Source: Candidatus Woesearchaeota archaeon (GTDB taxonomy: Archaea; Nanobdellota; Nanobdellia; Woesearchaeales; GCA-2686295). From it: a stretch of DNA of 64,000 bases. The stretch covers positions 31,191 to 95,190 of the forward strand of contig CALDOJ010000036.1 in the NCBI GenBank assembly GCA_937912225.1, written 5' to 3'. The first letter of the stretch is position 1. The number at the start of each line of letters is the position of its first letter. The position numbers were made by a program, and so were the translations under genes. A model generated the notes under the pieces. That model was not told the DNA's origin, did no database searches, and saw nothing but the letters and a program-made list of their open reading frames with translations. Below are positions 1-64,000 of the stretch, piece after piece.

Positions 1-3000
1 TGTTTACAATAATGGTAGTGGATTCAAAAATATTTATGATGCTGATTGTAATGTTAATGGAAAAACAAATATTTATTACAATTTAACTTTAGATGCAATA
101 GGTGGAAACCACACCATCAGAGTTGTCATTGCATATTTGGGTACGCCAGGAGTTACTTGTGGAGCTGATTCTTCAACAGCAAAATGGACTGATACTGATG
201 ATATGACTTTTTATGTTAATCCACCACCTGATAATACTGTCCCCAGTGTTTCAAATCCTACGCCTGCAAATGGAACATTATATGAATTTCAAAGCGGATT
301 AGAAATAGATCTTTGCGTTAATATAACTGATAATTATGAACTAGATTCTAAAAGAGTTAATGTTACATGGAGTATTAATAGCCAAATATTTTCGCTTAGC
401 GCGTCTGGAGGAACATCTTATTGTTATGCATTTACAAATACTTCTTCAATAACAACTTATAATGTAACTTTTTTAGTTAATGATAGTTCTAATAACCAGA
501 ATAATTCGATAAATACTACTTTCATTATCCAAAGAACAACTAATATCACTATTGAATATCCTCTTCAAGGAAATGTTTATCCATACGAACCTCTTCAAAT
601 GAACATAACTGTTAGCGAAGGTTATGACGTGGATAAAGCATTTTACTCGTTAAACTCTGGTGCAAATACATCTATAATGAAAGACAGATATAATGCATCA
701 TTTACAACTTCTGATTCAGAAGGTGTGATTGGAGAAAACACTAGTACTTACAATAATCTTTCAATGTCTTTTAGAACAATTGAAAATATGAGTGTTAGAC
801 AAGTCGGATTACAATTAAAAAGAAATGGTTCTGGAAATAATTTTACTCAAATTCAAATAAGAACTGACAATGCAGGTCTTCCTTCATCCACTATTCTTGC
901 TTATGGAAACATTTCAAATAATTCTGTGAGCATTAATTACACCATGGTTAATATTACTTTAAACACCACTTTAAATTTAACAAATAACACTGTTTATTGG
1001 TTATTTTTAACACCTAATAGTTCAATTACAGATTTTTATACTTGGGAATCAAACAATAATAATTCTTATGCAACCGGAAATTATAGTAACAATGCAAGTT
1101 TAGATTTATTATTTTCAGTTTATGACAGATATAAATTTAGAACTATTTTTTCAGCGCTTTCAAAAAGCAACCACCAAATAATTGCTTATGCAAATAGTAG
1201 CTCTGAAGATAGCATTTCATCACCTTCAGTTAATTTCTCGATTGATTCAACAGCACCAATCATTTCAATTATTAATTACACGCCTTCAACAGCATCAAGT
1301 ATTGATCCAAATATAACAATTAATTATACAATAAATGTTACTGACAATATTGAAGTAGACACAGTTATAATTCAATATTTAAAACAAGGTAATTCCGTTT
1401 TTACAAATAGTACAACTGATAATTCAACAGGATTATTCATAGGAAATATTACCCCCACTTCCGAAGGTATTTGGATAGTTAGAGTTAAAGCAATTGACAG
1501 TTCTAACAATTCTAGACTCTCTTCAAATACAACTTTAAATGTAACTTATGAATATAATTGGAATATAACTCCAGGTTCATTTAATGAAACATCTGCGTTT
1601 TTAGATACAAACATCACTGTTGGAAATATTACTTTCAATAACTCTGGAGATTTTCCAATCAGTTTTAATATTTCTAAAACTGATTCAACTATTCCTTTAA
1701 TGTTTTTTAATGGTTCGGAAACATTTTCTTTTGTTGTTAGTCCATCAAGTCTTTCAATAATTTCAGTTATTACGACCGGACAAAATCTTGAAACTGAACA
1801 ACCAATGAGTATTTTTGTAAATGCTATAAATAGCACTTCAGAGCCAAGAAATAAAACTATAAACTTTACATTAATTTCGTATATTTCAGGTCCTTATTTG
1901 ACTGCTGAAATAACTACTTATGATTCAAATGTTAATCAAGGTCAAAATAGAATTGAATTAACTGCAAGAGTTAAAAATGTTGGTAATGAAACTGCTTATA
2001 ATGTTTCTAGTTATTGGGCTATTCCTAGTGATTGGACTGCTAAAACAAATTTAACTCAAAATTATTCAACCTTATCAATTGGAGAGCAAACTTCATTTAC
2101 AAGATATGTTAGTGTTGATTCTGATGCGTCGATTGGTAATAAAACTATTAACATAACAATTGTTTCGTCAGCCACTCAGAACAATTCTGATTCCAGAGTT
2201 GTTTTAGTTAATGGAACTGTTGAAGCAGAAGTTGTTGTTGTTAATAGTGGCGGAGGTGGGGGTGGCACTCGAACAGTTTACATTGCTCCTAGCGAAACTA
2301 AAGTTAATATTAGTTTAGAGGATATAGTTGAAATAAACAGAGGAACAAATGCAACCATCAATGCAACAATAGAAAACGTTGGTGATTTAGATTTACAGAA
2401 TGGTAGTTTTACTTTGGAAAATTTTCCATTAATTCATTATAAAATAACTCCTAATTCATTTGTTGAATTGAATACTAGTTCAAATTTCTCAGTTTCAATT
2501 TTTATTCAAATACCTAATTATTTTAATGGCGGGAAAAAAGAAGTTAGTTTTAATCTTGAAACAACAACCAAAGGAACAGTTAAGGAATTCAATAAAACTT
2601 TTACAATCATTGTTATTACTGAAGATAAAAGTTTAGCATTAGATTGTTTTAAAGAAGCAGAGAATTTGCTTAATATTAGTAAAGAAGAAGGACTTATAAT
2701 TAAAAGTTTAGATAAAAAACTTGTTGATGCAAAAAATAATTATGAAGATAAAAATTTTGTAGATGCAAATAATTTTTGTAAACAAATTCTAAAAGAATTA
2801 CAATTAGTTAAAGATATTAAAGTTAAAATCGACTCAATTCATAGTCGATATCAAGGATTAGAAGCTAATATATTTGAACTTAATGAACTTATAAGCTTAA
2901 TGGAGATGGCTTTTTCTCAGGAAGATTTTGAGCTTGCTAGTAAAAGAGCTGAACAAGCAGAATTATTATTAAATTTAAAAGAAGAAGAACAAAAAAGAAC

Positions 3001-3538
3001 TGTTAAAGAAGTATTTGAACTTGTTAAACTGAACAAAAAAGTTGTTGGTAGCTTATTAGTAATGGTTATTATAATCATTATTTTTGCTAATTCGTCACGA
3101 AAGCTTTTATCTGTTACAAAAAAACTGAATGTTCTTTCTGAACAACAAAACATATCTCATTCGAAAATTGATGATTTGCAAAGAAAATATTTTGTAAATA
3201 AAAGCATTCCAAGAATTTTATATGATAAAGAAAAAGCTTATCATACTAATAATCTTGCTATTCTTGAAAATAAAAAAAGTGAATTGAAATTAAAACGTTT
3301 ACAAATAATAAGTGGTAAAGATTTAGAAGATATTAAAAGAATTCAAAAAGAAGTTGAAGAAAATAAAAAAGAATTTCAAAGAAAATATTATGTTGATAAA
3401 ACTATAAGTAAAAAAACTTTCAAAAGATTAAATACTACTTTTGATAAAATCATGGACGAGTTAAATAAGAAACTTGAAATGAAAACAAAGAAAAAAATTA
3501 ATTTTAAACTTAAAAGATTGTTACGAAAACACAAATGA
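1..3538 (+). CDS. Very large Asn/Ser/Thr-rich surface (S-layer/adhesin-like) protein, partial at 5' end; type-I membrane topology with C-terminal TM helix and a charged coiled-coil cytoplasmic tail
   Basis: ORF track gives 137..3538, but the same frame is open with no stop from nt 2 (VYNNGSGFKNIYDADCNVNGK…), so the gene starts upstream of the window. Dozens of N-x-S/T sequons and a Gly6 linker. Hydrophobic helix LLVMVIIIIIFANSS near the C-terminus, followed by a K/E-rich tail containing IDDLQRKYFVNKSI and EFQRKYYVDKTISKKTF motifs. TGA stop overlaps the next start (ATGA). Confidence 0.75.
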   Translation, partial: VYNNGSGFKNIYDADCNVNGKTNIYYNLTLDAIGGNHTIRVVIAYLGTPGVTCGADSSTAKWTDTDDMTFYVNPPPDNTVPSVSNPTPANGTLYEFQSGLEIDLCVNITDNYELDSKRVNVTWSINSQIFSLSASGGTSYCYAFTNTSSITTYNVTFLVNDSSNNQNNSINTTFIIQRTTNITIEYPLQGNVYPYEPLQMNITVSEGYDVDKAFYSLNSGANTSIMKDRYNASFTTSDSEGVIGENTSTYNNLSMSFRTIENMSVRQVGLQLKRNGSGNNFTQIQIRTDNAGLPSSTILAYGNISNNSVSINYTMVNITLNTTLNLTNNTVYWLFLTPNSSITDFYTWESNNNNSYATGNYSNNASLDLLFSVYDRYKFRTIFSALSKSNHQIIAYANSSSEDSISSPSVNFSIDSTAPIISIINYTPSTASSIDPNITINYTINVTDNIEVDTVIIQYLKQGNSVFTNSTTDNSTGLFIGNITPTSEGIWIVRVKAIDSSNNSRLSSNTTLNVTYEYNWNITPGSFNETSAFLDTNITVGNITFNNSGDFPISFNISKTDSTIPLMFFNGSETFSFVVSPSSLSIISVITTGQNLETEQPMSIFVNAINSTSEPRNKTINFTLISYISGPYLTAEITTYDSNVNQGQNRIELTARVKNVGNETAYNVSSYWAIPSDWTAKTNLTQNYSTLSIGEQTSFTRYVSVDSDASIGNKTINITIVSSATQNNSDSRVVLVNGTVEAEVVVVNSGGGGGGTRTVYIAPSETKVNISLEDIVEINRGTNATINATIENVGDLDLQNGSFTLENFPLIHYKITPNSFVELNTSSNFSVSIFIQIPNYFNGGKKEVSFNLETTTKGTVKEFNKTFTIIVITEDKSLALDCFKEAENLLNISKEEGLIIKSLDKKLVDAKNNYEDKNFVDANNFCKQILKELQLVKDIKVKIDSIHSRYQGLEANIFELNELISLMEMAFSQEDFELASKRAEQAELLLNLKEEEQKRTVKEVFELVKLNKKVVGSLLVMVIIIIIFANSSRKLLSVTKKLNVLSEQQNISHSKIDDLQRKYFVNKSIPRILYDKEKAYHTNNLAILENKKSELKLKRLQIISGKDLEDIKRIQKEVEENKKEFQRKYYVDKTISKKTFKRLNTTFDKIMDELNKKLEMKTKKKINFKLKRLLRKHK

Positions 3539-4881
3539 TATTTCAAAAAACTAAACTAATAGGATTAAGTATTATGATTGTTTTATTAATCTGTTCTGTA
3601 GAGGGAGCAACTGAACAAAGCATATTATCCAGTCTTTCTAAAATTGAAGTTTTAAAACAAGAAATGATTGATTCAGGTATAAATGTTCTTTTAATGAATG
3701 ATTTGATTGCAGAAGTTAATATTTATCTTGATGAGAATAGATTCGATGATGCAGAGACGGTTATTCAATCAATTTATCAAATTAAAGATTCTGCTTTTAA
3801 AACTCAAAATGAAATGTCTCGTGTTAATAAACTATACCTCGAATTGTTAGATAAAAATATTAGTTTAGTAACTGTTAGTAATGCTAAACTTGAATCGGAT
3901 CTTGTTTATGCTAAAAGAGAGTTTGAAAATGAAAATTATGCAGAATCATTAACATTATTAACAAAAGTTGAGTCTGTTCTCTTAGAGAATATAGGACTTA
4001 GATTTAATTCATTAAAAGAATTAATTTTGGAGCTAGAATTAAAGGCTGAAGAATTAAATACTCCTTCTTCACGTATTAAAACTTTAAAAGATTTGCTTGA
4101 TGAATCATTAGAGAAAGGTTTAATTGATGAATTGATTATTATTGAAGATGAACTTGATGAAATAAAAAATAGTTTTGAATTTATCAAAGAACTTAGAGCA
4201 GATTTTTTATTATTAGAACAATCCAATCTTTCAACAGAGAGATTATCCGATGGTTTACGTGATGCAGAGATTGACTTAAGTTTTTCTGATTATAAATCTG
4301 CTAATGCCAAGTTTGCTGAACTGAAGCTTTTAAAAGATAAAATTTTGACTGTGAAAAAAAATGTTGAAACTTTAGAAAATCTTTTTTTAGAAGAAGAATA
4401 TGGTGATTTAGAAATTGAAGCTCTTGAATCTAGTTTAAAAAAAGCTAATGAAGAATTATACCTCGGCAATTACGAATTAGCTGAAGAAATAGTTTTGCAG
4501 GTTAAAATTGATTATGAAAATTTGAAAGCAGATTCATTGGTTAAAACAGTTGGTGCAAGAAAAGAGCAACTTAGCTTTCAAGAGTTTATTAAAAAAAATC
4601 TTGGTTTAATAGTAATCATTCTAATTGTTGGTATTTTGGCAATGATTTTAACAAAGAAAACTTGGATGTTTGCTTTAAGGAAAAAATTACTTAGAAATCA
4701 CAATAAAGAACTTGACGTTAATAGGAAAATGGTTGATGACCTTCAAAGAAAATATTACATTAAAAGAACTATTTCTAGAGAAACTTATGATGAAAGTTTT
4801 GAATTGCTTAGTGGAAACATAATGGAATTAGATGATAAGATTTCTTTATTAAACAAAAAGATTAAAAAGGACAAGAAATAA
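3535..4881 (+). CDS. Secreted/type-I membrane coiled-coil protein with the same C-terminal 'DDLQRKYY…TIS' cytoplasmic tail module
   Basis: N-terminal signal peptide (MIFQKTKLIGLSIMIVLLICSVEGA), a long heptad-like Glu/Leu/Lys-rich region, C-terminal TM helix LGLIVIILIVGILAMIL, then the tail VDDLQRKYYIKRTISRETYDESFELLSGNIMELDDKISLLNKKI. Translationally coupled to the upstream gene by a 4-nt overlap. Confidence 0.7.
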   Translation: MIFQKTKLIGLSIMIVLLICSVEGATEQSILSSLSKIEVLKQEMIDSGINVLLMNDLIAEVNIYLDENRFDDAETVIQSIYQIKDSAFKTQNEMSRVNKLYLELLDKNISLVTVSNAKLESDLVYAKREFENENYAESLTLLTKVESVLLENIGLRFNSLKELILELELKAEELNTPSSRIKTLKDLLDESLEKGLIDELIIIEDELDEIKNSFEFIKELRADFLLLEQSNLSTERLSDGLRDAEIDLSFSDYKSANAKFAELKLLKDKILTVKKNVETLENLFLEEEYGDLEIEALESSLKKANEELYLGNYELAEEIVLQVKIDYENLKADSLVKTVGARKEQLSFQEFIKKNLGLIVIILIVGILAMILTKKTWMFALRKKLLRNHNKELDVNRKMVDDLQRKYYIKRTISRETYDESFELLSGNIMELDDKISLLNKKIKKDKK

Positions 4882-4892
4882 GAAGTATAATC

Positions 4893-5420
4893 ATGGATTT
4901 ATATGAAGAAATAAAAAACAAACAAATCGTATTAGTTGTTCTTCCAAAAGCACAGTATATAAATAAGTTAATGGAAGTTGTTAAAGCAATTGATTCTGTT
5001 TCAAAAAAGATTTGTTATGTTGCTTTAAATAAGCCTTATAATAGCATTATGAGCATGCTTCAATCACATGAAATTCTTGTTGAGAAGTATTTTTTTATAG
5101 ATGTTCTTACTAGCTCTGTTAAGATTCCTGAACCTATCGAGTATTGCGAGTTTGTTCAATCTCCAAGTGCTTTAACTGATATAAGCTTGGGTTTTTCTAA
5201 AGCCATGCAAGAGAAAGGTTGTGATAATGCTATTTTTGATACTATTTCAACATTAATGATTTATCAAGACATTGGAGAAATTATTAAATTTACACAAAAC
5301 ATGATGACTAAGGCTCGAGTTAGCAATATGAAATCAGTTTATGTTACTCTAAAAGAAGACAGTGAAGAGTTAATTAAAGATTTGATGATGTTTGTTGATG
5401 GCGTTATTGAGTTAGAATAA
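4893..5420 (+). CDS. Hypothetical protein, possible KaiC/RecA-like fold lacking Walker A (DUF835-like)
   Basis: 175 aa. Alternating beta/alpha pattern (IVLVVLPKAQY…ICYVALNKPY…FFIDVLT…AIFDTIS…VYVTLKED) without a P-loop. Sits 11 nt after the previous gene and 33 nt before a CheY receiver. The family assignment is a guess from memory. Confidence 0.35.
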   Translation: MDLYEEIKNKQIVLVVLPKAQYINKLMEVVKAIDSVSKKICYVALNKPYNSIMSMLQSHEILVEKYFFIDVLTSSVKIPEPIEYCEFVQSPSALTDISLGFSKAMQEKGCDNAIFDTISTLMIYQDIGEIIKFTQNMMTKARVSNMKSVYVTLKEDSEELIKDLMMFVDGVIELE

Positions 5421-5453
5421 AAAATGAAAAAATTAATAAATGAATAAACAAAG

Positions 5454-5831
5454 GTGATACTTATGGCTAAGAAAATTTTACTTGTGGATGACGAACCACA
5501 CATTATTGAACTTGAAAAAGCAATTCTTACACTTGAAGGTTTTGAAATTTTAACTGCTGAAGATGGAGCAACTGCTCTTGAAATATTAAAAACAGAAAAG
5601 CCTGACTTAGTTATTCTTGACATGATGATGCCTGGAATGAGTGGCAGGGAGACTTGTGACTCTATTCGAAAGAATCCTAAGACTAAAGATTTGAAGGTTA
5701 TCTTTGTGACTGTTGCTAAGTTTTCTGAGATGGGTCAAAAAAGTCTTGAAGAACTTGGAGTTTCAGATTATTTGACTAAACCATTTGATAATGATGAGTT
5801 AGTTGCAAGAGTTAAGAAAGCTTTAAAATAA
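5454..5831 (+). CDS. Stand-alone response regulator receiver (CheY-like) protein
   Basis: KILLVDDEPHIIELEKAILTLEGFEILTAEDGATALEIL…PDLVILDMMMPGMSG…KVIFVTV…LTKPF shows the canonical receiver layout (DD, phospho-acceptor D in LVILD, T, K). No output domain. Confidence 0.9.
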   Translation: MILMAKKILLVDDEPHIIELEKAILTLEGFEILTAEDGATALEILKTEKPDLVILDMMMPGMSGRETCDSIRKNPKTKDLKVIFVTVAKFSEMGQKSLEELGVSDYLTKPFDNDELVARVKKALK

Positions 5832-5839
5832 ATCTAAAA

Positions 5840-8800
5840 TTAATTATTTTCTTTAAATCTATTAAATACTGTTAGTTCGTGTTCTCCTTCTGCTCTCTTT
5901 GTTGTTGGAAGTGTAAAATAAAATGTTGAACCTTTGTTTAGCTTACTTTCAACCCACATACTTCCGCCTAATACTTCAATTATTCCTTTTGAAATTGCAA
6001 GTCCTAAACCAGTTCCACCAACTTTTCTAGTATATGAAGAATCTGCTTGGTAGAATCGTTCAAAGATTTTCTTTAAGTTTTTCTTTTCAATTCCTGTTCC
6101 TTCATCTTTAACTGCAAATAATAATTCTTTATCTTGTTTTTTAACTGAGATAATTATTTTAGTGTTAGGTTTGTCAGAATATTTGACAGCATTGTTTACC
6201 AAATTTACAATTACTTGTGATAACCTGCTTTTATCAACAATTGCATCTTGGATTTTAGAATCAACATTCATTTCTAATTCGACCTGTTTTTTAGCGGCCA
6301 TCACATACAATTCATTAACAACATCTTTTACTAATTCTGATAAATTAATTTTTTCAAAAAAGAATTTCATTGTTCCAAGGTCCAGTCTTGATAAATCTAA
6401 AATATCATCAATTAATTGTTTTAATCTATCTGCATCTTTCATTACAATGCTTAAATAATAATCTCGTTGTGTTTTATTTTCTAAAATCTTCTTATTTTGT
6501 AAAAGTGTTGCAAACCCGTGAATTGATGCTAATGGAGTTTTTAATTCGTGAGCGGTAACTGAAATAAACTCGCTTTTGTATTTGTCCATTTTCTTCATTT
6601 CTTTATTTGCAGCATTTAGTTCTTTATTGATTCCAACTAATCTTTTTTCAGATATCTCAAGTTCTTCTTTTGAAAGACTAACATCTTCAAGAATGTTAAG
6701 AACTGCAGTTCTTGTTTTTTCAAGTTCTTCGACTTTGTTATTTAACTCTACAGTTTTATTTTCAACTAAAGTTTCTAGTTCTTCTTCATGTAACTGTAAT
6801 TCTTTCCGAGATTCTTCTAATTCTTTAGTTCTTTCTTTAACAGTTATTTCTAAGTTAGTAGTTATTTTTTGAAGTTCGTTTGTTTTTTCATCAACTTCTT
6901 TTCTAAGAGTGTTTGTTAATAAAAAATTAAAAACTATTCCTATTATTAAAATTGCAAACATAATTCCTGCAGTAGAAGTCCAAATACTATTTATAGTCTG
7001 TTCAACAAAAGAAACTACTTCTGCTTCATCCATTTTAGTTACAATTCCAACATCTAATTCGGGTATATAATTGGTTACAGCAATAACAGGTGTGTTTCGA
7101 TAATCATTAAAATCTAAAAACACATCTTGATTATTTAACAAAGCTTGTGTTATTGGAATTTCAGTATTTTCTTTTGGAATGATATCTTGAGCTTCTGCTT
7201 CTGTTTCAAACCTTCTTTTGGAAAAAAATTCTGCATCTCCATTTCTATTCCTAAATGCCACTAAACTTTCTCCAGTTTCTCCCATACCAATTTCGTTATT
7301 AAATTTTTCAACTAAGACTTCTGTGTTTAAATTTGCAACTAACACTCCTTCATTATAAGGTATTGAAATAGAAAAAAATATTTTTTCTTCAGTCTCAGAA
7401 TAATAAACTGATTTAAAATAAGTTTCAATTTTTCCAAATAGGAATGCCTCCTCAGTTGATTTATCTAAACCAATATTTTGTTCGTTTGAAGAAGCAATTA
7501 CTATTCCGTCAGAATTTAAAATAAATAACTCGTTAAATTCATTGATGTTATTAACAAGCTTTTTTTGTTCTTCGATTGAAAGTTCTTCATCAATTGCAAA
7601 AATTTTAAGTCTATATTCTTGCTCTTTAAGATATTCCTGAATAAACTTTGATTGTAAGTTAGCAATTGTAGATAATTGACTTGCTATTGTTAATGATCGT
7701 TCTTCTTTCATAGACTGAGTAACATTATATGTGTTAAAAAGAAATAATCCTAATATTAATAACAATGAAATACTAAGTAAAATTACAACAGTGTTTTTCT
7801 CAAAATGAATTAGTTTTAATTTATATAAAAAAAATACTATTATTAGAATTATGATACCTACACCTATAAACACAAACATTAACTTAGTTAAGGATAATTC
7901 TTCTGATTTAACTTCTTCCTTGAATTGAGATATGTCCTGAATAACAACAACTGTTCCAACTTTATTTCCTCCAGCATCATAAAGTGCAAAACCACCATCT
8001 ACAAACGTCTTTTCGCCTAATGAAAATTCATGAAACATGCTCCCTTCATCAGATGATAATTTAAAGTGATTCTCATTAAATGAAGCTTCATTAAAAAGCA
8101 AGTTTGTTTTATCTGTAGAATCAATCAAAAGAAAGTCGTCCATATCATAATAATTATTTCTCAGCCCTTTAAGTTCTCTTATAAAAGCCCATTCATGTTC
8201 ATCAATGAAATCTTTTTTAACAACTATTCCATAATCAAAACCTGTTTGTTGTTTCATAGCGTTAATGAACTTATCAATTTCTTGACCGAATTCAACATAA
8301 CCAATTAATTCACCATTATAATAATAAGGATGAACTACTCTTAATGCAAAGGCAGTCTTTCCAAGTTCTATTCCAGCACCCCAAGAATTTGATAATTTAG
8401 ATTGTTCAAATGTGATTCTTGTTATTTCATCACCAAAAATATCTTTATTATGAACTCGTAAAAGATTAGTTCCGTTTAAATTATAAAAATAAAAATGTGT
8501 TATATCATATACTTCCTTGTTTTTATTAAACATTTCAACAACTGAATTATACAATTTATCTCTATCTCCTTCTAAAAAGATTTTTTTATATTCTTCTTGT
8601 TCCATAAAATTAGTCATTAAATTTTTCAAAGTAGTTACATCTTTTTCATTTAAAACATCAAAAACTATTTTTGCGTCTTGAATATTTTTTAAAACTAATT
8701 TTTCAAGAGAGATTTCAGATAATAATTCTTCCTTAGAAGTAAGTGTGATTCCTGATTCATATTCATCCAAGTAAGTAGTTGCTGCAACATGTAATCCAAC

Positions 8801-9310
8801 ACCATCAGCTGTTTTAGCATTAACAAGAACTATATGCATATATTTCTGTTTAATACTTCCATCTGCTTCTTCCCAATCATAAATACCTTCAGCTTCAACC
8901 CCGCCTTCTGTTTTTGACATAATATTCCAAAAACCAGGAAGTTTATCTGCAAGATTATGAAGGTCTAAATTAACTATGCTTGGATTAACGTGAAATCTTG
9001 CAATTAAAGAATTGTAATCAGTTACTGCTGTATAACCAGATTTACCAACTTGTTGAACTGCAATTTCTTGAAAGTAAGAATCATTTTGAAGATCTAAAAC
9101 TGTTTTATCAGGATTTAATGTAATATAAATCTCGATTTGTTTTGCAACATCAATTGCTTTTTGTTTAATAAACAATTCCGCTTGTTTTAAGAATTCGTTA
9201 GTTGAAGAAGATTCATAATCTGCTACTGATGTAACAGTATTACTTTCAGCAACAACTAAAGTTGAAACTAATAAAAACAATACAAAAATTAATTTAAACA
9301 ATTTATTCAT
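5840..9310 (-). CDS. Membrane sensor histidine kinase with two extracytoplasmic sensor regions, coiled-coil, HisKA and HATPase_c domains
   Basis: 1156 aa. Signal/TM at the N-terminus, at least four TM helices separating two large extracellular segments (Cache-like). H-box SEFISVTAHELKTPLASIHGF (plus 6507-6560, reverse). C-terminal GHKL ATPase motifs (N box …NLVNNAVKYS, G1 DEGTGI, G2 GGTGLGLAI). Convergent with the CheY gene, leaving an 8-bp gap. Confidence 0.9.
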   Translation of the reverse strand: MNKLFKLIFVLFLLVSTLVVAESNTVTSVADYESSSTNEFLKQAELFIKQKAIDVAKQIEIYITLNPDKTVLDLQNDSYFQEIAVQQVGKSGYTAVTDYNSLIARFHVNPSIVNLDLHNLADKLPGFWNIMSKTEGGVEAEGIYDWEEADGSIKQKYMHIVLVNAKTADGVGLHVAATTYLDEYESGITLTSKEELLSEISLEKLVLKNIQDAKIVFDVLNEKDVTTLKNLMTNFMEQEEYKKIFLEGDRDKLYNSVVEMFNKNKEVYDITHFYFYNLNGTNLLRVHNKDIFGDEITRITFEQSKLSNSWGAGIELGKTAFALRVVHPYYYNGELIGYVEFGQEIDKFINAMKQQTGFDYGIVVKKDFIDEHEWAFIRELKGLRNNYYDMDDFLLIDSTDKTNLLFNEASFNENHFKLSSDEGSMFHEFSLGEKTFVDGGFALYDAGGNKVGTVVVIQDISQFKEEVKSEELSLTKLMFVFIGVGIIILIIVFFLYKLKLIHFEKNTVVILLSISLLLILGLFLFNTYNVTQSMKEERSLTIASQLSTIANLQSKFIQEYLKEQEYRLKIFAIDEELSIEEQKKLVNNINEFNELFILNSDGIVIASSNEQNIGLDKSTEEAFLFGKIETYFKSVYYSETEEKIFFSISIPYNEGVLVANLNTEVLVEKFNNEIGMGETGESLVAFRNRNGDAEFFSKRRFETEAEAQDIIPKENTEIPITQALLNNQDVFLDFNDYRNTPVIAVTNYIPELDVGIVTKMDEAEVVSFVEQTINSIWTSTAGIMFAILIIGIVFNFLLTNTLRKEVDEKTNELQKITTNLEITVKERTKELEESRKELQLHEEELETLVENKTVELNNKVEELEKTRTAVLNILEDVSLSKEELEISEKRLVGINKELNAANKEMKKMDKYKSEFISVTAHELKTPLASIHGFATLLQNKKILENKTQRDYYLSIVMKDADRLKQLIDDILDLSRLDLGTMKFFFEKINLSELVKDVVNELYVMAAKKQVELEMNVDSKIQDAIVDKSRLSQVIVNLVNNAVKYSDKPNTKIIISVKKQDKELLFAVKDEGTGIEKKNLKKIFERFYQADSSYTRKVGGTGLGLAISKGIIEVLGGSMWVESKLNKGSTFYFTLPTTKRAEGEHELTVFNRFKENN

Positions 9311-10584
9311 TTTTTCTTTTCTAATTTTAATTCTAATTCTTTAACTTGTTTTTTTAATTCAACCATTTTCATTTCTCGTCCAACTGTTAAATTACTAAAT
9401 TTTTCTAGTTGTTCAATTTTTATTTTAAGCTCTTTTGTTCGGCTTTCTACTTCTGATTCTAATTCTTTCTCGTGATTTTTAATTTTATTATTTGATGTTT
9501 TTAACTCATCAGACATTTTATTAAATGCGACTGATAATTCTCCAAGTTCGTCTTTTGACTTGACTTGAATTTTATAATTAAGATTTTCTTTTGCGAATTC
9601 TTCAGTTCCTTTAACTATTTCTCCTAAAGGCGAAGTTATTGTTTTTGAAAAAAGGAATGCGAAAATACTTGCAAAAATTGTAATTAATAAACTAACAAAA
9701 ACTGTTGCTTTCATCAAATCATTTACTGGCTGTAATGCTTCTTCTGTATCTATGGCTGCTAACAGACAAATTTCTCGTTCTGGAATCCAAATATGATAAT
9801 CTATCACTTCAATATTTCTATAACCAATATATTTCAAAGAACTTTCTTTTCCGTCTAAGCAATCTTCAACACCTGAATTATAAATTGCGCCTTTAAGAGC
9901 CATGTCGTCTTTAAATCTTGATTCTGTTAACATATAATTAAATTTGTTCACTAAGTATGTTTCTCCTGTGTCACCCATACCAGAACGTTCAGTCAATATT
10001 GAACTAATAACTTTTAGATTAACTCTGCCAACCAATACTCCTTTAACTATTCCATTTTCATCTTTTATTGGTGTTGAAACAGTCATAGAAGGTAAATTTA
10101 ATGATAAATCATAATAAAAAGGTTGAATATAAGATTCTGTTAAACCACGCTTAAAATAAATTTCATTTGATTTAATCTTGCCTTCTTGTTTTTTATCAGT
10201 TGACATATGGGCTATGCCTTTTTCATTTAAGATAAATAATTCAAAAAAATTTTGACTTGGAGAATTTAAAGTTTTTATTAAATAATCTTGAAGTTTATGA
10301 TGAGCAATCATATCATTAGAATTTGAAACTTCATGAAAATTATTCATAGCATAAAATAAATTCAGAAGAGTCTCATCTTGAGATAATTCTTCTAAATGAT
10401 ATTTTTCTTCAATAATAAAACTTTCAACTTGATTGGCTTTTAATACTGCTATACTTTCTAATTGAGATCGGACTCTATCTTCAATAGAAGATTTACCTAT
10501 TATAAAAAAAATTAAACTACTTACAAGTATAATTATTAGAGCTAAACTAATAAACACGCTTATTAATTTTATACTTAGTTTCAA
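9307..10584 (-). CDS. Membrane sensor-domain protein with extracellular Cache-like domain, HAMP domain and C-terminal coiled-coil; no kinase domain
   Basis: N-terminal TM, periplasmic region, second TM (TVFVSLLITIFASIFAFLF), HAMP-like ITSPLGEIVKGTEEFAKENLNYKIQVKSKDELGELSVAFNKMSDELK. Ends in …EQLEKFSNLTVGREMKMVELKKQVKELE. The 4-nt overlap with the kinase start indicates co-translation. Confidence 0.75.
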   Translation of the reverse strand: MKLSIKLISVFISLALIIILVSSLIFFIIGKSSIEDRVRSQLESIAVLKANQVESFIIEEKYHLEELSQDETLLNLFYAMNNFHEVSNSNDMIAHHKLQDYLIKTLNSPSQNFFELFILNEKGIAHMSTDKKQEGKIKSNEIYFKRGLTESYIQPFYYDLSLNLPSMTVSTPIKDENGIVKGVLVGRVNLKVISSILTERSGMGDTGETYLVNKFNYMLTESRFKDDMALKGAIYNSGVEDCLDGKESSLKYIGYRNIEVIDYHIWIPEREICLLAAIDTEEALQPVNDLMKATVFVSLLITIFASIFAFLFSKTITSPLGEIVKGTEEFAKENLNYKIQVKSKDELGELSVAFNKMSDELKTSNNKIKNHEKELESEVESRTKELKIKIEQLEKFSNLTVGREMKMVELKKQVKELELKLEKKK

Positions 10585-10643
10585 ATTTTAAGTTCTAACC
10601 TCTTTTTTTAATAGTTCAATACATTCCAATATTTAAATCCGGT

Positions 10644-12548
10644 TCATTCTAAAAACTCAGTTGTAAAAACAGTTTCAATATCAAAAGAGTTTTCAAGTTC
10701 TCCAACAGAATCTAAATCTTCATATAGTTTCTGCCATTTTTCTTTAGTCATAAAACCTATTTTTTGTGATGAATCTGCTTTAAAATATTGAATTGAAGAT
10801 TGAAGCATGTTTTTTTGATGTACAGGGTCTAATCTTGCATCATATTCAAAAACAAATCCTGTTGAATCCTCAGGGTTTTCATAAACATACTCCCATCCTT
10901 TCAAAGTAGCTGATAAAAACTTTCTAACTAATTCCGGATTAGTTTTTATAAGCTCATCAGTTGTAAAGATAACATTATAATAACTATCAAATCCAAAATC
11001 TGAAGGGTACAAAACATTGACTTCATAATTCTCTTCTAAAGCTTCTTGTAATTCATTTATAGAAACTCCAGCAACTAAATCAACATTTTCATCAAATAAA
11101 GATTGCAAACCATATTGTTTAGATACAAAATTAATATTTGAAGAATCAACACCATTATTTTCTAAAAGAATCTTTTTGATGATTGCTTGTGAACCAATAC
11201 TTGCAATAGTTGTTCCTTCTAAATCTTTAAGAGATAAAATATTTTTTTCTTTTAAAGACAAAAACACTGTTGGATTCTTATAATAAACTGCCGCAATCGC
11301 CTTTAGTTTTGCACCAGAACTAATCTTCTTCAATAAATCAATTGGAATAGTAACTCCAAATTGATCATCTCCATTTATAACTCTATCTTCAATTGACGCA
11401 TCATAACCTGCTGAATGCAAATCAACTTTTAATCCTTCAGCACCATAATATCCTAGTTGGTCTGCAGCATAGAAACCTACGAATTGATTTTGATGCAACC
11501 AAGATAATTTTACATTTACTTCTTCTTCTTCTTCTTCTTCAGAATAAATTTTCTCTAAAAATTTAGTTGTATAAACTAATTCAGAACCAATTGGTCTACT
11601 TAATATTCCTTGTTCAAATAAAATTCTTTGAGTACCTTCCCATTCTTTAGATTCCATCCACCCAAGTGGACTGTCACCAGTATGAATTAAAGGAATACTC
11701 TGACTTAACATGTAAGTTTCATGTTCTCTTGTGCTATCAACAGCGTATTTTAAAACAGTTGTAACTGTTTCTTCTTCATTCTCAATAGCGTATTGCCAGC
11801 CTTTCAAAGTAGCTCTTAGAAAATCTTCTACTAATTCAGGATTATTATTAATCATATCATCAGTTGTAAACAATACATCTGCATAAATATTAGCTCCATA
11901 ATCGGCCATTAAAATCGTGTTTACTTCATGACCTGCTTGCATTGCTAAATGTGGTTCGTTAATAATATAACCAGTTGATACATCAGTATCACCAGCTAAT
12001 AATTCAGTCGCATCATAACCAATAGTTACTTCATTAATTTGACTACGATCAATCTTAAGCCTATTCATCATAGATGCATACAAAATTCCGACATTAATAT
12101 CAGTTCCATCACTAGCTCTTTCAATACCAACAGTTTTACCAACAAAATCTTGAGGACTAGTAATTCCGCTAGTTCCTAAAGAGTAAGCAACAACTGGATT
12201 AATTTTATATATTACTGCAATAGCTTTTAGTGGTAGACCTTGTTCTCGAGCTAAAATTAATTCATCAGCACCAGTTATTCCAAATTCGACATCACCTTTA
12301 GCAACAGCAGATATGGTTGGTTCTTCAAATGAAAAAGGCTCTATATTAACATTTAATCCTTCATCAGAATAAAAACTGTTTTCTTTAGCAACATAATTAC
12401 CTGCGAATTGAGATTGATGAAGCCATTTAAGTTTTAAAGTTACATCAGTTAGTTCTTTTTCTTTAAATAAGAAAAAACTAGATAACACTAAAATAGCAAC
12501 TAAAACAATAGCTGAGTTAATTAAAAAGGTTTTTTTTGTATGTTTCAT
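10644..12548 (-). CDS. Tandem-duplicated NMT1/THI5 (SsuA/TauA-like) solute-binding protein, membrane anchored
   Basis: Two homologous ~300-aa halves, each beginning LKLKWLHQSQFAG / VKLSWLHQNQFVG…, with the pattern typical of NMT1-like ABC substrate-binding proteins. They are joined by an EEEEEEE linker ((GAA)7 at 11521-11541). N-terminal signal-anchor. Confidence 0.75.
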   Translation of the reverse strand: MKHTKKTFLINSAIVLVAILVLSSFFLFKEKELTDVTLKLKWLHQSQFAGNYVAKENSFYSDEGLNVNIEPFSFEEPTISAVAKGDVEFGITGADELILAREQGLPLKAIAVIYKINPVVAYSLGTSGITSPQDFVGKTVGIERASDGTDINVGILYASMMNRLKIDRSQINEVTIGYDATELLAGDTDVSTGYIINEPHLAMQAGHEVNTILMADYGANIYADVLFTTDDMINNNPELVEDFLRATLKGWQYAIENEEETVTTVLKYAVDSTREHETYMLSQSIPLIHTGDSPLGWMESKEWEGTQRILFEQGILSRPIGSELVYTTKFLEKIYSEEEEEEEVNVKLSWLHQNQFVGFYAADQLGYYGAEGLKVDLHSAGYDASIEDRVINGDDQFGVTIPIDLLKKISSGAKLKAIAAVYYKNPTVFLSLKEKNILSLKDLEGTTIASIGSQAIIKKILLENNGVDSSNINFVSKQYGLQSLFDENVDLVAGVSINELQEALEENYEVNVLYPSDFGFDSYYNVIFTTDELIKTNPELVRKFLSATLKGWEYVYENPEDSTGFVFEYDARLDPVHQKNMLQSSIQYFKADSSQKIGFMTKEKWQKLYEDLDSVGELENSFDIETVFTTEFLE

Positions 12549-12566
12549 TTATTAGCCTCCAGCTCT

Positions 12567-13355
12567 TTAAATCCATTTATTAGTTATTTCTTCTATTTGT
12601 TTTCCCCAAATCATCGTACCTAATACTTGATTAACTTCATTCATCAAAAGATTATTTTCTTTCATTGAAGCTAAGCCATAAAATTCTTGAGTAAAAGGAG
12701 TACCTACTACTTTTAATGAAGGATTATTTTTAACCAATTCTAAACCTGCAATGTAATCTATAATGATTGCACTTAAGTTATCATTCAATAATGCAACTGT
12801 TGCAAGATCATAATCTTCATAAGATAATACTAAAGATTCACCAGCATATTTTACTGCTTCATCATAACTAGTTGTATCCATTTGAACACCAACTTTTTTA
12901 CCAAGTAAATCTTCAGGAGTTAAAACTGATTCATCTTCAGCACTCACAACAATTACTTGACCGGCATTAAAATAAGGGATGGAAAATAACATTTCTTGAG
13001 ATCTTTCATCAGTAATAGTTATTGAAGAAATTGCAAAATCAACTTCTCCAGCTTTCACAGCAACGAATAATTCATCCCAACCATAATTAACAAATTCAAT
13101 TTCTAAATTTAAACGCAAAGCTATTTCTCTTGCAACATCAACGTCTATTCCTGCAAATTCACCATTTTCATCTAAGAACTCCATTGGTTCATAAGGAATA
13201 TTTGTACCAACAATTAACTTTCCTCGTTCTTGTACTTTTGAAAACGAATCATCACTTAATTGTTCATTTAACAATTCATCATTAGTTGATGTACAACTAA
13301 TAGTCATCAAAGACAATATTACTAGTACTAAAAAAAACGCTTGTTTATATTTCAT
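12567..13355 (-). CDS. Family-3 (polar amino-acid type) periplasmic solute-binding lipoprotein
   Basis: Signal peptide with lipobox-like …LMTISCTST. GKLIVGTNIPYEPMEF…GEFAGIDVDVAREIALRLNLEIEFV…FAISSITITDERSQ…FSIPYF is classic SBP_bac_3. Confidence 0.8.
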   Translation of the reverse strand: MKYKQAFFLVLVILSLMTISCTSTNDELLNEQLSDDSFSKVQERGKLIVGTNIPYEPMEFLDENGEFAGIDVDVAREIALRLNLEIEFVNYGWDELFVAVKAGEVDFAISSITITDERSQEMLFSIPYFNAGQVIVVSAEDESVLTPEDLLGKKVGVQMDTTSYDEAVKYAGESLVLSYEDYDLATVALLNDNLSAIIIDYIAGLELVKNNPSLKVVGTPFTQEFYGLASMKENNLLMNEVNQVLGTMIWGKQIEEITNKWI

Positions 13356-13368
13356 ATTTATTTCACCT

Positions 13369-16300
13369 TCATTGTTTTTTCTTTAATCGTTTAATTTCTT
13401 CTTTTAGTTTGATCATTTGTAATTCTCTATTAATTGCATACGTATGAAATTTTTCAAGTTCTTCAGTTCTTCTCTTCAATGCTTCATCAGATTTTTTTCT
13501 ATGAGTAACATCTCTAAGAGCTCCTGCTATTCCAATAATCTTCCCAGAAGAATTTTTAATAGGTGCTTCATCAATCTCAGCCCAAAATATTTCTCCATTT
13601 TTCTTCTTGAATTCTAAAATATAAGGTTTTTGAATTACTCCTGTCTTTAAAGCTTTCACAGTTAGTTTTAAACCTTCATCATTAATAGGGTTTTTTGTTG
13701 TTAAAGTAGTCCATTTAACCATCATCTCTTCTGGTGTGTAACCAAATACTCTTTTAGAAAGAGGATTCACATATGATAATTTATGATTTGTATCATGAAT
13801 GTAGAACATGTCATCACTATGTTCAATAATAGTTTTATATTTTTTCTCACTAGCTTCTAACAAGTTCTCTGCTTCTTTTTGATCAGTTATATCTCTAAAT
13901 ATTTCCATAATAACTTTTTTACCTTTAAGATTCATACCAACATGATTAATTTCATAAGTTCTATTCCCAGCAACCCCTGTTGTAATAATACTTCTTCGCT
14001 CACCTAATTTAATAGGTTTCTTCAATGGACAATCACCACATTGTTTTTTATTATCCTTATAAAGATTATAACATTTCTTTCCAATTGCTTTTTTTCCAAA
14101 AATGTTTAAGAAAAATTCATTCATGTAAAGAATATTTAAGTTTTCATCAACAATATCCATTCCTTCAGGTAAAGCCTTAAGAATATTTTCTGAAAACTCT
14201 TTTTCTTTTCGAAGTTCTCCTTCCGCAGTCTTTATATTTGTGATATCTGAAAGAACTCCCTCATAACCTTTCGCCACACCATTTTTATTATATACAATTC
14301 TAACACTATCTCGCACCCATTTTATATCTCCAGTCTTAGTTTTAAGTTTATACTCACTAAAAAAGTATTTATCTTTTTTCTTAAGAGCTTTATTTAAAAC
14401 AGGAGTTATACGCGTTACATCATCCTCAAACATTAGACTAACATACGATCTAACTTTGTTATTAATAACATCACTAACAGGAAAACCTGTAACTTCTTTA
14501 AATGCAAAACTTGCAAAAGAAAAAGTCCAATTCATATCACATTTGTAAACAACACCAGGAACAGTGTCTATCATATTTCTAAATTGTTCCTCGCTTTCTT
14601 TTAATTTTTCTTCTGCAAGTTTTTTATCTGTAATATCTTGAGTTGTTCCTATTAATTTAACTACAACTCCTTTCTCTTTTTTAGTTTTGCATCTTGCATT
14701 TACCCACACAATGTTCCCAGAAGGTTGAACTAAACGTATTTCTATATTATATCCAACACCTGTTTTAGTAGTATTCGCAACAGAATCATTAAATAAATTC
14801 CAATCCTTTGGATGAATATATTTCTTATGCTCTTTATAATTAAGTTCTCCTTTTTTTGGATCAATACCAAATATTTTAAATAATTGTTCAGACCAAATAG
14901 GTTGTGCAGTTTTAACATCAAAACTCCAACTTCCAATACTGGCTACTTCTTGTGCTTCCATTAATTGTTCTTCACTTACTATTAATTCTTCTTCTGCTTG
15001 TTTTCTTTCAGTAATATCTCTAATAACACCAACTACTTTAACTGGTTTATTATTCTCATAAATTAATTGTCCAGATTCTTCAGCAAAAATATATTTTCCA
15101 TTCTTAAGTTTAAGTCTGAATTCTGTTGTCGTAACTTTTCCCGTCTTCCAGAGCATTTCAAAATCTTTCATAACAGATTTCAAATCATCAGGATGAACAA
15201 AATTAGACAAAGGTTTTCCAAGAACTTCTTTTACTCTATAACCATATTTACCAATATTATCTGAAACAAAAATAATATTTCCATTAATATCATAACTATA
15301 AATTATGTCTGAGACTTTATTAACAAGAGTTTTGAATTTTTCTTCACTTTCTTTTAACTTTTTCTTTGAAAGTTCTCTGGAAGTAATATCTTGAAAAATA
15401 CAATGTGTTCTTTGAAACACACCATTTTCATCATATTCTGCAGTTCCATTATATTCAACAAGGATATGTTCGCCATTTTTTTGTTTCATAGAAAAGAGAA
15501 TATCACAAGCAGTACCTGTTTTTTTAAAATTAGAAAAATTTGATTTAAAATCATTTAATTTATCAGATGAAACAAACTCTGAAAAATTCTTACCAATAAC
15601 ATCTTGTTTTTTATATCCAAGAATGTTTAACCAAGCAGGATTAACGTCTAATAAATCCCCGTTTGAATCTAAAGATTGATATGGAACTGGAATTTTTTGG
15701 TAAACTGTTCTAAATTTATTCTCGCTTTCTATTAACTTAGTTTCAAAAAGCTTTTTTTCAGTTATGTCTTGAGTTATTCCAATTGCATTTATTGCTTTAC
15801 CTTTTTTATCAAATAATATCTTTGCTTTTTCTTTTACCCACTTTACTTTTCCTTTTACTATAATACGATGTTCAAGATTATAAACTCCAGACTTTAAACC
15901 TTCAGTCCACTTTTTAGCAACATATTCTTTGTCATCAGGATGAATGGTTGCTAAAAAACTTGATAAATTTAGAGAAGCTCCTTGTTTAACTCCAAATATC
16001 TTATAATTTTGTTCAGTCCATTCTAAAATGTCATTAACAATATCTAACTTCCAAGTTCCAATCAAACCAATTTCTTGCGATTTTAATAATTTTGATTCAC
16101 TTTCTTTTAAAGCTTCTTCTGAAAGTTTTTTTTCAGTAATATCAACTGCAGCAGCATAAATATATTTACCGGCATGCGTTGTTTGCCATTCTAAAGTTCT
16201 ATAAGAACCATTCTTATGTTTATATCGATTAACAAAATTAATTATAGAGTCTCCTTTTAGTTGTTTTTCTTTAAGCTCAACAGCTATTCTTTTTAAATCA

Positions 16301-17742
16301 TCAGGATGAGAAAGTTTAGTCCAACCAAGATCTAAAAATTCTTTTTTAGTATAACCCAACATAGATTTACAAGAATTATTAACATTAATTATAGTCCCAT
16401 CAACTTTTGAAATAGTCATTAAAACAGGCGCAGATTCAAAAATATCTTTTAATTTTTCTTCACTTTCTCTCAAATCTTCTTCTGCTTTCTTACGTTCTGT
16501 TGTTATAGTAAAATAAACTGATATGCCTTCTTTAGAAGGGTAAACTCTAACATCATACCAATTAATATAAGGTTTCTTTCCAAAAAAGATTTCAAAAGTA
16601 ACTAATTTATTATTTTTTAAAGCATAAGTATATTTTTCTTCAAATATACTTCCCTTAGCTTCTTTAAACACTTCATTAAATATTTGTTTGCCTAAAATAT
16701 CTTTGCTCTTTTTATTTAAAAGTTCTTCAGATTTTTTATTAAAATAAGTAAATCTAAGGTCTTGATTTAGTGTGAAAAATGCATCACTAATGCTTTCCAC
16801 AGTTGTTCTAAGTTTCTCTTCACTTTCAATTAATTTTTTTCCTATTCTATTTTTTCTCAGAAAATTGTTGAAAAGACCACTTATTGTTGAAATTTCGTCC
16901 TTAACTTTTTTATCTATTTTCGTCTCAGATTCAACAATATCCAAACCTATAAATCCTTTTAATTCATTGTTCTCTGTTAAAGGTATGGTGATTAAAGATT
17001 TGATTTTTTGTAATTGAAAATGTTTTTTTTCTAATTTTGCTTCAGAAGGTAATTTTGCTACACTTTCAACAACAAAAGGTTTTAGTTTTAGTATTTGTTT
17101 ATTAAACCAAGGTAATTCTTTTTTTAAATTAATATTTTTTAAATTATTTATTTCTGGCTTCACTCCTTTTCTACACCATTCATGAGTATTTGACATAAAC
17201 TTTCCTGAAACAGAAAAAATATAACTTCTATCTGCATGAAAATAATTTCCAATAGTTTCTAAAGCTTTATTTATAACATCATCAACTAATTCTTTATCAT
17301 AATCAATAAAAGACATAGAAAGTTCATTTAAGATATTCTCAAACAACAATTTTTGCTTTAAAAGTTTTTCTGCGTTTTTTTGTTCAGTAATATCTCTAAG
17401 AATTGTTTGTAAAGCAATTACTTTACCATTTTTCTTTATTGGTCGACTTTTATACTCCATAAAAAAGTTTCCTTTCGGAGCAATTATTTCAACAGAACCA
17501 TGAGTTGGTTTACCTTTAGCTAAGTCAAGCATTTCTTTTGTAAGCTGAAGAACATGTTTTTTTACAACCAATTTATACGTGGACTCACCAATTAAATCTG
17601 ATTCTTTAAAGCCATATTTATTAACTGCTTTATTTGCATAAAGAACTCTACCTTTTAGATCTATAAATAGAATTATATCTGTAAAGTTATCAAACAGGTC
17701 TGATTTAAAATTACTAGTACTAATCTCTGGTTTTTTACCCAT
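13369..17742 (-). CDS. Cytoplasmic multi-PAS/PAC (about 10 repeats) plus GAF sensor protein lacking a catalytic output domain
   Basis: 1457 aa. PAS/PAC signatures recur throughout (…DITE(Q/R)K…AEE.L…SEEK(L/F)…). A GAF-like block near residues 150-300. A Cys cluster CYNLYKDNKKQCGDCPLKK. Ends in …RRTEELEKFHTYAINRELQMIKLKEEIKRLKKKQ. The 13-nt gap to the SBP gene indicates co-transcription. Confidence 0.8.
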   Translation of the reverse strand: MGKKPEISTSNFKSDLFDNFTDIILFIDLKGRVLYANKAVNKYGFKESDLIGESTYKLVVKKHVLQLTKEMLDLAKGKPTHGSVEIIAPKGNFFMEYKSRPIKKNGKVIALQTILRDITEQKNAEKLLKQKLLFENILNELSMSFIDYDKELVDDVINKALETIGNYFHADRSYIFSVSGKFMSNTHEWCRKGVKPEINNLKNINLKKELPWFNKQILKLKPFVVESVAKLPSEAKLEKKHFQLQKIKSLITIPLTENNELKGFIGLDIVESETKIDKKVKDEISTISGLFNNFLRKNRIGKKLIESEEKLRTTVESISDAFFTLNQDLRFTYFNKKSEELLNKKSKDILGKQIFNEVFKEAKGSIFEEKYTYALKNNKLVTFEIFFGKKPYINWYDVRVYPSKEGISVYFTITTERKKAEEDLRESEEKLKDIFESAPVLMTISKVDGTIINVNNSCKSMLGYTKKEFLDLGWTKLSHPDDLKRIAVELKEKQLKGDSIINFVNRYKHKNGSYRTLEWQTTHAGKYIYAAAVDITEKKLSEEALKESESKLLKSQEIGLIGTWKLDIVNDILEWTEQNYKIFGVKQGASLNLSSFLATIHPDDKEYVAKKWTEGLKSGVYNLEHRIIVKGKVKWVKEKAKILFDKKGKAINAIGITQDITEKKLFETKLIESENKFRTVYQKIPVPYQSLDSNGDLLDVNPAWLNILGYKKQDVIGKNFSEFVSSDKLNDFKSNFSNFKKTGTACDILFSMKQKNGEHILVEYNGTAEYDENGVFQRTHCIFQDITSRELSKKKLKESEEKFKTLVNKVSDIIYSYDINGNIIFVSDNIGKYGYRVKEVLGKPLSNFVHPDDLKSVMKDFEMLWKTGKVTTTEFRLKLKNGKYIFAEESGQLIYENNKPVKVVGVIRDITERKQAEEELIVSEEQLMEAQEVASIGSWSFDVKTAQPIWSEQLFKIFGIDPKKGELNYKEHKKYIHPKDWNLFNDSVANTTKTGVGYNIEIRLVQPSGNIVWVNARCKTKKEKGVVVKLIGTTQDITDKKLAEEKLKESEEQFRNMIDTVPGVVYKCDMNWTFSFASFAFKEVTGFPVSDVINNKVRSYVSLMFEDDVTRITPVLNKALKKKDKYFFSEYKLKTKTGDIKWVRDSVRIVYNKNGVAKGYEGVLSDITNIKTAEGELRKEKEFSENILKALPEGMDIVDENLNILYMNEFFLNIFGKKAIGKKCYNLYKDNKKQCGDCPLKKPIKLGERRSIITTGVAGNRTYEINHVGMNLKGKKVIMEIFRDITDQKEAENLLEASEKKYKTIIEHSDDMFYIHDTNHKLSYVNPLSKRVFGYTPEEMMVKWTTLTTKNPINDEGLKLTVKALKTGVIQKPYILEFKKKNGEIFWAEIDEAPIKNSSGKIIGIAGALRDVTHRKKSDEALKRRTEELEKFHTYAINRELQMIKLKEEIKRLKKKQ

Positions 17743-17788
17743 TTCCTCCCTCTTAATAATTTTCTAGTTTGACAGTATAAATACTTTC

Positions 17789-18925
17789 TTATTCGTCGGA
17801 ACTTTTAAACATATCTTCTGCAGTTGTTGGTTTTGTTTCAGATTCTTGTTCTGTTTGTACAACTGGTTCAGCTTTAGCAGGTGCAGAGTCTATAGATGCA
17901 AGTTCTGCAGGTGCAGTTTGTTTAACAGGTTCTTCTTCAACAGACTTTTCTTCGCTTTCACCTTCAGCTTTTACTTCTTGCTTTTTTCCTCCAAACAAAC
18001 CAAAAAGTTTTTTCTTTTCTTCAGGCTTAGATTCTTCTTCACTGTTTCTTTCTTCAGCTTCTGATTCTTCCAAATTAACCTTATACTTCTTTTGTAATTT
18101 ATCAGTTAATTGTTTAAACATTAATTTTAAATCAGTTTTTGTATGTTTACTTCTTTCGTCTAATAATTTAATAACTGTGCCTGTATGTTTCTCAAAATCA
18201 TTAAATTTGTTAAGCAAATCAACGAATTCTTTTTTCTCAGCTTTCTGATCAGTTTGAACTCTCATTTTATCAAAATCAGCTTGCATTTTTTTGAACTCAC
18301 GATTTATATCTTTAACTTGTGAATCAAATTTATCAAATTCAGAAAACTTTTTCTCAACATCTAAAAAAATCGTTTCAACTCTATCAGCATGTCTTTCAAC
18401 AATTGACTCGACTTTTTTAAGATTAGCCAACTCATTTTTTATTTCTTCATGTAATTTTATTATTTGCTCAGTTCCTTTGTAAACATCCATTTGACCACGC
18501 ATACCTTTCAACTGAGACATGATATCCTTCATCAAAGATTCATTTCCTTCAATGTTGGCCTTAAGAGCTTCAATTTTCCCATCTGTTTTTCGAAGTTCAG
18601 TCATGAATACACTTGGTTGAACTGTTTCTACTTCATCAATGGCTTTTGTGGCTTTTACTTCTACTTTTGAAAAAGCTTGTTCTAAATCATTAAGCATACC
18701 TCTAATCTCACCCATTTGTTCAGTTACAATTCCAAATCTTTCAGTAGTGGATTTTCTTATCTCATTTAAAGAATCAATCTGACCTTTTATTTTAGCCAGT
18801 TCTATTTCTACTTGTCCACCAAGATTAGCACCTCTATTTTTAGGGGATGATTCTTCTATTTCCTGCTCAGCAGGATTCTCATCACCTTCTCCTATAGTAG
18901 GGCCTGATTTATTCCAAAAAGCCAT
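17789..18925 (-). CDS. Coiled-coil protein with acidic, low-complexity C-terminal tail (hypothetical)
   Basis: 378 aa. Heptad-rich central region (…LEQAFSKVEVKATKAIDEVE…LANLKKVESIVERHADRV…). Glu/Lys-rich tail …EESEAEERNSEEESKPEEKKKLFGLFGG…. Last gene of the seven-gene minus-strand operon. Confidence 0.55.
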   Translation of the reverse strand: MAFWNKSGPTIGEGDENPAEQEIEESSPKNRGANLGGQVEIELAKIKGQIDSLNEIRKSTTERFGIVTEQMGEIRGMLNDLEQAFSKVEVKATKAIDEVETVQPSVFMTELRKTDGKIEALKANIEGNESLMKDIMSQLKGMRGQMDVYKGTEQIIKLHEEIKNELANLKKVESIVERHADRVETIFLDVEKKFSEFDKFDSQVKDINREFKKMQADFDKMRVQTDQKAEKKEFVDLLNKFNDFEKHTGTVIKLLDERSKHTKTDLKLMFKQLTDKLQKKYKVNLEESEAEERNSEEESKPEEKKKLFGLFGGKKQEVKAEGESEEKSVEEEPVKQTAPAELASIDSAPAKAEPVVQTEQESETKPTTAEDMFKSSDE

Positions 18926-19775
18926 TATCTACCTCTTTTTTTTCTTTTAATATGTTTGACATTATTCTCTTATCCCTTATCCCTTTAATGTTTTTCGCTA
19001 ACTCAGGTTGATGAAAAACAAATTCAATCCACATTGAAAAATCATTATCATAGTTTCGTGTATGAAACTCAAAATCCTCAGGGTTCATAAAACTTAAAGC
19101 AGTTATTAAATCTTGTATTGATGTTAAAAGCTTCCCACTTTTCAAACGAAAGAATTTTTCAGGATCTATTACTAGTTCAAGTTTTGGTTCTGTAACTGTT
19201 TCATCAACTTCACTCTGAGGCTCTACTTCTAGCTTATCAGATTCTGTGGTTGTGACTGTCTCTTCAGAAGTATTTTCTGGCTTAACTGGTTCATTCTGAG
19301 GCTCTACTTCTGGTACATAAGAAGTTTCCTTCTGAACACTAGAACTTTCAGTTCTTTGTGTACTAGTAGCTTCGTTACTATTTTCTTCTTTTATATCTAA
19401 ATCTTCTCTGTTTGAATTATTCTCTTTCATTCCTTCTTCAAAAGCTTGAGCCTTTTCTTCATTTAACTTTTCTTTAATCTTTCTTTCAACTTCTGCTTTA
19501 ATATCTACCAAAGGTAATCTTGATTCTTCAATTAATTCCTCTTCTGAAAATTTTAAAATATTCTTAATAACTTCATAGTCTTCTTGTTTTCGAGTATACT
19601 GAGCCCATCGTAATTTTGAATCAAGACTTCTAAGATGAAAGTCTGCTATTGAAGGATTATGACCTTCTTTTCTTAATTCAGTTATTCTTGACTTTAACTC
19701 TCGAACATGACTTCTCAAATCCTCTGTTAAAATTTCATTTTCTTTATCCGAAACTAATTGTTTATTTTTACTCAT
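18909..19775 (-). CDS. Acidic linker protein with C-terminal copy of a conserved ~65-aa 'KNDF-W' module (hypothetical)
   Basis: C-terminal EKFFRLKSGKLLTSIQDLITALSFMNPEDFEFHTRNYDNDFSMWIEFVFHQPELAKNI, preceded by a long E/T/V-rich acidic low-complexity region. 4-nt overlap with the next gene. Confidence 0.6.
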   Translation of the reverse strand: MSKNKQLVSDKENEILTEDLRSHVRELKSRITELRKEGHNPSIADFHLRSLDSKLRWAQYTRKQEDYEVIKNILKFSEEELIEESRLPLVDIKAEVERKIKEKLNEEKAQAFEEGMKENNSNREDLDIKEENSNEATSTQRTESSSVQKETSYVPEVEPQNEPVKPENTSEETVTTTESDKLEVEPQSEVDETVTEPKLELVIDPEKFFRLKSGKLLTSIQDLITALSFMNPEDFEFHTRNYDNDFSMWIEFVFHQPELAKNIKGIRDKRIMSNILKEKKEVDNGFLE

Positions 19776-20602
19776 TTCAATTTCTCATTTACTTCATCAT
19801 TCAAGTCATTTATATCAGAATCAAGTGCTCTTACTTGTCCTTCTACAAAACTTGGTTTTCCAAAAAATAATTTTCCTAAAAATTTATTATTACTAATTTT
19901 TTCTTTTATTTTTTGAAAAAAGTTTTTCTTTGATTTTTCTTTTGAATGAACTGATTCTTTCTTTTTAACTTTCTTTTTCACTTCCTTTTTTACTTCTTCG
20001 TCTTCCTTCTTAATTTCTTCAGCTTCTTTTTCAACTTTTTTCTCAGATTTTTCCTCTCTTGCTTCTTTTGATTCATCAAGTGCTTTTTGAATTTCTACAA
20101 CTTCAGGACTATTGTCTTCTTCAATTGTTTTATTCAAATTAATTTCTGGCAATTTAGAATCAGAATCAACTTCTTTTTCTGGCTCAACCAAGGGTTTAAC
20201 TTCTTGTTCATCAGCTTCTTTATTTGAATCGTCAGAAGTTTCATCTTTGAACATATCATCAATTTTCTTATTAGATTCTTGTTCTGATTCAAAAGGTTCT
20301 TTCTTAACAGGTTCTGATTCTGTTTTCTGATTTTCATCCGGATTCTTAATTAAATCGTGAAAATAATCATCGATTAATTTAATCATAGAATCCTTATCTT
20401 TAGCTTTTTCTAAAACATCCGCCAGTTCATTATTTTTGAAAACACCTTTAACCCAAATAGCAAAATCATTCTTCTCTGAATTAACATGCAAAGCGAATTC
20501 TTCATCAGATCCTTTATCTAAAAAAACTCTAAATTCACCTATAGTTCTCAAAACTTCTCCATTGCCTAAATAAAAATATTCCTCTTGTTTCAAATTCCTC
20601 AC
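19772..20602 (-). CDS. Protein with N-terminal 'KNDF-W' module followed by a highly charged K/E-rich low-complexity tail (hypothetical)
   Basis: N-terminal EYFYLGNGEVLRTIGEFRVFLDKGSDEEFALHVNSEKNDFAIWVKGVFKNNELADVLEK, then a KE-rich disordered region. Confidence 0.6.
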   Translation of the reverse strand: MRNLKQEEYFYLGNGEVLRTIGEFRVFLDKGSDEEFALHVNSEKNDFAIWVKGVFKNNELADVLEKAKDKDSMIKLIDDYFHDLIKNPDENQKTESEPVKKEPFESEQESNKKIDDMFKDETSDDSNKEADEQEVKPLVEPEKEVDSDSKLPEINLNKTIEEDNSPEVVEIQKALDESKEAREEKSEKKVEKEAEEIKKEDEEVKKEVKKKVKKKESVHSKEKSKKNFFQKIKEKISNNKFLGKLFFGKPSFVEGQVRALDSDINDLNDEVNEKLK

Positions 20603-20639
20603 CTCTTATGTGGATTTATTATTATTTGTTGTTTTCTAA

Positions 20640-22829
20640 TTAACCCTCCTGTAAAACATTAATTAATTCATCTTTTGAGTTTGCTGTTTGCATTCTATCG
20701 GCTAATTGGTCGTTGTGAAATACTCCTCGAACCCAACTAGCAAAATCGTTTTTATCATTAGACACATATTGTTTAAAATCATCATCATTAGTTTCTCTTA
20801 AATACTCGACTAATTCAAGTACGGATTTTATTTCTTTACCGCTTTGTAATCTAAAATATTGATCGGATGAAATGTCTTTTTTAACAACAATTTTTTCTAA
20901 ATCAGCATCTAATTCCTCTTCTTCCTTTTTCTTTTCAGTTCGAGATTCAGAATTTTCAACAAGTTTAGTTTCTGTTTCTAAATGTTCTTCTAATTCTTTT
21001 TTATCTGAATTTTCCAATTGAACAGGCTCTTCTGCTTCTTCTTTTACAGCAGTTTCTGGTTTAACTTCTGATTCAGAATCATCATCAGCCATCGCAGCAA
21101 ACGCTTTTTCTTGTTCTGTTATAGGCTCTTTCTTTTCAGGTTCAACAGCTTCTGCAAGTTTTGCCTCCTCTTCCTTTTCCTCTTTTTCTTCTACAGCTTC
21201 AACTGCTTCTTTATCAGATGTTGAGTCAAACCACTTTTCAGATTCTAATAATTTTTTCTCTTCATCAGTTAACTCTGGAAGTTTCTGTTTTTTACTCCTT
21301 AAATCAATCAAATCTAACATTTGTTGTTTATCTGGTTTAACCATCATATGCTGTGCTAATTCTTTATCTCCAACAGCATCTTTAACCCAATCAGCAAACT
21401 CATTCTTTTCTTTATTTACATGCTGATCATAATCACTTTGTTTCATCGCAGATAACTCATCATATAATGCTTTCAAACTAATAACTAACATACCATTTAC
21501 TAAACTTAGAATTTTATCAGGCGACACTTCTTTTCTGAAAAGATCAACTTCAACTGTTTCACCATCAGCGCTGCCACTAGCAGCTTCAACTGCTTCAGCT
21601 TCTTCTCTTGATTGTTTTGCTGCGTTAATAGATGCTTTAAAGTCATCTTCAGATACAAGTTTCTTTTCTTTCTTCTTAGGAACTTTTCCAATTTTTTCCC
21701 AATTTTTCTTAACTCTAGGTCTTAATCCTTCTAAATATACTTCAACCATGTTAAAATTTCCAACTTTTACTTTATCTAAAGATAATTTTAGTTCCAATTT
21801 CATATCAAATACATCAATTTCTAACTCTTCTAATTGTTCAAGTTCATACACTAATTGATCAATTTCATCATTGTATTTGTTATACTTTTCAAGTTCTTCA
21901 TCTGTTAATCTTTGTACTGAATGAAGGATTGGTCTGAATGTTACGAAGTATGGTTGACCTCTATTATATGACGCGTTTTGAACCATTCCACTTCCAACAC
22001 TGGCTTTAACTAATGATTTTAAAACACTATCACCATACTTAGTTTTAATTCTATCTAAGTCTCCTTCATCTCTAGTTCTCATTTGAACTTCTGTGTTAAT
22101 GTTCGCTTTAATCTGACCTACGAAGTCGGCCAAAACCTGAGATACTAACATAATCCCTATTCCCCACTTACGAAACTCTCTACATCCTCTTTCAATCTGT
22201 ACGAATCCATCACCACTACCTCCAAACTTAGGTAGAATTCTGTGAATCTCATCATAAATAATCATGAGTTTTAATGGCTCACTTTCAGTAGGTCTTTCAT
22301 CAAAAATTTGTCTAATAGTATTAGCTACAACTAAATCAATTCCTTTCGGATCCAACTTATTCATAGCATAAATTTGAATTTCGCCAGGTTTTGCATTCTT
22401 CTGAATTTCAATTACTTCTCGAGGATTAGTTATTTGTTTAACATTTCCATTGAATGCTTTTGCATCTTTAGGTTTCATTCCAAATCCAGGATAATACTTC
22501 AACATTCCTTTTTCTTTACATGGACGCAACATTCCGCTCCATTGAGCTGTAGGGTCAAAGGCAATTACCGCTACATCTTTTAACAAACATTCTTCTATTA
22601 TTACTTGAGCTGAAATAGATTTTCCTCCACCAGTTGACCCTGCTACAATTGAATGAATCTTTAACTGGTCTAAATCAAAATAAGTTTTATGGTCTGTTTC
22701 AGCAATTTTTCCCCACCAACCACTTCTAGGTCCTGGTTTTGGTAACTGAGTATAATCAACTTTAAGATGGAACCTTTTATTGGAATCCATTTTTTTCCAG
22801 ATTATAAAAGCTATTAATGCAATTGTCAA
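20640..22829 (-). CDS. Membrane-anchored HerA/FtsK/VirB4-like P-loop ATPase fused to two 'KNDF-W' modules
   Basis: N-terminal TM helix (MTIALIAFIIW). Walker A AGSTGGGKS. HerA-type Walker B LMIIYDEIHRILP. FDPTAQW resembles the HerA/DUF87 block after the P-loop. The C-terminal half has two copies of the module (…KEKNEFADWVKDAV… and …NDKNDFASWVRGVFHNDQLADRM) separated by acidic linkers. Confidence 0.7.
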   Translation of the reverse strand: MTIALIAFIIWKKMDSNKRFHLKVDYTQLPKPGPRSGWWGKIAETDHKTYFDLDQLKIHSIVAGSTGGGKSISAQVIIEECLLKDVAVIAFDPTAQWSGMLRPCKEKGMLKYYPGFGMKPKDAKAFNGNVKQITNPREVIEIQKNAKPGEIQIYAMNKLDPKGIDLVVANTIRQIFDERPTESEPLKLMIIYDEIHRILPKFGGSGDGFVQIERGCREFRKWGIGIMLVSQVLADFVGQIKANINTEVQMRTRDEGDLDRIKTKYGDSVLKSLVKASVGSGMVQNASYNRGQPYFVTFRPILHSVQRLTDEELEKYNKYNDEIDQLVYELEQLEELEIDVFDMKLELKLSLDKVKVGNFNMVEVYLEGLRPRVKKNWEKIGKVPKKKEKKLVSEDDFKASINAAKQSREEAEAVEAASGSADGETVEVDLFRKEVSPDKILSLVNGMLVISLKALYDELSAMKQSDYDQHVNKEKNEFADWVKDAVGDKELAQHMMVKPDKQQMLDLIDLRSKKQKLPELTDEEKKLLESEKWFDSTSDKEAVEAVEEKEEKEEEAKLAEAVEPEKKEPITEQEKAFAAMADDDSESEVKPETAVKEEAEEPVQLENSDKKELEEHLETETKLVENSESRTEKKKEEEELDADLEKIVVKKDISSDQYFRLQSGKEIKSVLELVEYLRETNDDDFKQYVSNDKNDFASWVRGVFHNDQLADRMQTANSKDELINVLQEG

Positions 22830-22850
22830 TAAAGAACCAATTATTAATCC

Positions 22851-24614
22851 CTATTGCCAGAAAAATAATCCAAAGAAATACAACTGCCAAAATGGTGTTA
22901 CTACTTCAAAAATTTCACTTGTTCCAGCGCTAAATCCCAAATAATTAGCAGTTACTCTAATAATATAAACTCCTCTGGGTGCATCTTTAGGAATCTTAAC
23001 TGTTTTTAATAATGAAAAAGATGTTTTCAATAACACATTAGTACTATAAGTCCATAAAGTTGTGTTACCAGTTTCATCTTGAATAGTATAAAATAATGAA
23101 ACAGGATATTCTTGATCAGATAATAAATTTTTCAAATCTGTTTTGAATTGTAAATCTTCATTTGGATGAACTTGTTTCTTAGAAGAATCTAATTCCATTA
23201 ACAAAGCTTGTACTGGAAGTTGATTTGCAGATATTAATTCAACAGTTAATGGAATAGATGCATTAAAATCTCCTGTTATTTCTATAGTTCCATTATAAGT
23301 TCCTAATTCTCCTCTTCCAAAAATAGTTGGAGTAATACTACCCCTTTCATTTGGAGCAACTAATAATTTATTCTTATCCAACTCAACTAAATTAGCAATA
23401 TCACCTGTTACTTTGAAAAATGCCTGGGTTGTTCCTTCTTTATAACTATAAACAACTATTTCTTCTTGTAAGAAGTTTCCTAATCTAAGTTTTCTATTAA
23501 TAGTATTAAGTGAAATAACTATATCTGTTCCTTCAACTCTTTTTGGTTGTTCTACTTGTGGTACGAGTGGCGCTTCACCAGGACCAACATCATCACCAGG
23601 ACCAACATCTCTACCAGGACCAATACCAGTAAAATCGTTAGGTGTTACTGCTTGAACCAATATGATATTATGAATTGTTGTTTGATTCTTTACAATTGAA
23701 ACATTGTTTGCATATACATCATAACCTGATTTTATTGCAAAAATAGTATATTGTCCTTCAGGAGCTGTAATATTATAAAAACCAAACGTGTCAGATGCAT
23801 CATTATAATTCGAAATATGTATAATTACATCAGATATTGGAACTCCTGCTTCAGTTGTTACAATTCCTGCAATATTTCCTGGATTTGGTAAATCACCTTC
23901 TCCTTCAGCACATATATCATATGGATCTGGAAAGAAATAATATCTTTGCTCTGTAGCATTTGGAATTGGTAATATCATTTGATAATTTAACTGTCTTCCG
24001 TTAAAACCATTAGTCCAATTTCCGAGTTTTGGTGCTACAAATATTAATTCTCCATTACCATCTTGAAGAACACCCAAAGTGAAATTTTCAATACTTCCAT
24101 CCCCTCCATTAAGTGTTGTGGCTGGAATAGTTATTGGAGTATTACCTATTTCAATTGTAATATTATCTTTAAAAGTATTTGTTCCTGATAACTTTGCAGT
24201 GAATGAATCATATTGGTCCATTCCTAAAAAAGTATCTAGCACCGTTAAATTAGCTGGCTGAATATTTACAAAATCTAATAATTGAGGCATAACTGTACTT
24301 GCATACACTTCATGATCAATATCTGTTTCTAAACAATCAAATAATAAATTTGCTTCTAAAGTTTCCAATCCTTCTAAATCATAAAATGCTTCATTTTGAA
24401 ATCCTGGAACTCTTACTGCATAACCATATACTCCTGACCATAAAAAAGCAGGTAAACTCATATCAATATTTACTTCATAAATTACTCCTCCTTTCCCTGA
24501 AAAAGTATTAGTTGCCCAACCAATAAACTTGCTTGCAAAAACCAATCCGAATATAGCAAGAGCTACTAATAAAACTAATAATACTGTTTGTGCAGCTTTC
24601 TCTACATGTTTCAT
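22851..24614 (-). CDS. Secreted/membrane-anchored cell-surface protein with CarboxypepD_reg-like beta-sandwich domain and GPG repeats
   Basis: N-terminal signal-anchor (TVLLVLLVALAIFGLVFA). IAGIVTTEAGVPISDVIIHISNYNDASDTFGFYNITAPEGQYTIFAIKSGYD is a carboxypeptidase-regulatory-like fold. GPGRDVGPGDDVGPGEAP repeats. Hydrophobic C-terminus FWQLYFFGLFFWQ. Several N-glycosylation sequons. Confidence 0.6.
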   Translation of the reverse strand: MKHVEKAAQTVLLVLLVALAIFGLVFASKFIGWATNTFSGKGGVIYEVNIDMSLPAFLWSGVYGYAVRVPGFQNEAFYDLEGLETLEANLLFDCLETDIDHEVYASTVMPQLLDFVNIQPANLTVLDTFLGMDQYDSFTAKLSGTNTFKDNITIEIGNTPITIPATTLNGGDGSIENFTLGVLQDGNGELIFVAPKLGNWTNGFNGRQLNYQMILPIPNATEQRYYFFPDPYDICAEGEGDLPNPGNIAGIVTTEAGVPISDVIIHISNYNDASDTFGFYNITAPEGQYTIFAIKSGYDVYANNVSIVKNQTTIHNIILVQAVTPNDFTGIGPGRDVGPGDDVGPGEAPLVPQVEQPKRVEGTDIVISLNTINRKLRLGNFLQEEIVVYSYKEGTTQAFFKVTGDIANLVELDKNKLLVAPNERGSITPTIFGRGELGTYNGTIEITGDFNASIPLTVELISANQLPVQALLMELDSSKKQVHPNEDLQFKTDLKNLLSDQEYPVSLFYTIQDETGNTTLWTYSTNVLLKTSFSLLKTVKIPKDAPRGVYIIRVTANYLGFSAGTSEIFEVVTPFWQLYFFGLFFWQ

Positions 24615-27553
24615 GATGCAATCCTCATTTGTAAAGTTTTTATTTTTTCAAACAACTCGGTTTTATAATCTTCATCTAATCTCTTATACACTTCTTCTAG
24701 CTGATGATAATAGTATCTTGCTTTTCCAATATTATCAGCTTTTATATTATTCTCAATATCTGAAACTAATTTCTGTGAATAACCATGATCCAACTTAGTA
24801 CATAAATTCCTAATTTTTTGATAAACTTCATTTTTTGAAGGAGTAGATAATTTTTCATAATACAATTTAATCTCTCTATAAATAAAATGAGCTTTATCAA
24901 GGTCATGAACTTCTAAATTATCAAGAGCATCATTTATCAATAAGTTAATAGTATGAATTTTCTTATCGCCAAATAAAACATAGTAAAAGAATCTCATCTT
25001 ATCTATTCTAATATGACTATGCCCTGCATATACTAATACTAAAACCATTATTAAAACTATCAAATAACCTTTTTTATCCATATTAACATTAAAGTCAAAT
25101 ATGGAATTTCCAGTTATAGAAGTTACCGCTTTAGTATATGAATCTTCAAACAAGACTGTTTGTGCTTTATCAATGTTCTCCAAATCTATTTGTTCATCAA
25201 AATAATAAATTATTTTTTGAGGGTTATCAAATTCAATTAATGGATCTTTCTCCAAAATTTTATGATTTGTTATTATTGTTAAATCATCGGTTGTCTCTGC
25301 TAATTCTTTTGGTATAGATTCTACAACTCTTAATTTATATGTGCTATTCACATATTTTAATTCTTTAACCACTAAAGTAATAGTTTTCTTTGTTCCATCA
25401 AAGTATTCTAATTCAACATTTCTGGCAGTTGTTGATATAGTTGCTTTTGATTGAGTTAATTTACTTGCTTCAAAAAATTTCTCTTTATCTAAATATTTTT
25501 TTATAGTTGAATATTTATCAGATACTTCTTTTAATTCAGGATCTCGAATATATTTAATAAACGCTTTATTTTCTAACACATTCACATTAACAATTATAGA
25601 ATTATAAGTATCAGATATTTTAGTTTCTAATGTTTGTATTTTATCTTCTTTTTCTTTTTCAGATAAAACATTATTGTAAGTTGCATCATTTATATCTCTA
25701 TAAGCTCTTTGTATTGTTACAATTGCACTTTTGATATTTTTCTCTATATCTAATACATCTATTACCCGTCGTTCATGAAGTCCTTTAGTTGATAAAGTAT
25801 CAATTATTGCGTATAATTCATCAGTAAATTCTGTTTCTGAAAAAGTTGTTTTTACGTCTATTACTTCATCAATTATTTTAAAAGTTCTTTCTTCTGTTGC
25901 TTTTGAATTCTTATCCGAATCTTCACATTCAATTTTCCATTTATAATCTTTATAATCTAATCCTGTCAATGAAAATATTTGTTCTGTGTTATCTGAAACT
26001 ATTTTTGTTCCTTTCTTTGTATACCAACTTTCATCCTTCTCTGCAGTATACAACACACAAGTTGTATCTCCTTGATCAGATACTTTAAATTTAACATCTA
26101 TACTTTTCGAATTAAATTCTTGTTTATCTGCAGGTGAAATAAGTTCAATACTTGGCGCAGTTACATCTTTTCCTTCTATTTCTGCAAGGTAAGTAATATT
26201 TTCCCTTAACCAGATTTCATCATAGAGAACTTCATAATTAGATTTTAAAACCGTTAATCTGTAAGTGCCTCTTGAAATATAAAATGTGTATTGACCTTTA
26301 CTATTTGTTATTCCTTCTCTATTTGCTAGTTCGATTCTTGCTCCAGATATAACACTTCCAGAATTTATATCTTTAACAGTTACAGCCAATTCCAATACAT
26401 TCTTAACAGTTATTGTTGTATTAAGAGACTTAGAATTTCCTTCTTCGTCAGTAACTGTTAACTTTTCAATGTATGAACCAGAATTTTCATAAGACATATT
26501 TATAGTATCATTAGTTTTAGTTGTTCCATCGCTTAAAGTCCAAAGATAAGTATATTCACCAATTCCGCCATTTACATAAGCTTCTAGTTCTGTTGGTTCA
26601 TCAACATCAACAGATTTATCTCCAACAACAGAAATTGTTATACTATTTTCAACTTCAAAACTTATTACATCAGTTAAAGTTGTATTTTGATATTCTAACT
26701 CTGTATTTGCAGCATAAGTTCCTACTTCTGTTGTGTAAGTCATTGATTCTGTTCTTGGAAATGTTCCATTTGTTATGGTTATTGTTTCTCCTAATGTGAA
26801 CCATCCTCCGCTTGAAGTTCCTATTTCAATTGTCATATTTGAACCATTTAATGCATTTATTGTGAAAGTTCCTGCTTCTCCTAAGCTGTAAGTTTCTTTA
26901 TTCAAACTAATGTTCAAGAATGGTGTTTCAATTTCTTCTTCAACGGTTTCATTCTCTATTGTAAATATTCTATTGCCACTAATATTTGCATTCCCAACAC
27001 TATCTTGACAACTTATATTCCAGTAATGCATTCCACTATCTGCAGAAATATTAACTATTTTTGAAGTTCCATTAATTGCAGTTATTGCTTGTATTGCATC
27101 ATCTAAAGTTAATATACAATTCATGCTTGTTGCAAAGTTATCTGTTGCTACGAAGGTTACATTCGTTAAATTAGTTAAGTTTGCATTATTGATTGGATTC
27201 TCTAAAACAATAATTGGTGCTGAGAGATCAATATTTATTGTTCGCTCAATAATACTTTCGCTGTTGTTCTCATCTGAGCAGTTAATATACCATTCATGAA
27301 CTCCTTCGGTCAAGGTTTCAGTAAATGTATTACTGCTTTCTGCTGATTTACTTTGTTCTTCTATTTGGTCTATAAATAAACTACAAGTGGTAGAATTAGT
27401 GTAATTAGTGAGTGTGAATGTAAAGTTAACATTTGAAGTATTATACACTGCATTATCTACAGGTACAATATCAGACATTGTTGAAGAAATTATTTGAAGA
27501 CTTAAAACTAACATGACCATCAACATAATTAATTTTGCTGATTTACTTCTCAT
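24611..27553 (-). CDS. Large type-I membrane surface glycoprotein (Ig/PKD-like and CarboxypepD_reg-like domains) with helical-repeat cytoplasmic tail
   Basis: Signal peptide (LIMLMVMLVLSLQIIS). PKD-like (…TVTDEEGNSKSLNTTITV). CarboxypepD_reg-like (AVTVKDINSGSVISGARIELANREGITNSKGQYTFYISRGTYRL). TM helix LIVLIMVLVLVYAG near residue 835. ~130-aa helical tail with two Y-rich repeats. 4-nt overlap with the downstream gene. Confidence 0.65.
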   Translation of the reverse strand: MRSKSAKLIMLMVMLVLSLQIISSTMSDIVPVDNAVYNTSNVNFTFTLTNYTNSTTCSLFIDQIEEQSKSAESSNTFTETLTEGVHEWYINCSDENNSESIIERTINIDLSAPIIVLENPINNANLTNLTNVTFVATDNFATSMNCILTLDDAIQAITAINGTSKIVNISADSGMHYWNISCQDSVGNANISGNRIFTIENETVEEEIETPFLNISLNKETYSLGEAGTFTINALNGSNMTIEIGTSSGGWFTLGETITITNGTFPRTESMTYTTEVGTYAANTELEYQNTTLTDVISFEVENSITISVVGDKSVDVDEPTELEAYVNGGIGEYTYLWTLSDGTTKTNDTINMSYENSGSYIEKLTVTDEEGNSKSLNTTITVKNVLELAVTVKDINSGSVISGARIELANREGITNSKGQYTFYISRGTYRLTVLKSNYEVLYDEIWLRENITYLAEIEGKDVTAPSIELISPADKQEFNSKSIDVKFKVSDQGDTTCVLYTAEKDESWYTKKGTKIVSDNTEQIFSLTGLDYKDYKWKIECEDSDKNSKATEERTFKIIDEVIDVKTTFSETEFTDELYAIIDTLSTKGLHERRVIDVLDIEKNIKSAIVTIQRAYRDINDATYNNVLSEKEKEDKIQTLETKISDTYNSIIVNVNVLENKAFIKYIRDPELKEVSDKYSTIKKYLDKEKFFEASKLTQSKATISTTARNVELEYFDGTKKTITLVVKELKYVNSTYKLRVVESIPKELAETTDDLTIITNHKILEKDPLIEFDNPQKIIYYFDEQIDLENIDKAQTVLFEDSYTKAVTSITGNSIFDFNVNMDKKGYLIVLIMVLVLVYAGHSHIRIDKMRFFYYVLFGDKKIHTINLLINDALDNLEVHDLDKAHFIYREIKLYYEKLSTPSKNEVYQKIRNLCTKLDHGYSQKLVSDIENNIKADNIGKARYYYHQLEEVYKRLDEDYKTELFEKIKTLQMRIAS

Positions 27554-27785
27554 TTTCTAGTCTCCCAATTAGCTTTTTTAATTCTTCTATCATCTGTTGA
27601 TTAGTTTGTTCTTGCTTTAATTTTGCAATTTTAGAAGTAACTGGTTCAGTAAAACTGAAGCATTTTGATCTAACAACAGAACGTATTTCTTCACTTAAAT
27701 CCATATAGTGATTTTTATCTGCTAGAATTCTTAGTTCTCTAACTAGTGTTGAGGGCATTCGTACGCTTACAACTGTATCTGTCAT
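27543..27785 (-). CDS. Ribbon-helix-helix (CopG/Arc/NikR-like) transcriptional regulator, first gene of the seven-gene operon
   Basis: 80 aa. TVVSVRMPSTLVRELRILADKNHYMDLSEEIRSVV matches the RHH beta-strand/helix-A/helix-B pattern, followed by a helical dimerisation tail. Overlaps the next gene by 11 nt. Confidence 0.6.
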   Translation of the reverse strand: MTDTVVSVRMPSTLVRELRILADKNHYMDLSEEIRSVVRSKCFSFTEPVTSKIAKLKQEQTNQQMIEELKKLIGRLENEK

Positions 27786-27840
27786 CGTTGTTATTTGTTC
27801 TCTAGCACATACTGTCTTGAAAATTCTCTTATAGCCTCAG

Positions 27841-28023
27841 ATCTAGAACTAAACACATTTTTTTTTACAAGGGTATCTAGAATTACAATAGTGTCGTCTG
27901 GTAATCTCACGTTTACTACTTCTATGTTTTTCTGAGGTTTCTGCATGGTCACGTATGTTACTTGTAGTTTATTTGTATGTTATCTGTAAGTGTCTCTGTA
28001 GACCGAAATGACACTTGTATGAC
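27841..28023. promoter_or_regulatory. Divergent control region holding two ATCTAGAA palindromes and three phased GTATGTTA/TTGTATG direct repeats (candidate RHH operator)
   Basis: ATCTAGAA at 27841-27848 and 27875-27882. GTATGTTA at 27954-27961 and 27975-27982, and GTATGAC at 28016-28022 (spacings of 21 and 41 bp, close to whole helical turns). A TATATAAA TATA box at 28043-28050 serves the plus-strand gene. Confidence 0.4.
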
Positions 28024-28111
28024 AATTAACTGACATTAGTAGTATATAAATCTTTTGATTTCGTCTTTTGAAAGGAGAAACTATAAAAAACCAACAATAT
28101 TTCAAACAAAA

Positions 28112-28561
28112 ATGAAAGAATACGAAGTCCTAAGAAAAAAATATTCGCTGCCAAACCTAAAAGAATTAGAACAAGACTTTGGCTTTGAAGAAATAGAAGA
28201 ACAAAAATATTTATTACGAGCAATTGTTAAGAAAATAATAGATACAATTGAAACACACGCTAAATTGTTAGAAGAAATAATTAATCCAGAAGCAAGCATT
28301 AGTAATATGAACGAAGCAAGCTCTTTTAATGAAGAAGAAAAACCATTAATTCTTAAAAATTATAAAAAATTATTATTTTATCATCGAAGTCATATGCAAA
28401 TAAATTTAAATTATGATGAAAAAAGTTTTGCAGATTTTTTGAATACATTTTATGAAGATTGGCACAAAATAAAAGTTGATTTGAACACAATCATTGGCAA
28501 GATGAAAAACTCTTGGAAAAAAGACGTGAAAACAAAAATAGAATTAGGATATTTTGGATAA
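28112..28561 (+). CDS. Hypothetical protein
   Basis: The ORF track starts at a TTG (28055), but the first ATG (28112, MKEYEVLRKKY…) lies a more typical distance from the TATATAAA box at 28043-28050. No recognisable domain. Confidence 0.5.
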   Translation: MKEYEVLRKKYSLPNLKELEQDFGFEEIEEQKYLLRAIVKKIIDTIETHAKLLEEIINPEASISNMNEASSFNEEEKPLILKNYKKLLFYHRSHMQINLNYDEKSFADFLNTFYEDWHKIKVDLNTIIGKMKNSWKKDVKTKIELGYFG

Positions 28562-28588
28562 AAAAATAAACATGAGGGTAATGAAAAA

Positions 28589-29215
28589 ATGAATTTATTG
28601 ATATTAGGACCACAAGCTTCCGGAAAAGGAACACAAGCAAAAAGAATTGCTAAAGAACTAGGCATACCACACATCTCAACAGGAGATATTTTTAGAGACA
28701 ATATTGAAAGAGGAACAGATTTAGGGAAGAAAGTTCTTATGATTCAAGGCGGAGAACTAGTTCCGGATGAATTAACAAATAGCATCGTTAAAAATAGACT
28801 AAAACAAGAAGATTGTGCAAATGGATACATATTGGACGGGTATCCAAGAAATCTTGTACAAGCAGAATACTTAAACAGTATTAGCCAAATAGATGCAGTT
28901 ATTGATTTAGAAGTTCCAACAAAAGTAATAATGGAAAGAATTACTAGCAGAAGAGCTTGTGGAGATTGTAAAGCAGATTATAATATAATTTATATGAAAC
29001 CAAAACAAGAAGGTATCTGTGATAAATGTGAAGGAGAATTAATTCAACGAAAAGACGATACTCCAGGACCAATTAAAAAAAGATTAGATATTTATTATTC
29101 CCAAACACAACCATTAATTAGCTTCTATAAAGAACAAGGAGTCTCTCTTAAAGAAATTGATGGAGTAGGAACACCTGGCGAGATTCTTGATAGAATAATG
29201 AATGTTTTGCGTTAA
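28589..29215 (+). CDS. adk: Adenylate kinase (long, Zn-binding LID type)
   Basis: P-loop LILGPQASGKGTQAKRIAKELGIPHISTGDIFR. LID CGDCKADYN…CDKCEG. GAGGGT Shine-Dalgarno upstream. Confidence 0.92.
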   Translation: MNLLILGPQASGKGTQAKRIAKELGIPHISTGDIFRDNIERGTDLGKKVLMIQGGELVPDELTNSIVKNRLKQEDCANGYILDGYPRNLVQAEYLNSISQIDAVIDLEVPTKVIMERITSRRACGDCKADYNIIYMKPKQEGICDKCEGELIQRKDDTPGPIKKRLDIYYSQTQPLISFYKEQGVSLKEIDGVGTPGEILDRIMNVLR

Positions 29216-29736
29216 AGCATACGATTATACAATTGTTCTTTTACTTTTTTTATTTCTTGTTTTCCAGTATGAATACTATTAGTAAATAATCCTAAAACCA
29301 TGCCAAGACTAAAACCTGCACCAATAATCATGCTTGAAGCGTGATAAATTTCACCAAACATTTCTTCAAACCTATAACCAGAAAAAGCAACTGCTGCAAC
29401 CCCGAATATGGTTGTCGCCATTAAACCATTACCAATGGGTTCAGGCATTTTCCAAATAGGACCTGTTTGAAAATAACCAAATTCATCTTGAACATTTCTT
29501 AAATTAGAAATCTGAGAATTATATTCGTTCCTTTTCTTTTTATTAAACCACAAAGAATAATTAAAATTTGTTTCAATTTCATCAAAAACACCATCTATTA
29601 TTTGTTTATCTGCAGGATCTTTTTCTGTACGATTATAATTATAAGTATTGATTAAATTTTGGACAGCCGATTCTAAATCAGGAAAGAAACTTTTCTCGTA
29701 TTTTTTTTGTTTACTCACGAAACTGCTCCCAAACAC
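29212..29736 (-). CDS. Hypothetical membrane protein
   Basis: 174 aa. C-terminal half has two hydrophobic helices (GLMATTIFGVAAVAFSGY…SSMIIGAGFSLGMVLGLF). Convergent with adk, overlapping it by 4 nt. Confidence 0.45.
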   Translation of the reverse strand: MFGSSFVSKQKKYEKSFFPDLESAVQNLINTYNYNRTEKDPADKQIIDGVFDEIETNFNYSLWFNKKKRNEYNSQISNLRNVQDEFGYFQTGPIWKMPEPIGNGLMATTIFGVAAVAFSGYRFEEMFGEIYHASSMIIGAGFSLGMVLGLFTNSIHTGKQEIKKVKEQLYNRML

Positions 29737-29768
29737 CTCTTATGGATTAATTTCAGATTTATTATTAT

Positions 29769-30743
29769 TTAAAGTTTTCTAGTTAATAATTCTTTAATAA
29801 CATAAGTTGCATAACTTCCTTTAGGTAAGTTAAAAGAAACATTTACTTTGAACATGCCTTTGTTTAAGTCATCTTCGACCATCGTTCCTACTTTTAAATC
29901 TTTTAATTCAATAAATAAATCTCGATCATTACCTTCGCAACTTAAATCAGGTAAACTAGGAATTATAAAATCTCTTTCAGAAATATTTTCTTCTTCTAAA
30001 ATTTCTTGAACTATTTGTTCAATTTTATCATTTGTATAATCAGTTCCAAAACCAACTATTGGAATTTTCTCGTTGTCCATTATATTAAGTTCTAAATATT
30101 TTGTAATTGTTTTATTAAAAATAAAACTTTGATATGCGTGAATAAATAATAACAAAATTTTTTTAGGTATTTTTCTTAAAGCTCCAACATAATCATTCAT
30201 ATTTTTTTTCAGATGTTCTTTTGTTTTTTGTTCATAATCGCCATTATTCAAAAGAATTTCGCTAACAGCTTTTTTGAAATCTTTTTTGAGAATACACCGT
30301 CCAATATTCACATTGTTATTTGAAAAACGTTGCTGATCAAAACAATTTGGAATTAAATCTAAATGTTTAATAGAAGTATTTTTTTCTAAGTTTCTTATTA
30401 CAATTTCAAAATAATTACCTTTCAAATGACCTAAAGAAAGAGGTTCTTTTGAAAAACCCATAAAAGTTAATTTCAAATCTTTAAGTTCATAATCATCAAG
30501 TTTATGTTTAAGTCTTTCAATTGAAATATACTGTTCAGTTACTGCATGTTTATCTTTATTACCAGCATAAGCAATTTTTGTTCTTCGAATATTTAAGTTA
30601 TTACAAATTGCTTGAATTGCTCTTTCAGTCGTATAATTCTTTTTCTCGAGCAAAAAAATTGAATAATCTCCTTCTTCTGACAGTTCATATCCAGGAATTT
30701 CTCTTACAAAAAAGTCTTCGGGAATTTGTTTTAACTTATACAT
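29769..30743 (-). CDS. truD: tRNA pseudouridine synthase TruD/Pus7
   Basis: IPEDFFVREI…YSIFLLEKKNYTTERAIQAI…AYAGNKDKHAVTEQYISI matches the TruD N-terminal and catalytic Asp (GxKD) motifs. The ORF track runs to 30794. The ATG at 30743 (MYKLKQIPEDF) is preferred because it leaves room for the divergent tRNA promoter. Confidence 0.7.
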   Translation of the reverse strand: MYKLKQIPEDFFVREIPGYELSEEGDYSIFLLEKKNYTTERAIQAICNNLNIRRTKIAYAGNKDKHAVTEQYISIERLKHKLDDYELKDLKLTFMGFSKEPLSLGHLKGNYFEIVIRNLEKNTSIKHLDLIPNCFDQQRFSNNNVNIGRCILKKDFKKAVSEILLNNGDYEQKTKEHLKKNMNDYVGALRKIPKKILLLFIHAYQSFIFNKTITKYLELNIMDNEKIPIVGFGTDYTNDKIEQIVQEILEEENISERDFIIPSLPDLSCEGNDRDLFIELKDLKVGTMVEDDLNKGMFKVNVSFNLPKGSYATYVIKELLTRKL

Positions 30744-30803
30744 ATAAAACAAGAAATGAAAAAGATTTAAAAAACTTCCACTTATTCTCAACACTAAACA
30801 AAT

Positions 30804-30878
30804 GGACCTGTGGCGCAGTCTGGATAGCGCGATAGCCTCCTAAGCTATAGGTCGGGGGTTCAAATCCTCCCTGGTCCG
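30804..30878 (+). tRNA. tRNA-Arg (anticodon CCT)
   Basis: 75-nt cloverleaf folded by hand: acceptor GGACCTG/CTGGTCC (one T·T mismatch), D-arm GCGC-AGTCTGGATA-GCGC, anticodon arm ATAGC-CTCCTAA-GCTAT (CCT at positions 34-36), T-arm GGGGG-TTCAAAT-CCTCC, discriminator G. No encoded CCA. Confidence 0.9.
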
Positions 30879-30925
30879 TCTATGTTTTCTAAAAATTTAT
30901 ATACTATTATTTTCTATCAAGTGTA

Positions 30926-31921
30926 ATGGGAAAGAAAATTTTGATTTCAGTGTCTGCAGTGACTGGAATCATCGCATTATACTTAATTTTCAAAGTTATT
31001 CCATTCAATGAAGTTCTTAACACATTTAAATCTGCCAATCCACTAACCTTATTAGGTTTTTTATGTGTTTCTTTTGGTTTAATGGCAGTTCTTTCTTGGA
31101 AATGGAAAGTTGTACTAAGAAGCCAAAATGTGATTATTCCATTCAAACATTTATTTGCATACAGATTAATTGGTTATGGTGTAAGCTATTTAACTCCTTC
31201 AGCAAAACTTGGCGGAGAACCTGTTAGAGCAGCTTTATTAACCAGACATGATATGAAATTCTCAGAAGCATTATCTTCAGTAGTTATTGATAAAACCATA
31301 GAAGTTGCTTCATCAGCAATCTTTTTTTTTATTGGTGTAATGATAGTATTCTTTAGATTCGCACTACCAGGTCAAATTGAAGTTACTATGATTTTATTTG
31401 CAATTATATTCTTAGCATTAATGGTTTTTATGTACCAAAGAATGTCGTCAGGAAAAGGATTCATCGCAAGTTTTTGTAAATTATTACGTCTTCATAAAGT
31501 TAAAAAATGGGCTTTATCTGAAAAGAAATTAGAAGAATTTGAAAGTAGAATAATAAAGTTTTTCCAAGAAGATAAAAAAGATTTCTTACTTGCATTTTTT
31601 GCTTGTTTTATGTCATGGGTTTTTATGTTCTTTGAATATAAGTTTGCAGCACTAATACTAGGTTATAATCTTTCTTTTGTTGCAATATTCTTAATTATTA
31701 GTTTTGTTGGAGCAGCGTTTATCGTTCCAGTTCCAATGGCCATTGGTTCGTTAGAAGCCAGTCAAGTAGCTGTTTTTACAATGTTGGGTTTAAAGTCAGC
31801 TGCAGGTGTTGCGCTTGCGTTCATTATTAGAATCAGAGATTTATTATGGAGTATTACAGGATTATTACTTCTTAGTTATTATGGACTTAAAATAAGTCAA
31901 ACTTTAAAGAAAAAATTTTGA
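30926..31921 (+). CDS. Integral membrane protein of the UPF0104 / lysyl-PG-synthase-TM-like (flippase-like) family
   Basis: 331 aa, about 8 TM helices. Family-typical N-terminus (…ALYLIFKVIPFNEVLNTFKSANPLTLLGFLCVSFGLMAVLSWKWKVVL…YRLIGYGVSYLTPSAKLGGEPVRAALL). Confidence 0.6.
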   Translation: MGKKILISVSAVTGIIALYLIFKVIPFNEVLNTFKSANPLTLLGFLCVSFGLMAVLSWKWKVVLRSQNVIIPFKHLFAYRLIGYGVSYLTPSAKLGGEPVRAALLTRHDMKFSEALSSVVIDKTIEVASSAIFFFIGVMIVFFRFALPGQIEVTMILFAIIFLALMVFMYQRMSSGKGFIASFCKLLRLHKVKKWALSEKKLEEFESRIIKFFQEDKKDFLLAFFACFMSWVFMFFEYKFAALILGYNLSFVAIFLIISFVGAAFIVPVPMAIGSLEASQVAVFTMLGLKSAAGVALAFIIRIRDLLWSITGLLLLSYYGLKISQTLKKKF

Positions 31922-31925
31922 AAAA

Positions 31926-33032
31926 ATGAAACCTATTTTTATTGGAGAAGGTCTTCGAATGTTCAAACGTAGACGAAAGTATGAACAAGAAGGATTTAAG
32001 CCATATGAAGGTAATGCAAAGAATATTTGTGAACAAATTGTAAGAAATTGTTATAATAAAAAAGAAAACTATTTCATGACTAGCTTAGGGCATTTCTGCG
32101 AGTATTGGAGTCGAGATTTTGGACTTTGTGTTGAGTCTTTAAAAAAACTTGGTTATGAAAAAGAAATTAAAAGCACTCTTAATTATGCACTTAACATATT
32201 TCAAAAAAAAGGAAAAATAACTACGACCATTAATCCTAAAGGCAAACCATTCGACTTTCCAACATACGCACCTGACAGTCTTGGATTCACATTACATTCT
32301 TTAGTTACTTTAAATGATAAAGAACTAGTTGAAAAACATAAATCCTTTTTAGAAAAAGAAGTAAAAAGATATTATAAAAAAGTCATAAATAAAAAAACTG
32401 GCTTAGTGAAAAAAAAACATTTTAGTTCAATGAAGGATTTAGCTAAAAGAAAATCTTCTTGCTATGATAATATTATGAGCGGTTGGATTTCTAAAAACCT
32501 TGACTTGCTTGGCCTAAATAATCCTTTAAAAAAATATGACTTCAAAAAATTAATTTTAGATAATTTTTGGACCGGAACACATTTTATTGATGACCTTTCA
32601 GGAAGCAAAATTTTATCAGGTGATGCTAATACTTACTCATTCTGGACAAAATTATTCGAGGAAGAAGATTTAATTTCTTCTGCCATTAGTAAAGTTCAAA
32701 AGAAAGGATTAGATAAACCTTTTCCAATTAAATATAGTATTGAAAAGCCTAAAACTGTTTGGTACGACTTATTAAGTTCAGGTTATGAATTTCAAAGTAT
32801 TTGGGCAATGACAGGTATTCCCTTCATAAAAGTCGTTTTGAAAGTTGATGAAGAACTTGCTAAAAAATACTTTGATAAATATACTGCTTTAATTGAAGAG
32901 CATAAAACTTTTTTAGAAGTTTATGAAAAAGATGGCTCTATTTTCAAGAGATATAATTATGTCTCTGATGAAGCAATGCTTTGGGCTTCAATGTATTTAG
33001 AACTAGATTTTATTCTTAACAAAAATAGTTAA
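31926..33032 (+). CDS. Hypothetical protein (possibly a glycoside-hydrolase-like alpha/alpha-barrel enzyme)
   Basis: 368 aa. Follows the flippase-like gene by 4 nt. W/F/Y-rich soluble protein (…YFMTSLGHFCEYWSRDFGLCVESL…). No confident family assignment. Confidence 0.4.
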   Translation: MKPIFIGEGLRMFKRRRKYEQEGFKPYEGNAKNICEQIVRNCYNKKENYFMTSLGHFCEYWSRDFGLCVESLKKLGYEKEIKSTLNYALNIFQKKGKITTTINPKGKPFDFPTYAPDSLGFTLHSLVTLNDKELVEKHKSFLEKEVKRYYKKVINKKTGLVKKKHFSSMKDLAKRKSSCYDNIMSGWISKNLDLLGLNNPLKKYDFKKLILDNFWTGTHFIDDLSGSKILSGDANTYSFWTKLFEEEDLISSAISKVQKKGLDKPFPIKYSIEKPKTVWYDLLSSGYEFQSIWAMTGIPFIKVVLKVDEELAKKYFDKYTALIEEHKTFLEVYEKDGSIFKRYNYVSDEAMLWASMYLELDFILNKNS

Positions 33033-33776
33033 CTCAGAAACAAGTTTTGCAGCTAAAGTTGATTCTTGTCCAACAATGTAATTTTTCTTTTTTCTAATAG
33101 AATCTAAAAACGAATGAATATCTCGTCCTTCACTACAAGTAACTGCATTTCCAAGCCATTCAAGACGATGACCATCACTTCCAGCAGTCAATCCTTTGTT
33201 TTCAGCCAAAGCCCATCCAAGAGATGAAAGATTAGCTCGTTTTTTCATAGCTGCATTTAAAACTTCTACAGCCACAAATTCACTCAGTAATTCTTTTCTT
33301 TTTTTACTGTTCAAAAAGTAGAAACTTTTTTTTGGTTGAACTGTAAAAGGATGTGCTACTGAAGAAACAGCATTTAAATCATGTGCTGCATCAATAATTT
33401 CTTGAATGGAAAGAGATGTTTTGTTAAATCGAAAACGTTTATGATACTTCAAGTTTTTTTTAACATATTTTTGATAAAAATTTACTAAATCTCCTTCTGA
33501 ATAAAAATAAAGCAAAATATCCTTATCATTCTTTGAAGTAACTTCAATACCTGGAATTACAAATAAATCCTTTTGTTCTAAAGCTAAAAGACTTCCTCGA
33601 ATATCATTATGATCTGTGACTGCAACTCCAATTCCAAGTGATTTAGCATGAGATAATACATCTTGTAATTTAGTTTTACAATCATGAGAATATTCTGTAT
33701 GAAAATGCATATCTACAACAGAATACTTTTTACCTAATTCGGCAAAATTAGGCAAAGCATAAGTAAATTGATTCAT
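33003..33776 (-). CDS. PHP-domain metal-dependent phosphoesterase
   Basis: VVDMHFHTEYSHDCK…GVAVTDHNDIRGS…IPGIEVT…SSVAHPF carries the PHP His/Asp metal-ligand motifs. Confidence 0.7.
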   Translation of the reverse strand: MNQFTYALPNFAELGKKYSVVDMHFHTEYSHDCKTKLQDVLSHAKSLGIGVAVTDHNDIRGSLLALEQKDLFVIPGIEVTSKNDKDILLYFYSEGDLVNFYQKYVKKNLKYHKRFRFNKTSLSIQEIIDAAHDLNAVSSVAHPFTVQPKKSFYFLNSKKRKELLSEFVAVEVLNAAMKKRANLSSLGWALAENKGLTAGSDGHRLEWLGNAVTCSEGRDIHSFLDSIRKKKNYIVGQESTLAAKLVSELTIFVKNKI

Positions 33777-33805
33777 AATAATAATAATTCTAAAATTTAT
33801 AGTAT

Positions 33806-34336
33806 TTAAATCTTATCTTTAGTTATTCCAAGAAGATAGCCTGTATAATGAGTTATTGGAGGAAGTATTAAACTAATAATAACTAAGACTATTAATAAAT
33901 CCCATTCTGGAAAAAATATGAACGAAGTAAATAATAAAGCTCCAACGATGTAATCTAATTGATCAAATGGAATCCAAGGTTTTCCTGAACCAGTCCCTCT
34001 TCTTCTCTTAAAAAAAGATTCGACAGCATCACCAAAAATAGCTCCAAAAGCCATTAAAAAACCCAACCAAATTGTTTGAGTTTGATAATTAAATAAACTA
34101 ATATTCGCAAACCAAGGAAAATTGTAAAGATATTTCTGCAAAAGAAACATGAGTGTTCCAACAATTACTGCAAACACTATACCTCGAATGGTTTTATTAT
34201 CACCAAGAAGTCTTTTTCCTTTGTAAGATTTACCAAAATCTAAAGGTTTGTTAAGAAAAGGTATTTTTGAAACTAAAGGAGGAGTTAAGTTCGAAAAATA
34301 TGCTGGTACAAAAAAATATGATGCTTCTAAAATCAT
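33806..34336 (-). CDS. carS: CDP-archaeol synthase (CarS, DUF46 family)
   Basis: 176-aa polytopic membrane protein. NKPLDFGKSYKGKRLLGDNKTIRG…GDAVESFFKRRRGTGSGKPWIPFDQLDYIVGALLF matches the CarS cytoplasmic-loop motifs. Immediately downstream of pssA-psd. Confidence 0.6.
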   Translation of the reverse strand: MILEASYFFVPAYFSNLTPPLVSKIPFLNKPLDFGKSYKGKRLLGDNKTIRGIVFAVIVGTLMFLLQKYLYNFPWFANISLFNYQTQTIWLGFLMAFGAIFGDAVESFFKRRRGTGSGKPWIPFDQLDYIVGALLFTSFIFFPEWDLLIVLVIISLILPPITHYTGYLLGITKDKI

Positions 34337-34878
34337 ATTAATACCTTTTTGAATTTTATTTTACTAATCATTAAAGCAATCGATATTACAACAAAAAAAG
34401 TTGTAACATTAATATTAACTTTCAAAAGAATGAGTGCTGGAAAAAGCACACCATTCACAGTTATTGGCATTCCAAGATACCCTTTAACTTGTTGTTTTAA
34501 AGAGTTAAATCTTGCAAGTCTATAAGCACCAGCTAAAACCATTAAAGCAACTAAGATTGCAAGTGCATCATTATTGTAAAAGAGGTAAACCATTATTGCA
34601 GGTGCAACTCCAAATGAAACAAGATCAGCTAGTGAATCAAGTTCTTCGCCAAGTTTTGATTCTGCTTTCAAACAACGAGCAAGTTTTCCATCAAGATAAT
34701 CAAATACAACTGCAACTAATAACGCAATAGCTGAAAAAACAAACAAACCTTTTATTGCTAAAAATATAGAGATTAACCCACACAAAATATTAAGAATGGT
34801 TGCTGTGTTTGGAAATATTTCCTTTTTCAAAACTTTTGAGTTTTGAGACCCAAAAATCTTAGATTTTTGTTGTTTCAT
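34333..34878 (-). CDS. pssA: CDP-alcohol phosphatidyltransferase (archaetidylserine synthase-like)
   Basis: DYLDGKLARCLKAESKLGEELDSLADLVSFGVAP is the D-G-x2-A-R…G-x3-D-x3-D signature. 4-nt overlaps with both neighbours. Confidence 0.8.
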   Translation of the reverse strand: MKQQKSKIFGSQNSKVLKKEIFPNTATILNILCGLISIFLAIKGLFVFSAIALLVAVVFDYLDGKLARCLKAESKLGEELDSLADLVSFGVAPAIMVYLFYNNDALAILVALMVLAGAYRLARFNSLKQQVKGYLGMPITVNGVLFPALILLKVNINVTTFFVVISIALMISKIKFKKVLI

Positions 34879-35489
34879 TTTCTTTCAGCAATAATAGATG
34901 ACCCAGCAGAAACTTTATCTCCTAGCTTAACTTTTAATTTTATCGTGCTGGGCAGGATAAGAGTTACTTGACTTCCCAACTTAATTAAACCTATCCTCTG
35001 ACCTTTAAGAACTTTCTCATTCTCTTTTACTAAAGGCACAATTCTTCTTGCAAGAAAACCTGCAATTTGAATTGATTTAACTTTAAATTTTTTATCTTGA
35101 AAAAGCATTTGAACATTTTCATTTTCAAAAGTTGAAGCAAGCGAACTAGCATTTAAGAATTTTCCATCACTATGCTTAACATATTTGACAGTTCCTGAAA
35201 TCGGTGCTCGATTAATATGAACATCAAATGGACTCATAAAAATTGAAACAATATATCCTTTGTTAGCAACATCTTTAGTAAAAGATTTTACATGACCTAA
35301 GAATTGTTTTTCAATATCAATTTTGTCTTCATCAAATTTCTTGATTAAAGTTATTTTTCCATCTGCAGGACTAATAATATTATTGCCTAAAGGTATTTGT
35401 CTTGCAGGGTCTCGAAGGAAATAAAACTGATGAAAAATTAAGAATGCAACGTAAAGAATTATTAAAATTATAAAAATAGTTCCAATCAT
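34875..35489 (-). CDS. psd: Phosphatidylserine (archaetidylserine) decarboxylase proenzyme
   Basis: SPADGKI…GYIVSIFMSPFDVHINRAPISGTV…IQIAGFLARRIVP…GLIKLGSQVTL (LGS cleavage motif). N-terminal TM anchor. Confidence 0.8.
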   Translation of the reverse strand: MIGTIFIILIILYVAFLIFHQFYFLRDPARQIPLGNNIISPADGKITLIKKFDEDKIDIEKQFLGHVKSFTKDVANKGYIVSIFMSPFDVHINRAPISGTVKYVKHSDGKFLNASSLASTFENENVQMLFQDKKFKVKSIQIAGFLARRIVPLVKENEKVLKGQRIGLIKLGSQVTLILPSTIKLKVKLGDKVSAGSSIIAERK

Positions 35490-35527
35490 AAAAATAACTA
35501 AACATAAAATAGTTCAAAAAGTTTTCG

Positions 35528-35563
35528 TTTTTAAAAGAAAAATGCTCAGCAATAAAATTGCTG
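35528..35563 (-). terminator. Hairpin plus T-tract terminator downstream of ppdK
   Basis: CAGCAAT-AAA-ATTGCTG (35547-35563) has a 7-bp stem. On the minus strand it is followed by ATTTTTCTTTT. Confidence 0.45.
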
Positions 35564-35617
35564 GCAAGTTTTAAAAAAATTAAAACTTAAAAAAAATATA
35601 AAAAATTATTGTTTTGC

Positions 35618-38242
35618 TTAATCTCTTAGAGTTGCTTGAGCTGCTGCAAGTCTTGCAATTGGAACTCTGAATGGTGAGCAACTAACATAGTTTAATCCTG
35701 CTCTATAACAAAACTCTACGCTTGTAGGTTCTCCACCGTGTTCTCCACAAATTCCTAATTTTAAGTCTTTCTTAACAGATCGTCCTTTTTCTACAGCCAT
35801 TTCTACAAGCTGACCAACACCAGTTTGGTCTAATGATTGGAAAGGATCTCGTTCTAAAATACCTTTTTCAATATATTCAGGAACGAATGATCCAACATCA
35901 TCTCTTGAAAATCCAAGAGTCATTTGTGTTAAATCGTTTGTTCCAAAGCTGAAAAATTCTGCTTCTGCTGCAACTAAATCCGCTGTAAGAGCTGCTCTTG
36001 GTACTTCAATCATAGTTCCAATCATATATTTCACTTTTGAATCGTCACCAAGAACTCTTTTTGCAACTGCTAAAACAATTTCTTTTTGATTTTTAAACTC
36101 TTCAACGTTTCCAATTAATGGAATCATAACTTCAGGGTTTACTTCAATTCCTGATTCTGAAACTTCTTTTGCTGCTTCAAAAATTGCTTCTGCTTGCATT
36201 TGGGTAATTTCCGGGTAAGAAATTCCTAATCTACAGCCTCTATGACCAAGCATTGGATTAACTTCATGAAGTTCTTCGATTTTTTGCTTTAAAATTTCTG
36301 TTGTAGTGTTTAATTCTTCTGCAATACTTTCGATTTCTTTTTCTTCTCTAGGTAAAAATTCGTGTAGAGGCGGATCTAATAATCTTACTGTAATTGGTTT
36401 TCCTGCCATTACTTTGAATAAACCTGTAAAGTCATCTTTTTGGAAAGGTTTTAGTTTTGCTAAAGCTTTTTTTCTACCTTCAAGATCTGCTGATAAAATC
36501 ATTTCTCTAACTGCTCTGATTCTTTCACCTTCAAAAAACATATGCTCAGTTCTACAAAGACCAATTCCTTCTGCTCCAAAGCTAATTGCTTGTTCAGCAT
36601 CTTTTGGAGTGTCTGCATTTGTTCTAATTCCCATTGTTCTGAATTTGTCTGCCATCTCCATTAATTTTCCAAAGTCTCCGCTTAATACAGGATCAGTAGT
36701 TGGGATTTTACCTTCGAATACTTCTCCACTAGTTCCATCAAGAGTTATATAATCTCCTTCTACAAAACTAACACCACCCAATACTAAAGTTCGGTCTTTT
36801 TCACTAATTCTTGCTTCTCCAAGTCCTGAAACACAACATTTACCCATTCCTCTAGCAACAACTGCTGCATGGCTAGTCATACCGCCTTTTGCTGTTAAGA
36901 TTCCTTGAGCAGCATCCATTCCGATTAAGTCTTCTGGGCTTGTATCATTTCTAACTAAAATTACAACATCACCTTTTTTCTTCATTTCAACTGCTGCAAA
37001 GTTATCAAAAGCAATTTTTCCAACTGCTCCACCAGGCGAAGCTGGAAGTCCTTTTCCAATTGCGGTGTGTAATTGTTTTGCAATCGGATCAAGTTGTTTA
37101 TGTAATAATTGATCAAGTTGATTCGGGTCAACTCTTAGAACAGCTGTTTTTTCATCAATTAAACCTTCTTGTACCATTTCTACAGCCATTCTAACTGCTG
37201 CGTGAGCAGTTCTTTTTCCAGACCTTGTTTGCAAAATGTATAATTTTCCTTCTTGAATTGTAAACTCCATATCTTGCATGTCTTTGTAATGATCTTCTAC
37301 TTTATGATAAATTTCAACAAGTTCTTTGTATTGTTCTGGCATTCCTTCTTCCAATTTCGAAATTGGTTTTGGAGTTCTAATTCCAGCTACAACATCTTCT
37401 CCTTGTGCGTCCATTAAGTATTCGCCGTAAAAAATATTTTCTCCTGTTGCAGGGTCTCTTGTAAAGCAAACTCCTGTTCCGCTTGAATCGCCCATATTTC
37501 CAAAAACCATGACTTGTGCGTTAACTGCAGTTCCTTTTAATCCTCTGATATCATTTAATCTTCGATAAGTAATTGCTCTACCATTGTTCCATGAACCAAA
37601 TACTGCTTCAATTGACATTAATAATTGTTCTTTTGCATCTGTTGGAAATTTTCGACCTGATTTTTCTTCGATTAATTCTTTATATTTTTCAACTAAGAAT
37701 TTTAAATCTTTAGCATCTAATTCTGTATCGAATTTTACCCCTTTTGTTTCTTTAACATCGTCTAAAATACCTTCGAAATCATGATGTTCTACACCCATTA
37801 CAACGTCTCCAAACATTTGAAGAAATCGTCTGTATGAATCCCATGCAAATCTTTCATTTCCTGATTTTGTAGCAAGACCTTTTACTGCTGCATCATTCAA
37901 ACCAAGATTTAATACTGTGTCCATCATTCCTGGCATTGAAACAGCTGCTCCACTTCTAACAGATAATAAAAGTGGGTTTTCTGAATCTCCAAACTTTGCA
38001 TCCATTACTTTCTCAAGTTGTTCAAGGTGTTCTTCAATTTCCTTGATTGCTTGTTCAGGCATTTTCTTGCCTACTTCGTAAAATTCTGCACAAGTTTCTG
38101 TTGTTATTGTAAATCCTGGCGGTACTGGAATTCCTAGTGACGCCATCTCTGCTAGGTTAGCACCTTTACCACCTAGTACATCTTTCATATTTTTATTTCC
38201 TTCAGTCTTATCTGACCCAAAGAAGTATACATGTTTTACCAT
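35618..38242 (-). CDS. ppdK: Pyruvate, phosphate dikinase
   Basis: 874 aa. N-terminus MVKHVYFFGSD…LGGKGANLAEMASLGIPVPPGF. Central phospho-His domain (GGMTSHAAVVARGMG). C-terminal PEP-utilising TIM barrel (…GICGE…). Confidence 0.95.
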   Translation of the reverse strand: MVKHVYFFGSDKTEGNKNMKDVLGGKGANLAEMASLGIPVPPGFTITTETCAEFYEVGKKMPEQAIKEIEEHLEQLEKVMDAKFGDSENPLLLSVRSGAAVSMPGMMDTVLNLGLNDAAVKGLATKSGNERFAWDSYRRFLQMFGDVVMGVEHHDFEGILDDVKETKGVKFDTELDAKDLKFLVEKYKELIEEKSGRKFPTDAKEQLLMSIEAVFGSWNNGRAITYRRLNDIRGLKGTAVNAQVMVFGNMGDSSGTGVCFTRDPATGENIFYGEYLMDAQGEDVVAGIRTPKPISKLEEGMPEQYKELVEIYHKVEDHYKDMQDMEFTIQEGKLYILQTRSGKRTAHAAVRMAVEMVQEGLIDEKTAVLRVDPNQLDQLLHKQLDPIAKQLHTAIGKGLPASPGGAVGKIAFDNFAAVEMKKKGDVVILVRNDTSPEDLIGMDAAQGILTAKGGMTSHAAVVARGMGKCCVSGLGEARISEKDRTLVLGGVSFVEGDYITLDGTSGEVFEGKIPTTDPVLSGDFGKLMEMADKFRTMGIRTNADTPKDAEQAISFGAEGIGLCRTEHMFFEGERIRAVREMILSADLEGRKKALAKLKPFQKDDFTGLFKVMAGKPITVRLLDPPLHEFLPREEKEIESIAEELNTTTEILKQKIEELHEVNPMLGHRGCRLGISYPEITQMQAEAIFEAAKEVSESGIEVNPEVMIPLIGNVEEFKNQKEIVLAVAKRVLGDDSKVKYMIGTMIEVPRAALTADLVAAEAEFFSFGTNDLTQMTLGFSRDDVGSFVPEYIEKGILERDPFQSLDQTGVGQLVEMAVEKGRSVKKDLKLGICGEHGGEPTSVEFCYRAGLNYVSCSPFRVPIARLAAAQATLRD

Positions 38243-38424
38243 TTTTTATTTCACCTATAATATTTTTATAGACCCAAAAATTAATAATGATTTTTGATGC
38301 CTATATATCTCTATTTCCTATTTTATCTTACGTTTTTATTGATTCTCTAAGAACCTCAACTGACAGTAAAAAAAACCTCTTTTTAAAGATAGTTATGATA
38401 TAGAATATATGTTAGAAATCAGAG

Positions 38425-39210
38425 TTACTTTTTCAAAAGAATTCCAACAGGACAATGGTCACTTCCCATTACTTCTTGCAAGATAAATGCATCTTTTAAT
38501 TTCTTCTCTAAAACCTTTGAAACAAGAAAATAATCTATCCTCCAACCGACATTATTTGCTCGAGCATTAAACATGTAACTCCACCAAGAATATTCATGCT
38601 CTTTATTAGGGTAAAAATATCTGAATGTGTCAATTAAACCTGCTTCTAAATGTTTTGTCATGCCAAGTCTTTCAGTATCTGAGAATCCTGCATTTCCAGG
38701 TTTTGTTGCGGTTGTCATATTTGACTTAGGATTCTTCAAATCAATTTCTTTATGAGCAACATTTAAATCACCACAAATAATAACTGGTTTCTTATTTTCT
38801 AAACCTTTGACAAATTTTCTAAAATCATCATCCCATTTTTTTCGATAAGAAAGTCTTAAAAGTTCTCGCTTAGAATTTGGTGTATAAACATTCACTAAAA
38901 AGAACTCATCATATTCTAAAGTTAGAACTCGACCTTCAGCATCATGTTCTTCAATCGCCATTCCATACATTACTGATGACGGCTTGACTTTTGAAAATAC
39001 TGCAGTTCCAGAATAACCTTTTTTCTCTGCAGAGTTCCAGAAATGATGAGGATATTTATCTAACACCAAATCAACTTGATCAGGATGAGCTTTTGTTTCT
39101 TGAATACACAAAACATCAGGATCTTCCTTTTTTACAAAGTCTAAGAATCCTTTTTTTAAGGCTGCTCGAATTCCATTTACATTCCAAGAAATAAGTTTCA
39201 TATTTGTCAT
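38425..39210 (-). CDS. xth: Exodeoxyribonuclease III / AP endonuclease
   Basis: MKLISWNVNGIRA…LCIQETK…DLNVAH…SWWSY…MGSDHCPV are the ExoIII family catalytic motifs. Confidence 0.9.
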   Translation of the reverse strand: MTNMKLISWNVNGIRAALKKGFLDFVKKEDPDVLCIQETKAHPDQVDLVLDKYPHHFWNSAEKKGYSGTAVFSKVKPSSVMYGMAIEEHDAEGRVLTLEYDEFFLVNVYTPNSKRELLRLSYRKKWDDDFRKFVKGLENKKPVIICGDLNVAHKEIDLKNPKSNMTTATKPGNAGFSDTERLGMTKHLEAGLIDTFRYFYPNKEHEYSWWSYMFNARANNVGWRIDYFLVSKVLEKKLKDAFILQEVMGSDHCPVGILLKK

Positions 39211-39252
39211 AAATAAAAGAAATTAAAAAAAGTTATATAAAGTTTTTTATTA

Positions 39253-39540
39253 TTACTTTCTAACATTAGAAAGATATTTTGCAATTGGAGAAAAAACACT
39301 CCACTTAGCATATAATTCAACTTCTTGTCGATATTCAGCTATTAAATGTTGAAACCCAATATTATTAAGTCCGTTTTTAATTTTATTTGAAACAGAAGTT
39401 AAAACTTTATTTGGCTTAATATTCAAAGGTTCAATATTTCTAATCATATCATCTAATGTTCCTGAACTACATTGAAGTGTTGTACATGCTAATTCATACC
39501 TTCCAATTTGATCCATTGCTTTTTGATATTTATCTCTCAT
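39253..39540 (-). CDS. Hypothetical small protein
   Basis: 95 aa, no recognisable motif. Tightly spaced between gatE and xth on the same strand. Confidence 0.35.
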   Translation of the reverse strand: MRDKYQKAMDQIGRYELACTTLQCSSGTLDDMIRNIEPLNIKPNKVLTSVSNKIKNGLNNIGFQHLIAEYRQEVELYAKWSVFSPIAKYLSNVRK

Positions 39541-39572
39541 AAAACTTAGAATTAAAAAGAATTATTTAAACC

Positions 39573-41003
39573 TTACTCTTTATGATGCTTTTTTAGAAGG
39601 TCCATGGCAGTCTTTCCATCAACTTTGCCTTGAAATTTACCCATAACCATACCCATTAAAGCTCCAATTGAAGCGCCAGAATTTTTATCAACTATTGCTT
39701 TAATCTCTTTTTCTAAATCACCTGTTGAAGCAACTTTGAATTTATTAAAATTAAGCTTTTTAGTTTTACTAAAATCTGCTAATAAATCAATTATTGAACC
39801 TTTAGGCAAATCTCCTACAACAACTTTTTTTAAAACTTCATCAGCAATCTTCTTAGTATCAACATCAATAGAATATCGTTTTTTCAAATCTTTTGGAATA
39901 TTTGTAAAGAAATCAACTACTAATTTGAAATCTTTATATTTCTTAAAGTAAGACTCAATATCAAACTTTTCTTTATCTGCAAAGCTTACTGCAAGTTTTG
40001 CATAATCATCATTTAAACCAAATATTTTTTTGAATCTTTTAATTTTATCGTCAATAGTTTCTAATTTTTGAAATTTACCAAATGCAGGTATAATTGTAGG
40101 AACATCAGTTTCTGGATACATTCTAGAAGCTCCAGGCATTGGTCTTAAAAAAGAAGTTGTAAAATCAGGTTCAGCCTTTCTTACTTCTTTTTCTATCTTT
40201 TTCTTTTTCTTAAGTAAATCAAGATGCCTTTGAATTTCATTGTCAACTACTTTTGGAATACTCTTTAAGTCTTGAAAACCTTTTATTTCAACTCTTTCTC
40301 CACCTTTAATTGAAATATTTACGTCTTGACGAATACTTCCAATTCCTCGTTTACAAGCACCAGTACTTCTAAGAATCATACCTATTTTTGCAGCTGTATC
40401 TTTACATTCAAGAGGATTAGCAATGTCTGGTTCAGTCGCAATTTCAATAAGTGGAATTCCTAATCTTGAAATATTATAAGTATCATGGTCTTTTGTTCTG
40501 TTCATTACTTGACAAGCTTCTTCTTCTAAACAAACAGATGAAATTCTTATTTTTTTACCGTTTATGTCAATATGACCATTCATACCAACTAATGCAGTTC
40601 TTTGAAAACCAGAAGTATTACTTCCATCAACAACTGTTTTTCTCATGACTTGAATTTTATCAACGATTCGACAGTTAAGAATTTGTGCTATTTGCAAACA
40701 AGTTTTAAGTGCATCCTTGTTAATCGGACCTGGTGGTTCTTCATCCATTTCAACTAAACAAGTAATATCATCATAACCCCAGTAAGTGAATAATTTTCCT
40801 TTTAATTGTTCGTATGCTGCAGCAATATCAACTTTTCCTGATTCTCCTGCACTTGCTCGAAGTTTTCGATCAAATGTAAAATCAGGTTTGTCTTTTCGAA
40901 TCTCAGTTGGACAATTACAAAAAAGCTTTTTACCTTCAAGCTGTTGATGAATTTCTATTCCAGATTTAAAACCAAGTTTTTTGTAGTCCATATAATCATA
41001 CAC
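39573..41003 (-). CDS. gatE: Glutamyl-tRNA(Gln) amidotransferase subunit E (archaeal GatE), unusually short form
   Basis: YKKLGFKSGIEIHQQLEGKKLFCNCPT and VMRKTVVDGSNTSGFQRTALVG are GatE-type, not GatB-type, motifs. C-terminal YqeY/GatB-like tail present. Only 476 aa. Directly follows gatD. Confidence 0.8.
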   Translation of the reverse strand: MYDYMDYKKLGFKSGIEIHQQLEGKKLFCNCPTEIRKDKPDFTFDRKLRASAGESGKVDIAAAYEQLKGKLFTYWGYDDITCLVEMDEEPPGPINKDALKTCLQIAQILNCRIVDKIQVMRKTVVDGSNTSGFQRTALVGMNGHIDINGKKIRISSVCLEEEACQVMNRTKDHDTYNISRLGIPLIEIATEPDIANPLECKDTAAKIGMILRSTGACKRGIGSIRQDVNISIKGGERVEIKGFQDLKSIPKVVDNEIQRHLDLLKKKKKIEKEVRKAEPDFTTSFLRPMPGASRMYPETDVPTIIPAFGKFQKLETIDDKIKRFKKIFGLNDDYAKLAVSFADKEKFDIESYFKKYKDFKLVVDFFTNIPKDLKKRYSIDVDTKKIADEVLKKVVVGDLPKGSIIDLLADFSKTKKLNFNKFKVASTGDLEKEIKAIVDKNSGASIGALMGMVMGKFQGKVDGKTAMDLLKKHHKE

Positions 41004-42293
41004 CTATATTAAGAATTCTTCTCGCTCACTTCTTTCAGAAAGTTCTCCTCTTAAATTCTTTTCAAATAATTCTTTGACGTCTTTTTTATGATTCGATAAT
41101 AACCATGCAAGCTTGATAAATGCTGTTTCTGGAGTCATGTCTGAATAATTTCCAATCACTCCTGCTTTAATTAAATCTCTTCCAGGAGAATAAACATTCA
41201 TGTCAATTCTTCCATAAATTGTTTGAGGCGCAACTACTACAGGCATTTTTTTAGCTAAGCTTTGAACTGCTTTCAAAATTTTCTCATTTTCACCAGTGAA
41301 TTCATCAACTTTCATACTCGGAATATGGCCTATTCCTAAAAGTTCAATAACTAATCCATCAAAGTTTTTGAAAGCTTCAAATTCAGAAGCATACATGTGA
41401 ACATGAGGTTTAATTAAACCAATTTTTAATTTTTCATCAAATAATTTAAGAGTTAATTTTTTCTTTAAATCTTTCTTTTCATAAGTTGTTGCAAAAGTCA
41501 CAGTTTCTTTTTCATAATTAATTCTTGCAATTGGACCTGCATTAATTGGTCTAAAAGCATCTCTTCTTGAAGTATGCATTTTTCGAACTTTAGTTCCAGG
41601 CAAAATCCAACAAATTTTATCATTAGTATTTTCATGCATACAAACTCCAACTCCAGAAAAATCCGTCTTAGTAATAAACAATGCAGCTGATAAAAGATTC
41701 ATTGCTGAATCAGTACTTCCTCGGTCAGAACTTCGTTGACTTCCAACAATTATAACTGGAATTCCAAGTCCTTCAAAAGCAAATGAAAGAGCAGCTGAAG
41801 TATAATGAATAGTATCTGTTCCTTGAGTCAAAATAATTCCATCAACTCCTTTTTTTACTTCTTCAGCAACCGCTTTAGCTAAAATATTATAATGAGGAAA
41901 ACGCATCATTTCTGATTGCATATTTCTTACAAGTTTACTTTTAATATTTGCTAAACCTTTAATTTCAGGAAACAAATTTAGTAAATCATCCTCTGTAAAC
42001 TTTGCAATTACAGCGCCTGTTGAATAATCAACTTTTGAAGCAATAGTTCCACCAGTATGAAGTATAGAAATGGTTTTTAAACCTTTTTTCATTACAGGTT
42101 TTGAACTTTTCTCAGAAATTTCTTTATATTTTTTTAAGACTTCAATCTTTTTAATTTCAGATTTTTTCAAACCAACATTATATCCGCTAACTAATTTTAA
42201 GAAAATAATGTTTGAATCTTCTTCAGGCATTAAAACACCTTCTAAAACATCATTTTTACAGAATACTTTTACCTTATCACCTACGTTAGCCAT
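41004..42293 (-). CDS. gatD: Glutamyl-tRNA(Gln) amidotransferase subunit D (GatD, asparaginase-like)
   Basis: ISILHTGGTIASKVDYSTGAV…GIILTQGTDT are L-asparaginase family motifs, plus the GatD-specific N-terminal domain. Abuts gatE. Confidence 0.88.
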   Translation of the reverse strand: MANVGDKVKVFCKNDVLEGVLMPEEDSNIIFLKLVSGYNVGLKKSEIKKIEVLKKYKEISEKSSKPVMKKGLKTISILHTGGTIASKVDYSTGAVIAKFTEDDLLNLFPEIKGLANIKSKLVRNMQSEMMRFPHYNILAKAVAEEVKKGVDGIILTQGTDTIHYTSAALSFAFEGLGIPVIIVGSQRSSDRGSTDSAMNLLSAALFITKTDFSGVGVCMHENTNDKICWILPGTKVRKMHTSRRDAFRPINAGPIARINYEKETVTFATTYEKKDLKKKLTLKLFDEKLKIGLIKPHVHMYASEFEAFKNFDGLVIELLGIGHIPSMKVDEFTGENEKILKAVQSLAKKMPVVVAPQTIYGRIDMNVYSPGRDLIKAGVIGNYSDMTPETAFIKLAWLLSNHKKDVKELFEKNLRGELSERSEREEFLI

Positions 42294-42401
42294 ATAAGAA
42301 AATAAAAGAAAGAAGTATTTAAAAGTTTGGAATTATGAATAAATTCCGAACTTCAAAAAGTTTAATTTTTGTAATTATTGTTTAAAGTTTAAATATTATT
42401 T

Positions 42402-42512
42402 AACCATAATAACTTGATTTATCAGTTCCAACCCTTATCAGCGTTGACGGAACTAGCTCTCTGCTAGGTCGCGATGCAAAAAAAGCATCTAACCATAATA
42501 ACTTGGTTTATC
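42402..42512. repeat. Imperfect 22-24 bp direct repeat (duplicate of the cdc48 3' end) flanking a 67-bp palindrome-rich insert
   Basis: AACCATAATAACTTGATTTATC at 42402-42423 and AACCATAATAACTTGGTTTATC at 42491-42512 (the latter encodes the CDC48 C-terminus DKPSYYG*). The intervening 42424-42490 contains AGTTCC…GGAACT and CTAGC…GCTAG inverted repeats and TCGCGA. Confidence 0.6.
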
Positions 42513-44576
42513 TTCTTGCATGCTTTTTGCATGAGCGCTTGTGAAATGATCTTTAAGTTTTTCATAAGCCTCGGCAATATCTTTAGTGGCACTTGGTCTA
42601 ACTTTTTTCAATGCTTCTTCAAAGAAAGCCATTTTTACAGTTTTAGCTTTCATATCATCTCTTAAAGCCATGATTGCTGCTTCTCTACAAACAGCTTCAA
42701 GATCTGCACCTACATATCCTTCGGTTTTATCGACTAACTTTTTCAAATCAAAATCTTTTGCTAATGGCATTCCTTTAGTATGAACTTTAAAGATTGCATT
42801 TCTGCTTCCTTTATCAGGAACAGGTGCTAAAACAATTCTATCAAATCTTCCTGGACGAAGAAGAGCAGTATCAAGCATGTCAGGTCTATTCGTTGCAGCA
42901 ATTATTACAACATCATTTAAATCTTGTAAACCATCCATTTCAGTTAAAAGTTGATTAACAACTCTTTCATTAACTTTTGAGTCAGCACTATCACTTCTTT
43001 TATGAGCCATAGAATCAATTTCATCAAAGAAAATTATTGTTGGAGATGTTTGTCTTGCTTTTTCAAAGATTTTTCTAACAGCTTTTTCACTTTCACCAAC
43101 CCACTTACTTAAAAGTTCAGGTCCTTTAACAAGAATAAAGTTTGCTTCACTTTCAGTTGCAACAGCTTTTGCAAGCAAAGTTTTACCAGTACCTGGTGCT
43201 CCATAAAGAAGAACTCCTCGAGGAGGTGTAATTCCCAATCTTGAAAAAGCTTCTTTTTTCTTCAAAGGCCATTCAACAGCTTCAATAAGTTCTTGTTTAA
43301 CTTCTTCTAAACCGCCAATATCAGTCCATTTAATATTTGGAATTTCAATTAATACTTCTCTCATAGCACTAGGTCTTACGACTTTTAATGATTCTTTAAA
43401 ATCATCTTGAGATAACTTTAATTTTTCAAGAACTTCTTGAGGAATTGTTTTCTCATCTTCAAGTTCTAGATCAGGAAGAACTCGTCTTAAAACAATCATA
43501 GCAGCTTCTCTTGCAAGAGCTGAAAGATCAGCACCTACAAACCCATGAGTTATTTCAGCCATTCGTTTTAAATTAACATTTTTATTAAGAGGCATGTTTC
43601 TAGTATGAATTTGTAAAATTTTATGTCGTCCTTCTTTTTGTGGAACACCAATTTCAATTTCTCGATCAAACCTACCAGGTCTTCGAAGTGCAGGATCAAG
43701 CGAGTTTGGAATGTTTGTTGCTGCAATTACAACTACTTTTCCTCGACTTTTTAACCCATCCATTAAAGCTAATAACTGAGCAACAACTCTTCTCTCTACT
43801 TCGCCTTTGCTTTCTTCTCGCTTAGAAGCAATAGCGTCAATTTCATCAATAAAAATTATTGAAGGACCATTCTTTTCTGCTTCTTCAAACTTCTTTCTAA
43901 GATTCTCTTCACTCTGACCATAATATTTACTCATAATTTCAGGACCATTAATTAAAAGAAAATTAGCATTTGTTTCATTAGCAACAGCTTTTGCTAACAA
44001 AGTTTTACCAGTTCCTGGAGGACCATGAAGCAGTACTCCTTTTGGTGGTTCAATTCCAAGAGTTTCAAAAACTTCAGGATGTTTTAATGGTAATTCAACC
44101 ATTTCTCTAACTTTTTTAATTTCAGATTCAAGTCCACCAACATCTTCATATGAAATATCAAAAACTTTTTCTTCTTGAACTTCAACTGATTCTGTTGAGT
44201 ATTTTACTTCTGTATGTTCTGTGATTAAAACTGCTTGTTTTGGATTTGCATCAGTTACGATGAATTTTAAATCTCCAAGACCAAAGCCCATCATAGTATC
44301 ATCAAGCATTGAAAACATATCATCAAAGAAAGGGTTACTAGACATAGTGTTTCTTCTTCTTTTAGTTCCGCCAAGCGAAACAATGTCTCCTTTCATAACT
44401 GCTCGTCCTAAAAGTCCTTTTTTGAAAATCTCAGGATTTGCTCGTACCATCACACCTTTTCGAGCTGGCGCAATAGTGATTTTTTTAGCTTCTTTAACAT
44501 CAACTTTTTTGACAGTAACCATTTCACCAATAGTTGTTTTAGCATTTCTTCTAATTAAACCGTCCATTCGAATCAT
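42489..44576 (-). CDS. cdc48: CDC48/VCP-like AAA+ ATPase (tandem D1/D2 AAA domains)
   Basis: Two Walker A/B cassettes ([15 protein letters not shown]…IIFIDEIDA and [15 protein letters not shown]…IIFFDEIDS) with SRH motifs. Coordinates are from the first ATG. The N-domain reading frame (…[26 protein letters not shown]…[14 protein letters not shown]…) continues 222 nt upstream to 44798 without any ATG/GTG/TTG (see findings). Confidence 0.9.
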
Positions 44577-44825
44577 GTTTAAACCAATATCTCCTGGTAG
44601 CGCCCTATCAGCTATTGCAACAGTAACTCTAGCACCATTAATTTCAACAATGTTTCCAGGTCTAATATCTAATTCTCGTAAGAAAGAACTATCAACTCTA
44701 ACAATTCCTTTGTTAACATCTTCTTGTATTGCTTCAGCAACTTTAAGTCTAATTTCGTTTGTAATGGTTATCCCCTCAAATAAATATTTTTGATGACTTT
44801 AGAGAATAAATAACTCTTTAAATTC

Positions 44826-44969
44826 TTTTTGGTTTAATGACTCCATTCTTTAAGAAAAATCATTATCCAAAAAAAGAATATTTTTGATTTAATGACTCCA
44901 TTCTTTAAAAAAAGTCATTATCCAAAAAAGAACTTTTTTGGTTTAATAACTGATTTCTTTAAAAAAAAC
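44826..44969. repeat. About 55-bp tandem direct repeat (2.6 copies), each with an AATGAC-N17-GTCATT palindrome, upstream of cdc48
   Basis: Copy 1 at 44826-44880 and copy 2 at 44881-44933 (TTTTTG[GA]TTTAATGACTCCATTCTTTAA…TCATTATCCAAAAAAG). Degenerate partial third copy at 44934-44969. Confidence 0.7.
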
Positions 44970-45011
44970 TAAAAGAAATAGAAGGGGAAAAAATAATCTA
45001 AAAAAAAATGT

Positions 45012-45416
45012 TTATTGTTGTTTAAGCTTTGGTAATGGGATTGGTGCTGGTAGGCCCAGATCTTTACTTAAGATTAAAGCTTGAATATTGCATTTGTTAA
45101 GAACATTGTTCATAACTTGGTTTGTTGCTTCTTTAGGAATAGATTTGTTCTTTTTCCAAGAATCAAGAACTTCTTTAGCTGTTTTTTCATCAGATAACAA
45201 TACTAATTCGCCATTTAATTCTATATTTCCAATTCCAGGTTCATATTTTGAAGTGTATTGAAAAGTAAACTTCATTGCTTTTTGGTCACCACCAATTGCT
45301 AATTTTGCTTCTTTAACATCTTTAATAGTAACATTATTACTAATGCTAACTTTACCTGTAACAGGAAGTTTTTTTTCAATCATCATTTTTGTGAAATTTA
45401 ATCCAACTATTGCCAT
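45012..45416 (-). CDS. Hypothetical protein
   Basis: 134 aa, soluble, no recognisable motif. Confidence 0.4.
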   Translation of the reverse strand: MAIVGLNFTKMMIEKKLPVTGKVSISNNVTIKDVKEAKLAIGGDQKAMKFTFQYTSKYEPGIGNIELNGELVLLSDEKTAKEVLDSWKKNKSIPKEATNQVMNNVLNKCNIQALILSKDLGLPAPIPLPKLKQQ

Positions 45417-45552
45417 TTTTAAAATCCTCCGTGTTTGAATAACACCTTCTTCTCGTTATTAAGTTTTGGTTTATAAAAGTTTTGAATTTACAAGAATAAA
45501 AAGAAATATTTATATATAAAACCCGCTATCCTGAAGGTTATGATTACAAAAA

Positions 45553-45626
45553 GTGATTATGCGTGGCAATAGTAAACCTTTTTTCTTAGATAGTAATATA
45601 ATATTAACTGGTGATTATGCGTGGCA
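45553..45626 (+). promoter_or_regulatory. Two 16-bp direct repeats GTGATTATGCGTGGCA in the long trpB leader/promoter region
   Basis: Exact copies at 45553-45568 and 45611-45626. A third partial TGATTAC lies at 45541-45547. The TTTATATATAAA TATA box at 45508-45520 is upstream, so the repeats probably sit in a ~250-nt 5' leader. Confidence 0.45.
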
Positions 45627-45787
45627 TTTACAAATTCATAACTTATTTTAAAACTTCTAATGGCTTCTGGCGTTTGTTCTTCTAATTAAAAATTCTTAGA
45701 TTAAAAAATAAAATGAAATTTCGGAGGCAAACAAAAAATTGTAAGATTTTTGAGTCTCCTAAAATAAAATTTTCGGAGGAATATAAA

Positions 45788-46972
45788 ATGAATATAAAAA
45801 ATAATATACCAAATAAAAAAGGATTTTTCGGAGAGTACGGAGGTCAATTTGTACCAGAAGGATTAAAGATTGCAATGAATAATCTTACAAAAGATTATTT
45901 AAAAATAAAAAAAGACAAAACTTTCAAAAAAGAATTTGTTGAATTAATGAATAACTATGTGGGCAGACCATCAGCACTTTATTTTGCTAGAAATCTAAGC
46001 AAAAAATATGGTTGTAAGATCTACTTTAAAAGAGAAGATTTAAACCACACAGGAGCTCATAAAATTAACAACACTATAGGACAAGCTTTGCTTGCAAAAA
46101 GAATTGGCATAAAAAAAATTATTGCTGAAACTGGAGCAGGTCAACATGGAGTTGCAACAGCAACTGCAGCTGCATTGATGGGCTTAGAATGTGAAATTTT
46201 TATGGGAGAAATTGATGCAAAAAAACAGATGATGAATATTTATCGTATGCAATTGCTTGGAGCTAAAGTCAATGTTGTTAAAAAAGGTGGCAGAACCTTA
46301 AAAGATGCAGTTGATGCAGCACTTGAATACTATATGCACCATCCAGAAGTATTTTATCTTCTTGGTTCTGTTGTAGGTCCACACCCTTATCCAATGATGG
46401 TTCGTGATTTTCAATCAATTATTGGAAAAGAAGCAAAGAAACAAATAAAAAAGCAAGAAGGAAGATTACCCGACTACCTTGTTGCTTGTGTTGGTGGCGG
46501 AAGTAATGCAATTGGCTTGTTTTATGACTTTATACCTAACAAACAAGTTAAGTTAATAGGTGTAGAGCCTGCTGGTAAAGGACTAAAAACAGGTAAACAT
46601 GCAGCAACTATGACTCTTGGAAAACCAGGTGTTTTACATGGATTTTATAGTTATCTTTTACAAGATAAAGATGGTAATCCATTGCCTGTTTATTCTATAG
46701 CTTCAGGACTCGATTATCCTGGAGTTGGACCTGAACAAAGCTTTTTGAAAGATATTAAAAGAGCAGAATTTAAACATGTAACTGATGCTGAAGCTTTAGC
46801 AGCGTTTCATGAAACTTCTAGAATTGAAGGAATAATTCCTGCTTTAGAAACAAGCCATGCCCTTGCATATTCTTTCAAACTTGCAAAGAAGCTTAGAAAA
46901 GATCAAATTATTATTGTGAACTTTTCAGGTCGAGGAGACAAAGATGTAGAGTTTGTTGCAAGCCTGCATTAA
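45788..46972 (+). CDS. trpB: Tryptophan synthase beta chain (stand-alone; no trpA in window)
   Basis: [13 protein letters not shown]…HTGAHKINN (PLP lysine)…GGGSNAIG are TrpB signatures. The ORF track starts at 45713. The ATG at 45788 is preferred because GGAGG lies 9 nt upstream and it gives a typical TrpB length (394 aa). Confidence 0.88.
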
Positions 46973-47040
46973 TTTTTTTTTTTTATTTTCAGAGGATAAA
47001 AAAGAAATATTTATATAACTAAAGAAGCAAACAAAATAAG

Positions 47041-48156
47041 ATGGATAAAACAATAATTACTCCTTGGGAAGTTAAAGGTAATGTTGATTATAATAAATTA
47101 ATAAGTGAATTTGGAGTTTCTAAAATTGATGAATCCTTAATGAAACAAATAGAAAAGCATGCAGGTGAAATTCATCATTTTCTTAGAAGAAATATTTTTT
47201 TTGCTCATAGAGATTTAAAGTTCTTTTTTGATGAATACGAGAAAGGTAATGCTTTTATGTACACTGGTTGTGGACCTTCAGGACCAATTCATATGGGACA
47301 TGCAACTGTTTGGATGTTTACTAAATGGCTTCAAGATAAACTAGGACTTGATCTTTGGTTTCAATTCACAGATGATGAAAAATTTCTTTTTAAAGATAAA
47401 TCAATGGATGAAATACAAAAATGGCTTTATGAAAATATGTTAGATGTTATTGCTTTAGGTTTTGATCCAAAAAAAACTCATTTTCTAATTGATACAAAAC
47501 ATGCAGGAATAATGTATCCTGAAGCAATCAAAGTTGCTAAAAAGATTACTTTTTCAACTGTAAAATCTGCATTTGGGTTTACTAACGAAAATAATCTTGG
47601 AACTATATTTTTTACTTCAATGCAAGCAGTTCCAGCATTTTTACCTAATATAATTGCGGGTAAAAAAATGGCTTGTTTAATCCCTCATGCAATAGACCAA
47701 GACCCACATTTTAGAGTTACAAGAGATGTCCTTCCAAAATTAGGACATTACAAACCAGCTTCTATTCAATCAATGTTTCTTCCGGGTTTAGGAGGTATGA
47801 AAGAAGATGGAAAACTTTCTTCTTCTACTGGTGAAGCGATTTATTTAACAGATGATAAAAAAACTGTTCGGAAAAAAATAATGAAATATGCTTTCTCTGG
47901 TGGTCAAGCAACACTTGAAGAACATAGAAAAAAAGGAGGTAACCCTGATATTGATGTTAGTTACCAATGGCTTCGATTCTTCGAAGAAGATGATAATAAA
48001 TTAAAAAAGATTTATGAAGATTATAAATCTGGAAAATTATTATCTGGAGAACTTAAACAAATTCTTGTTGATAAAATAAATGCTTTCTTAAAACAACATC
48101 AGAAGAATCGAGAAAAAGCTAAAGACAAACTCGATCAATTTATCTTTAAACAATAA
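47041..48156 (+). CDS. trpS: Tryptophanyl-tRNA synthetase (archaeal/eukaryotic type)
   Basis: Class-I HIGH-like …YTGCGPSGPIHMGHA and KMSKS-like KLSSST. 371 aa. A TTTATATAA TATA box at 47009-47017 sits about 25 nt before the ATG, so the transcript is probably leaderless. Confidence 0.88.
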   Translation: MDKTIITPWEVKGNVDYNKLISEFGVSKIDESLMKQIEKHAGEIHHFLRRNIFFAHRDLKFFFDEYEKGNAFMYTGCGPSGPIHMGHATVWMFTKWLQDKLGLDLWFQFTDDEKFLFKDKSMDEIQKWLYENMLDVIALGFDPKKTHFLIDTKHAGIMYPEAIKVAKKITFSTVKSAFGFTNENNLGTIFFTSMQAVPAFLPNIIAGKKMACLIPHAIDQDPHFRVTRDVLPKLGHYKPASIQSMFLPGLGGMKEDGKLSSSTGEAIYLTDDKKTVRKKIMKYAFSGGQATLEEHRKKGGNPDIDVSYQWLRFFEEDDNKLKKIYEDYKSGKLLSGELKQILVDKINAFLKQHQKNREKAKDKLDQFIFKQ

Positions 48157-48222
48157 TTTAAAGAAAAATATTTAAACATCCTAGCTTATAGTCTATAATA
48201 ATTTCATAAAAGAGGTGAAAAA

Positions 48223-48453
48223 ATGTTTAAAGTTGCTCCTTTACCTAGTAATTTCATGCTTGTTTCAATGCTTGGATTTATTTTTAGTGCTTATTTCTTA
48301 GATAACCCTGGTCTTAAAAGTTGGGCTTTTACTTTTATGTTGGTATTTGCAGTTATGTTTATTGCATCTATGATTAGTATGAGTAAAGCTCCTCTTGAAG
48401 ATGAAGAAATGCTAGAAGAATTAGCTATTCACAGGAAGATTCATAAAAAATAA
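48223..48453 (+). CDS. Small two-TM membrane protein (hypothetical)
   Basis: 76 aa with two hydrophobic helices. AGAGGTG SD-like sequence upstream. Confidence 0.4.
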   Translation: MFKVAPLPSNFMLVSMLGFIFSAYFLDNPGLKSWAFTFMLVFAVMFIASMISMSKAPLEDEEMLEELAIHRKIHKK

Positions 48454-48459
48454 TTAAAA

Positions 48460-49395
48460 ATGGGATTTTTTGATGCTTATAAAAAGAAAAAATTATTAAG
48501 TGCGCTAAAGAGCGATATAGAAATTACTTTAGGAACGCACATTAAAAGTATTATGACTAAGTACGTAATAAGTGTTCATCCTGATGAGAAGTTAATTGAT
48601 GCGGCAAACATAATTGTTGGAGAAAAAGTTTCTTGTGTGGTTGTAAAAGACGAGGAAGAGCCTATTGCAGTTCTTACTGAACGTGATTTTTTAAAAAAAG
48701 CTCCTTTAAATCAAGATGAATTTGAAACATTATTAGTTAAAGATCTTATGTCTTCGTCATTAATAACTGTTGAATCTAAAACAAATGTTTTTGATGCTGT
48801 AAAAATTCTTTCTAAAAACAATTTTCGTAAATTAGTAATTAAAGATATTAATTTACAAGGAATAGTTACTCAAACAGATTTTATTAAACTAATGGACCAG
48901 TTTTATGATAAGTTAACAATTAAAACTTCTGATTTAACAACTATACAAGATGTTATGACAAAAAATGTTTTGACAATTAATTATGGTGAGAAATTTAAAA
49001 AAGCAAAAGAAATGATGGCCCAAAAAGGTGTTGGTTCAATTGTTGTGATGAAAAATAATGAAGTTGCTGGAATAACTACTGAATATAATGTTGTTGCAGA
49101 ACTCGTTAAAGATGCTGGAAGAATAAACACTTTAAAAGTTGAAGAAACCATGAGTTCTCCAGTTATTGGTATAAAACCAGAAACAAATATTTTTGACGCG
49201 AATAGAATTATGATTAAAGAAAATATTAGAAGATTGCCTGTTATGAATGGTAATAAAATGGTTGGTATTATTACTCAAACAGATTTGTGTCGAGCGATGT
49301 ATTATTTCTTGAGAATGACTTTATGGCATTTAGAAAAAAATAGTTTAGAATTTGAACCTTTAGAAAAACAAACTGAAGAAAGTATAATGGTTTAA
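48460..49395 (+). CDS. CBS-domain protein (two CBS pairs)
   Basis: Four CBS-like repeats (…IMTKYVISVHPDEKLIDAANII…VSCVVV…; …LMSSSLITVESKTNVFDAVKIL…; …VMTKNVLTINYGEKFKKAKEMM…; …TMSSPVIGIKPETNIFDANRIM…). Confidence 0.75.
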   Translation: MGFFDAYKKKKLLSALKSDIEITLGTHIKSIMTKYVISVHPDEKLIDAANIIVGEKVSCVVVKDEEEPIAVLTERDFLKKAPLNQDEFETLLVKDLMSSSLITVESKTNVFDAVKILSKNNFRKLVIKDINLQGIVTQTDFIKLMDQFYDKLTIKTSDLTTIQDVMTKNVLTINYGEKFKKAKEMMAQKGVGSIVVMKNNEVAGITTEYNVVAELVKDAGRINTLKVEETMSSPVIGIKPETNIFDANRIMIKENIRRLPVMNGNKMVGIITQTDLCRAMYYFLRMTLWHLEKNSLEFEPLEKQTEESIMV

Positions 49396-49434
49396 TTATT
49401 ATTCTTAATGAATTCAAAAAAAGATTAAAATAAC

Positions 49435-49734
49435 TTATTTGTTTAAAGCATCAAACTTCTCTTTTGCTTTACTTTCTTTCCAGAAAACTTCATGACTCGC
49501 TCTTTTTTCAAATAAAGAAATTGCAGTATTAATTATGTCTGATTGAAAATCTTTAAGGTTTTTATCTGAAAATAATTTCTTTGCATCATCAATACATTCT
49601 TTCATTAAAACAATATTATCTTCTCGACATTTTGATTCTTCTACTCTCTCTTCTTCTTCGCTTAAAAATATTTCTTCCCATTTAGGATAAGAACTTTTAT
49701 CAATTGTTTTTGGAAAAGATTTTGAAAACCCCAT
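49435..49734 (-). CDS. Hypothetical protein
   Basis: 99 aa, acidic, no recognisable motif. Confidence 0.35.
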   Translation of the reverse strand: MGFSKSFPKTIDKSSYPKWEEIFLSEEEERVEESKCREDNIVLMKECIDDAKKLFSDKNLKDFQSDIINTAISLFEKRASHEVFWKESKAKEKFDALNK

Positions 49735-49757
49735 AATGTTAGAGAAGAGTTGGAGAT

Positions 49758-50954
49758 TTATAAAGTTAACCCGTAATCATCCGAAAGAGCTTCGGAGTGT
49801 GAACCTTTAAAAAATTTAAATGAAACAATTAATCCTAAAAATAGTAATAATCCGTTCACAACAAACAAAACTCCAAATCCATAAATATCAACTATAAGTC
49901 CGCTAAAAATATAGCTTAAAAAACCACCAATTTTTGCTAATGACATGTATGAACAAACAACTTCTGCTTCTTTATTTAACCGTTCACCAATATCTGACAT
50001 TAAAGTCCATGCAGATACATTCCAAATTGAAGACCCTATTCCTAAGAAAAAAAGTATTACTAATAATATTGTATAGTTTGATGCAAATGCTAATAATAGT
50101 AATGAAAAACTATAAATTAAAATTCCTACAAACATAACTTTTGACCTGCCAAATTTATCTGCTAAATGACCAAAATAGAATTGAAATAAATGTGCTATTC
50201 CAATAAAAAATATTGCTACTCCAATAAAACTATAACCTAAATTTAATTTTTCAATAATAAATAATGGTAAAAAAACTTTAATTGCAGGTTGACTTGCATG
50301 TGCAACAAAGCCAAGTATCGCCATTCCTCTTAATGGTCTGATTGATAAAAAATTCTTTAAACTATCTAAGAAATTAAAATCATTTTTGTGAATCTTTTTC
50401 CTTAATTTTGGATTTCTAAAAACAAGTATAAAGCTTAATAGAATTAAAAGAAATGCTGTTAATAAGAATGGTGCTTTAACAAATAATTTATCGGCTAGAA
50501 CTCCGCCAAGAACTGGTGCAATAATTGCACCGATGTATTGTATGCTAAGACTAATTCCAGAATATTTTCCTCTATCTTTATCTGAAAGATGATCTTCAAC
50601 TTTAGCTAATGCAATTAAAGTTACGATAGTTATTGCAAGTGCATCAAGAATTCTTGCAAATGCAATCAAAGACCATGAAGTTCCTGAAAGATAAATTATT
50701 ATTGCAAGAAGCTGTATCATTAAACCAAATATTATTATTCTAAGCTTTCCAATATCATCTGCTAATTTTCCAAAAATTGGTGAAAAGAAAATTATTGCAA
50801 GCGGCATAACTGAGAATATTAATCCTAATTGAAAATTATCAAAACCTAAACTCTTAATATAAGGAGCTAAAACCGGTTCTATAAGAAAAATTGCGAAAGT
50901 AAAAAATACACTTATGCCTGTAGCTTTTATATATTCTCTAAAGTGCAATTTCAA
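49758..50954 (-). CDS. MFS transporter
   Basis: 398 aa, 12 predicted TM helices. MFS-type loop motif GKLADDIGKLRII between TM2 and TM3 and a repeat of it in the second half (GHLADKFGRSKVM). Confidence 0.8.
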   Translation of the reverse strand: MKLHFREYIKATGISVFFTFAIFLIEPVLAPYIKSLGFDNFQLGLIFSVMPLAIIFFSPIFGKLADDIGKLRIIIFGLMIQLLAIIIYLSGTSWSLIAFARILDALAITIVTLIALAKVEDHLSDKDRGKYSGISLSIQYIGAIIAPVLGGVLADKLFVKAPFLLTAFLLILLSFILVFRNPKLRKKIHKNDFNFLDSLKNFLSIRPLRGMAILGFVAHASQPAIKVFLPLFIIEKLNLGYSFIGVAIFFIGIAHLFQFYFGHLADKFGRSKVMFVGILIYSFSLLLLAFASNYTILLVILFFLGIGSSIWNVSAWTLMSDIGERLNKEAEVVCSYMSLAKIGGFLSYIFSGLIVDIYGFGVLFVVNGLLLFLGLIVSFKFFKGSHSEALSDDYGLTL

Positions 50955-50960
50955 ACCTCT

Positions 50961-52277
50961 TTATTCGAAAATTTTCTCTTTTTTATGTAGAGCAGATGGA
51001 GCTTCTCCTCCATGCCAAGTAAATCTTGGCCTGATTCTTATAGGATACATCTTCTCGTTAGTATCATCAAATATAATTGCAGAACCTTTTTCTCTAGGAA
51101 GATCATTTAATTGAGTTACTAAACCTTCACGCATATAAGACTGCATCAACATACCAAGTGCTTCAGTATCAAGCTTTGCAGTAATTCTATGAGCAATAAC
51201 AGTATCTGACTGAGTCATAACATCAGTATGAATTTTTCCTGGTTGCTGTGTTGCAAGAATTAAAGAAATTCCTGGTTGTCTTCCTTCTCTAAGAATTGTT
51301 ACAAGAGGGTCTGTTGCAGTAGTTTTTCCTTCTAATGGTAAAAATTCATGAGCTTCATCAATAACAAGCCATACAAGAGGAGATTCTTGTTTCTTAATTG
51401 CTTCATCTCCAAAGTAATTTACTGATTTATGAATGTCATGATACTCTTCTGATTTTCTAGCAACCATTCTTTCAATAAAAAGTTTTTGAGCAACTAAACC
51501 AATAACTAAATTCTTTATATTCCAAGAACCAGGCATTGTTGCATAACAAGATACATCTAAAACAGTTACTTGTCCACCTTTTGCTAAGTCACTAAGCGAA
51601 GTTCCTTCTTCATCAAAAACACCCCAATTATTTGCGTTCAAAAATTGATTTTTGGCAGCATTCTTTACTGAAGTATCAGCATCTTTGTTTTGCTTAATTG
51701 CAGAAAGTATATCTTTCATACTAAAGTCATCATTGTTTTCTTTTAAGTCGTGAATAACTGATTCAATTAATACACCAACTGGTTCGTGAGGACTAATTCC
51801 AAACGAGATGTTCCAATCTTCAGCATTTAATTCTGAAGGTTTTATTGAGAAAGGATGATCGGTTGGGATACCTTCATCTTTATATTTTTGATAGTAACCA
51901 ACAGGAGTGTATATTTGAACATCTAAACCTTTACCTTCTAGTTTCCATTCATCCAACAAATCTTTATCTTTCTTATTAGGATATTTCATAGTCCAATAAA
52001 TACCCATGGTATCAAGCATGATAACAGATATATTTTGTTTAATGTCTTTTGGCAAATTAGCCATACCTTCTGCAATAACACCCATAGTGTAAGATTTTCC
52101 GGATCCTCTCTTACCACATACAAAAATAACGTGTGAACGAACCATATCTAAAAAAACTTGATTAGAAAGAGAGGTAGTTCGACCCATCTTAACATAATGT
52201 TTTGCTAACAAAATAGTTCCTTCTGTTCCAAACTTTCTTTTGTCAGATTCACTTCGACCAACAACTATATCATACAT
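50961..52277 (-). CDS. HerA/FtsK-family P-loop ATPase (DUF87-like, DEAH Walker B)
   Basis: Walker A VCGKRGSGKSYT. HerA-type Walker B LVWLVIDEAHEFLP. Helicase-like …ILATQQP…TVIAHRI. 438 aa. 6-nt gap to the MFS gene, 57 nt after yjbQ. Confidence 0.7.
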   Translation of the reverse strand: MYDIVVGRSESDKRKFGTEGTILLAKHYVKMGRTTSLSNQVFLDMVRSHVIFVCGKRGSGKSYTMGVIAEGMANLPKDIKQNISVIMLDTMGIYWTMKYPNKKDKDLLDEWKLEGKGLDVQIYTPVGYYQKYKDEGIPTDHPFSIKPSELNAEDWNISFGISPHEPVGVLIESVIHDLKENNDDFSMKDILSAIKQNKDADTSVKNAAKNQFLNANNWGVFDEEGTSLSDLAKGGQVTVLDVSCYATMPGSWNIKNLVIGLVAQKLFIERMVARKSEEYHDIHKSVNYFGDEAIKKQESPLVWLVIDEAHEFLPLEGKTTATDPLVTILREGRQPGISLILATQQPGKIHTDVMTQSDTVIAHRITAKLDTEALGMLMQSYMREGLVTQLNDLPREKGSAIIFDDTNEKMYPIRIRPRFTWHGGEAPSALHKKEKIFE

Positions 52278-52334
52278 ATAGCTTATTTAGTAGAGAACTA
52301 ATATAAATATTTATTCTAATTGGATAGTAGAGTC

Positions 52335-52796
52335 TTACTCGCCAAGAATATTGATTGCAACATGCCTTTTACTTTTCAAAGGTCTAGGACAAGGACCATC
52401 AAATTCTGCAAAGATAATTCTTTGATATTTTCCAAGGTCAAGTTTTCCTTCATATAAAGAAATTGTTTCACTGTTTCTAGAATAAAGAGCTGCTTTAATA
52501 TGACTATGAGCATTAGGTGGTTCATCTTCAGGACAATTTCTTTTACTAACATCATTATGAAGATAATCCTTATGACTTGGAGCAACTTCATTCAAATAAT
52601 ACTCTAAATCTTTCAAAAGTCTTTCTTCATATTCATTAACCATTATGCCAGTTGTAGTGTGCATTGCTTGAACTAAAACTTGACCATTTTCTTTTCCAGA
52701 CTTTTTAATTTCTTCAAGAACTAAATCAGTAATATCTGTTAATTGTGTGTGATGTTCAGTTTCTAATTTTAAAATTGTTCTATACATATCAAACAT
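52335..52796 (-). CDS. yjbQ: YjbQ/UPF0047 family protein
   Basis: …VLVQAMHTTTGIMVNE…HIKAALYSRNSETISLYEGKLDLGKYQRIIFAEFDGPCPR matches the UPF0047 pattern. Confidence 0.7.
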   Translation of the reverse strand: MFDMYRTILKLETEHHTQLTDITDLVLEEIKKSGKENGQVLVQAMHTTTGIMVNEYEERLLKDLEYYLNEVAPSHKDYLHNDVSKRNCPEDEPPNAHSHIKAALYSRNSETISLYEGKLDLGKYQRIIFAEFDGPCPRPLKSKRHVAINILGE

Positions 52797-52820
52797 TTTG
52801 CTTTAAAAAAATAAAAGTTA

Positions 52821-52845
52821 TTTATATAACTTTGTAAAAGCAAAA
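52821..52845. promoter_or_regulatory. Promoter module TTTATATAACTTTGTAAAAGCAAAA (copy 1)
   Basis: TATA box plus 17 bp. The identical 25-mer recurs at 53493-53517. Copy 1 lies about 25 nt upstream of the yjbQ start on the minus strand. Confidence 0.5.
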
Positions 52846-52863
52846 AAATGTTAATTTTGTTGA

Positions 52864-53448
52864 TTATAATTTAATCAAAAATAATATTCCTATTAAAGCA
52901 ATAAATAAACCACAAACTCTAAGTGTTTTATTCAAAGCATTCTTCTTAGTGAACCAATAACCAAAATATAGTCCTGAAAGATGAATTATTATTGTTGTTA
53001 GAATAAATCCAACAACATACAAATAAGGACTTGCAATTTGAGGAACTTCCATTCCATGTGCATAACCGTGAAATATTCCAAAAAATGCAATAAAGAGACT
53101 TGTTATTATTATTGATAATTTTTTTTCTGAAAAAATAGCTATTCCTAAAATGATAACTGAAATTGCAATTCCTAATTCAACTCCAATAAAAGGAATAAAA
53201 TTTAAGCCCATAACTCCTCCAACAATCATAAATAATACAAAAATTAAAGGAACACTCCATAAAGCATAGCCACCTATTTGAGCACTTATTATTCCTACAC
53301 TAAGCATTGCCAACAAATGATCTGATCCGAAAATTGGATGGGTTAAACCTGCAATTAATCCACCCATACCATGACCTTGATGTCCTAAAACAAATTTACT
53401 AAATAAAGGAATATTAAGAAAAAAAATTAATATTTTTTTAAAATTCAT
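52864..53448 (-). CDS. HupE/UreJ-family membrane protein (Ni/Co transporter-like)
   Basis: GHQGHGMGGLIAGLTHPIFGSDHLLAMLSVGIISAQIGG and GIFHGYAHG His-rich motifs. 6 TM helices. Confidence 0.75.
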   Translation of the reverse strand: MNFKKILIFFLNIPLFSKFVLGHQGHGMGGLIAGLTHPIFGSDHLLAMLSVGIISAQIGGYALWSVPLIFVLFMIVGGVMGLNFIPFIGVELGIAISVIILGIAIFSEKKLSIIITSLFIAFFGIFHGYAHGMEVPQIASPYLYVVGFILTTIIIHLSGLYFGYWFTKKNALNKTLRVCGLFIALIGILFLIKL

Positions 53449-53492
53449 ATTTAATCACAATAATAAGTTTTTAGCAGAAAAATAAAAATTTC

Positions 53493-53517
53493 TTTATATA
53501 ACTTTGTAAAAGCAAAA
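53493..53517. promoter_or_regulatory. Promoter module TTTATATAACTTTGTAAAAGCAAAA (copy 2) in the hupE/PPIase divergent region
   Basis: Exact repeat of 52821-52845, placed between the hupE start (53448, minus) and the PPIase start (53575, plus). Confidence 0.5.
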
Positions 53518-53574
53518 CTTTAAATAAATAATTTCACTCATCATGACAAAAAGGGTGTGAAGAAATTATACTAG

Positions 53575-55053
53575 GTGATAATAGTGGCCAAAAAAAGAAT
53601 TAAGAAGACTACCCAAAAGACTTCTAAAAAATCATTAAAAGTTCCAAAACCTAAAAAAAGTTATACATGGATGATGCCTGTTTTAGGTGTAATAATAATC
53701 GCAGCAGTTTTATTTTTCAACAGAGGACACTTTGATGAAAAAGTAATAACTGGAGAAGGAAAAATTGTTGGTTATTTGAACAACAACGCAATATATCAAT
53801 CAGAAGTTCAAGCACAGTTTGAATTACTTCCACCAGAATTAAGTGGTTTAATGGATGAGAAAACTTTGTTAAGTCAAATGATTGATGAAAAAATCTTACT
53901 ATCTAAATCTGAAGAACTTGGATTAACTGCTAGCTCAGAAGAAGTTGAAGCTGAAATTAATAATATCTTAGCTCAAAACGGATTAACTGCTGAGCAATTA
54001 GATCAAAACTTACAAGCTCAAGGAGTTTCATTAAAAATATTAAAAGAAATGTTTGGAAAACAAATCTCAATTAATAAATTATTAACTCAAGAAGCATTTT
54101 CAAGAATTAAAATTAGTGAAGCAGACCTTCAAATGTTCTACGCTGCAAATCTTGACCAGTTTCAAACTGGAGAACAAGTTAAAGCAAGACATATTCTAGT
54201 TCAATATGGTGATATGAGCGAAGAAGAAACTTTATTGGCTATGAATGCGATTGAAAAATTATTAACAGAAGATGATTCAAACTTTTGTGAATTAGTAACT
54301 GAATATTCTGAAGATCCTGGAAGTATTTCTACATGCGGAGAATACACTTTCCCTAGAGGAATGATGGTCAAAGAATTTGAAGAAGCAGCATTTACTCAGG
54401 AAGTTGGTGAAAAAACAGTTGTTAAGACTCAATTTGGATATCATTTAGTTCAAACTTTAGAAAAACTTTCTGCAGAAACAGTTCCATTAGAAGCTGCTTC
54501 AGAACAAATAAGAGAAATCTTAGTAGTTCAAGAACAACAAACTGTTTTCGCATTATATGTTGAAGAATTAAAAGCAGAAAATGAAATCGTAAACTGTTAT
54601 GCAACTCCTGAAGTAGACTTGTGTATTGAAGAAGAAACTCAAGTTGAAGACTTGGATGAAGTTGAAGAAGAAGTAGAAGAAGATGAAACTATTGTTAATG
54701 AAATCGAGTTAGAAGATGAAACTATTGAAGTTGAAACAACTATTGAAATTTCAGGAGAAACAAAAACAGATTCAACTATGGATTTATTTGCCAAATGTTT
54801 AACTGAGAAAAATACTAAATTATACGGAACTTTCTGGAGTAGTCAAAGCACAACTCAGAAAGAAATGTTTGGAGATTCACTTCAATATTTAAATTATGTC
54901 GAATGTTCAATCGAAGGTAATACTAGAGATCAAACTGATACTTGTAGAGATGCAAATATTTCCGGTTATCCTACTTGGGAGATTAATGGTAGAAAATATC
55001 CAGGACCTCAAACATTAGAAAAAATTGCTCAATTAAGTGGATGCACGCTATAA
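53575..55053 (+). CDS. Membrane-anchored parvulin-type peptidyl-prolyl isomerase (SurA/PrsA-like) with C-terminal thioredoxin-like SxxS domain
   Basis: GTG start. Basic N-tail plus TM (WMMPVLGVIIIAAVLFF). SurA-like chaperone region. PpiC domain (VKARHILVQ…GEYTFPRGMMVKEFEEAAF…FGYHLV). Acidic linker. C-terminal …YGTFWSSQSTTQKE…GYPTWEINGRKY resembles a thioredoxin fold with CxxC replaced by SxxS. Confidence 0.7.
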   Translation: MIIVAKKRIKKTTQKTSKKSLKVPKPKKSYTWMMPVLGVIIIAAVLFFNRGHFDEKVITGEGKIVGYLNNNAIYQSEVQAQFELLPPELSGLMDEKTLLSQMIDEKILLSKSEELGLTASSEEVEAEINNILAQNGLTAEQLDQNLQAQGVSLKILKEMFGKQISINKLLTQEAFSRIKISEADLQMFYAANLDQFQTGEQVKARHILVQYGDMSEEETLLAMNAIEKLLTEDDSNFCELVTEYSEDPGSISTCGEYTFPRGMMVKEFEEAAFTQEVGEKTVVKTQFGYHLVQTLEKLSAETVPLEAASEQIREILVVQEQQTVFALYVEELKAENEIVNCYATPEVDLCIEEETQVEDLDEVEEEVEEDETIVNEIELEDETIEVETTIEISGETKTDSTMDLFAKCLTEKNTKLYGTFWSSQSTTQKEMFGDSLQYLNYVECSIEGNTRDQTDTCRDANISGYPTWEINGRKYPGPQTLEKIAQLSGCTL

Positions 55054-55089
55054 GCGATATGTTTATAAAGTATATAACATTCACAATAG

Positions 55090-55260
55090 TTACTTTATGT
55101 GAAATGGTCCTTTTTTGAGGGAAGCATTATGCTTTGCTATGAGATCAAGACACTCTTACATAAACCAGCCCGACACAGAGAGTAACTTAACGGAGCACGA
55201 CATTAGTCAAGCAATGAGTTTGAGCGTTGGTGCCTCGGGCAACATAACTTTTCAAGTTAT
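55090..55260 (+). ncRNA. Candidate structured small RNA in a GC-enriched island (identity unknown)
   Basis: A 430-bp ORF-free gap. A TTTATAAAGTATATAAC TATA-like element at ~55068-55085 is followed by a ~50% GC segment (…CCAGCCCGACACAGAGAGTAACTTAACGGAGCACGAC…GAGCGTTGGTGCCTCGGGCAAC…). GCCCGA/TCGGGC and AAGCATTATGCTT palindromes, and a terminal hairpin CATAACTT-TTC-AAGTTATG at ~55230-55250. Strand and extent are uncertain. Confidence 0.3.
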
Positions 55261-55514
55261 GAAAAAAAACAATAATGTTCATTAATCATAGAACAAGTTC
55301 ACTATCATTCATTTATCACACAGTACCAAAGTATTTTGAATAGTAAAAAACTTGTTCTAAGAAAAAGTATAACTTATCATAATTATTTCATTTAAAATTA
55401 GTAAATAATCAGAGATTACCAATAGAGATAACAAAGACGATAAAACAACAAAAAGTTGTACTTTTTCTAAAAAAAAGCTTAGTGAATTATAAATTTAAAA
55501 GGAGGTCATTAAAA

Positions 55515-56765
55515 ATGGCAAAAATAGCACAAGTTGCAGCAAAATATATTGTTCATGCAAACATAAATATAGAAGGAGTCGTAGATAAACCAGATGTAAT
55601 AGGCGCAATCTTCGGACAAACAGAAGGATTATTAGGAGCTGATTTAGAATTAAGAGAGCTTCAAAGATCAGGAAGAATTGGTAGAATTGAAGTAAACGTT
55701 GAAACTAAAGGCGGTAAAACAACAGGAGAAATAATAATTCCTAGTTCATTAGACAAAGCTGAAACAGCAATTGTTGGAGCAGCTTTAGAAATTATTCAAA
55801 GAATTGGTCCTTGTAACGCAAAGATCAAAGTTGAAGGCATTGAAGATATTAGAATTTCAAAGAGACAATTCGTTATCGAGAGAGCAAAAGAACTTTTAAA
55901 AAACTTAATGGATGGAGTATTACCAGATTCACAAGAATTAGCTGATGAAGTAGCTTATTCAGTAAGAATTATGGAAATACAAGAATATGGTAAAGAAAGA
56001 TTACCTGCAGGACCAGGCATTGAAGATAGCGAAGAAATAATTCTTGTTGAAGGAAGAGCAGATGTTTTAACTCTTTTAAAACACGGTTTTAAAAACGCGA
56101 TTGCTATGAACGGAACAAGTGTTCCACAAACAATTATAGAACTTTGTAAAACAAAAGAAATAACTGTTTTCGTTGATGGAGATAGAGGGGGAGATCTTAT
56201 TATAAAAGAACTTTTCAACGTAGCGGAAGTTGACTTTGTTACAAAAGCTCCTGACGGAAAAGAAGTAGAAGAATTAACACAAAAAGAAATCCATAAAGCT
56301 TTAAGAAGTAAAGTTGCAGCAGAACAAGCTAAACTAGAAACAAAAGTAGCTCCTTCTCAAACTAGAGAAAAACCTGCACCTGCAAAACCATTTGAAAGAC
56401 GAAATGAAAAATTTTCAAGACCAGTTGCAAGAACTGAAGAAAGTAAACCCGCAGCTAAAGTTGAGAAGAAAAAACTTTCTTCTAAAGAAAAAGAGTCTTT
56501 TAATGGAATGTTAGAAGACCTTATTGGAACAAGAGGCGCTTATGTTTTAGATGAGAGTCTTAATATTTTAGGAAAAGTTCCTGTTTCAGAACTTCAAAGT
56601 ACAATTAGAAGTTTAAGATCTGGAATTTATGCCGTTATCTTAGATGGAACAATTGAAAAAGACCTTGTAAGCATTGCTGAAAGAGCAAATGTTAATATTT
56701 TAGTAGCAATGGATTGCAAAGTTAAATCTACAAGAGTTCAAATATTTACAGGCGACGACTTGTAA
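55515..56765 (+). CDS. dnaG: Archaeal DnaG-type primase (Toprim)
   Basis: Toprim motifs IILVEGRADVLTLLKHGFKNAIAMNGTS…VFVDGDRGGDLI. Conserved archaeal DnaG N-terminus AKIAQVAAKYIVHANI. The ATG at 55515 is preceded by GGAGGT (the ORF track's 55482 start is less likely). T-rich tract after the stop. Confidence 0.88.
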   Translation: MAKIAQVAAKYIVHANINIEGVVDKPDVIGAIFGQTEGLLGADLELRELQRSGRIGRIEVNVETKGGKTTGEIIIPSSLDKAETAIVGAALEIIQRIGPCNAKIKVEGIEDIRISKRQFVIERAKELLKNLMDGVLPDSQELADEVAYSVRIMEIQEYGKERLPAGPGIEDSEEIILVEGRADVLTLLKHGFKNAIAMNGTSVPQTIIELCKTKEITVFVDGDRGGDLIIKELFNVAEVDFVTKAPDGKEVEELTQKEIHKALRSKVAAEQAKLETKVAPSQTREKPAPAKPFERRNEKFSRPVARTEESKPAAKVEKKKLSSKEKESFNGMLEDLIGTRGAYVLDESLNILGKVPVSELQSTIRSLRSGIYAVILDGTIEKDLVSIAERANVNILVAMDCKVKSTRVQIFTGDDL

Positions 56766-56800
56766 ATGTTATTTTTTTCTTTTTATTTTAATATTCTATA

Positions 56801-57490
56801 ATGACTCAAACCAAAGAAGAATGGAAAGTTTTTAAAAACGTTTTCTCAGAATTTTCTTTAAGGAGCTTATTTAAACTTCAGACAGAAGGTCATTTTGAAG
56901 AATTGGTAAGCCCTATTATGATTGGTAAGGAAGCTAATGTTTTTTCTGCAATAACTAAGGAAGGCGACACCATCATTGTAAAAATTTATCGACTTGAAAA
57001 TTGTAATTTTAATAAGATGTATCAGTATATTAGAGCAGACCCTAGATTTGCAAAATTAAAAAGACAAAAACGTGATATTGTATTTGCTTGGACTCAAAGA
57101 GAATACAAAAATTTAATGGTCGCACGAGAAGCCATAAATGTTCCAACACCTATAACTTTTAAGAATAATATTTTAGTTATGGAAATGATTGGCGATCCAG
57201 CTCCAATGTTAAAAGATTGTAGACCTGATGATGCAGAAGATTTCTTAAAACAAGTTCTTGAAACTGTACAACTATTAAAAGAAAAAGGGTTAGTTCATGG
57301 AGACTTATCTGAATTTAACATCTTAAACGAAAATGAAAAACCAGTATTCATAGATTTCTCACAATCAACTCTTACAAAGACGCCTAATGCTAAGGATTTG
57401 TATGATCGAGACTTAGAAAACTTAAAAAGATTCTTTTCTAAACTAATTAAAAAGGACAGAATTGAAGAAATATTTAAAGAATTTTTTTAA
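56801..57490 (+). CDS. RIO-type atypical serine protein kinase (Rio1-like, no wHTH)
   Basis: …IGKEANVF…IIVKIYR (ATP lysine)…LVMEMIGD…LVHGDLSEFNIL…FIDFSQS (catalytic and metal-binding Asp). Confidence 0.8.
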   Translation: MTQTKEEWKVFKNVFSEFSLRSLFKLQTEGHFEELVSPIMIGKEANVFSAITKEGDTIIVKIYRLENCNFNKMYQYIRADPRFAKLKRQKRDIVFAWTQREYKNLMVAREAINVPTPITFKNNILVMEMIGDPAPMLKDCRPDDAEDFLKQVLETVQLLKEKGLVHGDLSEFNILNENEKPVFIDFSQSTLTKTPNAKDLYDRDLENLKRFFSKLIKKDRIEEIFKEFF

Positions 57491-57525
57491 TAACATTTTT
57501 ATAGGAAGTTTTTTTCTAAACTTGT

Positions 57526-58068
57526 ATGGACGAGTATATTCATGAGATAAAAATTCCAAAGGCAAGAATCGCAGTACTTATAGGTACAAAAGGCGAAACT
57601 AAGAACGAATTAGAAGAATATACTAGAACTAGCATAGATGTTGATTCTAAAGAAGGAGAAGTTAAAATTAGTGGAACTGATCCTATTAAACTTTACGCTG
57701 TTAAAGAGATGATTCTTGCAATTAGTAGAGGGTTTAATCCTGATATTGCTAAATTATTATTAAAAGCAGATTATGTTATTGAAATTGTTTCATTAGCAGA
57801 GTTTTCTGACAAAAAAAATCAATTAGATAGAGTTCGTGGACGAGTAATTGGTAAAAAAGGAAAATCCAGAGCTACAATCGAAAACTTAACCGATACTTAT
57901 GTTTCTGTTTACGGGAAAACTATTTCTATTATTGGTGAATCTCATAAAGTAACTCTTGCAAGAAAAGCTGTTGAAAATTTATTAAAAGGCAGTACACATT
58001 CAGCAGTTTACAAATGGCTTGAAAAGAATCGTCAAAAAATGAAACAAGAAGAAATAACTGGTTTCTAA
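57526..58068 (+). CDS. KH-domain RNA-binding protein (Dim2/Pno1-like, two KH domains)
   Basis: IPKARIAVLIGTKGETKNELEEYT and VRGRVIGKKGKSRATIENLTDTYV GxxG-containing KH motifs. Adjacent to the RIO kinase, as in many archaea. Confidence 0.7.
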   Translation: MDEYIHEIKIPKARIAVLIGTKGETKNELEEYTRTSIDVDSKEGEVKISGTDPIKLYAVKEMILAISRGFNPDIAKLLLKADYVIEIVSLAEFSDKKNQLDRVRGRVIGKKGKSRATIENLTDTYVSVYGKTISIIGESHKVTLARKAVENLLKGSTHSAVYKWLEKNRQKMKQEEITGF

Positions 58069-58550
58069 GCACTTAATAATTGAATATCTTTTGCTCTATA
58101 ACAAAAATCTTTTTCTTGATCATCATTTATTTTATCACATAAAAAATCTTTTTCAAAAAGAGTCACATAACAACCATACTTTTGTTCATCGCCAACAATA
58201 TTTTTACAACCACTTCCAAAAGCCATAGTTGATTCTTGAATTTCAGGTTGAATAACTAGAATATCTTTATTAACTAATTCTCTACTCAAATCTAATTTTG
58301 CAATTGCAAAATACATCATAGAAATAAATACTAATATTAAAAAGAACAATCCAACAACAATTGATATCTCATGTTTAGTTTTTTTTAAAGAACCTTTTTT
58401 TTGTTCTGCAAATATATAATCAACCGCTATATCAAAATCACCTGAAGAAGTTCCTCTTTTGACAAGATAGTCTCTTATTGTTTTTAAATCATAACCTGCC
58501 TTCATCTGATCCTGAATATAAGAAATAAGTTCCGAACTCACCATGTTCAA
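58065..58550 (-). CDS. Hypothetical single-pass membrane protein
   Basis: 161 aa. Central TM (IVVGLFFLILVFISMMYFAIA). Cys-rich C-terminal segment. Convergent with the KH gene, overlapping by 4 nt. Confidence 0.4.
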   Translation of the reverse strand: MNMVSSELISYIQDQMKAGYDLKTIRDYLVKRGTSSGDFDIAVDYIFAEQKKGSLKKTKHEISIVVGLFFLILVFISMMYFAIAKLDLSRELVNKDILVIQPEIQESTMAFGSGCKNIVGDEQKYGCYVTLFEKDFLCDKINDDQEKDFCYRAKDIQLLSA

Positions 58551-58641
58551 TTAATTGCAGTAGTTATATTTAAATCTTTTTAACTAAAATCGAGTAGAAA
58601 GATTTATTAAGGAAAACTAAATTATCAAAATTGAAAAAAAT

Positions 58642-60429
58642 ATGACTGAAATAACACCGAGTCTAGATTCATTCAATAAGACTGAAGAAACACCAACCAA
58701 CGAATCTAGTGAACCAAAAAATAATTCTCCAATACAAAAACCAAAACAAACAACTACTGCTCACGAATTAGCTAAGAAGCAAAGAGATATTTCTATATCA
58801 GAATTTTTTGAAAAAAATAGACATTTACTTGGTTTTGATAATAAAAGAAAAGCACTTCTTACAACTGTTAAAGAAGCCGTAGATAATGCACTTGATGCAT
58901 GTGACGAATCAGGCATCTTACCCGAACTTGAAATTACAATGGTCGATATGGGTAATGACCGATTCAAAATTTCTATTGAAGATAATGGTCCTGGAATTGT
59001 TAAAGCTCAAATTCCTAAAATTTTCGCAAAATTATTGTATGGTTCTAAGTTTCATAGTTTGAAACAAAACCGAGGTCAACAAGGTATTGGTATTTCTGCA
59101 TCTGTTATGTATGGACAACTTACTACTGGTAAAGCTGCAAGAATTATTAGTAAAATTCATCCTAATGAACCAGCCCATTATTACGAATTAACAATTGATA
59201 CTCAAAAGAATAAACCAAAAATTGTCAAAGAAGAAACAAAAGAATGGTATAAAGAACATGGTACTAGAATTGAAATCGATCTTGAAGGTTCTTACCTTAA
59301 AGGCAATCAATCAGTTGATGAATATTTAAAACAAACTGCAATTATTAATCCTCACGCAACTATTACTTATGTTAATCCTAAATCTGAACAAATAATGTTT
59401 CCTAGAGCAACTGACGAGCTTCCAAAGCAATCTGCAGAAATCAAACCTCATCCTTATGGTATTGAACTTGGAATGCTTATTAAAATGTTAGAATGGAGCG
59501 AATGTAAAACTGTTAAAAAATTTTTACAAACAGAATTCTCAAGAGTTAGTAGTAGAAATGCTGATGATATTTTAGAACGGTCAGCTATTATTTCTAATAC
59601 TAAACCTAATAAAGTTAATAGAGAAATGGCTGAGCGAATAATGGAAGCAATTAAAAAAACTAAATTAATGGCTCCACCTACTGACTGTATTAGTCCAATT
59701 GGTTCAAACTTGCTTGAAAAAGGTCTTAGAAAAGAAGTTAATGCTGAATTTTATACTAGTATTACAAGACCACCTTCTGTTTATAGAGGTAATCCTTTTG
59801 TTATTGAAGCAGCTCTTGCTTATGGCGGATTAATTCCTAAAGAAGGTTCAATTCAAGTTTTAAGATATGCAAATAAAGTTCCACTCCTCTATCAACAAGG
59901 TGCTTGTGCAGTTACTCAATCAATTGCAAAAACTTCTTGGAGATCATATGGACTTACTCAATCTGGAAGTAATCTTCCTCAAGGTCCGGTTGTTATCTTA
60001 GTTCATATTGCATCTGTTTGGGTTCCTTTTACTAGCGAGGCTAAAGAAGCTATTGCTCATTATCCTGAAATTATTAAAGAAGTTAAACTTGCATTACAAG
60101 AAATTGGAAGAAATCTTTACAGGTATGTTGCAAAGAAACGAAAAGTTCATGATGAAATGAAAAAAAGAAGTTACATTGAAAGTTATATTCCTCATGTTTC
60201 TAGCGCTCTAAAAGAAATTCTTGAATTTTCAGATATTGAAGAACAAAATATTACTGAATTATTAGAAAAACTGCTTGAAAAGCATCGTGGTGAAATTGAC
60301 GAAATGGAATTTGATAAAAACAAAAATACTGATTATGATGAAGATTTTGCTAAAATTGGTAAAGAAGAGAAAAGTGAAGATGACGAAGATTTAGATAATG
60401 AAGATTCAGACGAGGAACAAGATGAATAA
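58642..60429 (+). CDS. top6B: DNA topoisomerase VI subunit B (GHKL ATPase)
   Basis: Bergerat-fold motifs …VKEAVDNALDA…DNGPGI…GQQGIGISA. Transducer domain. Acidic C-terminal tail. 40-aa low-complexity N-terminal extension. Confidence 0.9.
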   Translation: MTEITPSLDSFNKTEETPTNESSEPKNNSPIQKPKQTTTAHELAKKQRDISISEFFEKNRHLLGFDNKRKALLTTVKEAVDNALDACDESGILPELEITMVDMGNDRFKISIEDNGPGIVKAQIPKIFAKLLYGSKFHSLKQNRGQQGIGISASVMYGQLTTGKAARIISKIHPNEPAHYYELTIDTQKNKPKIVKEETKEWYKEHGTRIEIDLEGSYLKGNQSVDEYLKQTAIINPHATITYVNPKSEQIMFPRATDELPKQSAEIKPHPYGIELGMLIKMLEWSECKTVKKFLQTEFSRVSSRNADDILERSAIISNTKPNKVNREMAERIMEAIKKTKLMAPPTDCISPIGSNLLEKGLRKEVNAEFYTSITRPPSVYRGNPFVIEAALAYGGLIPKEGSIQVLRYANKVPLLYQQGACAVTQSIAKTSWRSYGLTQSGSNLPQGPVVILVHIASVWVPFTSEAKEAIAHYPEIIKEVKLALQEIGRNLYRYVAKKRKVHDEMKKRSYIESYIPHVSSALKEILEFSDIEEQNITELLEKLLEKHRGEIDEMEFDKNKNTDYDEDFAKIGKEEKSEDDEDLDNEDSDEEQDE

Positions 60430-61507
60430 CCCAGTACTACAAAAAATACATGAAGAAGCTAAGAAAATTTTTGAAGCTATCAAAAAGAAAGAAAAACCTT
60501 CATTAGAATCCCCTGTTAGAAGTTTAAGTAATGTTAATTATGATGCCGATATTGGTTATTTTGAATTAAGTGGAAATATGAAAAAAAGAACTCTTGCAGC
60601 GTCAACTGTTAAAACTTTTGCTCAAACTTTAAGAATGATGGGTTTGTCAAAAGAGATCATTGAAAAAAATGATATTGCAACAAAAAGAGAAGCTTATTAT
60701 GTTAGTAAAAATTGGGGTGATTCAAGATTTAAAGAACAACCAGAATCAGATACTGTAATGGATGACATTGAAGCAATGTTTGAAGTTAATCGTGAACAAC
60801 TTGGTTTTATTCCTGAAGAAAAAGGCGGAGATATCGCTGGAAAACTCGTCGTAATTGATAAAGATCCTGATTCTGGTAAAGAAATAAGAATTGATTGTAC
60901 AAAATTCGGAAGTGGTGCTTATTCTATTCCTTCAAGTGTTGAAGAATTAAAATTTGAAACTAATGCTCAGTTTATTTTAGCTATTGAAACAGCCGGTATG
61001 TTTCAAAGGTTAGTAAAACATAATTATTGGAAAAAAGCTAATTGTATTCTTATTAGTATGGGTGGAGTTCCAACTCGTGCTTGTCGTAGATTTATTAGAA
61101 GACTTAGTGATAATGTTAATATTCCTGTATTTGTATTTACTGATGGTGATCCGTATGGATTTTTGAATATTTATCGAACTTTAAAAGTTGGTTCTGGTAA
61201 CGCAGCTCACATTAACAAATATTTTTGTGTTCCAAAAGCAAAATTTATTGGTATTACTCCTCAAGATATTATTGATTATAAATTGCCAAGTCATCCTTTA
61301 AAAGAAGTTGATATTAAAAGAATTAAAGACGGTATTAAAAACGATCCATTTGTTAAATATCATAAATCTTGGCAAAGAGCTTTAAAACAACAAATGCAAA
61401 TGAAGGTAAGAGCCGAGCAGCAAGCACTTGCAAAACACGGTTTAAACTTCGTAATTTCTAATTATTTGCCTGAGAAATTAAAAAATCCTGATTCTTGGCT
61501 TGATTAG
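60422..61507 (+). CDS. top6A: DNA topoisomerase VI subunit A (Spo11-like)
   Basis: CAP/5Y domain (…YYVSKNWG…) and Toprim (FILAIETAGMFQRL…VFTDGDPYG). The 8-nt ATGAATAA overlap with the top6B stop is preferred. An alternative in-frame ATG exists at 60398. Confidence 0.88.
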   Translation: MNNPVLQKIHEEAKKIFEAIKKKEKPSLESPVRSLSNVNYDADIGYFELSGNMKKRTLAASTVKTFAQTLRMMGLSKEIIEKNDIATKREAYYVSKNWGDSRFKEQPESDTVMDDIEAMFEVNREQLGFIPEEKGGDIAGKLVVIDKDPDSGKEIRIDCTKFGSGAYSIPSSVEELKFETNAQFILAIETAGMFQRLVKHNYWKKANCILISMGGVPTRACRRFIRRLSDNVNIPVFVFTDGDPYGFLNIYRTLKVGSGNAAHINKYFCVPKAKFIGITPQDIIDYKLPSHPLKEVDIKRIKDGIKNDPFVKYHKSWQRALKQQMQMKVRAEQQALAKHGLNFVISNYLPEKLKNPDSWLD

Positions 61508-61650
61508 GAAAACAATCTTCTACAGAGCAATGATTTTTAGTTCTAAAAGGTATTTAATAAGAATCGATTTTAGAAATCAATAGATTTTTAAAAATTATTA
61601 GAGTTTTAATATTAATGTTAATTACAAAAAATAATTTTTTAGAATTGTCA

Positions 61651-61695
61651 GAAATTAAAAATTTCTGCAATACAAAACTTTTTTTGTTATATCAT
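61651..61695 (+). terminator. Hairpin CAGAAAT-TAAAA-ATTTCTG followed by T7 tract (possible top6BA terminator)
   Basis: 7-bp perfect stem at 61651-61669, then …AAAACTTTTTTTGTT. Lies between top6A and the PHP gene, which is preceded by AAGGAGGAG. Confidence 0.35.
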
Positions 61696-61714
61696 AATTC
61701 TAAGGAGGAGAATT

Positions 61715-62377
61715 ATGCTTAAAACAGATTTACATTTACATGCAGGTGAAGATATTCATCATAAATTAAAATATTCTTCTAAAAAATTAATTGATTATGC
61801 TGCGAGTAAAGGTTTCAATGTCTTAAGTTTAACATTTCATGAACATGTTTATTTCAATAAAAAAATTGAATCTTATGCTAAGAAAAAAGGCATTCTGCTT
61901 ATTCCTGGTGTTGAGCGTTATATTGAAGATAAAGAAGTTCTTATTTACAATGTTACAAAGAAAGAGTATAAAAATTTGAATACTTTTGATGATTTACGAA
62001 AGTTAAAAAAACGAAAGAATATTTTGATTATTGCTCCTCATCCTTTCTTTCTAAGATCTAATTGTCTTGGCAAAAAACTTGAAGAGAATATCGATTTATT
62101 TGATGGAATTGAATACAGTCATTTTTATCTTTCTTGGTTTAATAGAAATAAAAAAGCTGTAAAAATTGCTATAAAATATAATAAAACTTTAATTGGAACT
62201 AGTGACGCTCATAACTTGCATCAAATGAATAGCACTTTTTCTTTAGTTAATTCAAATCCAACTATTAAAAGTTTTTTTAATGCTGTTAGAAATAATAAAA
62301 CACAACTTATAACAAAACCTATTTCTTTATCTCGTTTCTTGTGGAGATCTATTAAAGTAGTTCTTGACCTTGAATAG
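61715..62377 (+). CDS. PHP-domain phosphoesterase
   Basis: LKTDLHLHAGEDIHH…LSLTFHEH…IPGVE…IAPHPF…SDAHN shows the PHP metal-ligand pattern. Confidence 0.7.
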   Translation: MLKTDLHLHAGEDIHHKLKYSSKKLIDYAASKGFNVLSLTFHEHVYFNKKIESYAKKKGILLIPGVERYIEDKEVLIYNVTKKEYKNLNTFDDLRKLKKRKNILIIAPHPFFLRSNCLGKKLEENIDLFDGIEYSHFYLSWFNRNKKAVKIAIKYNKTLIGTSDAHNLHQMNSTFSLVNSNPTIKSFFNAVRNNKTQLITKPISLSRFLWRSIKVVLDLE

Positions 62378-62414
62378 CAATATTTAAATAATACTAAAGC
62401 TAATTTTCACTTAT

Positions 62415-63008
62415 ATGTCTATGGAACTATTGCGACCGGGAGATGAAAGAGATATTTTTGCTGCTAAGTATGAGGTTGAAAAGCAAGATGTCTTGAATTT
62501 TAAAAATTTCTACAAGCACATGCATGAATGGTTAGAAGACGAAGGATTTGTTGATCCTGAAGGTATGAAAGATAAATTTGAATCGTTTTATTTTGAAAAA
62601 TTAACAACTAGTGGTTTGAAAGAACATCGTATTTGGTGGAGATGTGTTTTTATTCCTGGAGAAAGTTCTTATGTTCGATACGTATTAAAAATTGATTTTC
62701 AAAACTTAGCCATGAAAGATACTGAAATAATGCATCATGGACAAAAATTTAAAACTAATTCTGTTGATGCAGTTGTTAGGGTTGAAGCTTGGGTTCAATT
62801 GGATTATCAAGATCAATGGCAAAAACATTGGTTTTTGAAACATTTTGATTCTTTTTTTAGAAGAAGAATTTTTCATGAACGATGGGAAGAGCATAAACGA
62901 GAACTTTACAAAAAAGCTTATAATTTTCAGAAACGAATGAAACAATTCTTAGAACAAAAAACTTATGAGCCTATGCCTAAGATTTTCAGACATAAAAGAG
63001 GAGTTTAA
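62415..63008 (+). CDS. Hypothetical protein (Trp/His/Phe-rich)
   Basis: 197 aa, no recognisable motif. Confidence 0.4.
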   Translation: MSMELLRPGDERDIFAAKYEVEKQDVLNFKNFYKHMHEWLEDEGFVDPEGMKDKFESFYFEKLTTSGLKEHRIWWRCVFIPGESSYVRYVLKIDFQNLAMKDTEIMHHGQKFKTNSVDAVVRVEAWVQLDYQDQWQKHWFLKHFDSFFRRRIFHERWEEHKRELYKKAYNFQKRMKQFLEQKTYEPMPKIFRHKRGV

Positions 63009-63047
63009 GACCAAAAATTTTTATAAGTTTTAATTATCTCTTAATTT

Positions 63048-64000
63048 ATGAAAGAAATTATTAATTTTGTTCTTAAAAATCTCAATAAACAAAGTAATGG
63101 TGAAAATATTCCTGTTTTTAGCAATTCTAAATCAGAAGCAGTTAATATTTCTAGTGATAATTTTTGCGAGTTAAAAGAAAAATCTTCTAGTTTGAAAATC
63201 GGATTTGTTGATGGTGGTAACTCTGAATTAATTTGTGCTAATAATTTATCTTTACATTTTATTAGAATTGCAGGCGTTATTTATCAAAATAAAAAAAAGA
63301 TTTTAATTAAGAAAAAAGAATTTTATTGTTTATCTACATATGACAATAATAAATTTAAAACTAAAATTTTTCCAAATGAAACATTTAAAGAATTAACATT
63401 TGATAGTTTTGATTCTAGCATTAGAGAAGGTAAATCTAGAATTGATATTTCTAAAATTGGACAATTAGTTCGAAGACTTGCCGAATTAGAAATGAGTGCT
63501 AATTTAATTAAAGAATCTGATGCATTAGTAATTGATGGTTCTTTAGAGGAGAAATTTACTTTCGAAGAAGATTTCTTGAAAACTTTATTTTCCAAAGCTA
63601 AAGATAAAACTATTATTGGTTTTAATAAAACAAATTCGATTTTAACAACTAATGGTAGTTCAGTTAGTGCTATTCTTTCTAATATGAAAGAAGGTAGTTG
63701 GTTTTATCATCCTATTATAAAAAATCCTTCTAATTATGATTTATACTTTGTTAAATTAAATAATCATTCAAAACATTCATTTCGAATTGATGCTTATAAT
63801 AATCCTGTAAGTTTATTTTCTGAATTATCTAATATGAGCAAAGACCCTATTTTTGTTGGTTATCCTTATGGTTTAATTGAAGTTGATAGACTTGCAAGAA
63901 TTAGTAATAAAGAAGCTGAACTTTTAAAAACAAGATTGGCTGTTGAATTTAGTTCTGATTGGAAAGAAGTCAAGAAGTATTTAACGAGTAAGAATGCTCA
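63048..64000 (+). CDS. nurA: NurA-like nuclease, partial (runs off 3' end of window)
   Basis: Open frame from ATG 63048 to the window end (at least 317 codons, no stop). It is absent from the ORF track because it is incomplete. IGFVDGGNSEL and ALVIDGSLEEKF resemble the two conserved Asp motifs of NurA (v-DGS / l-DGSL). Confidence 0.5.
   Translation, partial: MKEIINFVLKNLNKQSNGENIPVFSNSKSEAVNISSDNFCELKEKSSSLKIGFVDGGNSELICANNLSLHFIRIAGVIYQNKKKILIKKKEFYCLSTYDNNKFKTKIFPNETFKELTFDSFDSSIREGKSRIDISKIGQLVRRLAELEMSANLIKESDALVIDGSLEEKFTFEEDFLKTLFSKAKDKTIIGFNKTNSILTTNGSSVSAILSNMKEGSWFYHPIIKNPSNYDLYFVKLNNHSKHSFRIDAYNNPVSLFSELSNMSKDPIFVGYPYGLIEVDRLARISNKEAELLKTRLAVEFSSDWKEVKKYLTSKNA

Follow-up and report, generated by a model that had tools for sequence, protein, structure and literature searches.

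To our knowledge, Trp-sensing control by leader peptides has so far been described only in bacteria. The known control of Trp genes in archaea is exerted by proteins (PMC6737238), and the Trp pathway is missing from most Woesearchaeota according to published surveys (PMC8421398, PMC11606122). Among leaders of other kinds, mycobacterial leaderless short ORFs of poly-cysteine are cysteine-responsive attenuators (bioRxiv 10.1101/834739), some leader peptides carry out functions themselves (PMC7298713), and the features of frameshifting have been described for prfB and Ty1 (CUU_AGG_C) (PMC5009743).

In the window, i.e., the whole 64-kb stretch of DNA analysed here, a stand-alone trpB is preceded by a leader of 248 nt, which carries two exact 16-nt repeats and duplicated TTTCGGAGG words. 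We regard it as rather probable that this leader is a ribosome-mediated, Trp-responsive leader-peptide regulator upstream of an archaeal trpB; if this is true, a leader-peptide switch operates in a tiny DPANN archaeon. The locus is laid out as follows.

45500-45519, plus strand: leader promoter, BRE-like AAAGAAA and TATA box TTTATATA (45509-45516)
45540-45572, plus strand: ORF-a, leaderless 10-codon peptide MITKSDYAWQ, then stop; Trp codon 1 at 45564-45566, followed by C
45553-45568, plus strand: repeat copy 1, GTGATTATGCGTGGCA, with the GUGAU(U) word, Trp codon 1 and the spacer between them; the GTG that starts ORF-b1 also lies here
45553-45651, plus strand: ORF-b1, in frame +1 to ORF-a, (M)IMRGNSKPFFLDSNIILTGDYAWHLQIHNLF, then stop; conserved FFLD block
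45583-45591, plus strand: TTCTTAGAT copy 1, after T6 (45579-45584), encoding F-L-D in ORF-b1
45611-45626, plus strand: repeat copy 2, 58 nt (3n+1) after copy 1
45611-45685, plus strand: ORF-b2, (M)IMRGIYKFITYFKTSNGFWRLFF, then stop; conserved C-terminal S-N-G-x-W; Trp codon 2 at 45668-45670, followed by C
45675-45683, plus strand: CU-rich end of ORF-b2, UGUUCUUCU, a candidate anti-Shine-Dalgarno (anti-SD) segment, paired to the trpB SD when 45652-45795 is folded
45693-45701, plus strand: TTCTTAGAT copy 2, beginning 25 nt past the first base of Trp codon 2, outside the conserved ORFs
45719-45727, plus strand: SD mimic, the word TTTCGGAGG
45752-45759, plus strand: anti-SD segment GAGTCTCC, whose CUCC pairs with GGAG of the true SD in the free fold
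45771-45779, plus strand: the word TTTCGGAGG with the trpB Shine-Dalgarno GGAGG (45775-45779)
45788-46972, plus strand: trpB, canonical TrpB1-type tryptophan synthase beta chain, 394 aa
46973-46984, plus strand: T12 run, immediately 3' of the trpB stop codon
47001-47017, plus strand: trpS promoter, 17-mer identical to that of the leader promoter, likewise with a 23-nt gap to ATG
47041-48156, plus strand: trpS, archaeal-type tryptophanyl-tRNA synthetase (TrpRS), 371 aa, in leaderless position

The trpB product scored 587 bits on TIGR00263 (cut-off 392), its HTGAHKINN motif is encoded at 46046-46072, and its closest relatives are DPANN/Woesearchaeota proteins of 67-81% identity. The host organisms are uncultured. 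The open frame in the ORF list of the window spans 45713-46972; the true start is the ATG at 45788, 8 nt past GGAGG, in agreement with the N-termini of homologues. The trpS product scored 508 bits on NF008927 (cut-off 478). The sequence-only reading of this DNA had described a stand-alone trpB adjoining trpS, and this holds: Pfam searches of the other ORFs of at least 90 aa, together with precomputed Pfam, detected no further trp gene in the 64 kb, and trpA lies beside trpB neither here nor in any of 12 related loci. Such a trpB may serve indole salvage. The trpB-trpS pairing was found in 7 of the 13 loci described below, with all seven neighbours scoring as TrpRS on TIGR00233, and a tRNA-Trp(CCA) gene separates the leader from trpB in L172 and trpB from trpS in L174. 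These tRNA-Trp and TrpRS genes alongside are supporting evidence that the leader module is linked to Trp-tRNA charging. Oligo-T termination is known in archaea, and the T12 run is likely an archaeal terminator; T-runs also stand 3' of trpB in L004, L088, L171 and L173. No terminator of the bacterial type was found in the leader.

The TATA word of the leader, TTTATATATAA, occupies 45509-45519, and 23 nt separate the end of the TATA box from the ATG at 45540. The corresponding gap is 22-26 nt in eight ordinary leaderless genes of the window, trpS included, and 20-25 nt in every leader unit of the related loci, while the exact 17-mer AAAGAAATATTTATATA was found only at the leader promoter and the trpS promoter. 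Judged by this spacing, transcription would begin at or beside the ATG at 45540 and yield a leaderless mRNA. The leader would be co-transcribed with trpB, although a separate trpB promoter is possible in such AT-rich DNA.

The leader was present upstream of stand-alone trpB, directly and on the same strand, in all 13 distinct DPANN/Nanoarchaeota loci examined (the window, L004, L005, L008, L087-L090 and L171-L175), whose TrpB proteins share 67-100% identity and which have between 16% and 52% GC upstream of trpB (10 loci measured). L174 carries the identical 16-mer GTGATTATGCGTGGCA despite a TrpB only 70% identical. As the same elements recur in 12 other loci, the observation in the window is beyond chance. 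Among the loci examined the leader is restricted to these trpB genes: a motif scan of about 155 further trpB loci, almost all of them bacterial, gave no true match. An nhmmer profile of 8 related leaders recovered the held-out leaders of the window, L171, L172b and L087 at E <=0.002 and L173b at 0.02, and those of L005 and L008 weakly (E = 0.27 and 0.63); the best match outside the leader set had E = 0.61 in 1.1 Mb. Within the window, 45540-45599 aligns to model positions 1-60 and 45606-45681 to positions 9-96. The repeat module is single in most relatives, whole leader units stand in tandem in L172 and L173, and a partial duplication in the window splits the ORF-b frame into ORF-b1 and ORF-b2. 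Tandem duplication of units is typical of cis-regulators.

Exact 16-nt direct repeats within 120 nt occur at only six places in the 64 kb. The pair at 45553-45568 and 45611-45626, the short ORFs and the duplicated TTTCGGAGG words had all been noted from the letters alone and were located as claimed; the ATG-started readings are MRGNSKPFF..YAWH.. (45559-45651) and MRGIYKF..GFWRLFF (45617-45685). Each repeat is one copy of the Trp-codon module that the conserved leader carries. ORF-b1 reads copy 2 as a second GDYAW module (Trp codon at 45622-45624), and owing to the 3n+1 spacing copy 2 stands in an ORF-a-like reading for a ribosome in the ORF-b1 frame. Copy 1 of TTCTTAGAT is a conserved block of the leader alignment, and part of its constraint must act on nucleotides because its frame differs in L172 and L173. 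As for copy 2, words of the TTCTAA/TTCTAG type in relatives begin 10-20 nt past the first base of Trp codon 2.

Both reading frames are conserved in the family. ORF-a has about 10 codons (8-10 in most units) of the pattern ..K-S-D-Y-x-W and stops 1-8 codons past UGG, 1-2 in most units; its counterparts in 10 other loci include MTRKSDYQWH, MQKSDYAWHR, MASKSDCRWR, MPTKSDLRWLQ, MQRVDLRWHI and MAHTGDCFWRR, each followed by a stop. ORF-b overlaps ORF-a in the +1 frame and has about 25 codons of the pattern ..FFLD..ISNGxW, with a stop 0-3 codons past Trp in most units. The core GATT-N5-TGGC is invariant or nearly so in a 12-unit alignment. Downstream of Trp codon 1, no stop interrupts the +1 frame for 18-42 codons in 13 of 13 module copies, compared with 1-10 codons for the other two frames. 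In most units, one of the last 5 codons of this open frame encodes Trp, which in L008 stands as many as 10 codons ahead of the stop; the chance of an open +1 frame ending with Trp is about 1% per unit. Over the 8 codons before Trp codon 2, the codon-position entropies in 8 loci were 0.40/0.71/1.31, Ser being encoded by TCT/TCG/TCA, Asn by AAT/AAC and Gly by GGC/GGT/GGA, and a 3-nt insertion in L090 is in frame. This variation at third codon positions shows that the ORF-b peptide is under selection.

We propose that ribosomes would translate the 10-codon ORF-a as well as the overlapping ORF-b frame, each leader ORF offering one Trp codon near its stop. When charged tRNA-Trp is scarce, the ribosome would dwell at the leader UGG codons, of which the last (45668-45670) lies inside or beside the CU-rich segments predicted to sequester the trpB SD otherwise, either directly through UGUUCUUCU or via a relay of the SD mimic and the anti-SD segment. 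Stalling at UGG would therefore free the SD and raise TrpB synthesis; with ample Trp, quick termination would hide the SD again. Inside the exit tunnel, the unusually conserved ORF-b peptide would probably reinforce or adjust the stall. The bacterial-type relatives L091 and L092 carry classical Trp-Trp leader peptides and hairpin terminators at the same place, and thus provide a precedent for leader-peptide control of trpB. Several features count against this leader-peptide reading: the spacer between leader and trpB is not conserved (43 to 253 nt), the GTG start of ORF-b lies 13 nt from the 5' end and has no SD, there is one Trp codon per ORF rather than a tandem run, and the ORF-b peptide is more strongly conserved than a plain hungry-codon leader needs.

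The predicted folds bear on the last step. The sequence-only reading had suggested a switch in which TTTCGGAGG pairs with a complement; the CUCC/GGAG pairing is indeed present in the minimum-energy fold of the whole window leader, but such pairing is not conserved across the loci. The SD mimic pairs with GGCUUCUGG (45662-45670, Trp codon 2 included) in the free fold and with GAGUCUCC once Trp codon 2 is masked, and the best duplex partner of the trpB SD within the leader is UGUUCUUCU (-9.4 kcal/mol, shuffle p = 0.15). A 30-nt mask at Trp codon 2, centred 5 nt before to 13 nt after it, lowered the opening energy of the SD from 5.5 to 2.5-3.6 kcal/mol in the window; the only other masks to reduce it covered the anti-SD segment, 76-85 nt farther downstream (4.3 and 3.7 kcal/mol). 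With a stretch the size of a ribosome masked at Trp codon 2, the opening energy went from 14.8 to 5.3 kcal/mol in L171, from 12.3 to 4.4 kcal/mol in L174 and from 5.5 to 3.1 kcal/mol in the window, and in these three loci masks elsewhere, the anti-SD excepted, gave no drop. The SD duplexes of L171 and L174 have energies of -13.1 and -14.9 kcal/mol, reached by 0 of 300 shuffles. Three results also count against the leader-peptide reading: among the 12 loci tested, the SD/anti-SD effect was significant only in L171 and L174, weak in the window, and absent or weak in 9; RNAalifold found no conserved pair; and shuffled sequences fold as well as the window leader does (z = +0.35, -0.25, -0.63). The leader matched no Rfam family even at E up to 10. 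In our reading, the window leader probably releases the trpB ribosome-binding site from the CU-rich anti-SD segments; in relatives that lack anti-SD pairing or have a downstream tRNA gene, the output may instead be a stabilised mRNA or read-through by the polymerase.

A specific variant of the same idea, which we consider possible although unlikely, is a relay by hungry-codon +1 frameshifting. Under scarce Trp-tRNA, the ORF-a ribosome would wait with UGG in the empty A site and slip +1 onto GGC, aided by upstream GUGAU-rRNA pairing as in bacterial prfB (SD-like word, E codon, P codon, slow codon, C), and only shifted ribosomes would reach Trp codon 2 and activate trpB; the window would require two successive shifts (45564 and 45622). 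The C following UGG in 14 of 14 module copies, compared with 14% of in-frame TGG codons in the window genes, speaks for this variant; GGC makes up just 6.9% of Gly codons in the window genes, and coding in either frame explains neither that C nor the invariant T of GATT. GUGAU, which is part of real SDs in the clade (e.g., AAAGGTGATATAACATG), always lies 3 nt ahead of the P-site codon, the 58-nt spacing of the repeats is 3n+1, the ORF-a stop follows UGG closely, and ORF-b of L172b and L173a has GCG in place of a GTG/ATG/TTG start, yet is still open with Trp at its end. Nevertheless, GTG or TTG heads ORF-b in 12 of 14 module copies, the next ATT could be a start codon (the CDC48 gene of the window seems to start at ATT), and ORF-b in L005 and L087 has a leaderless ATG of its own and no ORF-a. 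Slippery P-site codons occur only in L090 and L171 (TTT_T), GATC, which would pair better with rRNA than GATT, never occurs, and a third-frame reading (SD GUGAU, 5 nt, NTG, GCN = Ala) also explains the GC in 7 of 13 units. Frameshifting at a hungry codon is not known to serve regulation in any organism (PMC5009743).

The peptide-level conservation could also point to a TnaC-like arrest peptide for free tryptophan or indole, which we find doubtful. While in the exit tunnel, the nascent ORF-b chain, with its Trp residue as part of the sensor, would take up the ligand and halt the ribosome at the stop codon or close to it, and this stall would control downstream transcription or translation. Selection along the whole ORF-b (G5, FFLD, [IF][FS][KR][IT][SA]NGxW), a length of about 25 residues that fits the exit tunnel, the stop 0-3 codons past Trp in most units and the dispensability of RNA structure, in line with the RNAalifold null, would suit it. 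But ORF-b has no similarity to Tna_leader or other Pfam/NCBIfam leader families, ORF-a also conserves its Trp codon and is too short for a tunnel sensor, and induction by high Trp would be odd for a Trp-forming enzyme, whereas induction by indole would fit.

Less probable still, ORF-b and perhaps ORF-a could be functional micro-proteins that are merely co-located with trpB and take no part in cis-regulation, for instance small proteins that partner TrpB or TrpRS, or peptides that act in trans as rhizobial peTrpL does. The conserved peptide sequence and the 253-nt spacer of L005, with a possible separate TATA-like word before trpB, speak for such genes. Trp adjoining the stop in both ORFs, the tandem duplication of units, the L172 tRNA-Trp directly downstream of a unit with no promoter of its own visible, and an ORF-a of merely 8-10 codons in most units argue against them; family or fold tests need longer peptides than these.

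A regulatory role of the leader, as the sequence-only reading had proposed, is very likely; its suggestion that the repeats are a protein operator did not survive. On that account, which we judge very improbable, a TrpY- or Tar-like Trp-responsive factor would use the repeats or words as DNA sites from which to repress or activate the promoter. The conserved words lie just 3' of the TATA box and transcription start, a frequent site of archaeal repressors, the invariant T and C and the frame-shifted TTCT(T)AGAT word of L172 and L173 show nucleotide-level constraint, TCTAGA-like palindromes occur in several loci, and the leader and trpS promoters have the 17-mer in common. Yet the TGTACA TRP box is absent, the 16-mer has no dyad symmetry and is single in most loci, and no regulator gene is conserved beside the locus; the operator also leaves unexplained the open +1 frame and its relation to the Trp-codon frame (13 of 13 module copies), the 3-periodic substitutions and the in-frame indel. 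We rejected the repeats as operator sites; they are translated module copies with conserved reading frames and Trp codons.

Least likely of all is a structured RNA sensor, either a riboswitch or a T-box-like element in which tRNA-Trp would pair, through its anticodon and its CCA end, with the two UGG words. Two conserved UGG(C) words 60-140 nt apart, tRNA-Trp within the module in two loci and a T-box-like leader in the bacterial relative L094 speak for such a sensor; against it stand the null results of Rfam, RNAalifold and shuffled folding, the tRNA-Trp discriminator A73, which would require UGGU rather than UGGC, and the codon-position signature of ORF-b, unexpected for a structured RNA.

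Returning to the leader-peptide regulator, TrpY of Methanothermobacter and Tar of Thermococcus serve an equal purpose, the control of archaeal Trp genes (PMC6737238), but are DNA-binding proteins with defined boxes, and neither such a box nor a regulator gene was found in the loci examined. The arrest peptides TnaC, SpeFL and AAP resemble ORF-b in being short, conserved nascent peptides (~24-34 residues) that control a gene of the related pathway lying downstream; they share no sequence similarity with it, any ligand here is hypothetical, and the important Trp residue of TnaC lies 12 residues before the stop, whereas Trp adjoins the stop codon here. Like prfB (RF2) and Ty1 (PMC5009743), the leader has a short zero-frame ORF, a slow A-site codon followed by C and a long conserved +1 ORF, and, as in prfB, an SD-like word 3 nt before the P-site codon and an ORF0 stop right past the shift site. 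Unlike in prfB and Ty1, the slow codon, UGG, is a sense codon and its decoding rate would reflect Trp-tRNA, the P-site codons are mostly non-slippery, the +1 product is a 25-residue peptide rather than the main protein, and the frameshift is putative. Translational attenuation of ermC/cat, in which a stalled leader ribosome opens an SD-hiding helix and may also stabilise the mRNA, fits L171 and L174, and the window more weakly; the inducer there is a ribosome-bound antibiotic, our leader would respond to a shortage of Trp-tRNA or to a ligand, and unlike in ermC/cat the helix is not conserved across the family. E. coli trpL and the attenuators of L091 and L092 share with our locus a short ORF 5' of a Trp biosynthesis gene, with Trp codons near its end and in equal location and orientation, and sensing is presumed to occur via ribosome dwell time at Trp codons. 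Unlike bacterial trpL, this leader belongs to an archaeal host and a leaderless mRNA from a TATA promoter, has one Trp codon per ORF instead of a tandem pair and two overlapping ORFs in different frames, lacks a terminator/antiterminator hairpin and conserved RNA structure, and conserves the peptide itself. The mycobacterial poly-cysteine ORFs differ in being bacterial, in their runs of Cys codons and in having neither an overlapping second frame nor a conserved peptide; they likewise present a leaderless uORF at the transcript 5' end with codons for the amino acid that is the downstream product, and they act through ribosome stalling on a polycistronic transcript, stalling that we presume here as well.

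The sequence-only reading had described a trpB that stands alone next to trpS, and this proved correct: neither a trpA partner nor any other tryptophan gene was found in the 64 kb (Pfam search of the remaining ORFs of at least 90 aa), and no trpA lies beside trpB in 12 related loci. The sequence features listed in that reading were likewise all found in their places. The two genes are as follows.

45788-46972, plus strand: trpB, with its ATG at 45788 eight nt after GGAGG (TIGR00263, 587.2 vs a cut-off of 392.45)
47041-48156, plus strand: trpS, encoding an archaeal-type TrpRS (NF008927, 508 vs 478; TIGR00233, 254 vs 177)

The trpB translation carries the PLP-binding lysine motif HTGAHKINN (encoded at 46046-46072) as well as AETGAGQHG and VGGGSNAIG (GGGSNA phosphate loop). 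It fell under the cut-offs of the TrpB-like models (NF009057, 192 vs 366; TIGR01415, 186 vs 519), and by sequence the enzyme is a canonical TrpB1-type TrpB. The window is AT-rich (29.5% GC) and belongs to an uncultured archaeon of the DPANN / Woesearchaeota-Nanoarchaeota kind; it also encodes topoisomerase VI, CDP-archaeol synthase, GatD/GatE, CDC48, RIO1 kinase and TruD, and the closest relatives of its TrpB are labelled 'archaeon', 'Candidatus Woesearchaeota', 'Nanobdellati' or 'Nanoarchaeota'.

Several neighbouring regions deserve a brief description. A 134-aa protein without a Pfam or NCBIfam family (45012-45416, minus strand) is encoded divergently from the trpB leader, and is kept at the equivalent place in two of the related loci, L004 (54% identity) and L171 (52%). 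The 436-nt gap between its gene and that for CDC48 holds three tandem units of ~55 nt (44826-44989; 100/87/67% identity), each with an internal inverted repeat (TTTGGTTTAATGACT ... AGTCATTATCCAAA). The ATG-started ORF for CDC48 (42489-44576, minus strand) lacks ~62 N-terminal residues present in the L004 and L171 homologues; the frame upstream of it (44577-44762, minus strand) is open and aligns to these homologues, albeit no ATG, GTG or TTG occurs inside. The start codon of CDC48 is likely the ATT at 44762-44760, six nt after GAGGGG. At 5454-17742 we found a sensory cluster, large for a small-genome archaeon, which encodes a response regulator, a 1156-aa dCache histidine kinase, a dCache/HAMP protein, NMT1- and SBP-type binding proteins and a 1457-aa multi-PAS protein.

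The 248 nt before trpB, hereafter the leader, appear to be transcribed from a promoter of their own. The element AAAGAAATATTTATATA (45500-45516) ends 23 nt upstream of ATG 45540. In eight ordinary genes of the window, trpS included, a TATA-to-ATG gap of 22-26 nt was found, so these genes probably use leaderless mRNAs; the remaining genes have Shine-Dalgarno (SD) leaders of the GGAGG or GGTGA type. The trpB gene itself has an SD, but no TATA word comparable to that of the leader within 70 nt. Thus, judged from the spacing of the leader promoter, transcription would start at ~45540, and ATG 45540 would be the 5' end of the trpB mRNA. The exact 17-mer occurs at two sites only in the 64 kb, 45500-45516 and 47001-47017, both copies ending 23 nt before an ATG (that of ORF-a, the first short ORF of the trpB leader, and that of trpS, respectively), and may reflect promoter-level control shared by the two Trp units. 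Two short contigs from other samples (L002 and L003) carry an identical trpB and have their first base at window 45543 and 45551; these starts coincide with ORF-a and the first repeat copy described below, a coincidence that points to strain variation or to a break in the assembly immediately upstream.

We fetched the contigs of the closest TrpB relatives (67-81% identity), and obtained 12 further distinct loci (L004, L005, L008, L087-L090 and L171-L175; L-numbers denote fetched trpB loci). A leader with short ORFs was found directly upstream of trpB, on the same strand, in 13/13 loci, a type of count that overstates the number of independent events, as the loci are phylogenetically related, albeit the upstream GC content, where measured, spans 16% to 52%, and most loci have unlike flanking genes. 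The order common to the 12 relatives is a TATA box, an ATG 20-25 nt further on, ORF-a, which is a leaderless mini-ORF of ~10 codons, and ORF-b of ~25 codons. The ORF-a peptides, each closed by a stop codon, include MITKSDYAWQ, MTRKSDYQWH, MQKSDYAWHR, MASKSDCRWR, MPTKSDLRWLQ, MQRVDLRWHI, MAHTGDCFWRR, MKSGDCRWQY and MKGDCRWL. The head of ORF-b, GTG/TTG-ATT, lies within ORF-a in the +1 frame, and its consensus reads M-I-x-x-G-x(3-4)-F-F-L-D-x-x-I-F-K-I-S-N-G-x-W-(R/H/Q), followed in most units by 0-3 codons and a stop; the exceptions are L008 and ORF-b1 of the window, which continue 8-10 codons past the end of the consensus. L005 and L087 have no ORF-a, and their ORF-b has its own ATG in the leaderless position (MEKINLGKTINFKINYNLFRISNGFWQ and MNSNNLFKNSTFFLDNIIFKISKGIWH, respectively, each followed by a stop). 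L172 and L173 carry two whole leader units in tandem (a and b).

This leader could be recognised by its nucleotide profile. With an nhmmer profile made from eight leaders, the window, which had been held out, was found again at E <=0.002, as were L171, L172b and L087; L173b matched at E = 0.02, and L005 and L008 only weakly (0.27 and 0.63); the best match outside the DPANN set in 1.1 Mb of fetched loci had E = 0.61. As negative controls we took the other trpB loci from genome and metagenome TrpB scans (~155 among the matches listed, nearly all bacterial), in which scans for the leader motifs gave false matches only: loose peptide regular-expression matches were trpF read out of frame (L107, L111) or chance (L143, L152). 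Among the fetched loci the element was seen before trpB only. A padded leader-peptide alignment had no match in a large protein database, presumably because such ORFs are rarely called, and nine ORF-b peptides, searched at E up to 10, matched no Pfam or NCBIfam family.

Several observations indicate that the short frames are read. Downstream of the first Trp codon, the +1 frame is open for 18-42 codons in 13/13 module copies, while the other two frames shut in 1-10 codons (frame 0 at 2-9 codons after UGG in every copy). In most units the +1 frame has Trp within its last five codons (10 codons ahead of the stop in L008), and composition-matched shuffles gave the same open +1 frame with a terminal Trp in ~1% of trials per unit. 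For the eight codons that precede the second Trp codon, compared across eight loci, mean column entropy was 0.40, 0.71 and 1.31 bits at codon positions 1, 2 and 3, respectively; variation is synonymous at Ser (TCT/TCG/TCA), Asn (AAT/AAC) and Gly (GGC/GGT/GGA), and L090 carries an in-frame 3-nt insertion (FFL-V-D). Such a codon-position pattern points to selection on the peptide rather than on an RNA helix or a protein-binding site.

The 16-nt repeats of the window can be understood in these terms. The repeat GTGATTATGCGTGGCA forms the core of the ORF-a module (..S/G-D-Y-A-W), where the head of ORF-b overlaps it, and one copy of the identical 16-mer is present in L174, the TrpB of which is only 70% identical. 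The window leader contains a partial tandem duplication, with 45540-45599 matching profile positions 1-60 and 45606-45681 matching positions 9-96, and ORF-b is split by this duplication into two ORFs.

45553-45651, plus strand: ORF-b1, which retains the FFLD block and continues through repeat copy 2, read here as another 'GDYAW'
45611-45685, plus strand: ORF-b2, with the S-N-G-F-W end

The repeats are spaced by 58 nt (3n+1), the spacing that a ribosome in the ORF-b frame would need for reading copy 2 in an ORF-a-like frame. The suggestion of a TrpY-like operator in these repeats was abandoned, as they are the ORF-a module core and no TGTACA-type TRP box occurs in 45400-45800.

The leader is linked to tryptophan by its codons and by its neighbours. 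ORF-a and ORF-b each keep one Trp codon beside the stop, in a genome in which Trp makes up 0.7% of codons, and 2-3 Trp codons in different frames are found per leader. L172 has a gene for tRNA-Trp(CCA, A73) at 2885-2960, between leader unit 2 and trpB and after a T10 run, with no promoter visible between leader and gene; in L174, a gene for tRNA-Trp(CCA, A73) at 4185-4261 starts nine nt past the trpB stop. A TrpRS gene adjoins trpB or lies one gene off in 7/13 loci, and all of these genes pass a trpS model (TIGR00233 in the six relatives). They belong to two subtypes that are only 31-33% identical, the NF008927 type in the window and L088, and the NF008925/6 type in L004 (7260-8345), L171 (4271-5356), L172, L173 and L174. 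Window, L004 and L171 share the other neighbours (134/132-aa gene, CDC48, 76-78-aa gene and CBS protein) despite the different subtypes; thus trpS seems to have been replaced in place, and the linkage of trpB and trpS was kept through gene replacement. As further observations at these loci, a YggS-like PLP-binding protein (Ala_racemase_N) is encoded between trpB, itself a PLP enzyme gene, and trpS in L088 (1690-2373) and L173 (4179-4820), and L172 (4335-6700) has a TrpRS with a fused N-terminal B3_4 domain (586 aa) and an HD-domain gene ahead of it.

We consider the evidence for conservation and coding strong, while every aspect of the response is inferred. In the working model, tiny ORFs at the 5' end of the trpB mRNA have UGG codons at their ends, and the time for which a ribosome dwells on these codons would report the supply of Trp-tRNA. 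Such dwell-time sensing is most likely the common denominator across the loci; for the output step, the evidence is not alike in all lineages.

In a specific and less likely variant of this model, the leader would act as a natural hungry-codon frameshift sensor, in which ribosomes pass from the ORF-a UGG by a +1 shift into ORF-b. When Trp-tRNA is scarce, ribosomes paused at the ORF-a UGG, a codon that we infer to be slow to decode under Trp limitation, would slip +1 to the invariant GGC, aided by GUGAU-rRNA pairing at a spacing like that in the prfB cassette. The shifted ribosomes would read the conserved ORF-b and stall anew at the UGG in its penultimate region, and this two-step gate (three-step in the window) would turn on trpB and, in relatives, tRNA-Trp. 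Two positions that neither frame demands are invariant in 14/14 module copies, namely T in GATT and C behind the first UGG; in the genome, C follows just 14% of in-frame TGG, and GGC accounts for 6.9% of Gly codons. Placing UGG in the A site gives the order GUGAU, E-site codon (UNN), P-site codon, UGG and C. GUGAU, a candidate SD-like stimulator, lies ~3 nt before the P-site codon in 11/14 module copies, and is found within genuine SDs of the clade (e.g., AAAGGTGATATAACATG), where GGTGAT serves as an SD; in 13/13 copies a short ORF0 ends just past the shift site, and a long conserved +1 ORF follows. This layout mirrors both the prfB cassette (SD-like, UAU, CUU, UGA, C) and the Ty1 site CUU_AGG_C, the features of which have been described (PMC5009743). 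Taken together with L172b and L173a, in which ORF-b is intact without a canonical start (GCG-ATT), the prfB-like layout makes a starvation-induced +1 shift a serious possibility.

Nevertheless, several observations speak against such a shift. GTG or TTG heads ORF-b in most units, ATT could act as a start codon, as it apparently does in the window CDC48, and L005 and L087 manage without ORF-a. GATC, which would pair better with rRNA, never takes the place of GATT. A slippery P-site codon is present in L090 and L171 only (TTT_T), the window having GCG_T and the others CAA, CGC, CGG or CGT. Moreover, the invariant GC would also be accounted for in 7/13 units by a third-frame mini-ORF (SD, 5 nt, NTG, GCN). 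On balance, we regard the frameshift sensor as unlikely. The possible third-frame mini-ORF (window 45563-45589 and equivalents) consists of GUGAU, 5 nt, NTG (GTG in the window) and always GCN (Ala); it shuts in 4-10 codons, often at the TAG of TTCTTAGAT, and N is C, a non-start, in 6/13 units.

Dwell-time sensing at UGG, with or without a shift, could be converted into trpB expression in more than one way. A ribosome-sized mask at the second Trp codon lowered the opening energy of the trpB SD from 14.8 to 5.3 kcal/mol in L171, from 12.3 to 4.4 kcal/mol in L174 and from 5.5 to 3.1 kcal/mol in the window; masks elsewhere in these three loci had no such effect, save over the anti-SD itself. The end of ORF-b and the SD region form 12-bp duplexes in L171 (-13.1 kcal/mol) and L174 (-14.9 kcal/mol), energies reached by 0/300 shuffles. 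In the window the corresponding duplex has -9.4 kcal/mol (p = 0.15), and fold z-scores of three leader sub-regions were near 0. Two window folds of similar energy hide the SD: in one it is paired with UGUUCUUCU, the end of ORF-b2, and in the other with GAGUCUCC, while an SD mimic (45719-45727) is paired with the Trp-codon-containing GGCUUCUGG. A ribosome on Trp codon 2 (45668-45670) would free the SD in either fold. Thus, the translational switch envisaged by the sequence-only reading is a plausible local solution in the window, albeit with weak statistics; as a general mechanism SD release was rejected, for among the 12 loci tested the effect is clear in two, weak in the window and absent in nine others.

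In L172, L088 and L089, in which the unit is followed by a tRNA gene or by long T-runs, control of transcript elongation would fit better, or the stalled ribosome may protect the 5' end. Termination at oligo-T right after the Trp codons may be a lineage-specific output, T-runs varying from T10 in L172b to none in L174. Judged from the size of the coupled RNA polymerase and ribosome, a ribosome could not stand at UGG with the polymerase still on a T-tract 10-25 nt downstream.

Sensing of amino acids by the ribosome through leader peptides is a classic form of bacterial gene control. If our reading is true, translation-coupled sensing would extend to the third domain, with a leader before trpB, tRNA-Trp and TrpRS genes across DPANN archaea, and would operate on leaderless mRNAs without hairpin terminators. 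It would also mark the lone TrpB as a function that is regulated and that symbionts with reduced genomes have reason to retain, and would thereby support indole-to-tryptophan salvage within host dependence. At ~150 nt the element is compact enough for tests in vitro or in genetic systems of archaea. Should the frameshift sensor be true, no ribosome-mediated amino-acid sensor would have been described in Archaea before it, and no regulatory use of frameshifting induced by starvation at a sense codon in any organism; a 2016 review of recoding knew of no productive example of hungry-codon frameshifting, and this open question of the field would be answered (PMC5009743).

Among known systems, structured RNAs were dropped, as RNAalifold found 0 conserved pairs in eight leaders. 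Rfam at gathering thresholds gave a tRNA-Arg as the sole match in the window, and at E up to 10 nothing relevant in 44780-45900; neither a tRNA nor a C/D-box-like gene was found in the leader. A T-box or other Rfam family was rejected for want of a covariance-model match and conserved structure, and the discriminator base A73 led us to reject a T-box-like pairing between UGGC and the 3' end of the tRNA as well. A relative of TnaC was rejected, as the nine ORF-b peptides gave no Tna_leader match (Pfam/NCBIfam, E up to 10); TnaC has W12-x3-D16-x7-P24 before the stop, whereas the Trp of ORF-b stands 1-4 residues from the stop and no Pro is conserved. The trpL-type attenuator resembles the leader in having a leader-peptide function and a short ORF directly upstream on the same strand. 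Nevertheless, it has two or more adjacent codons for the sensed amino acid as well as mutually exclusive antiterminator and terminator hairpins, with a U run after the terminator, whereas each leader ORF has one Trp codon and a scan for bacterial promoters and terminators found no terminator hairpin in the leader; a classical attenuator of this type was thus rejected. Selection acting on the peptide would account for the lack of a conserved base pair, Rfam match, TRP box or hairpin terminator. Classical devices do occupy the same position in loci whose TrpB is a bacterial-type relative of the one in the window: L091 (2307-2354, MFKKFANLNNAWWTA and stop) and L092 (251-295, MNKIWRKKFKYWRV and stop) each have a Trp-Trp leader peptide and, after it, a hairpin-U terminator, and L094 has a T-box-like leader sequence (~2400-2460).

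In the literature we found no amino-acid-sensing leader peptide of Archaea, and the only trp regulators found were proteins, TrpY and Tar; according to a 2019 paper, little is known of Trp regulation in Archaea beyond TrpY (PMC6737238). In function, the leader comes closest to the leaderless poly-Cys uORFs of mycobacteria and to translational attenuators of the erm type. The leader is thus best viewed as a candidate for ribosome-mediated amino-acid sensing by a leader peptide, which would be new in its domain and in its anatomy, namely a leaderless message, overlapping +1 frames and a conserved peptide.

Follow-up and report, generated by a model that had tools for sequence, protein, structure and literature searches.

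The single box H/ACA sRNA described in N. equitans is a 159-nt RNA, verified by RNA-seq with a coverage of 10,900 reads and encoded between tyrS (NEQ389) and NEQ392, for which RNAsnoop targets have been published at 16S U234, 23S U614 and 16S U796 (Randau 2012, PMC3491384). In Haloferax volcanii, stem-loop 2 (SL2) of sR-h45 was shown experimentally to guide Ψ1940 and Ψ1942, which correspond to E. coli 1915 and 1917 (Blaby 2011, Majumder 2020, PMC7075261). Pyrococcus and Archaeoglobus genomes have about seven H/ACA sRNAs each, among them the multi-hairpin Pab40/Pf7/Afu4 (Muller 2008, PMC2377435); these RNAs have many targets, which concentrate in domains IV and V of 23S rRNA (PMC2377435).

Here we describe a GC-rich core at positions 55095-55247 (+) of a 64,000-nt stretch of Candidatus Woesearchaeota DNA, the whole of which was analysed and is referred to as the window. 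It very probably encodes a double-hairpin box H/ACA guide sRNA that has its own TATA promoter and pockets aimed at 23S rRNA. H/ACA guide sRNAs are a known kind of RNA that is unannotated so far in this archaeal group.

An nhmmer profile of the element matches the N. equitans sRNA with E = 1e-11, in an alignment that spans the hinge, hairpin 2 (H2) and the ACA box. The two RNAs come from a shared phylum-level lineage (DPANN/Nanoarchaeota) and agree in size, in having two K-turn hairpins, in a hinge reduced to (N)ACA, in a 3′ ACA and in having their own box A promoter; H2 homology together with the layout of two K-turn hairpins and an ACA hinge identifies the element as an sRNA of the N. equitans type. 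The homologous H2 of N. equitans reads CAGCCCGxCACGAGAGU...GUUAGUG..CGGGCAACA, and its pocket strands are those of the element save one nucleotide beside the upper stem on each strand. The two differ in genomic context (tyrS in N. equitans, dnaG here), in the T-stretch terminator that follows the N. equitans gene and has no enriched counterpart here, in the pocket of hairpin 1 (H1; AGAGGUGUA/CCCACCG in N. equitans, AAUGGGUC/ACACUC here), and in their targets, the published N. equitans sites being different from helix 69 and the A loop.

sR-h45 is also a double-hairpin H/ACA RNA, whose 3′ hairpin base-pairs on either side of the helix 69 loop. Four residues are left unpaired, UAUG with sR-h45 and UAUA here (UVUN), the target uridines are 17 and 19 nt away from the SL2 ACA box, as in H2, and the K-turn contains two sheared G:A pairs, as in the element. 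There is no detectable sequence homology beyond the constraint of a shared target, and Haloferax helix 69 reads ACCCUC, so that the sR-h45 guide differs. Unlike the element, sR-h45 has a 56-nt spacer between its hairpins and an AUAGCUA H box, and its 5′ hairpin is directed at U2605 (E. coli U2586), located between helices 90 and 93; the site matched by H1 is instead the A loop (E. coli U2555). With the Pyrococcus and Archaeoglobus RNAs the element shares the archaeal H/ACA motif of a lower stem, a pocket, an upper stem with K-turn or K-loop and, immediately after each hairpin, an ACA; the sequences are unrelated, and only one such RNA was found here, in the window and the related loci.

In eukaryotes, snR191/U19 target helix 69 and snR10 targets the A loop (yeast Ψ2923), so that these RNAs share both rRNA loops and the two-hairpin H/ACA layout with the element. 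Their two helix 69 uridines are modified by separate hairpins, each in the canonical UN mode, Nhp2 replaces L7Ae, the K-turn is absent and the H box must be ANANNA. A paper on sR-h45 also names snR191/U19 (PMC7075261).

The gap upstream of dnaG

The element lies between a ppiC/SurA-like gene, whose stop codon ends at 55053, and dnaG. We place the dnaG start at the ATG at 55515-55517, which is preceded by a Shine-Dalgarno sequence (aaggaggt, 55499-55506, +) and is used by gene callers on at least 22 metagenome contigs to give a 416-aa product; dnaG relatives align from residue ~11 of the longer, GTG-started ORF. Because this ATG is the true start, the gap extends to 461 nt (55054-55514). An initial annotation had described an ORF-free gap of 430 bp; the gap is real and longer than was thought, and it is free of ORFs save a TTG-started frame of 56 aa (55115-55285). 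The same annotation had noted that the spacer is long for a gene-packed genome, and indeed it ranks second in size among the 48 gaps of the window, in which gaps have a median of 38 nt and coding sequence takes up 90%. It had also put the core at about 50% GC. Against an overall GC content of 29.5%, an 80-nt scan peaks at 52% over 55117-55257, a value exceeded only by a tRNA gene, so the island stands; the estimate was slightly generous, as 100-nt windows over 55100-55250 reach 43-47%.

The largest gap of the window (29216-29768) reads by eye, on the minus strand, as an open GTG-started frame of ~175 aa with a hydrophobic C-terminal half, and for that reason it more likely holds a protein gene than an RNA.

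The outer limits of the element and its promoter are as follows:

55062-55070 (+): archaeal TATA box, gTTTATAAA (TTTATAAA at 55063-55070), at a position shared by relatives
55095-55247 (+): whole double-hairpin box H/ACA sRNA (~155 nt), comprising H1, hinge, H2, ACA and a short tail, delimited by CM and nhmmer matches

The CM matches 55095-55253 with 123.9 bits (E = 1e-29), and nhmmer matches 55099-55247. An element of ~150 nt is present upstream of dnaG in 76 of 80 relatives searched with nhmmer and in 79 of 81 Woesearchaeota-type sources searched with the CM, as one copy per locus and always in the same orientation (+). The TATA-like sequence pointed out earlier is present; in the window it ends ~25 nt ahead of the conserved 5′ end of the sRNA, it keeps an equal distance in all full-length relatives, and the BRE/TATA signal as a whole lies 25-35 nt upstream of that end. 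The predicted transcription of the element in its own right is in keeping with this archaeal TATA box, and from the promoter and the N. equitans homologue we infer that the sRNA would be expressed.

Covariation was measured in two alignments. In the first, made with MAFFT from 38 sequences, 86.8% of cells were paired, as compared with 32-43% when the partners were slid, compensatory changes occurred in 30 of the 43 pairs, and none of 500 shuffles reached the observed value of any measure. In the 79-sequence CM alignment the corresponding values were 90% versus 33-43% for the slid controls, with 34 of 43 pairs compensatory. U.G pairs are abundant in the latter (35 at one upper-stem pair, for example) and support the + strand. 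Single-sequence folding was modestly better than shuffles (z = -2.2 for the + strand and -2.1 for the - strand) and did not tell the strands apart; it is conservation and covariation across relatives, unlike single-sequence folding, that establish the element as real beyond chance. Thus the prediction of a structured non-coding RNA, conserved in the syntenic ppiC-dnaG spacer of relatives and covarying there, was borne out, with a defined fold on the + strand.

Hairpin architecture

Reading from the 5′ end, the parts of the RNA are:

55095-55102 (+): H1 lower stem, 5′ strand TTATGTGA, pairing with TTACATAA at 55156-55163
55103-55109 (+): H1 pocket, 5′ strand (PS1), AATGGTC in the window, nearly invariant across loci
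55110-55116 (+): H1 upper stem, 5′ strand, pairing with 55143-55149
55117-55142 (+): H1 K-turn and apical hairpin, with conserved GA and NNUGA strands and a covarying apical stem
55150-55155 (+): H1 pocket, 3′ strand (PS2), ACACTC; ACACUC in 25 loci, plus close variants
55156-55167 (+): H1 lower stem, 3′ strand (55156-55163), and hinge ACCA (55164-55167), at the position of the H1 ACA-type box
55168-55176 (+): H2 lower stem, 5′ strand, GCCCGA and CAC, pairing with 55235-55240 and 55230-55232, with CC 55233-55234 bulged
55177-55185 (+): H2 pocket, 5′ strand, A-GAGAGT-AA, with a conserved GAGAGU core
55186-55224 (+): H2 upper stem (55186-55191/55219-55224), K-turn and apical hairpin, supported by covariation and conserved K-turn strands
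55225-55229 (+): H2 pocket, 3′ strand, CGTTG (consensus AGUUA), with invariant GUU
55242-55244 (+): H2 ACA box, one nucleotide past the lower stem
55243-55261 (+): post-ACA hairpin CATAACTT-TTC-AAGTTATG, genome-specific

An archaeal H/ACA hairpin consists of a lower stem (P1), an internal-loop pocket of two strands and an upper stem (P2) that ends in a loop, and both hairpins of the element have this layout, in a fold of 43 pairs supported by covariation. The distal G:A pair, expected 9-10 levels above the base of P2 (PMC7075261), falls at level 9 in H1 and in H2 as counted in alignment A1. Both K-turns are of the GA...GA type with a 3-nt bulge.

In H1, all 8 pairs of the lower stem show compensatory changes (94-95% of cells paired), the upper stem has seven levels (75% of cells paired, 5-7 pairs compensatory), and the apical stem-loop, AAGCA-UUA-UGCUU (AAGCATTATGCTT, 55122-55134), covaries at 8 of 8 pairs. 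Counting the preceding A of the top lower-stem pair, PS1 reads AAAUGGUC in the window, and its consensus is AAUGGGUC. The K-turn is formed by G55117 and A55118, followed by the C-stem, on the 5′ side and by C55137, the bulge UAU (55138-55140), G55141 and A55142 on the 3′ side. Among the 49 H1 sequences that bear a K-turn, 44 have the GA strand and 42 the NNUGA strand, the seven exceptions to the latter being UGGGA (twice), GACGA, AAUG, UGCAA and two further variants. The K-turn and pocket of H1 have been lost in 30 of 79 loci, and in four of the loci that lose H1 (L012, L015, L018 and L022) the TATA box stands directly upstream of H2.

In H2, the lower stem is paired in 98-99% of cells; its sixth pair varies among UA, AU, GU, CG, UG and GC, and a double change converts CAC/GUG to UAC/GUA. 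The arms GCCCGA...TCGGGC noted in the initial annotation are present at 55168-55173 and 55235-55240 and constitute this covarying lower stem. The K-turn comprises g55192, G55193 and A55194, then G55195 and C55196, on the 5′ side and G55211, C55212, the bulge AAU (55213-55215), G55216, A55217 and g55218 on the 3′ side; its strands, (G/C)GA and NAUGA(G/A), recur in nearly all loci. It is capped by the apical hairpin GAC-AUUA-GUC, and the upper and apical stems both covary. The 5′ pocket is GAGAGUA in 54 of 79 loci, with variants of length or sequence in the rest, and its core is kept in N. equitans. The last position of the 3′ pocket is A or G, either of which could pair with U. Within the RNA, conservation is highest at the pocket nucleotides.

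An ACA directly 3′ of P1 is found in H2, where the box is ACA in 62 and NCA in 75 of 78 distinct sequences. H1 conforms in part: the last 3 nt of the hinge in K-turn-bearing H1 are ACA in 23 cases, UCA in 15 and CCA in 8, so that about half of the genomes, including the window (CCA), depart from ANA. From the base of the H1 upper stem to the box there are 6 + 8 + 1 = 15 nt, as in the n+15 rule. In H2 the base of the upper stem and the ACA are 17 nt apart, which places E. coli U1915 at 17 nt and U1917 at 19 nt from the box; spacings of up to 17-19 nt are tolerated in the atypical UVUN mode if an ACA is present. The terminal hairpin proposed earlier exists in the window, although it overlaps the ACA box and its sequence is not conserved in relatives; it may be a weak terminator. 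No enrichment of oligo-T was found after the ACA box in relatives.

Regular-expression and tblastn searches found no genes for Cbf5, L7Ae, Nop10 or Gar1 in the 64-kb window and the locus flanks, which make up a small part of any genome. Cbf5 and L7Ae are near-universal in Archaea, and N. equitans NEQ454 is a COG0130 pseudouridine synthase. A literature search on H/ACA RNAs, Cbf5, Nop10 or Gar1 in DPANN/Woesearchaeota returned the N. equitans paper alone.

Predicted targets in 23S rRNA

The rRNAs scanned lie on metagenome contigs for which the predicted helix 69 target had itself served as the query and whose tie to the lineage is weak (flanking genes 54-66% identical to those of locus L065). 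The CM finds no sRNA on the rRNA contigs and the 80 dnaG loci contain no rRNA, so that guide and target come from different sequences. We looked for bipartite complementarity of at least 8 bp in total, involving both pocket strands and flanking an unpaired U. In the metagenome-contig rRNAs and N. equitans snippets, H2 forms 5+6 Watson-Crick pairs and H1 6+7 pairs.

GAGAGU in the 5′ pocket of H2 can form Watson-Crick pairs throughout with ACUCUC, which flanks the helix 69 loop on its 3′ side, and the 3′ pocket pairs with UAAC(U) on the 5′ flank. When one complete 16S+23S set was scanned without bias, helix 69 was the best site, with 11 Watson-Crick pairs, and only 2 of 400 shuffled guides reached this score anywhere. 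Helix 69 had first been rejected as the H2 target because a bacterial-type sequence (AACGGUCC) was assumed for archaea; published C/D target snippets of N. equitans, from which its helix 69 was reconstructed as GUAACUGUAACUCUCUUA, reversed this. Archaeal 23S sequences with GUAACUAUAACUCUCUUAAGG are abundant in metagenomes. Against E. coli rRNA, H2 gave only a weak, non-conserved match at 23S U589.

For H1, the two sides of the 23S A loop are complementary to the pocket strands, ACCCAUU (3′ side) to the consensus PS1 and GGGUGU (5′ side) to PS2. The A loop was again the best site, and 1 of 400 shuffled guides reached its score. The pocket of the window itself is one G short of the consensus and, if no C is bulged out, makes 6+3 pairs with the consensus A loop. 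The site of sR-h45 SL1 (E. coli U2586) was also considered for H1 and was dropped, as it offers 4 bp only. Guides vary in the manner expected of such pairing, with A or G facing U, and ACGGGUC guides occur alongside ACCCGUU A loops. The 23S rRNA of this organism would be expected to carry both the helix 69 and the A-loop target sequences.

These features suggest the following mechanism. Each hairpin is predicted to bind L7Ae on its K-turn, together with Cbf5-Nop10-Gar1, the PUA domain of Cbf5 resting on the lower stem and ACA box. The pocket would base-pair with 23S rRNA on either side of a uridine, which Cbf5 would isomerise to pseudouridine. H2 would hold UAAC(U) and ACUCUC of helix 69 and leave U-A-U-A unpaired, equivalent to E. 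coli U1915, A1916, U1917 and A1918. Because both uridines are left free, H2 would make the two universally conserved helix 69 pseudouridines successively, in the atypical UVUN mode used by SL2 of Haloferax volcanii sR-h45. In the H1 consensus, GGGUGU and ACCCAUU would flank U-C in the A loop (helix 92) in the canonical UN mode with n+15 spacing, and the predicted pseudouridine is E. coli U2555 or the adjacent U2554. The assignment of helix 69 to the N. equitans RNA as well as to this element is new, and it is the computed complementarity that suggests it.

It is improbable, in our judgement, that the element is an H/ACA-like RNP RNA that guides nothing, or guides through H2 alone, and serves as an rRNA folding chaperone or is an orphan. 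Such a role would fit the many genomes in which H1 is degenerate or missing and its box off ANA, and reviews do note targetless archaeal H/ACA sRNAs and propose chaperone functions for them (PMC3608112). The pocket strands of H1 can also pair with each other, both in Woesearchaeota (GGGU/ACUC) and in N. equitans (GGUG/CACC), and H1 was at first taken for a closed, non-guiding stem. That self-complementarity, which also fits a closed stem, follows from a target that is itself a hairpin, helix 92. Against a non-guiding RNA, both pockets are near-perfect bipartite complements of known modification hot spots, the geometry of H2 copies one that is experimentally active, and it is the pocket nucleotides that are most conserved.

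Relation to dnaG and other readings

Two further hairpins are conserved in the rest of the gap:

55289-55359 (+): leader hairpin A, closing stem AGAACAAGTT/AACTTGTTCT, with UCAY motifs after the 5′ arm, present in 54-57 of 77 loci
55360-55468 (+): leader hairpin B, closing stem AGAAAAAGTA/TACTTTTTCT, with analogous arms (C)ATAAGAAG.../...CTTCTTATG in relatives

Substitutions in hairpin A show a G.U asymmetry that indicates + strand RNA, and in several genomes this hairpin begins only 4-11 nt past the sRNA tail. AGAACAAG, considered as a candidate dispersed repeat, occurs in 11 copies, as compared with 4.3 expected.

Because conserved + strand hairpins follow it so directly, the element may share a primary transcript with dnaG. 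This raises the possibility that the element acts in cis as the 5′ leader of the dnaG mRNA, with K-turns that bind L7Ae or another protein to regulate dnaG and with no guiding in trans. Synteny with dnaG is strict across 79 sources and no oligo-T terminator is enriched past the element, as such a leader would have it. We nevertheless hold this to be quite unlikely. The N. equitans homologue, between tyrS (NEQ389) and NEQ392, is not near dnaG and accumulates as a separate RNA of 159 nt that has a promoter and a T-stretch of its own, and a leader leaves unexplained the ACA boxes, the n+15/17 spacing, the K-turns at level 9 and the fact that helix 69 and the A loop score highest as complements of the pockets. 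Co-transcription, moreover, is compatible with an H/ACA RNA processed from a precursor.

There is very little chance that the element is a fragment or reduced form of another RNA with K-turns (a C/D box sRNA, 5S rRNA, SRP RNA or RNase P RNA). K-turns do occur in archaeal C/D sRNAs and RNase P RNA, and a faint resemblance to 5S rRNA and RNase P CR-V had been noted earlier, but this reading is effectively refuted by the Rfam searches, the fold, the boxes and homology. Rfam 15, run over the whole window at gathering score and over 54950-55560 at E ≤ 10, yielded no match beyond noise (HIV_FE, tsr31, caiA and mir-96), and ARAGORN found no tRNA or tmRNA at the element, in agreement with the earlier view that it is not a tRNA, 5S or RNase P RNA. 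The covarying fold consists of two independent hairpins with no P4-type pseudoknot, and neither sequence nor alignment has C (RUGAUGA) or D (CUGA) boxes at the RNA ends, the K-turns being internal to the two long hairpins. In a C/D sRNA, terminal C and D boxes would make the K-turn, and there would be internal C′/D′ boxes and guides of 10-12 nt upstream of D/D′. The element is, finally, homologous to a described H/ACA sRNA. The initial annotation could name no family, which holds for Rfam but not for the homology with the N. equitans RNA, whose family is that of the box H/ACA guide sRNAs; it had also allowed that the RNA might prove to be something ordinary, and an H/ACA sRNA is an ordinary kind, yet not one found in Rfam.

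The probability that the element codes for a small protein, for example through the 56-aa TTG ORF (55115-55285), is negligible, and this reading is refuted by the substitution pattern: a stop-free frame does run over ~160 nt in many relatives, but variability by codon position is flat, with no three-base periodicity (0.22/0.25/0.23; dnaG as control gives 0.10/0.05/0.49), the frame of the window's ORF meets a stop within 40 codons in 33 of 37 relatives, indels of 1-2 nt occur in the alignment, no Pfam family matches the ORF and substitutions are pairwise compensatory.

Taking the element as an H/ACA guide sRNA, we tentatively raise a further idea, which we think could be right but would not presume. 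In Woesearchaeota the H/ACA RNA might be the 5′ part of the dnaG transcript, freed by processing or by trimming to the Cbf5-protected ACA. The leader hairpins (the first with a AGAACAAG/CUUGUUCU stem and UCAY motifs, the second with AAGAAG/CUUCUU as its stem) might then form an undescribed processing or regulatory element that couples the sole rRNA pseudouridylation guide to expression of DnaG, a primase and exosome subunit. The strict synteny, the lack of terminator enrichment past the ACA and the + strand character of hairpin A are compatible with such co-transcription.

For annotation, the results mean that an order-level DPANN group carries a conserved H/ACA guide RNA unseen by Rfam 15, and the 79-sequence alignment and CM could seed a new family of the Rfam type. 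For the N. equitans H/ACA sRNA, so far orphan-like, they suggest a different target, helix 69. If this is true, the UVUN mode at helix 69, so far known from Haloferax only, extends to a distant lineage. These reduced genomes appear to retain one guide RNA for helix 69 and the A loop, the two rRNA loops in contact with tRNA; this supports the view that the pseudouridines of these loops are the indispensable core of RNA-guided modification.

A conserved RNA gene between a ppiC-type gene and dnaG

Of the window, 90% is coding; its GC content is 29.5%, and the median distance between genes is 38 nt. The initial annotation singled out a long, GC-enriched spacer upstream of dnaG, and this is confirmed. 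A mechanical ORF call begins dnaG at GTG 55482, while the real start is the ATG at 55515: alignments to relatives begin at residue ~11 of the GTG-started ORF, and the 416-aa product is the version called on at least 22 aquatic-metagenome contigs. With this start the gap measures 461 nt instead of 428 and ranks second in length among those of the window. Its sole ORF (TTG start) encodes 56 aa. GC content is 43-47% across 55100-55250 (100-nt windows), with a maximum of 52% across 55117-55257 (80-nt windows) that only the tRNA gene exceeds. The largest apparent gap, 29216-29768, contains on inspection by eye a GTG-started minus-strand ORF of ~175 aa with a hydrophobic C-terminal half, and is probably a protein gene overlooked by ATG-only ORF calling rather than an RNA.

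Features of the locus (window coordinates)
53575-55053: PpiC-type PPIase with SurA-like N-terminal domains, upstream of the gap
55095-55163 (+): hairpin 1; 8-bp lower stem, 7-level upper stem, variable and covarying apical stem; pocket (internal loop) strands AAAUGGUC (consensus AAUGGGUC) and ACACUC
Within hairpin 1: K-turn, G55117 A55118 then C-stem, facing C55137, bulge UAU, G55141 A55142
55164-55167 (+): hinge, ACCA
55168-55240 (+): hairpin 2; lower stem GCCCGA/UCGGGC plus CAC/GUG with a 2-nt bulge in the 3' strand, 6-level upper stem, 3-bp apical hairpin; pocket strands A-GAGAGU-AA and C-GUUG (consensus GAGAGUA and AGUUA)
Within hairpin 2: K-turn, G55193 A55194 then GC, facing GC, bulge AAU, G55216 A55217
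55242-55244 (+): ACA box, one spacer nucleotide after hairpin 2
55289-55359 (+): leader hairpin A; closing stem AGAACAAG(N)/(N)CUUGUUCU, window arms AGAACAAGTT/AACTTGTTCT
55360-55468 (+): leader hairpin B; closing stem AGAAAAAGTA/TACTTTTTCT
55499-55506 (+): Shine-Dalgarno (SD) sequence aaggaggt
55515-55517 (+): ATG start of archaeal DnaG (Toprim), which is followed by a RIO kinase, downstream of the gap

Relatives were collected with a DnaG protein query, one genome per species. This gave 80 loci, nearly all labelled Woesearchaeota or Nanoarchaeota, with several bins mislabelled 'Methanosarcinales'; their DnaG is 62-78% identical to that of the window. Searches with blastn, and with nhmmer over three iterations, showed that 76 of the 80 loci carry a ~150-nt homologue of window 55099-55247 ahead of dnaG, always in the same orientation. 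Given its intergenic position at such protein divergence, we infer that the element is under strong purifying selection. In all full-length loci, the region 25-35 nt 5' of the conserved 5' end holds an archaeal TATA box (TTTATAAA, TTTTTAAA or TTTAAATA), frequently with an A-rich BRE before it. Four loci have the 3' hairpin alone (L012, L015, L018, L022), and there the TATA box immediately precedes that hairpin.

Many MAGs named 'uncultured Methanosarcinales archaeon' (L006, L010, L013, L016, L017, L019, L022, L024 and others) carry a Woesearchaeota-type dnaG locus with the small RNA (sRNA); these taxonomic labels look wrong.

Structure and identity as a box H/ACA sRNA

When 38 full-length sequences were aligned with MAFFT (A1), RNAalifold returned both lower stems with many compensatory changes; upper and apical stems were added by hand. 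A covariance model of this structure matched 79 of 81 sources, once each and on the + strand, and these matches were realigned (A2, 79 sequences). Standard pairs fill 86.8% of paired cells in A1 and 90.0% in A2, falling to 32-43% and 33-43%, respectively, when the 3' partners are slid by 1-3 columns. Compensatory changes occur at 30/43 pairs in A1 and 34/43 in A2, and none of 500 shuffles of either alignment reached any measure. Every stem named in the initial annotation exists in the window sequence. The covariation and spacer-conservation checks it proposed both came out in favor of a structured RNA. G.U and U.G pairs are common (one upper-stem pair is UG in 35 sequences, CG in 30 and UA in 8); as these would be A.C mismatches on the other strand, they place the RNA, together with the promoter, on the + strand. 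A protein-coding element is ruled out by flat variability across codon positions (0.22/0.25/0.23, vs. 0.10/0.05/0.49 for dnaG of the same genomes) and by stops that interrupt the frame of the 56-aa ORF in 33 of 37 relatives.

The layout, comprising a lower stem, a two-stranded loop, a K-turn upper stem and ACA, is that of the archaeal box H/ACA motif. In archaea, ANA directly follows the lower stem, the box lies 15 +/- 1 nt from the target U, and a distal G:A pair is found 9-10 levels above the base of the upper stem (PMC7075261). Both hairpins place this pair at level 9, and their 3' strands span 15 nt (hairpin 1) and 17 nt (hairpin 2) between upper stem and box. Conservation across the family is highest in the K-turn strands, the loop strands and the ACA box. 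Hairpin 1 is a simple hairpin lacking K-turn and pocket in 30 loci, the four named above among them, and three loci have hairpin-forming insertions of 27-61 nt in the hairpin 2 apical loop above the K-turn (L052 3615-3830, L004 3631-3841, L002 1888-2071); both kinds of change sit where an H/ACA RNP should tolerate them.

Nanoarchaeum equitans has a single 159-nt H/ACA sRNA detected by RNA-seq, with two K-turn hairpins separated by just ACA, a T-stretch and a box A promoter of its own (Randau 2012, PMC3491384); its sequence is in the supplement of that paper. The element profile matches this sRNA (E = 1e-11) from the hinge through hairpin 2 to the ACA box; both RNAs have the pocket strands CACGAGAGU and GUUAGUG. 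This match makes the window RNA homologous to an H/ACA sRNA that has been seen in experiment. Taken together, sequence and structure identify the window RNA as a box H/ACA pseudouridylation guide, a known kind of RNA, and as an ortholog of the N. equitans sRNA. The structured non-coding RNA of the initial annotation was right as far as it went, and its family can now be named; the Rfam scan it suggested gave no family for the element, and the N. equitans sRNA is likewise not represented there. No Cbf5, Nop10 or Gar1 was found in the window and locus flanks, a small fraction of any genome.

Predicted targets in 23S rRNA

Targets were predicted by the standard rule as 5'-[complement of 3' pocket strand]-U-N-[complement of 5' pocket strand]-3', which for hairpin 2 gives UAACU..UACUCUC. 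E. coli rRNA yielded nothing convincing, because bacterial helix 69 differs. In N. equitans, two published C/D-guide targets in 23S rRNA ('GGGAGmTAACTGTA' at 2003 and 'CTGTmAACTCTCTTA' at 2010; PMC3491384 supplement) allow helix 69 to be rebuilt as GGGAG-UAAC-U-G-U-A-ACUCUC-UUA. The 3' pocket strand GUU(A/G) pairs with U1911-C1914 (E. coli numbering) and the 5' strand GAGAGU with A1919-C1924, leaving U1915, R1916, U1917 and A1918 unpaired. The window's own pocket (C-GUUG / GAGAGU-AA) forms 4+6 pairs with UAUA unpaired. Stem-loop 2 of Haloferax sR-h45 requires this 'UVUN' configuration for both helix 69 pseudouridines, made in sequence (Majumder et al., PMC7075261), and depends on its ACA box, at distances of 17 and 19 nt to these uridines (PMC7075261); hairpin 2 has the same configuration and distances.

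In an unbiased scan of one complete rRNA operon (L129), allowing 2-4 unpaired target residues, the best hairpin 2 site was helix 69, with 11 Watson-Crick pairs; just 2 of 400 shuffled guides reached this score anywhere. Guide variation also fits, with A or G facing U1911 and a free position adjoining the upper stem. A metagenome scan for TAACTNTAACTCTCTTAAGG led to 80 fetched loci, 79 of them 23S helix 69 contexts; among 12 checked with Rfam, 11 were helix 69 contexts, all in archaeal 23S rRNA and several in complete 16S-23S operons. As these contigs were retrieved with the predicted target, their existence is not independent evidence for hairpin 2; the N. equitans snippets and the A-loop result below are independent of that retrieval. 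The contigs are tied weakly to the window lineage, by flanking genes 54-66% identical to those of one dnaG locus (L065). Hairpin 2 is predicted to work on helix 69 in the manner of sR-h45 stem-loop 2.

At least 120 stretches of metagenome DNA fit the pattern GUAACUAUAACUCUCUUAAGG, which resembles eukaryotes in its 3' strand but shares with bacteria an A at position 1918. The same stretch reads ACCCUC in Haloferax and AACGGUCC in bacteria. Two of the archaeal 23S genes contain group I introns (RF00028, 78-88 bits; L084 8537-8833, L103 12970-13349), and in both the 23S sequence stops immediately after helix 69; ~20 further 23S contigs end at the same point (...CTCTTAAGGT|), which suggests more introns at this site.

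RNAsnoop targets published for the N. equitans sRNA are 16S U234, and 23S U614 and 16S U796, with helix 69 absent (PMC3491384, supplementary file 2). Yet the N. equitans helix 69 loop is flanked on both sides by exact complements of the hairpin 2 pocket strands (GAGAGU / GUUA), with UGUA left unpaired between them, and the published assignment probably needs revision.

The consensus hairpin 1 pocket fell on GGGUGU-[UC]-ACCCAUU in all three rRNAs scanned. The site, covering E. coli 2549-2554, U2555 + C2556 and 2557 onwards, is the A loop (helix 92). Its pairing is 6+7, at 15-nt spacing and in the canonical 'UN' mode; of 400 shuffled guides, 1 did as well. A-loop variants ACCCGUU and ACUUAUU in rRNA contigs are mirrored by guide variants ACGGGUC and AUGAGUC, guide and target being read from separate sequences that could not be linked to a common genome. 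The hairpin 1 pocket strands are mutually complementary in Woesearchaeota and N. equitans alike, as would follow from a target that is itself a hairpin. The A loop is the probable target of hairpin 1, an assignment less secure than that of hairpin 2 because the hairpin 1 box is ACA in only about half of genomes, the window pocket is one G shorter than consensus, and N. equitans hairpin 1 fits the region loosely.

The dnaG leader and significance of the sRNA

Two long, conserved hairpins, A and B, adjoin each other 3' of the ACA box (z = -2.9; inverted repeats I2 and I1, respectively); neither has an Rfam family. The closing stem of A is found in 54-57 of 77 loci, with 17 A-to-G substitutions in the 5' arm vs. 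3 T-to-C in the 3' arm, 18 G.U pairs vs. 5 A.C, and the double change AGAAUAAG/CUUAUUCU three times. The excess of G.U over A.C places the leader hairpins in + strand RNA. UCAC/UCAU (UCAY) motifs follow the 5' arm of A. Many relatives (L045, L023, L070, L017, L072, L062, L019, L066, L036 and others), unlike the window, have within hairpin B an SD-like AAGGAG, then ATG and a 14-25-codon ORF beginning MFIT.., MIIT.. or MVIT..; conservation is limited to the first few codons, overlapping the UCAY motif, and a CUUCUU arm further downstream base-pairs with the 5' SD region. This could be an upstream ORF or attenuator, or coincidence.

There is no enrichment of oligo-T 3' of the ACA box (23 of 79 loci have T4 in the next 30 nt, vs. 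22% background), and in some genomes hairpin A begins 4-11 nt after the sRNA tail. For these reasons the sRNA may be co-transcribed with the dnaG leader and then trimmed to the ACA box.

The sRNA is useful for annotation and provides a basis for a new Rfam family. Its linkage to the dnaG leader is a small question raised by the locus, and the RNA itself supports the view that reduced archaea keep a minimal set of guides.
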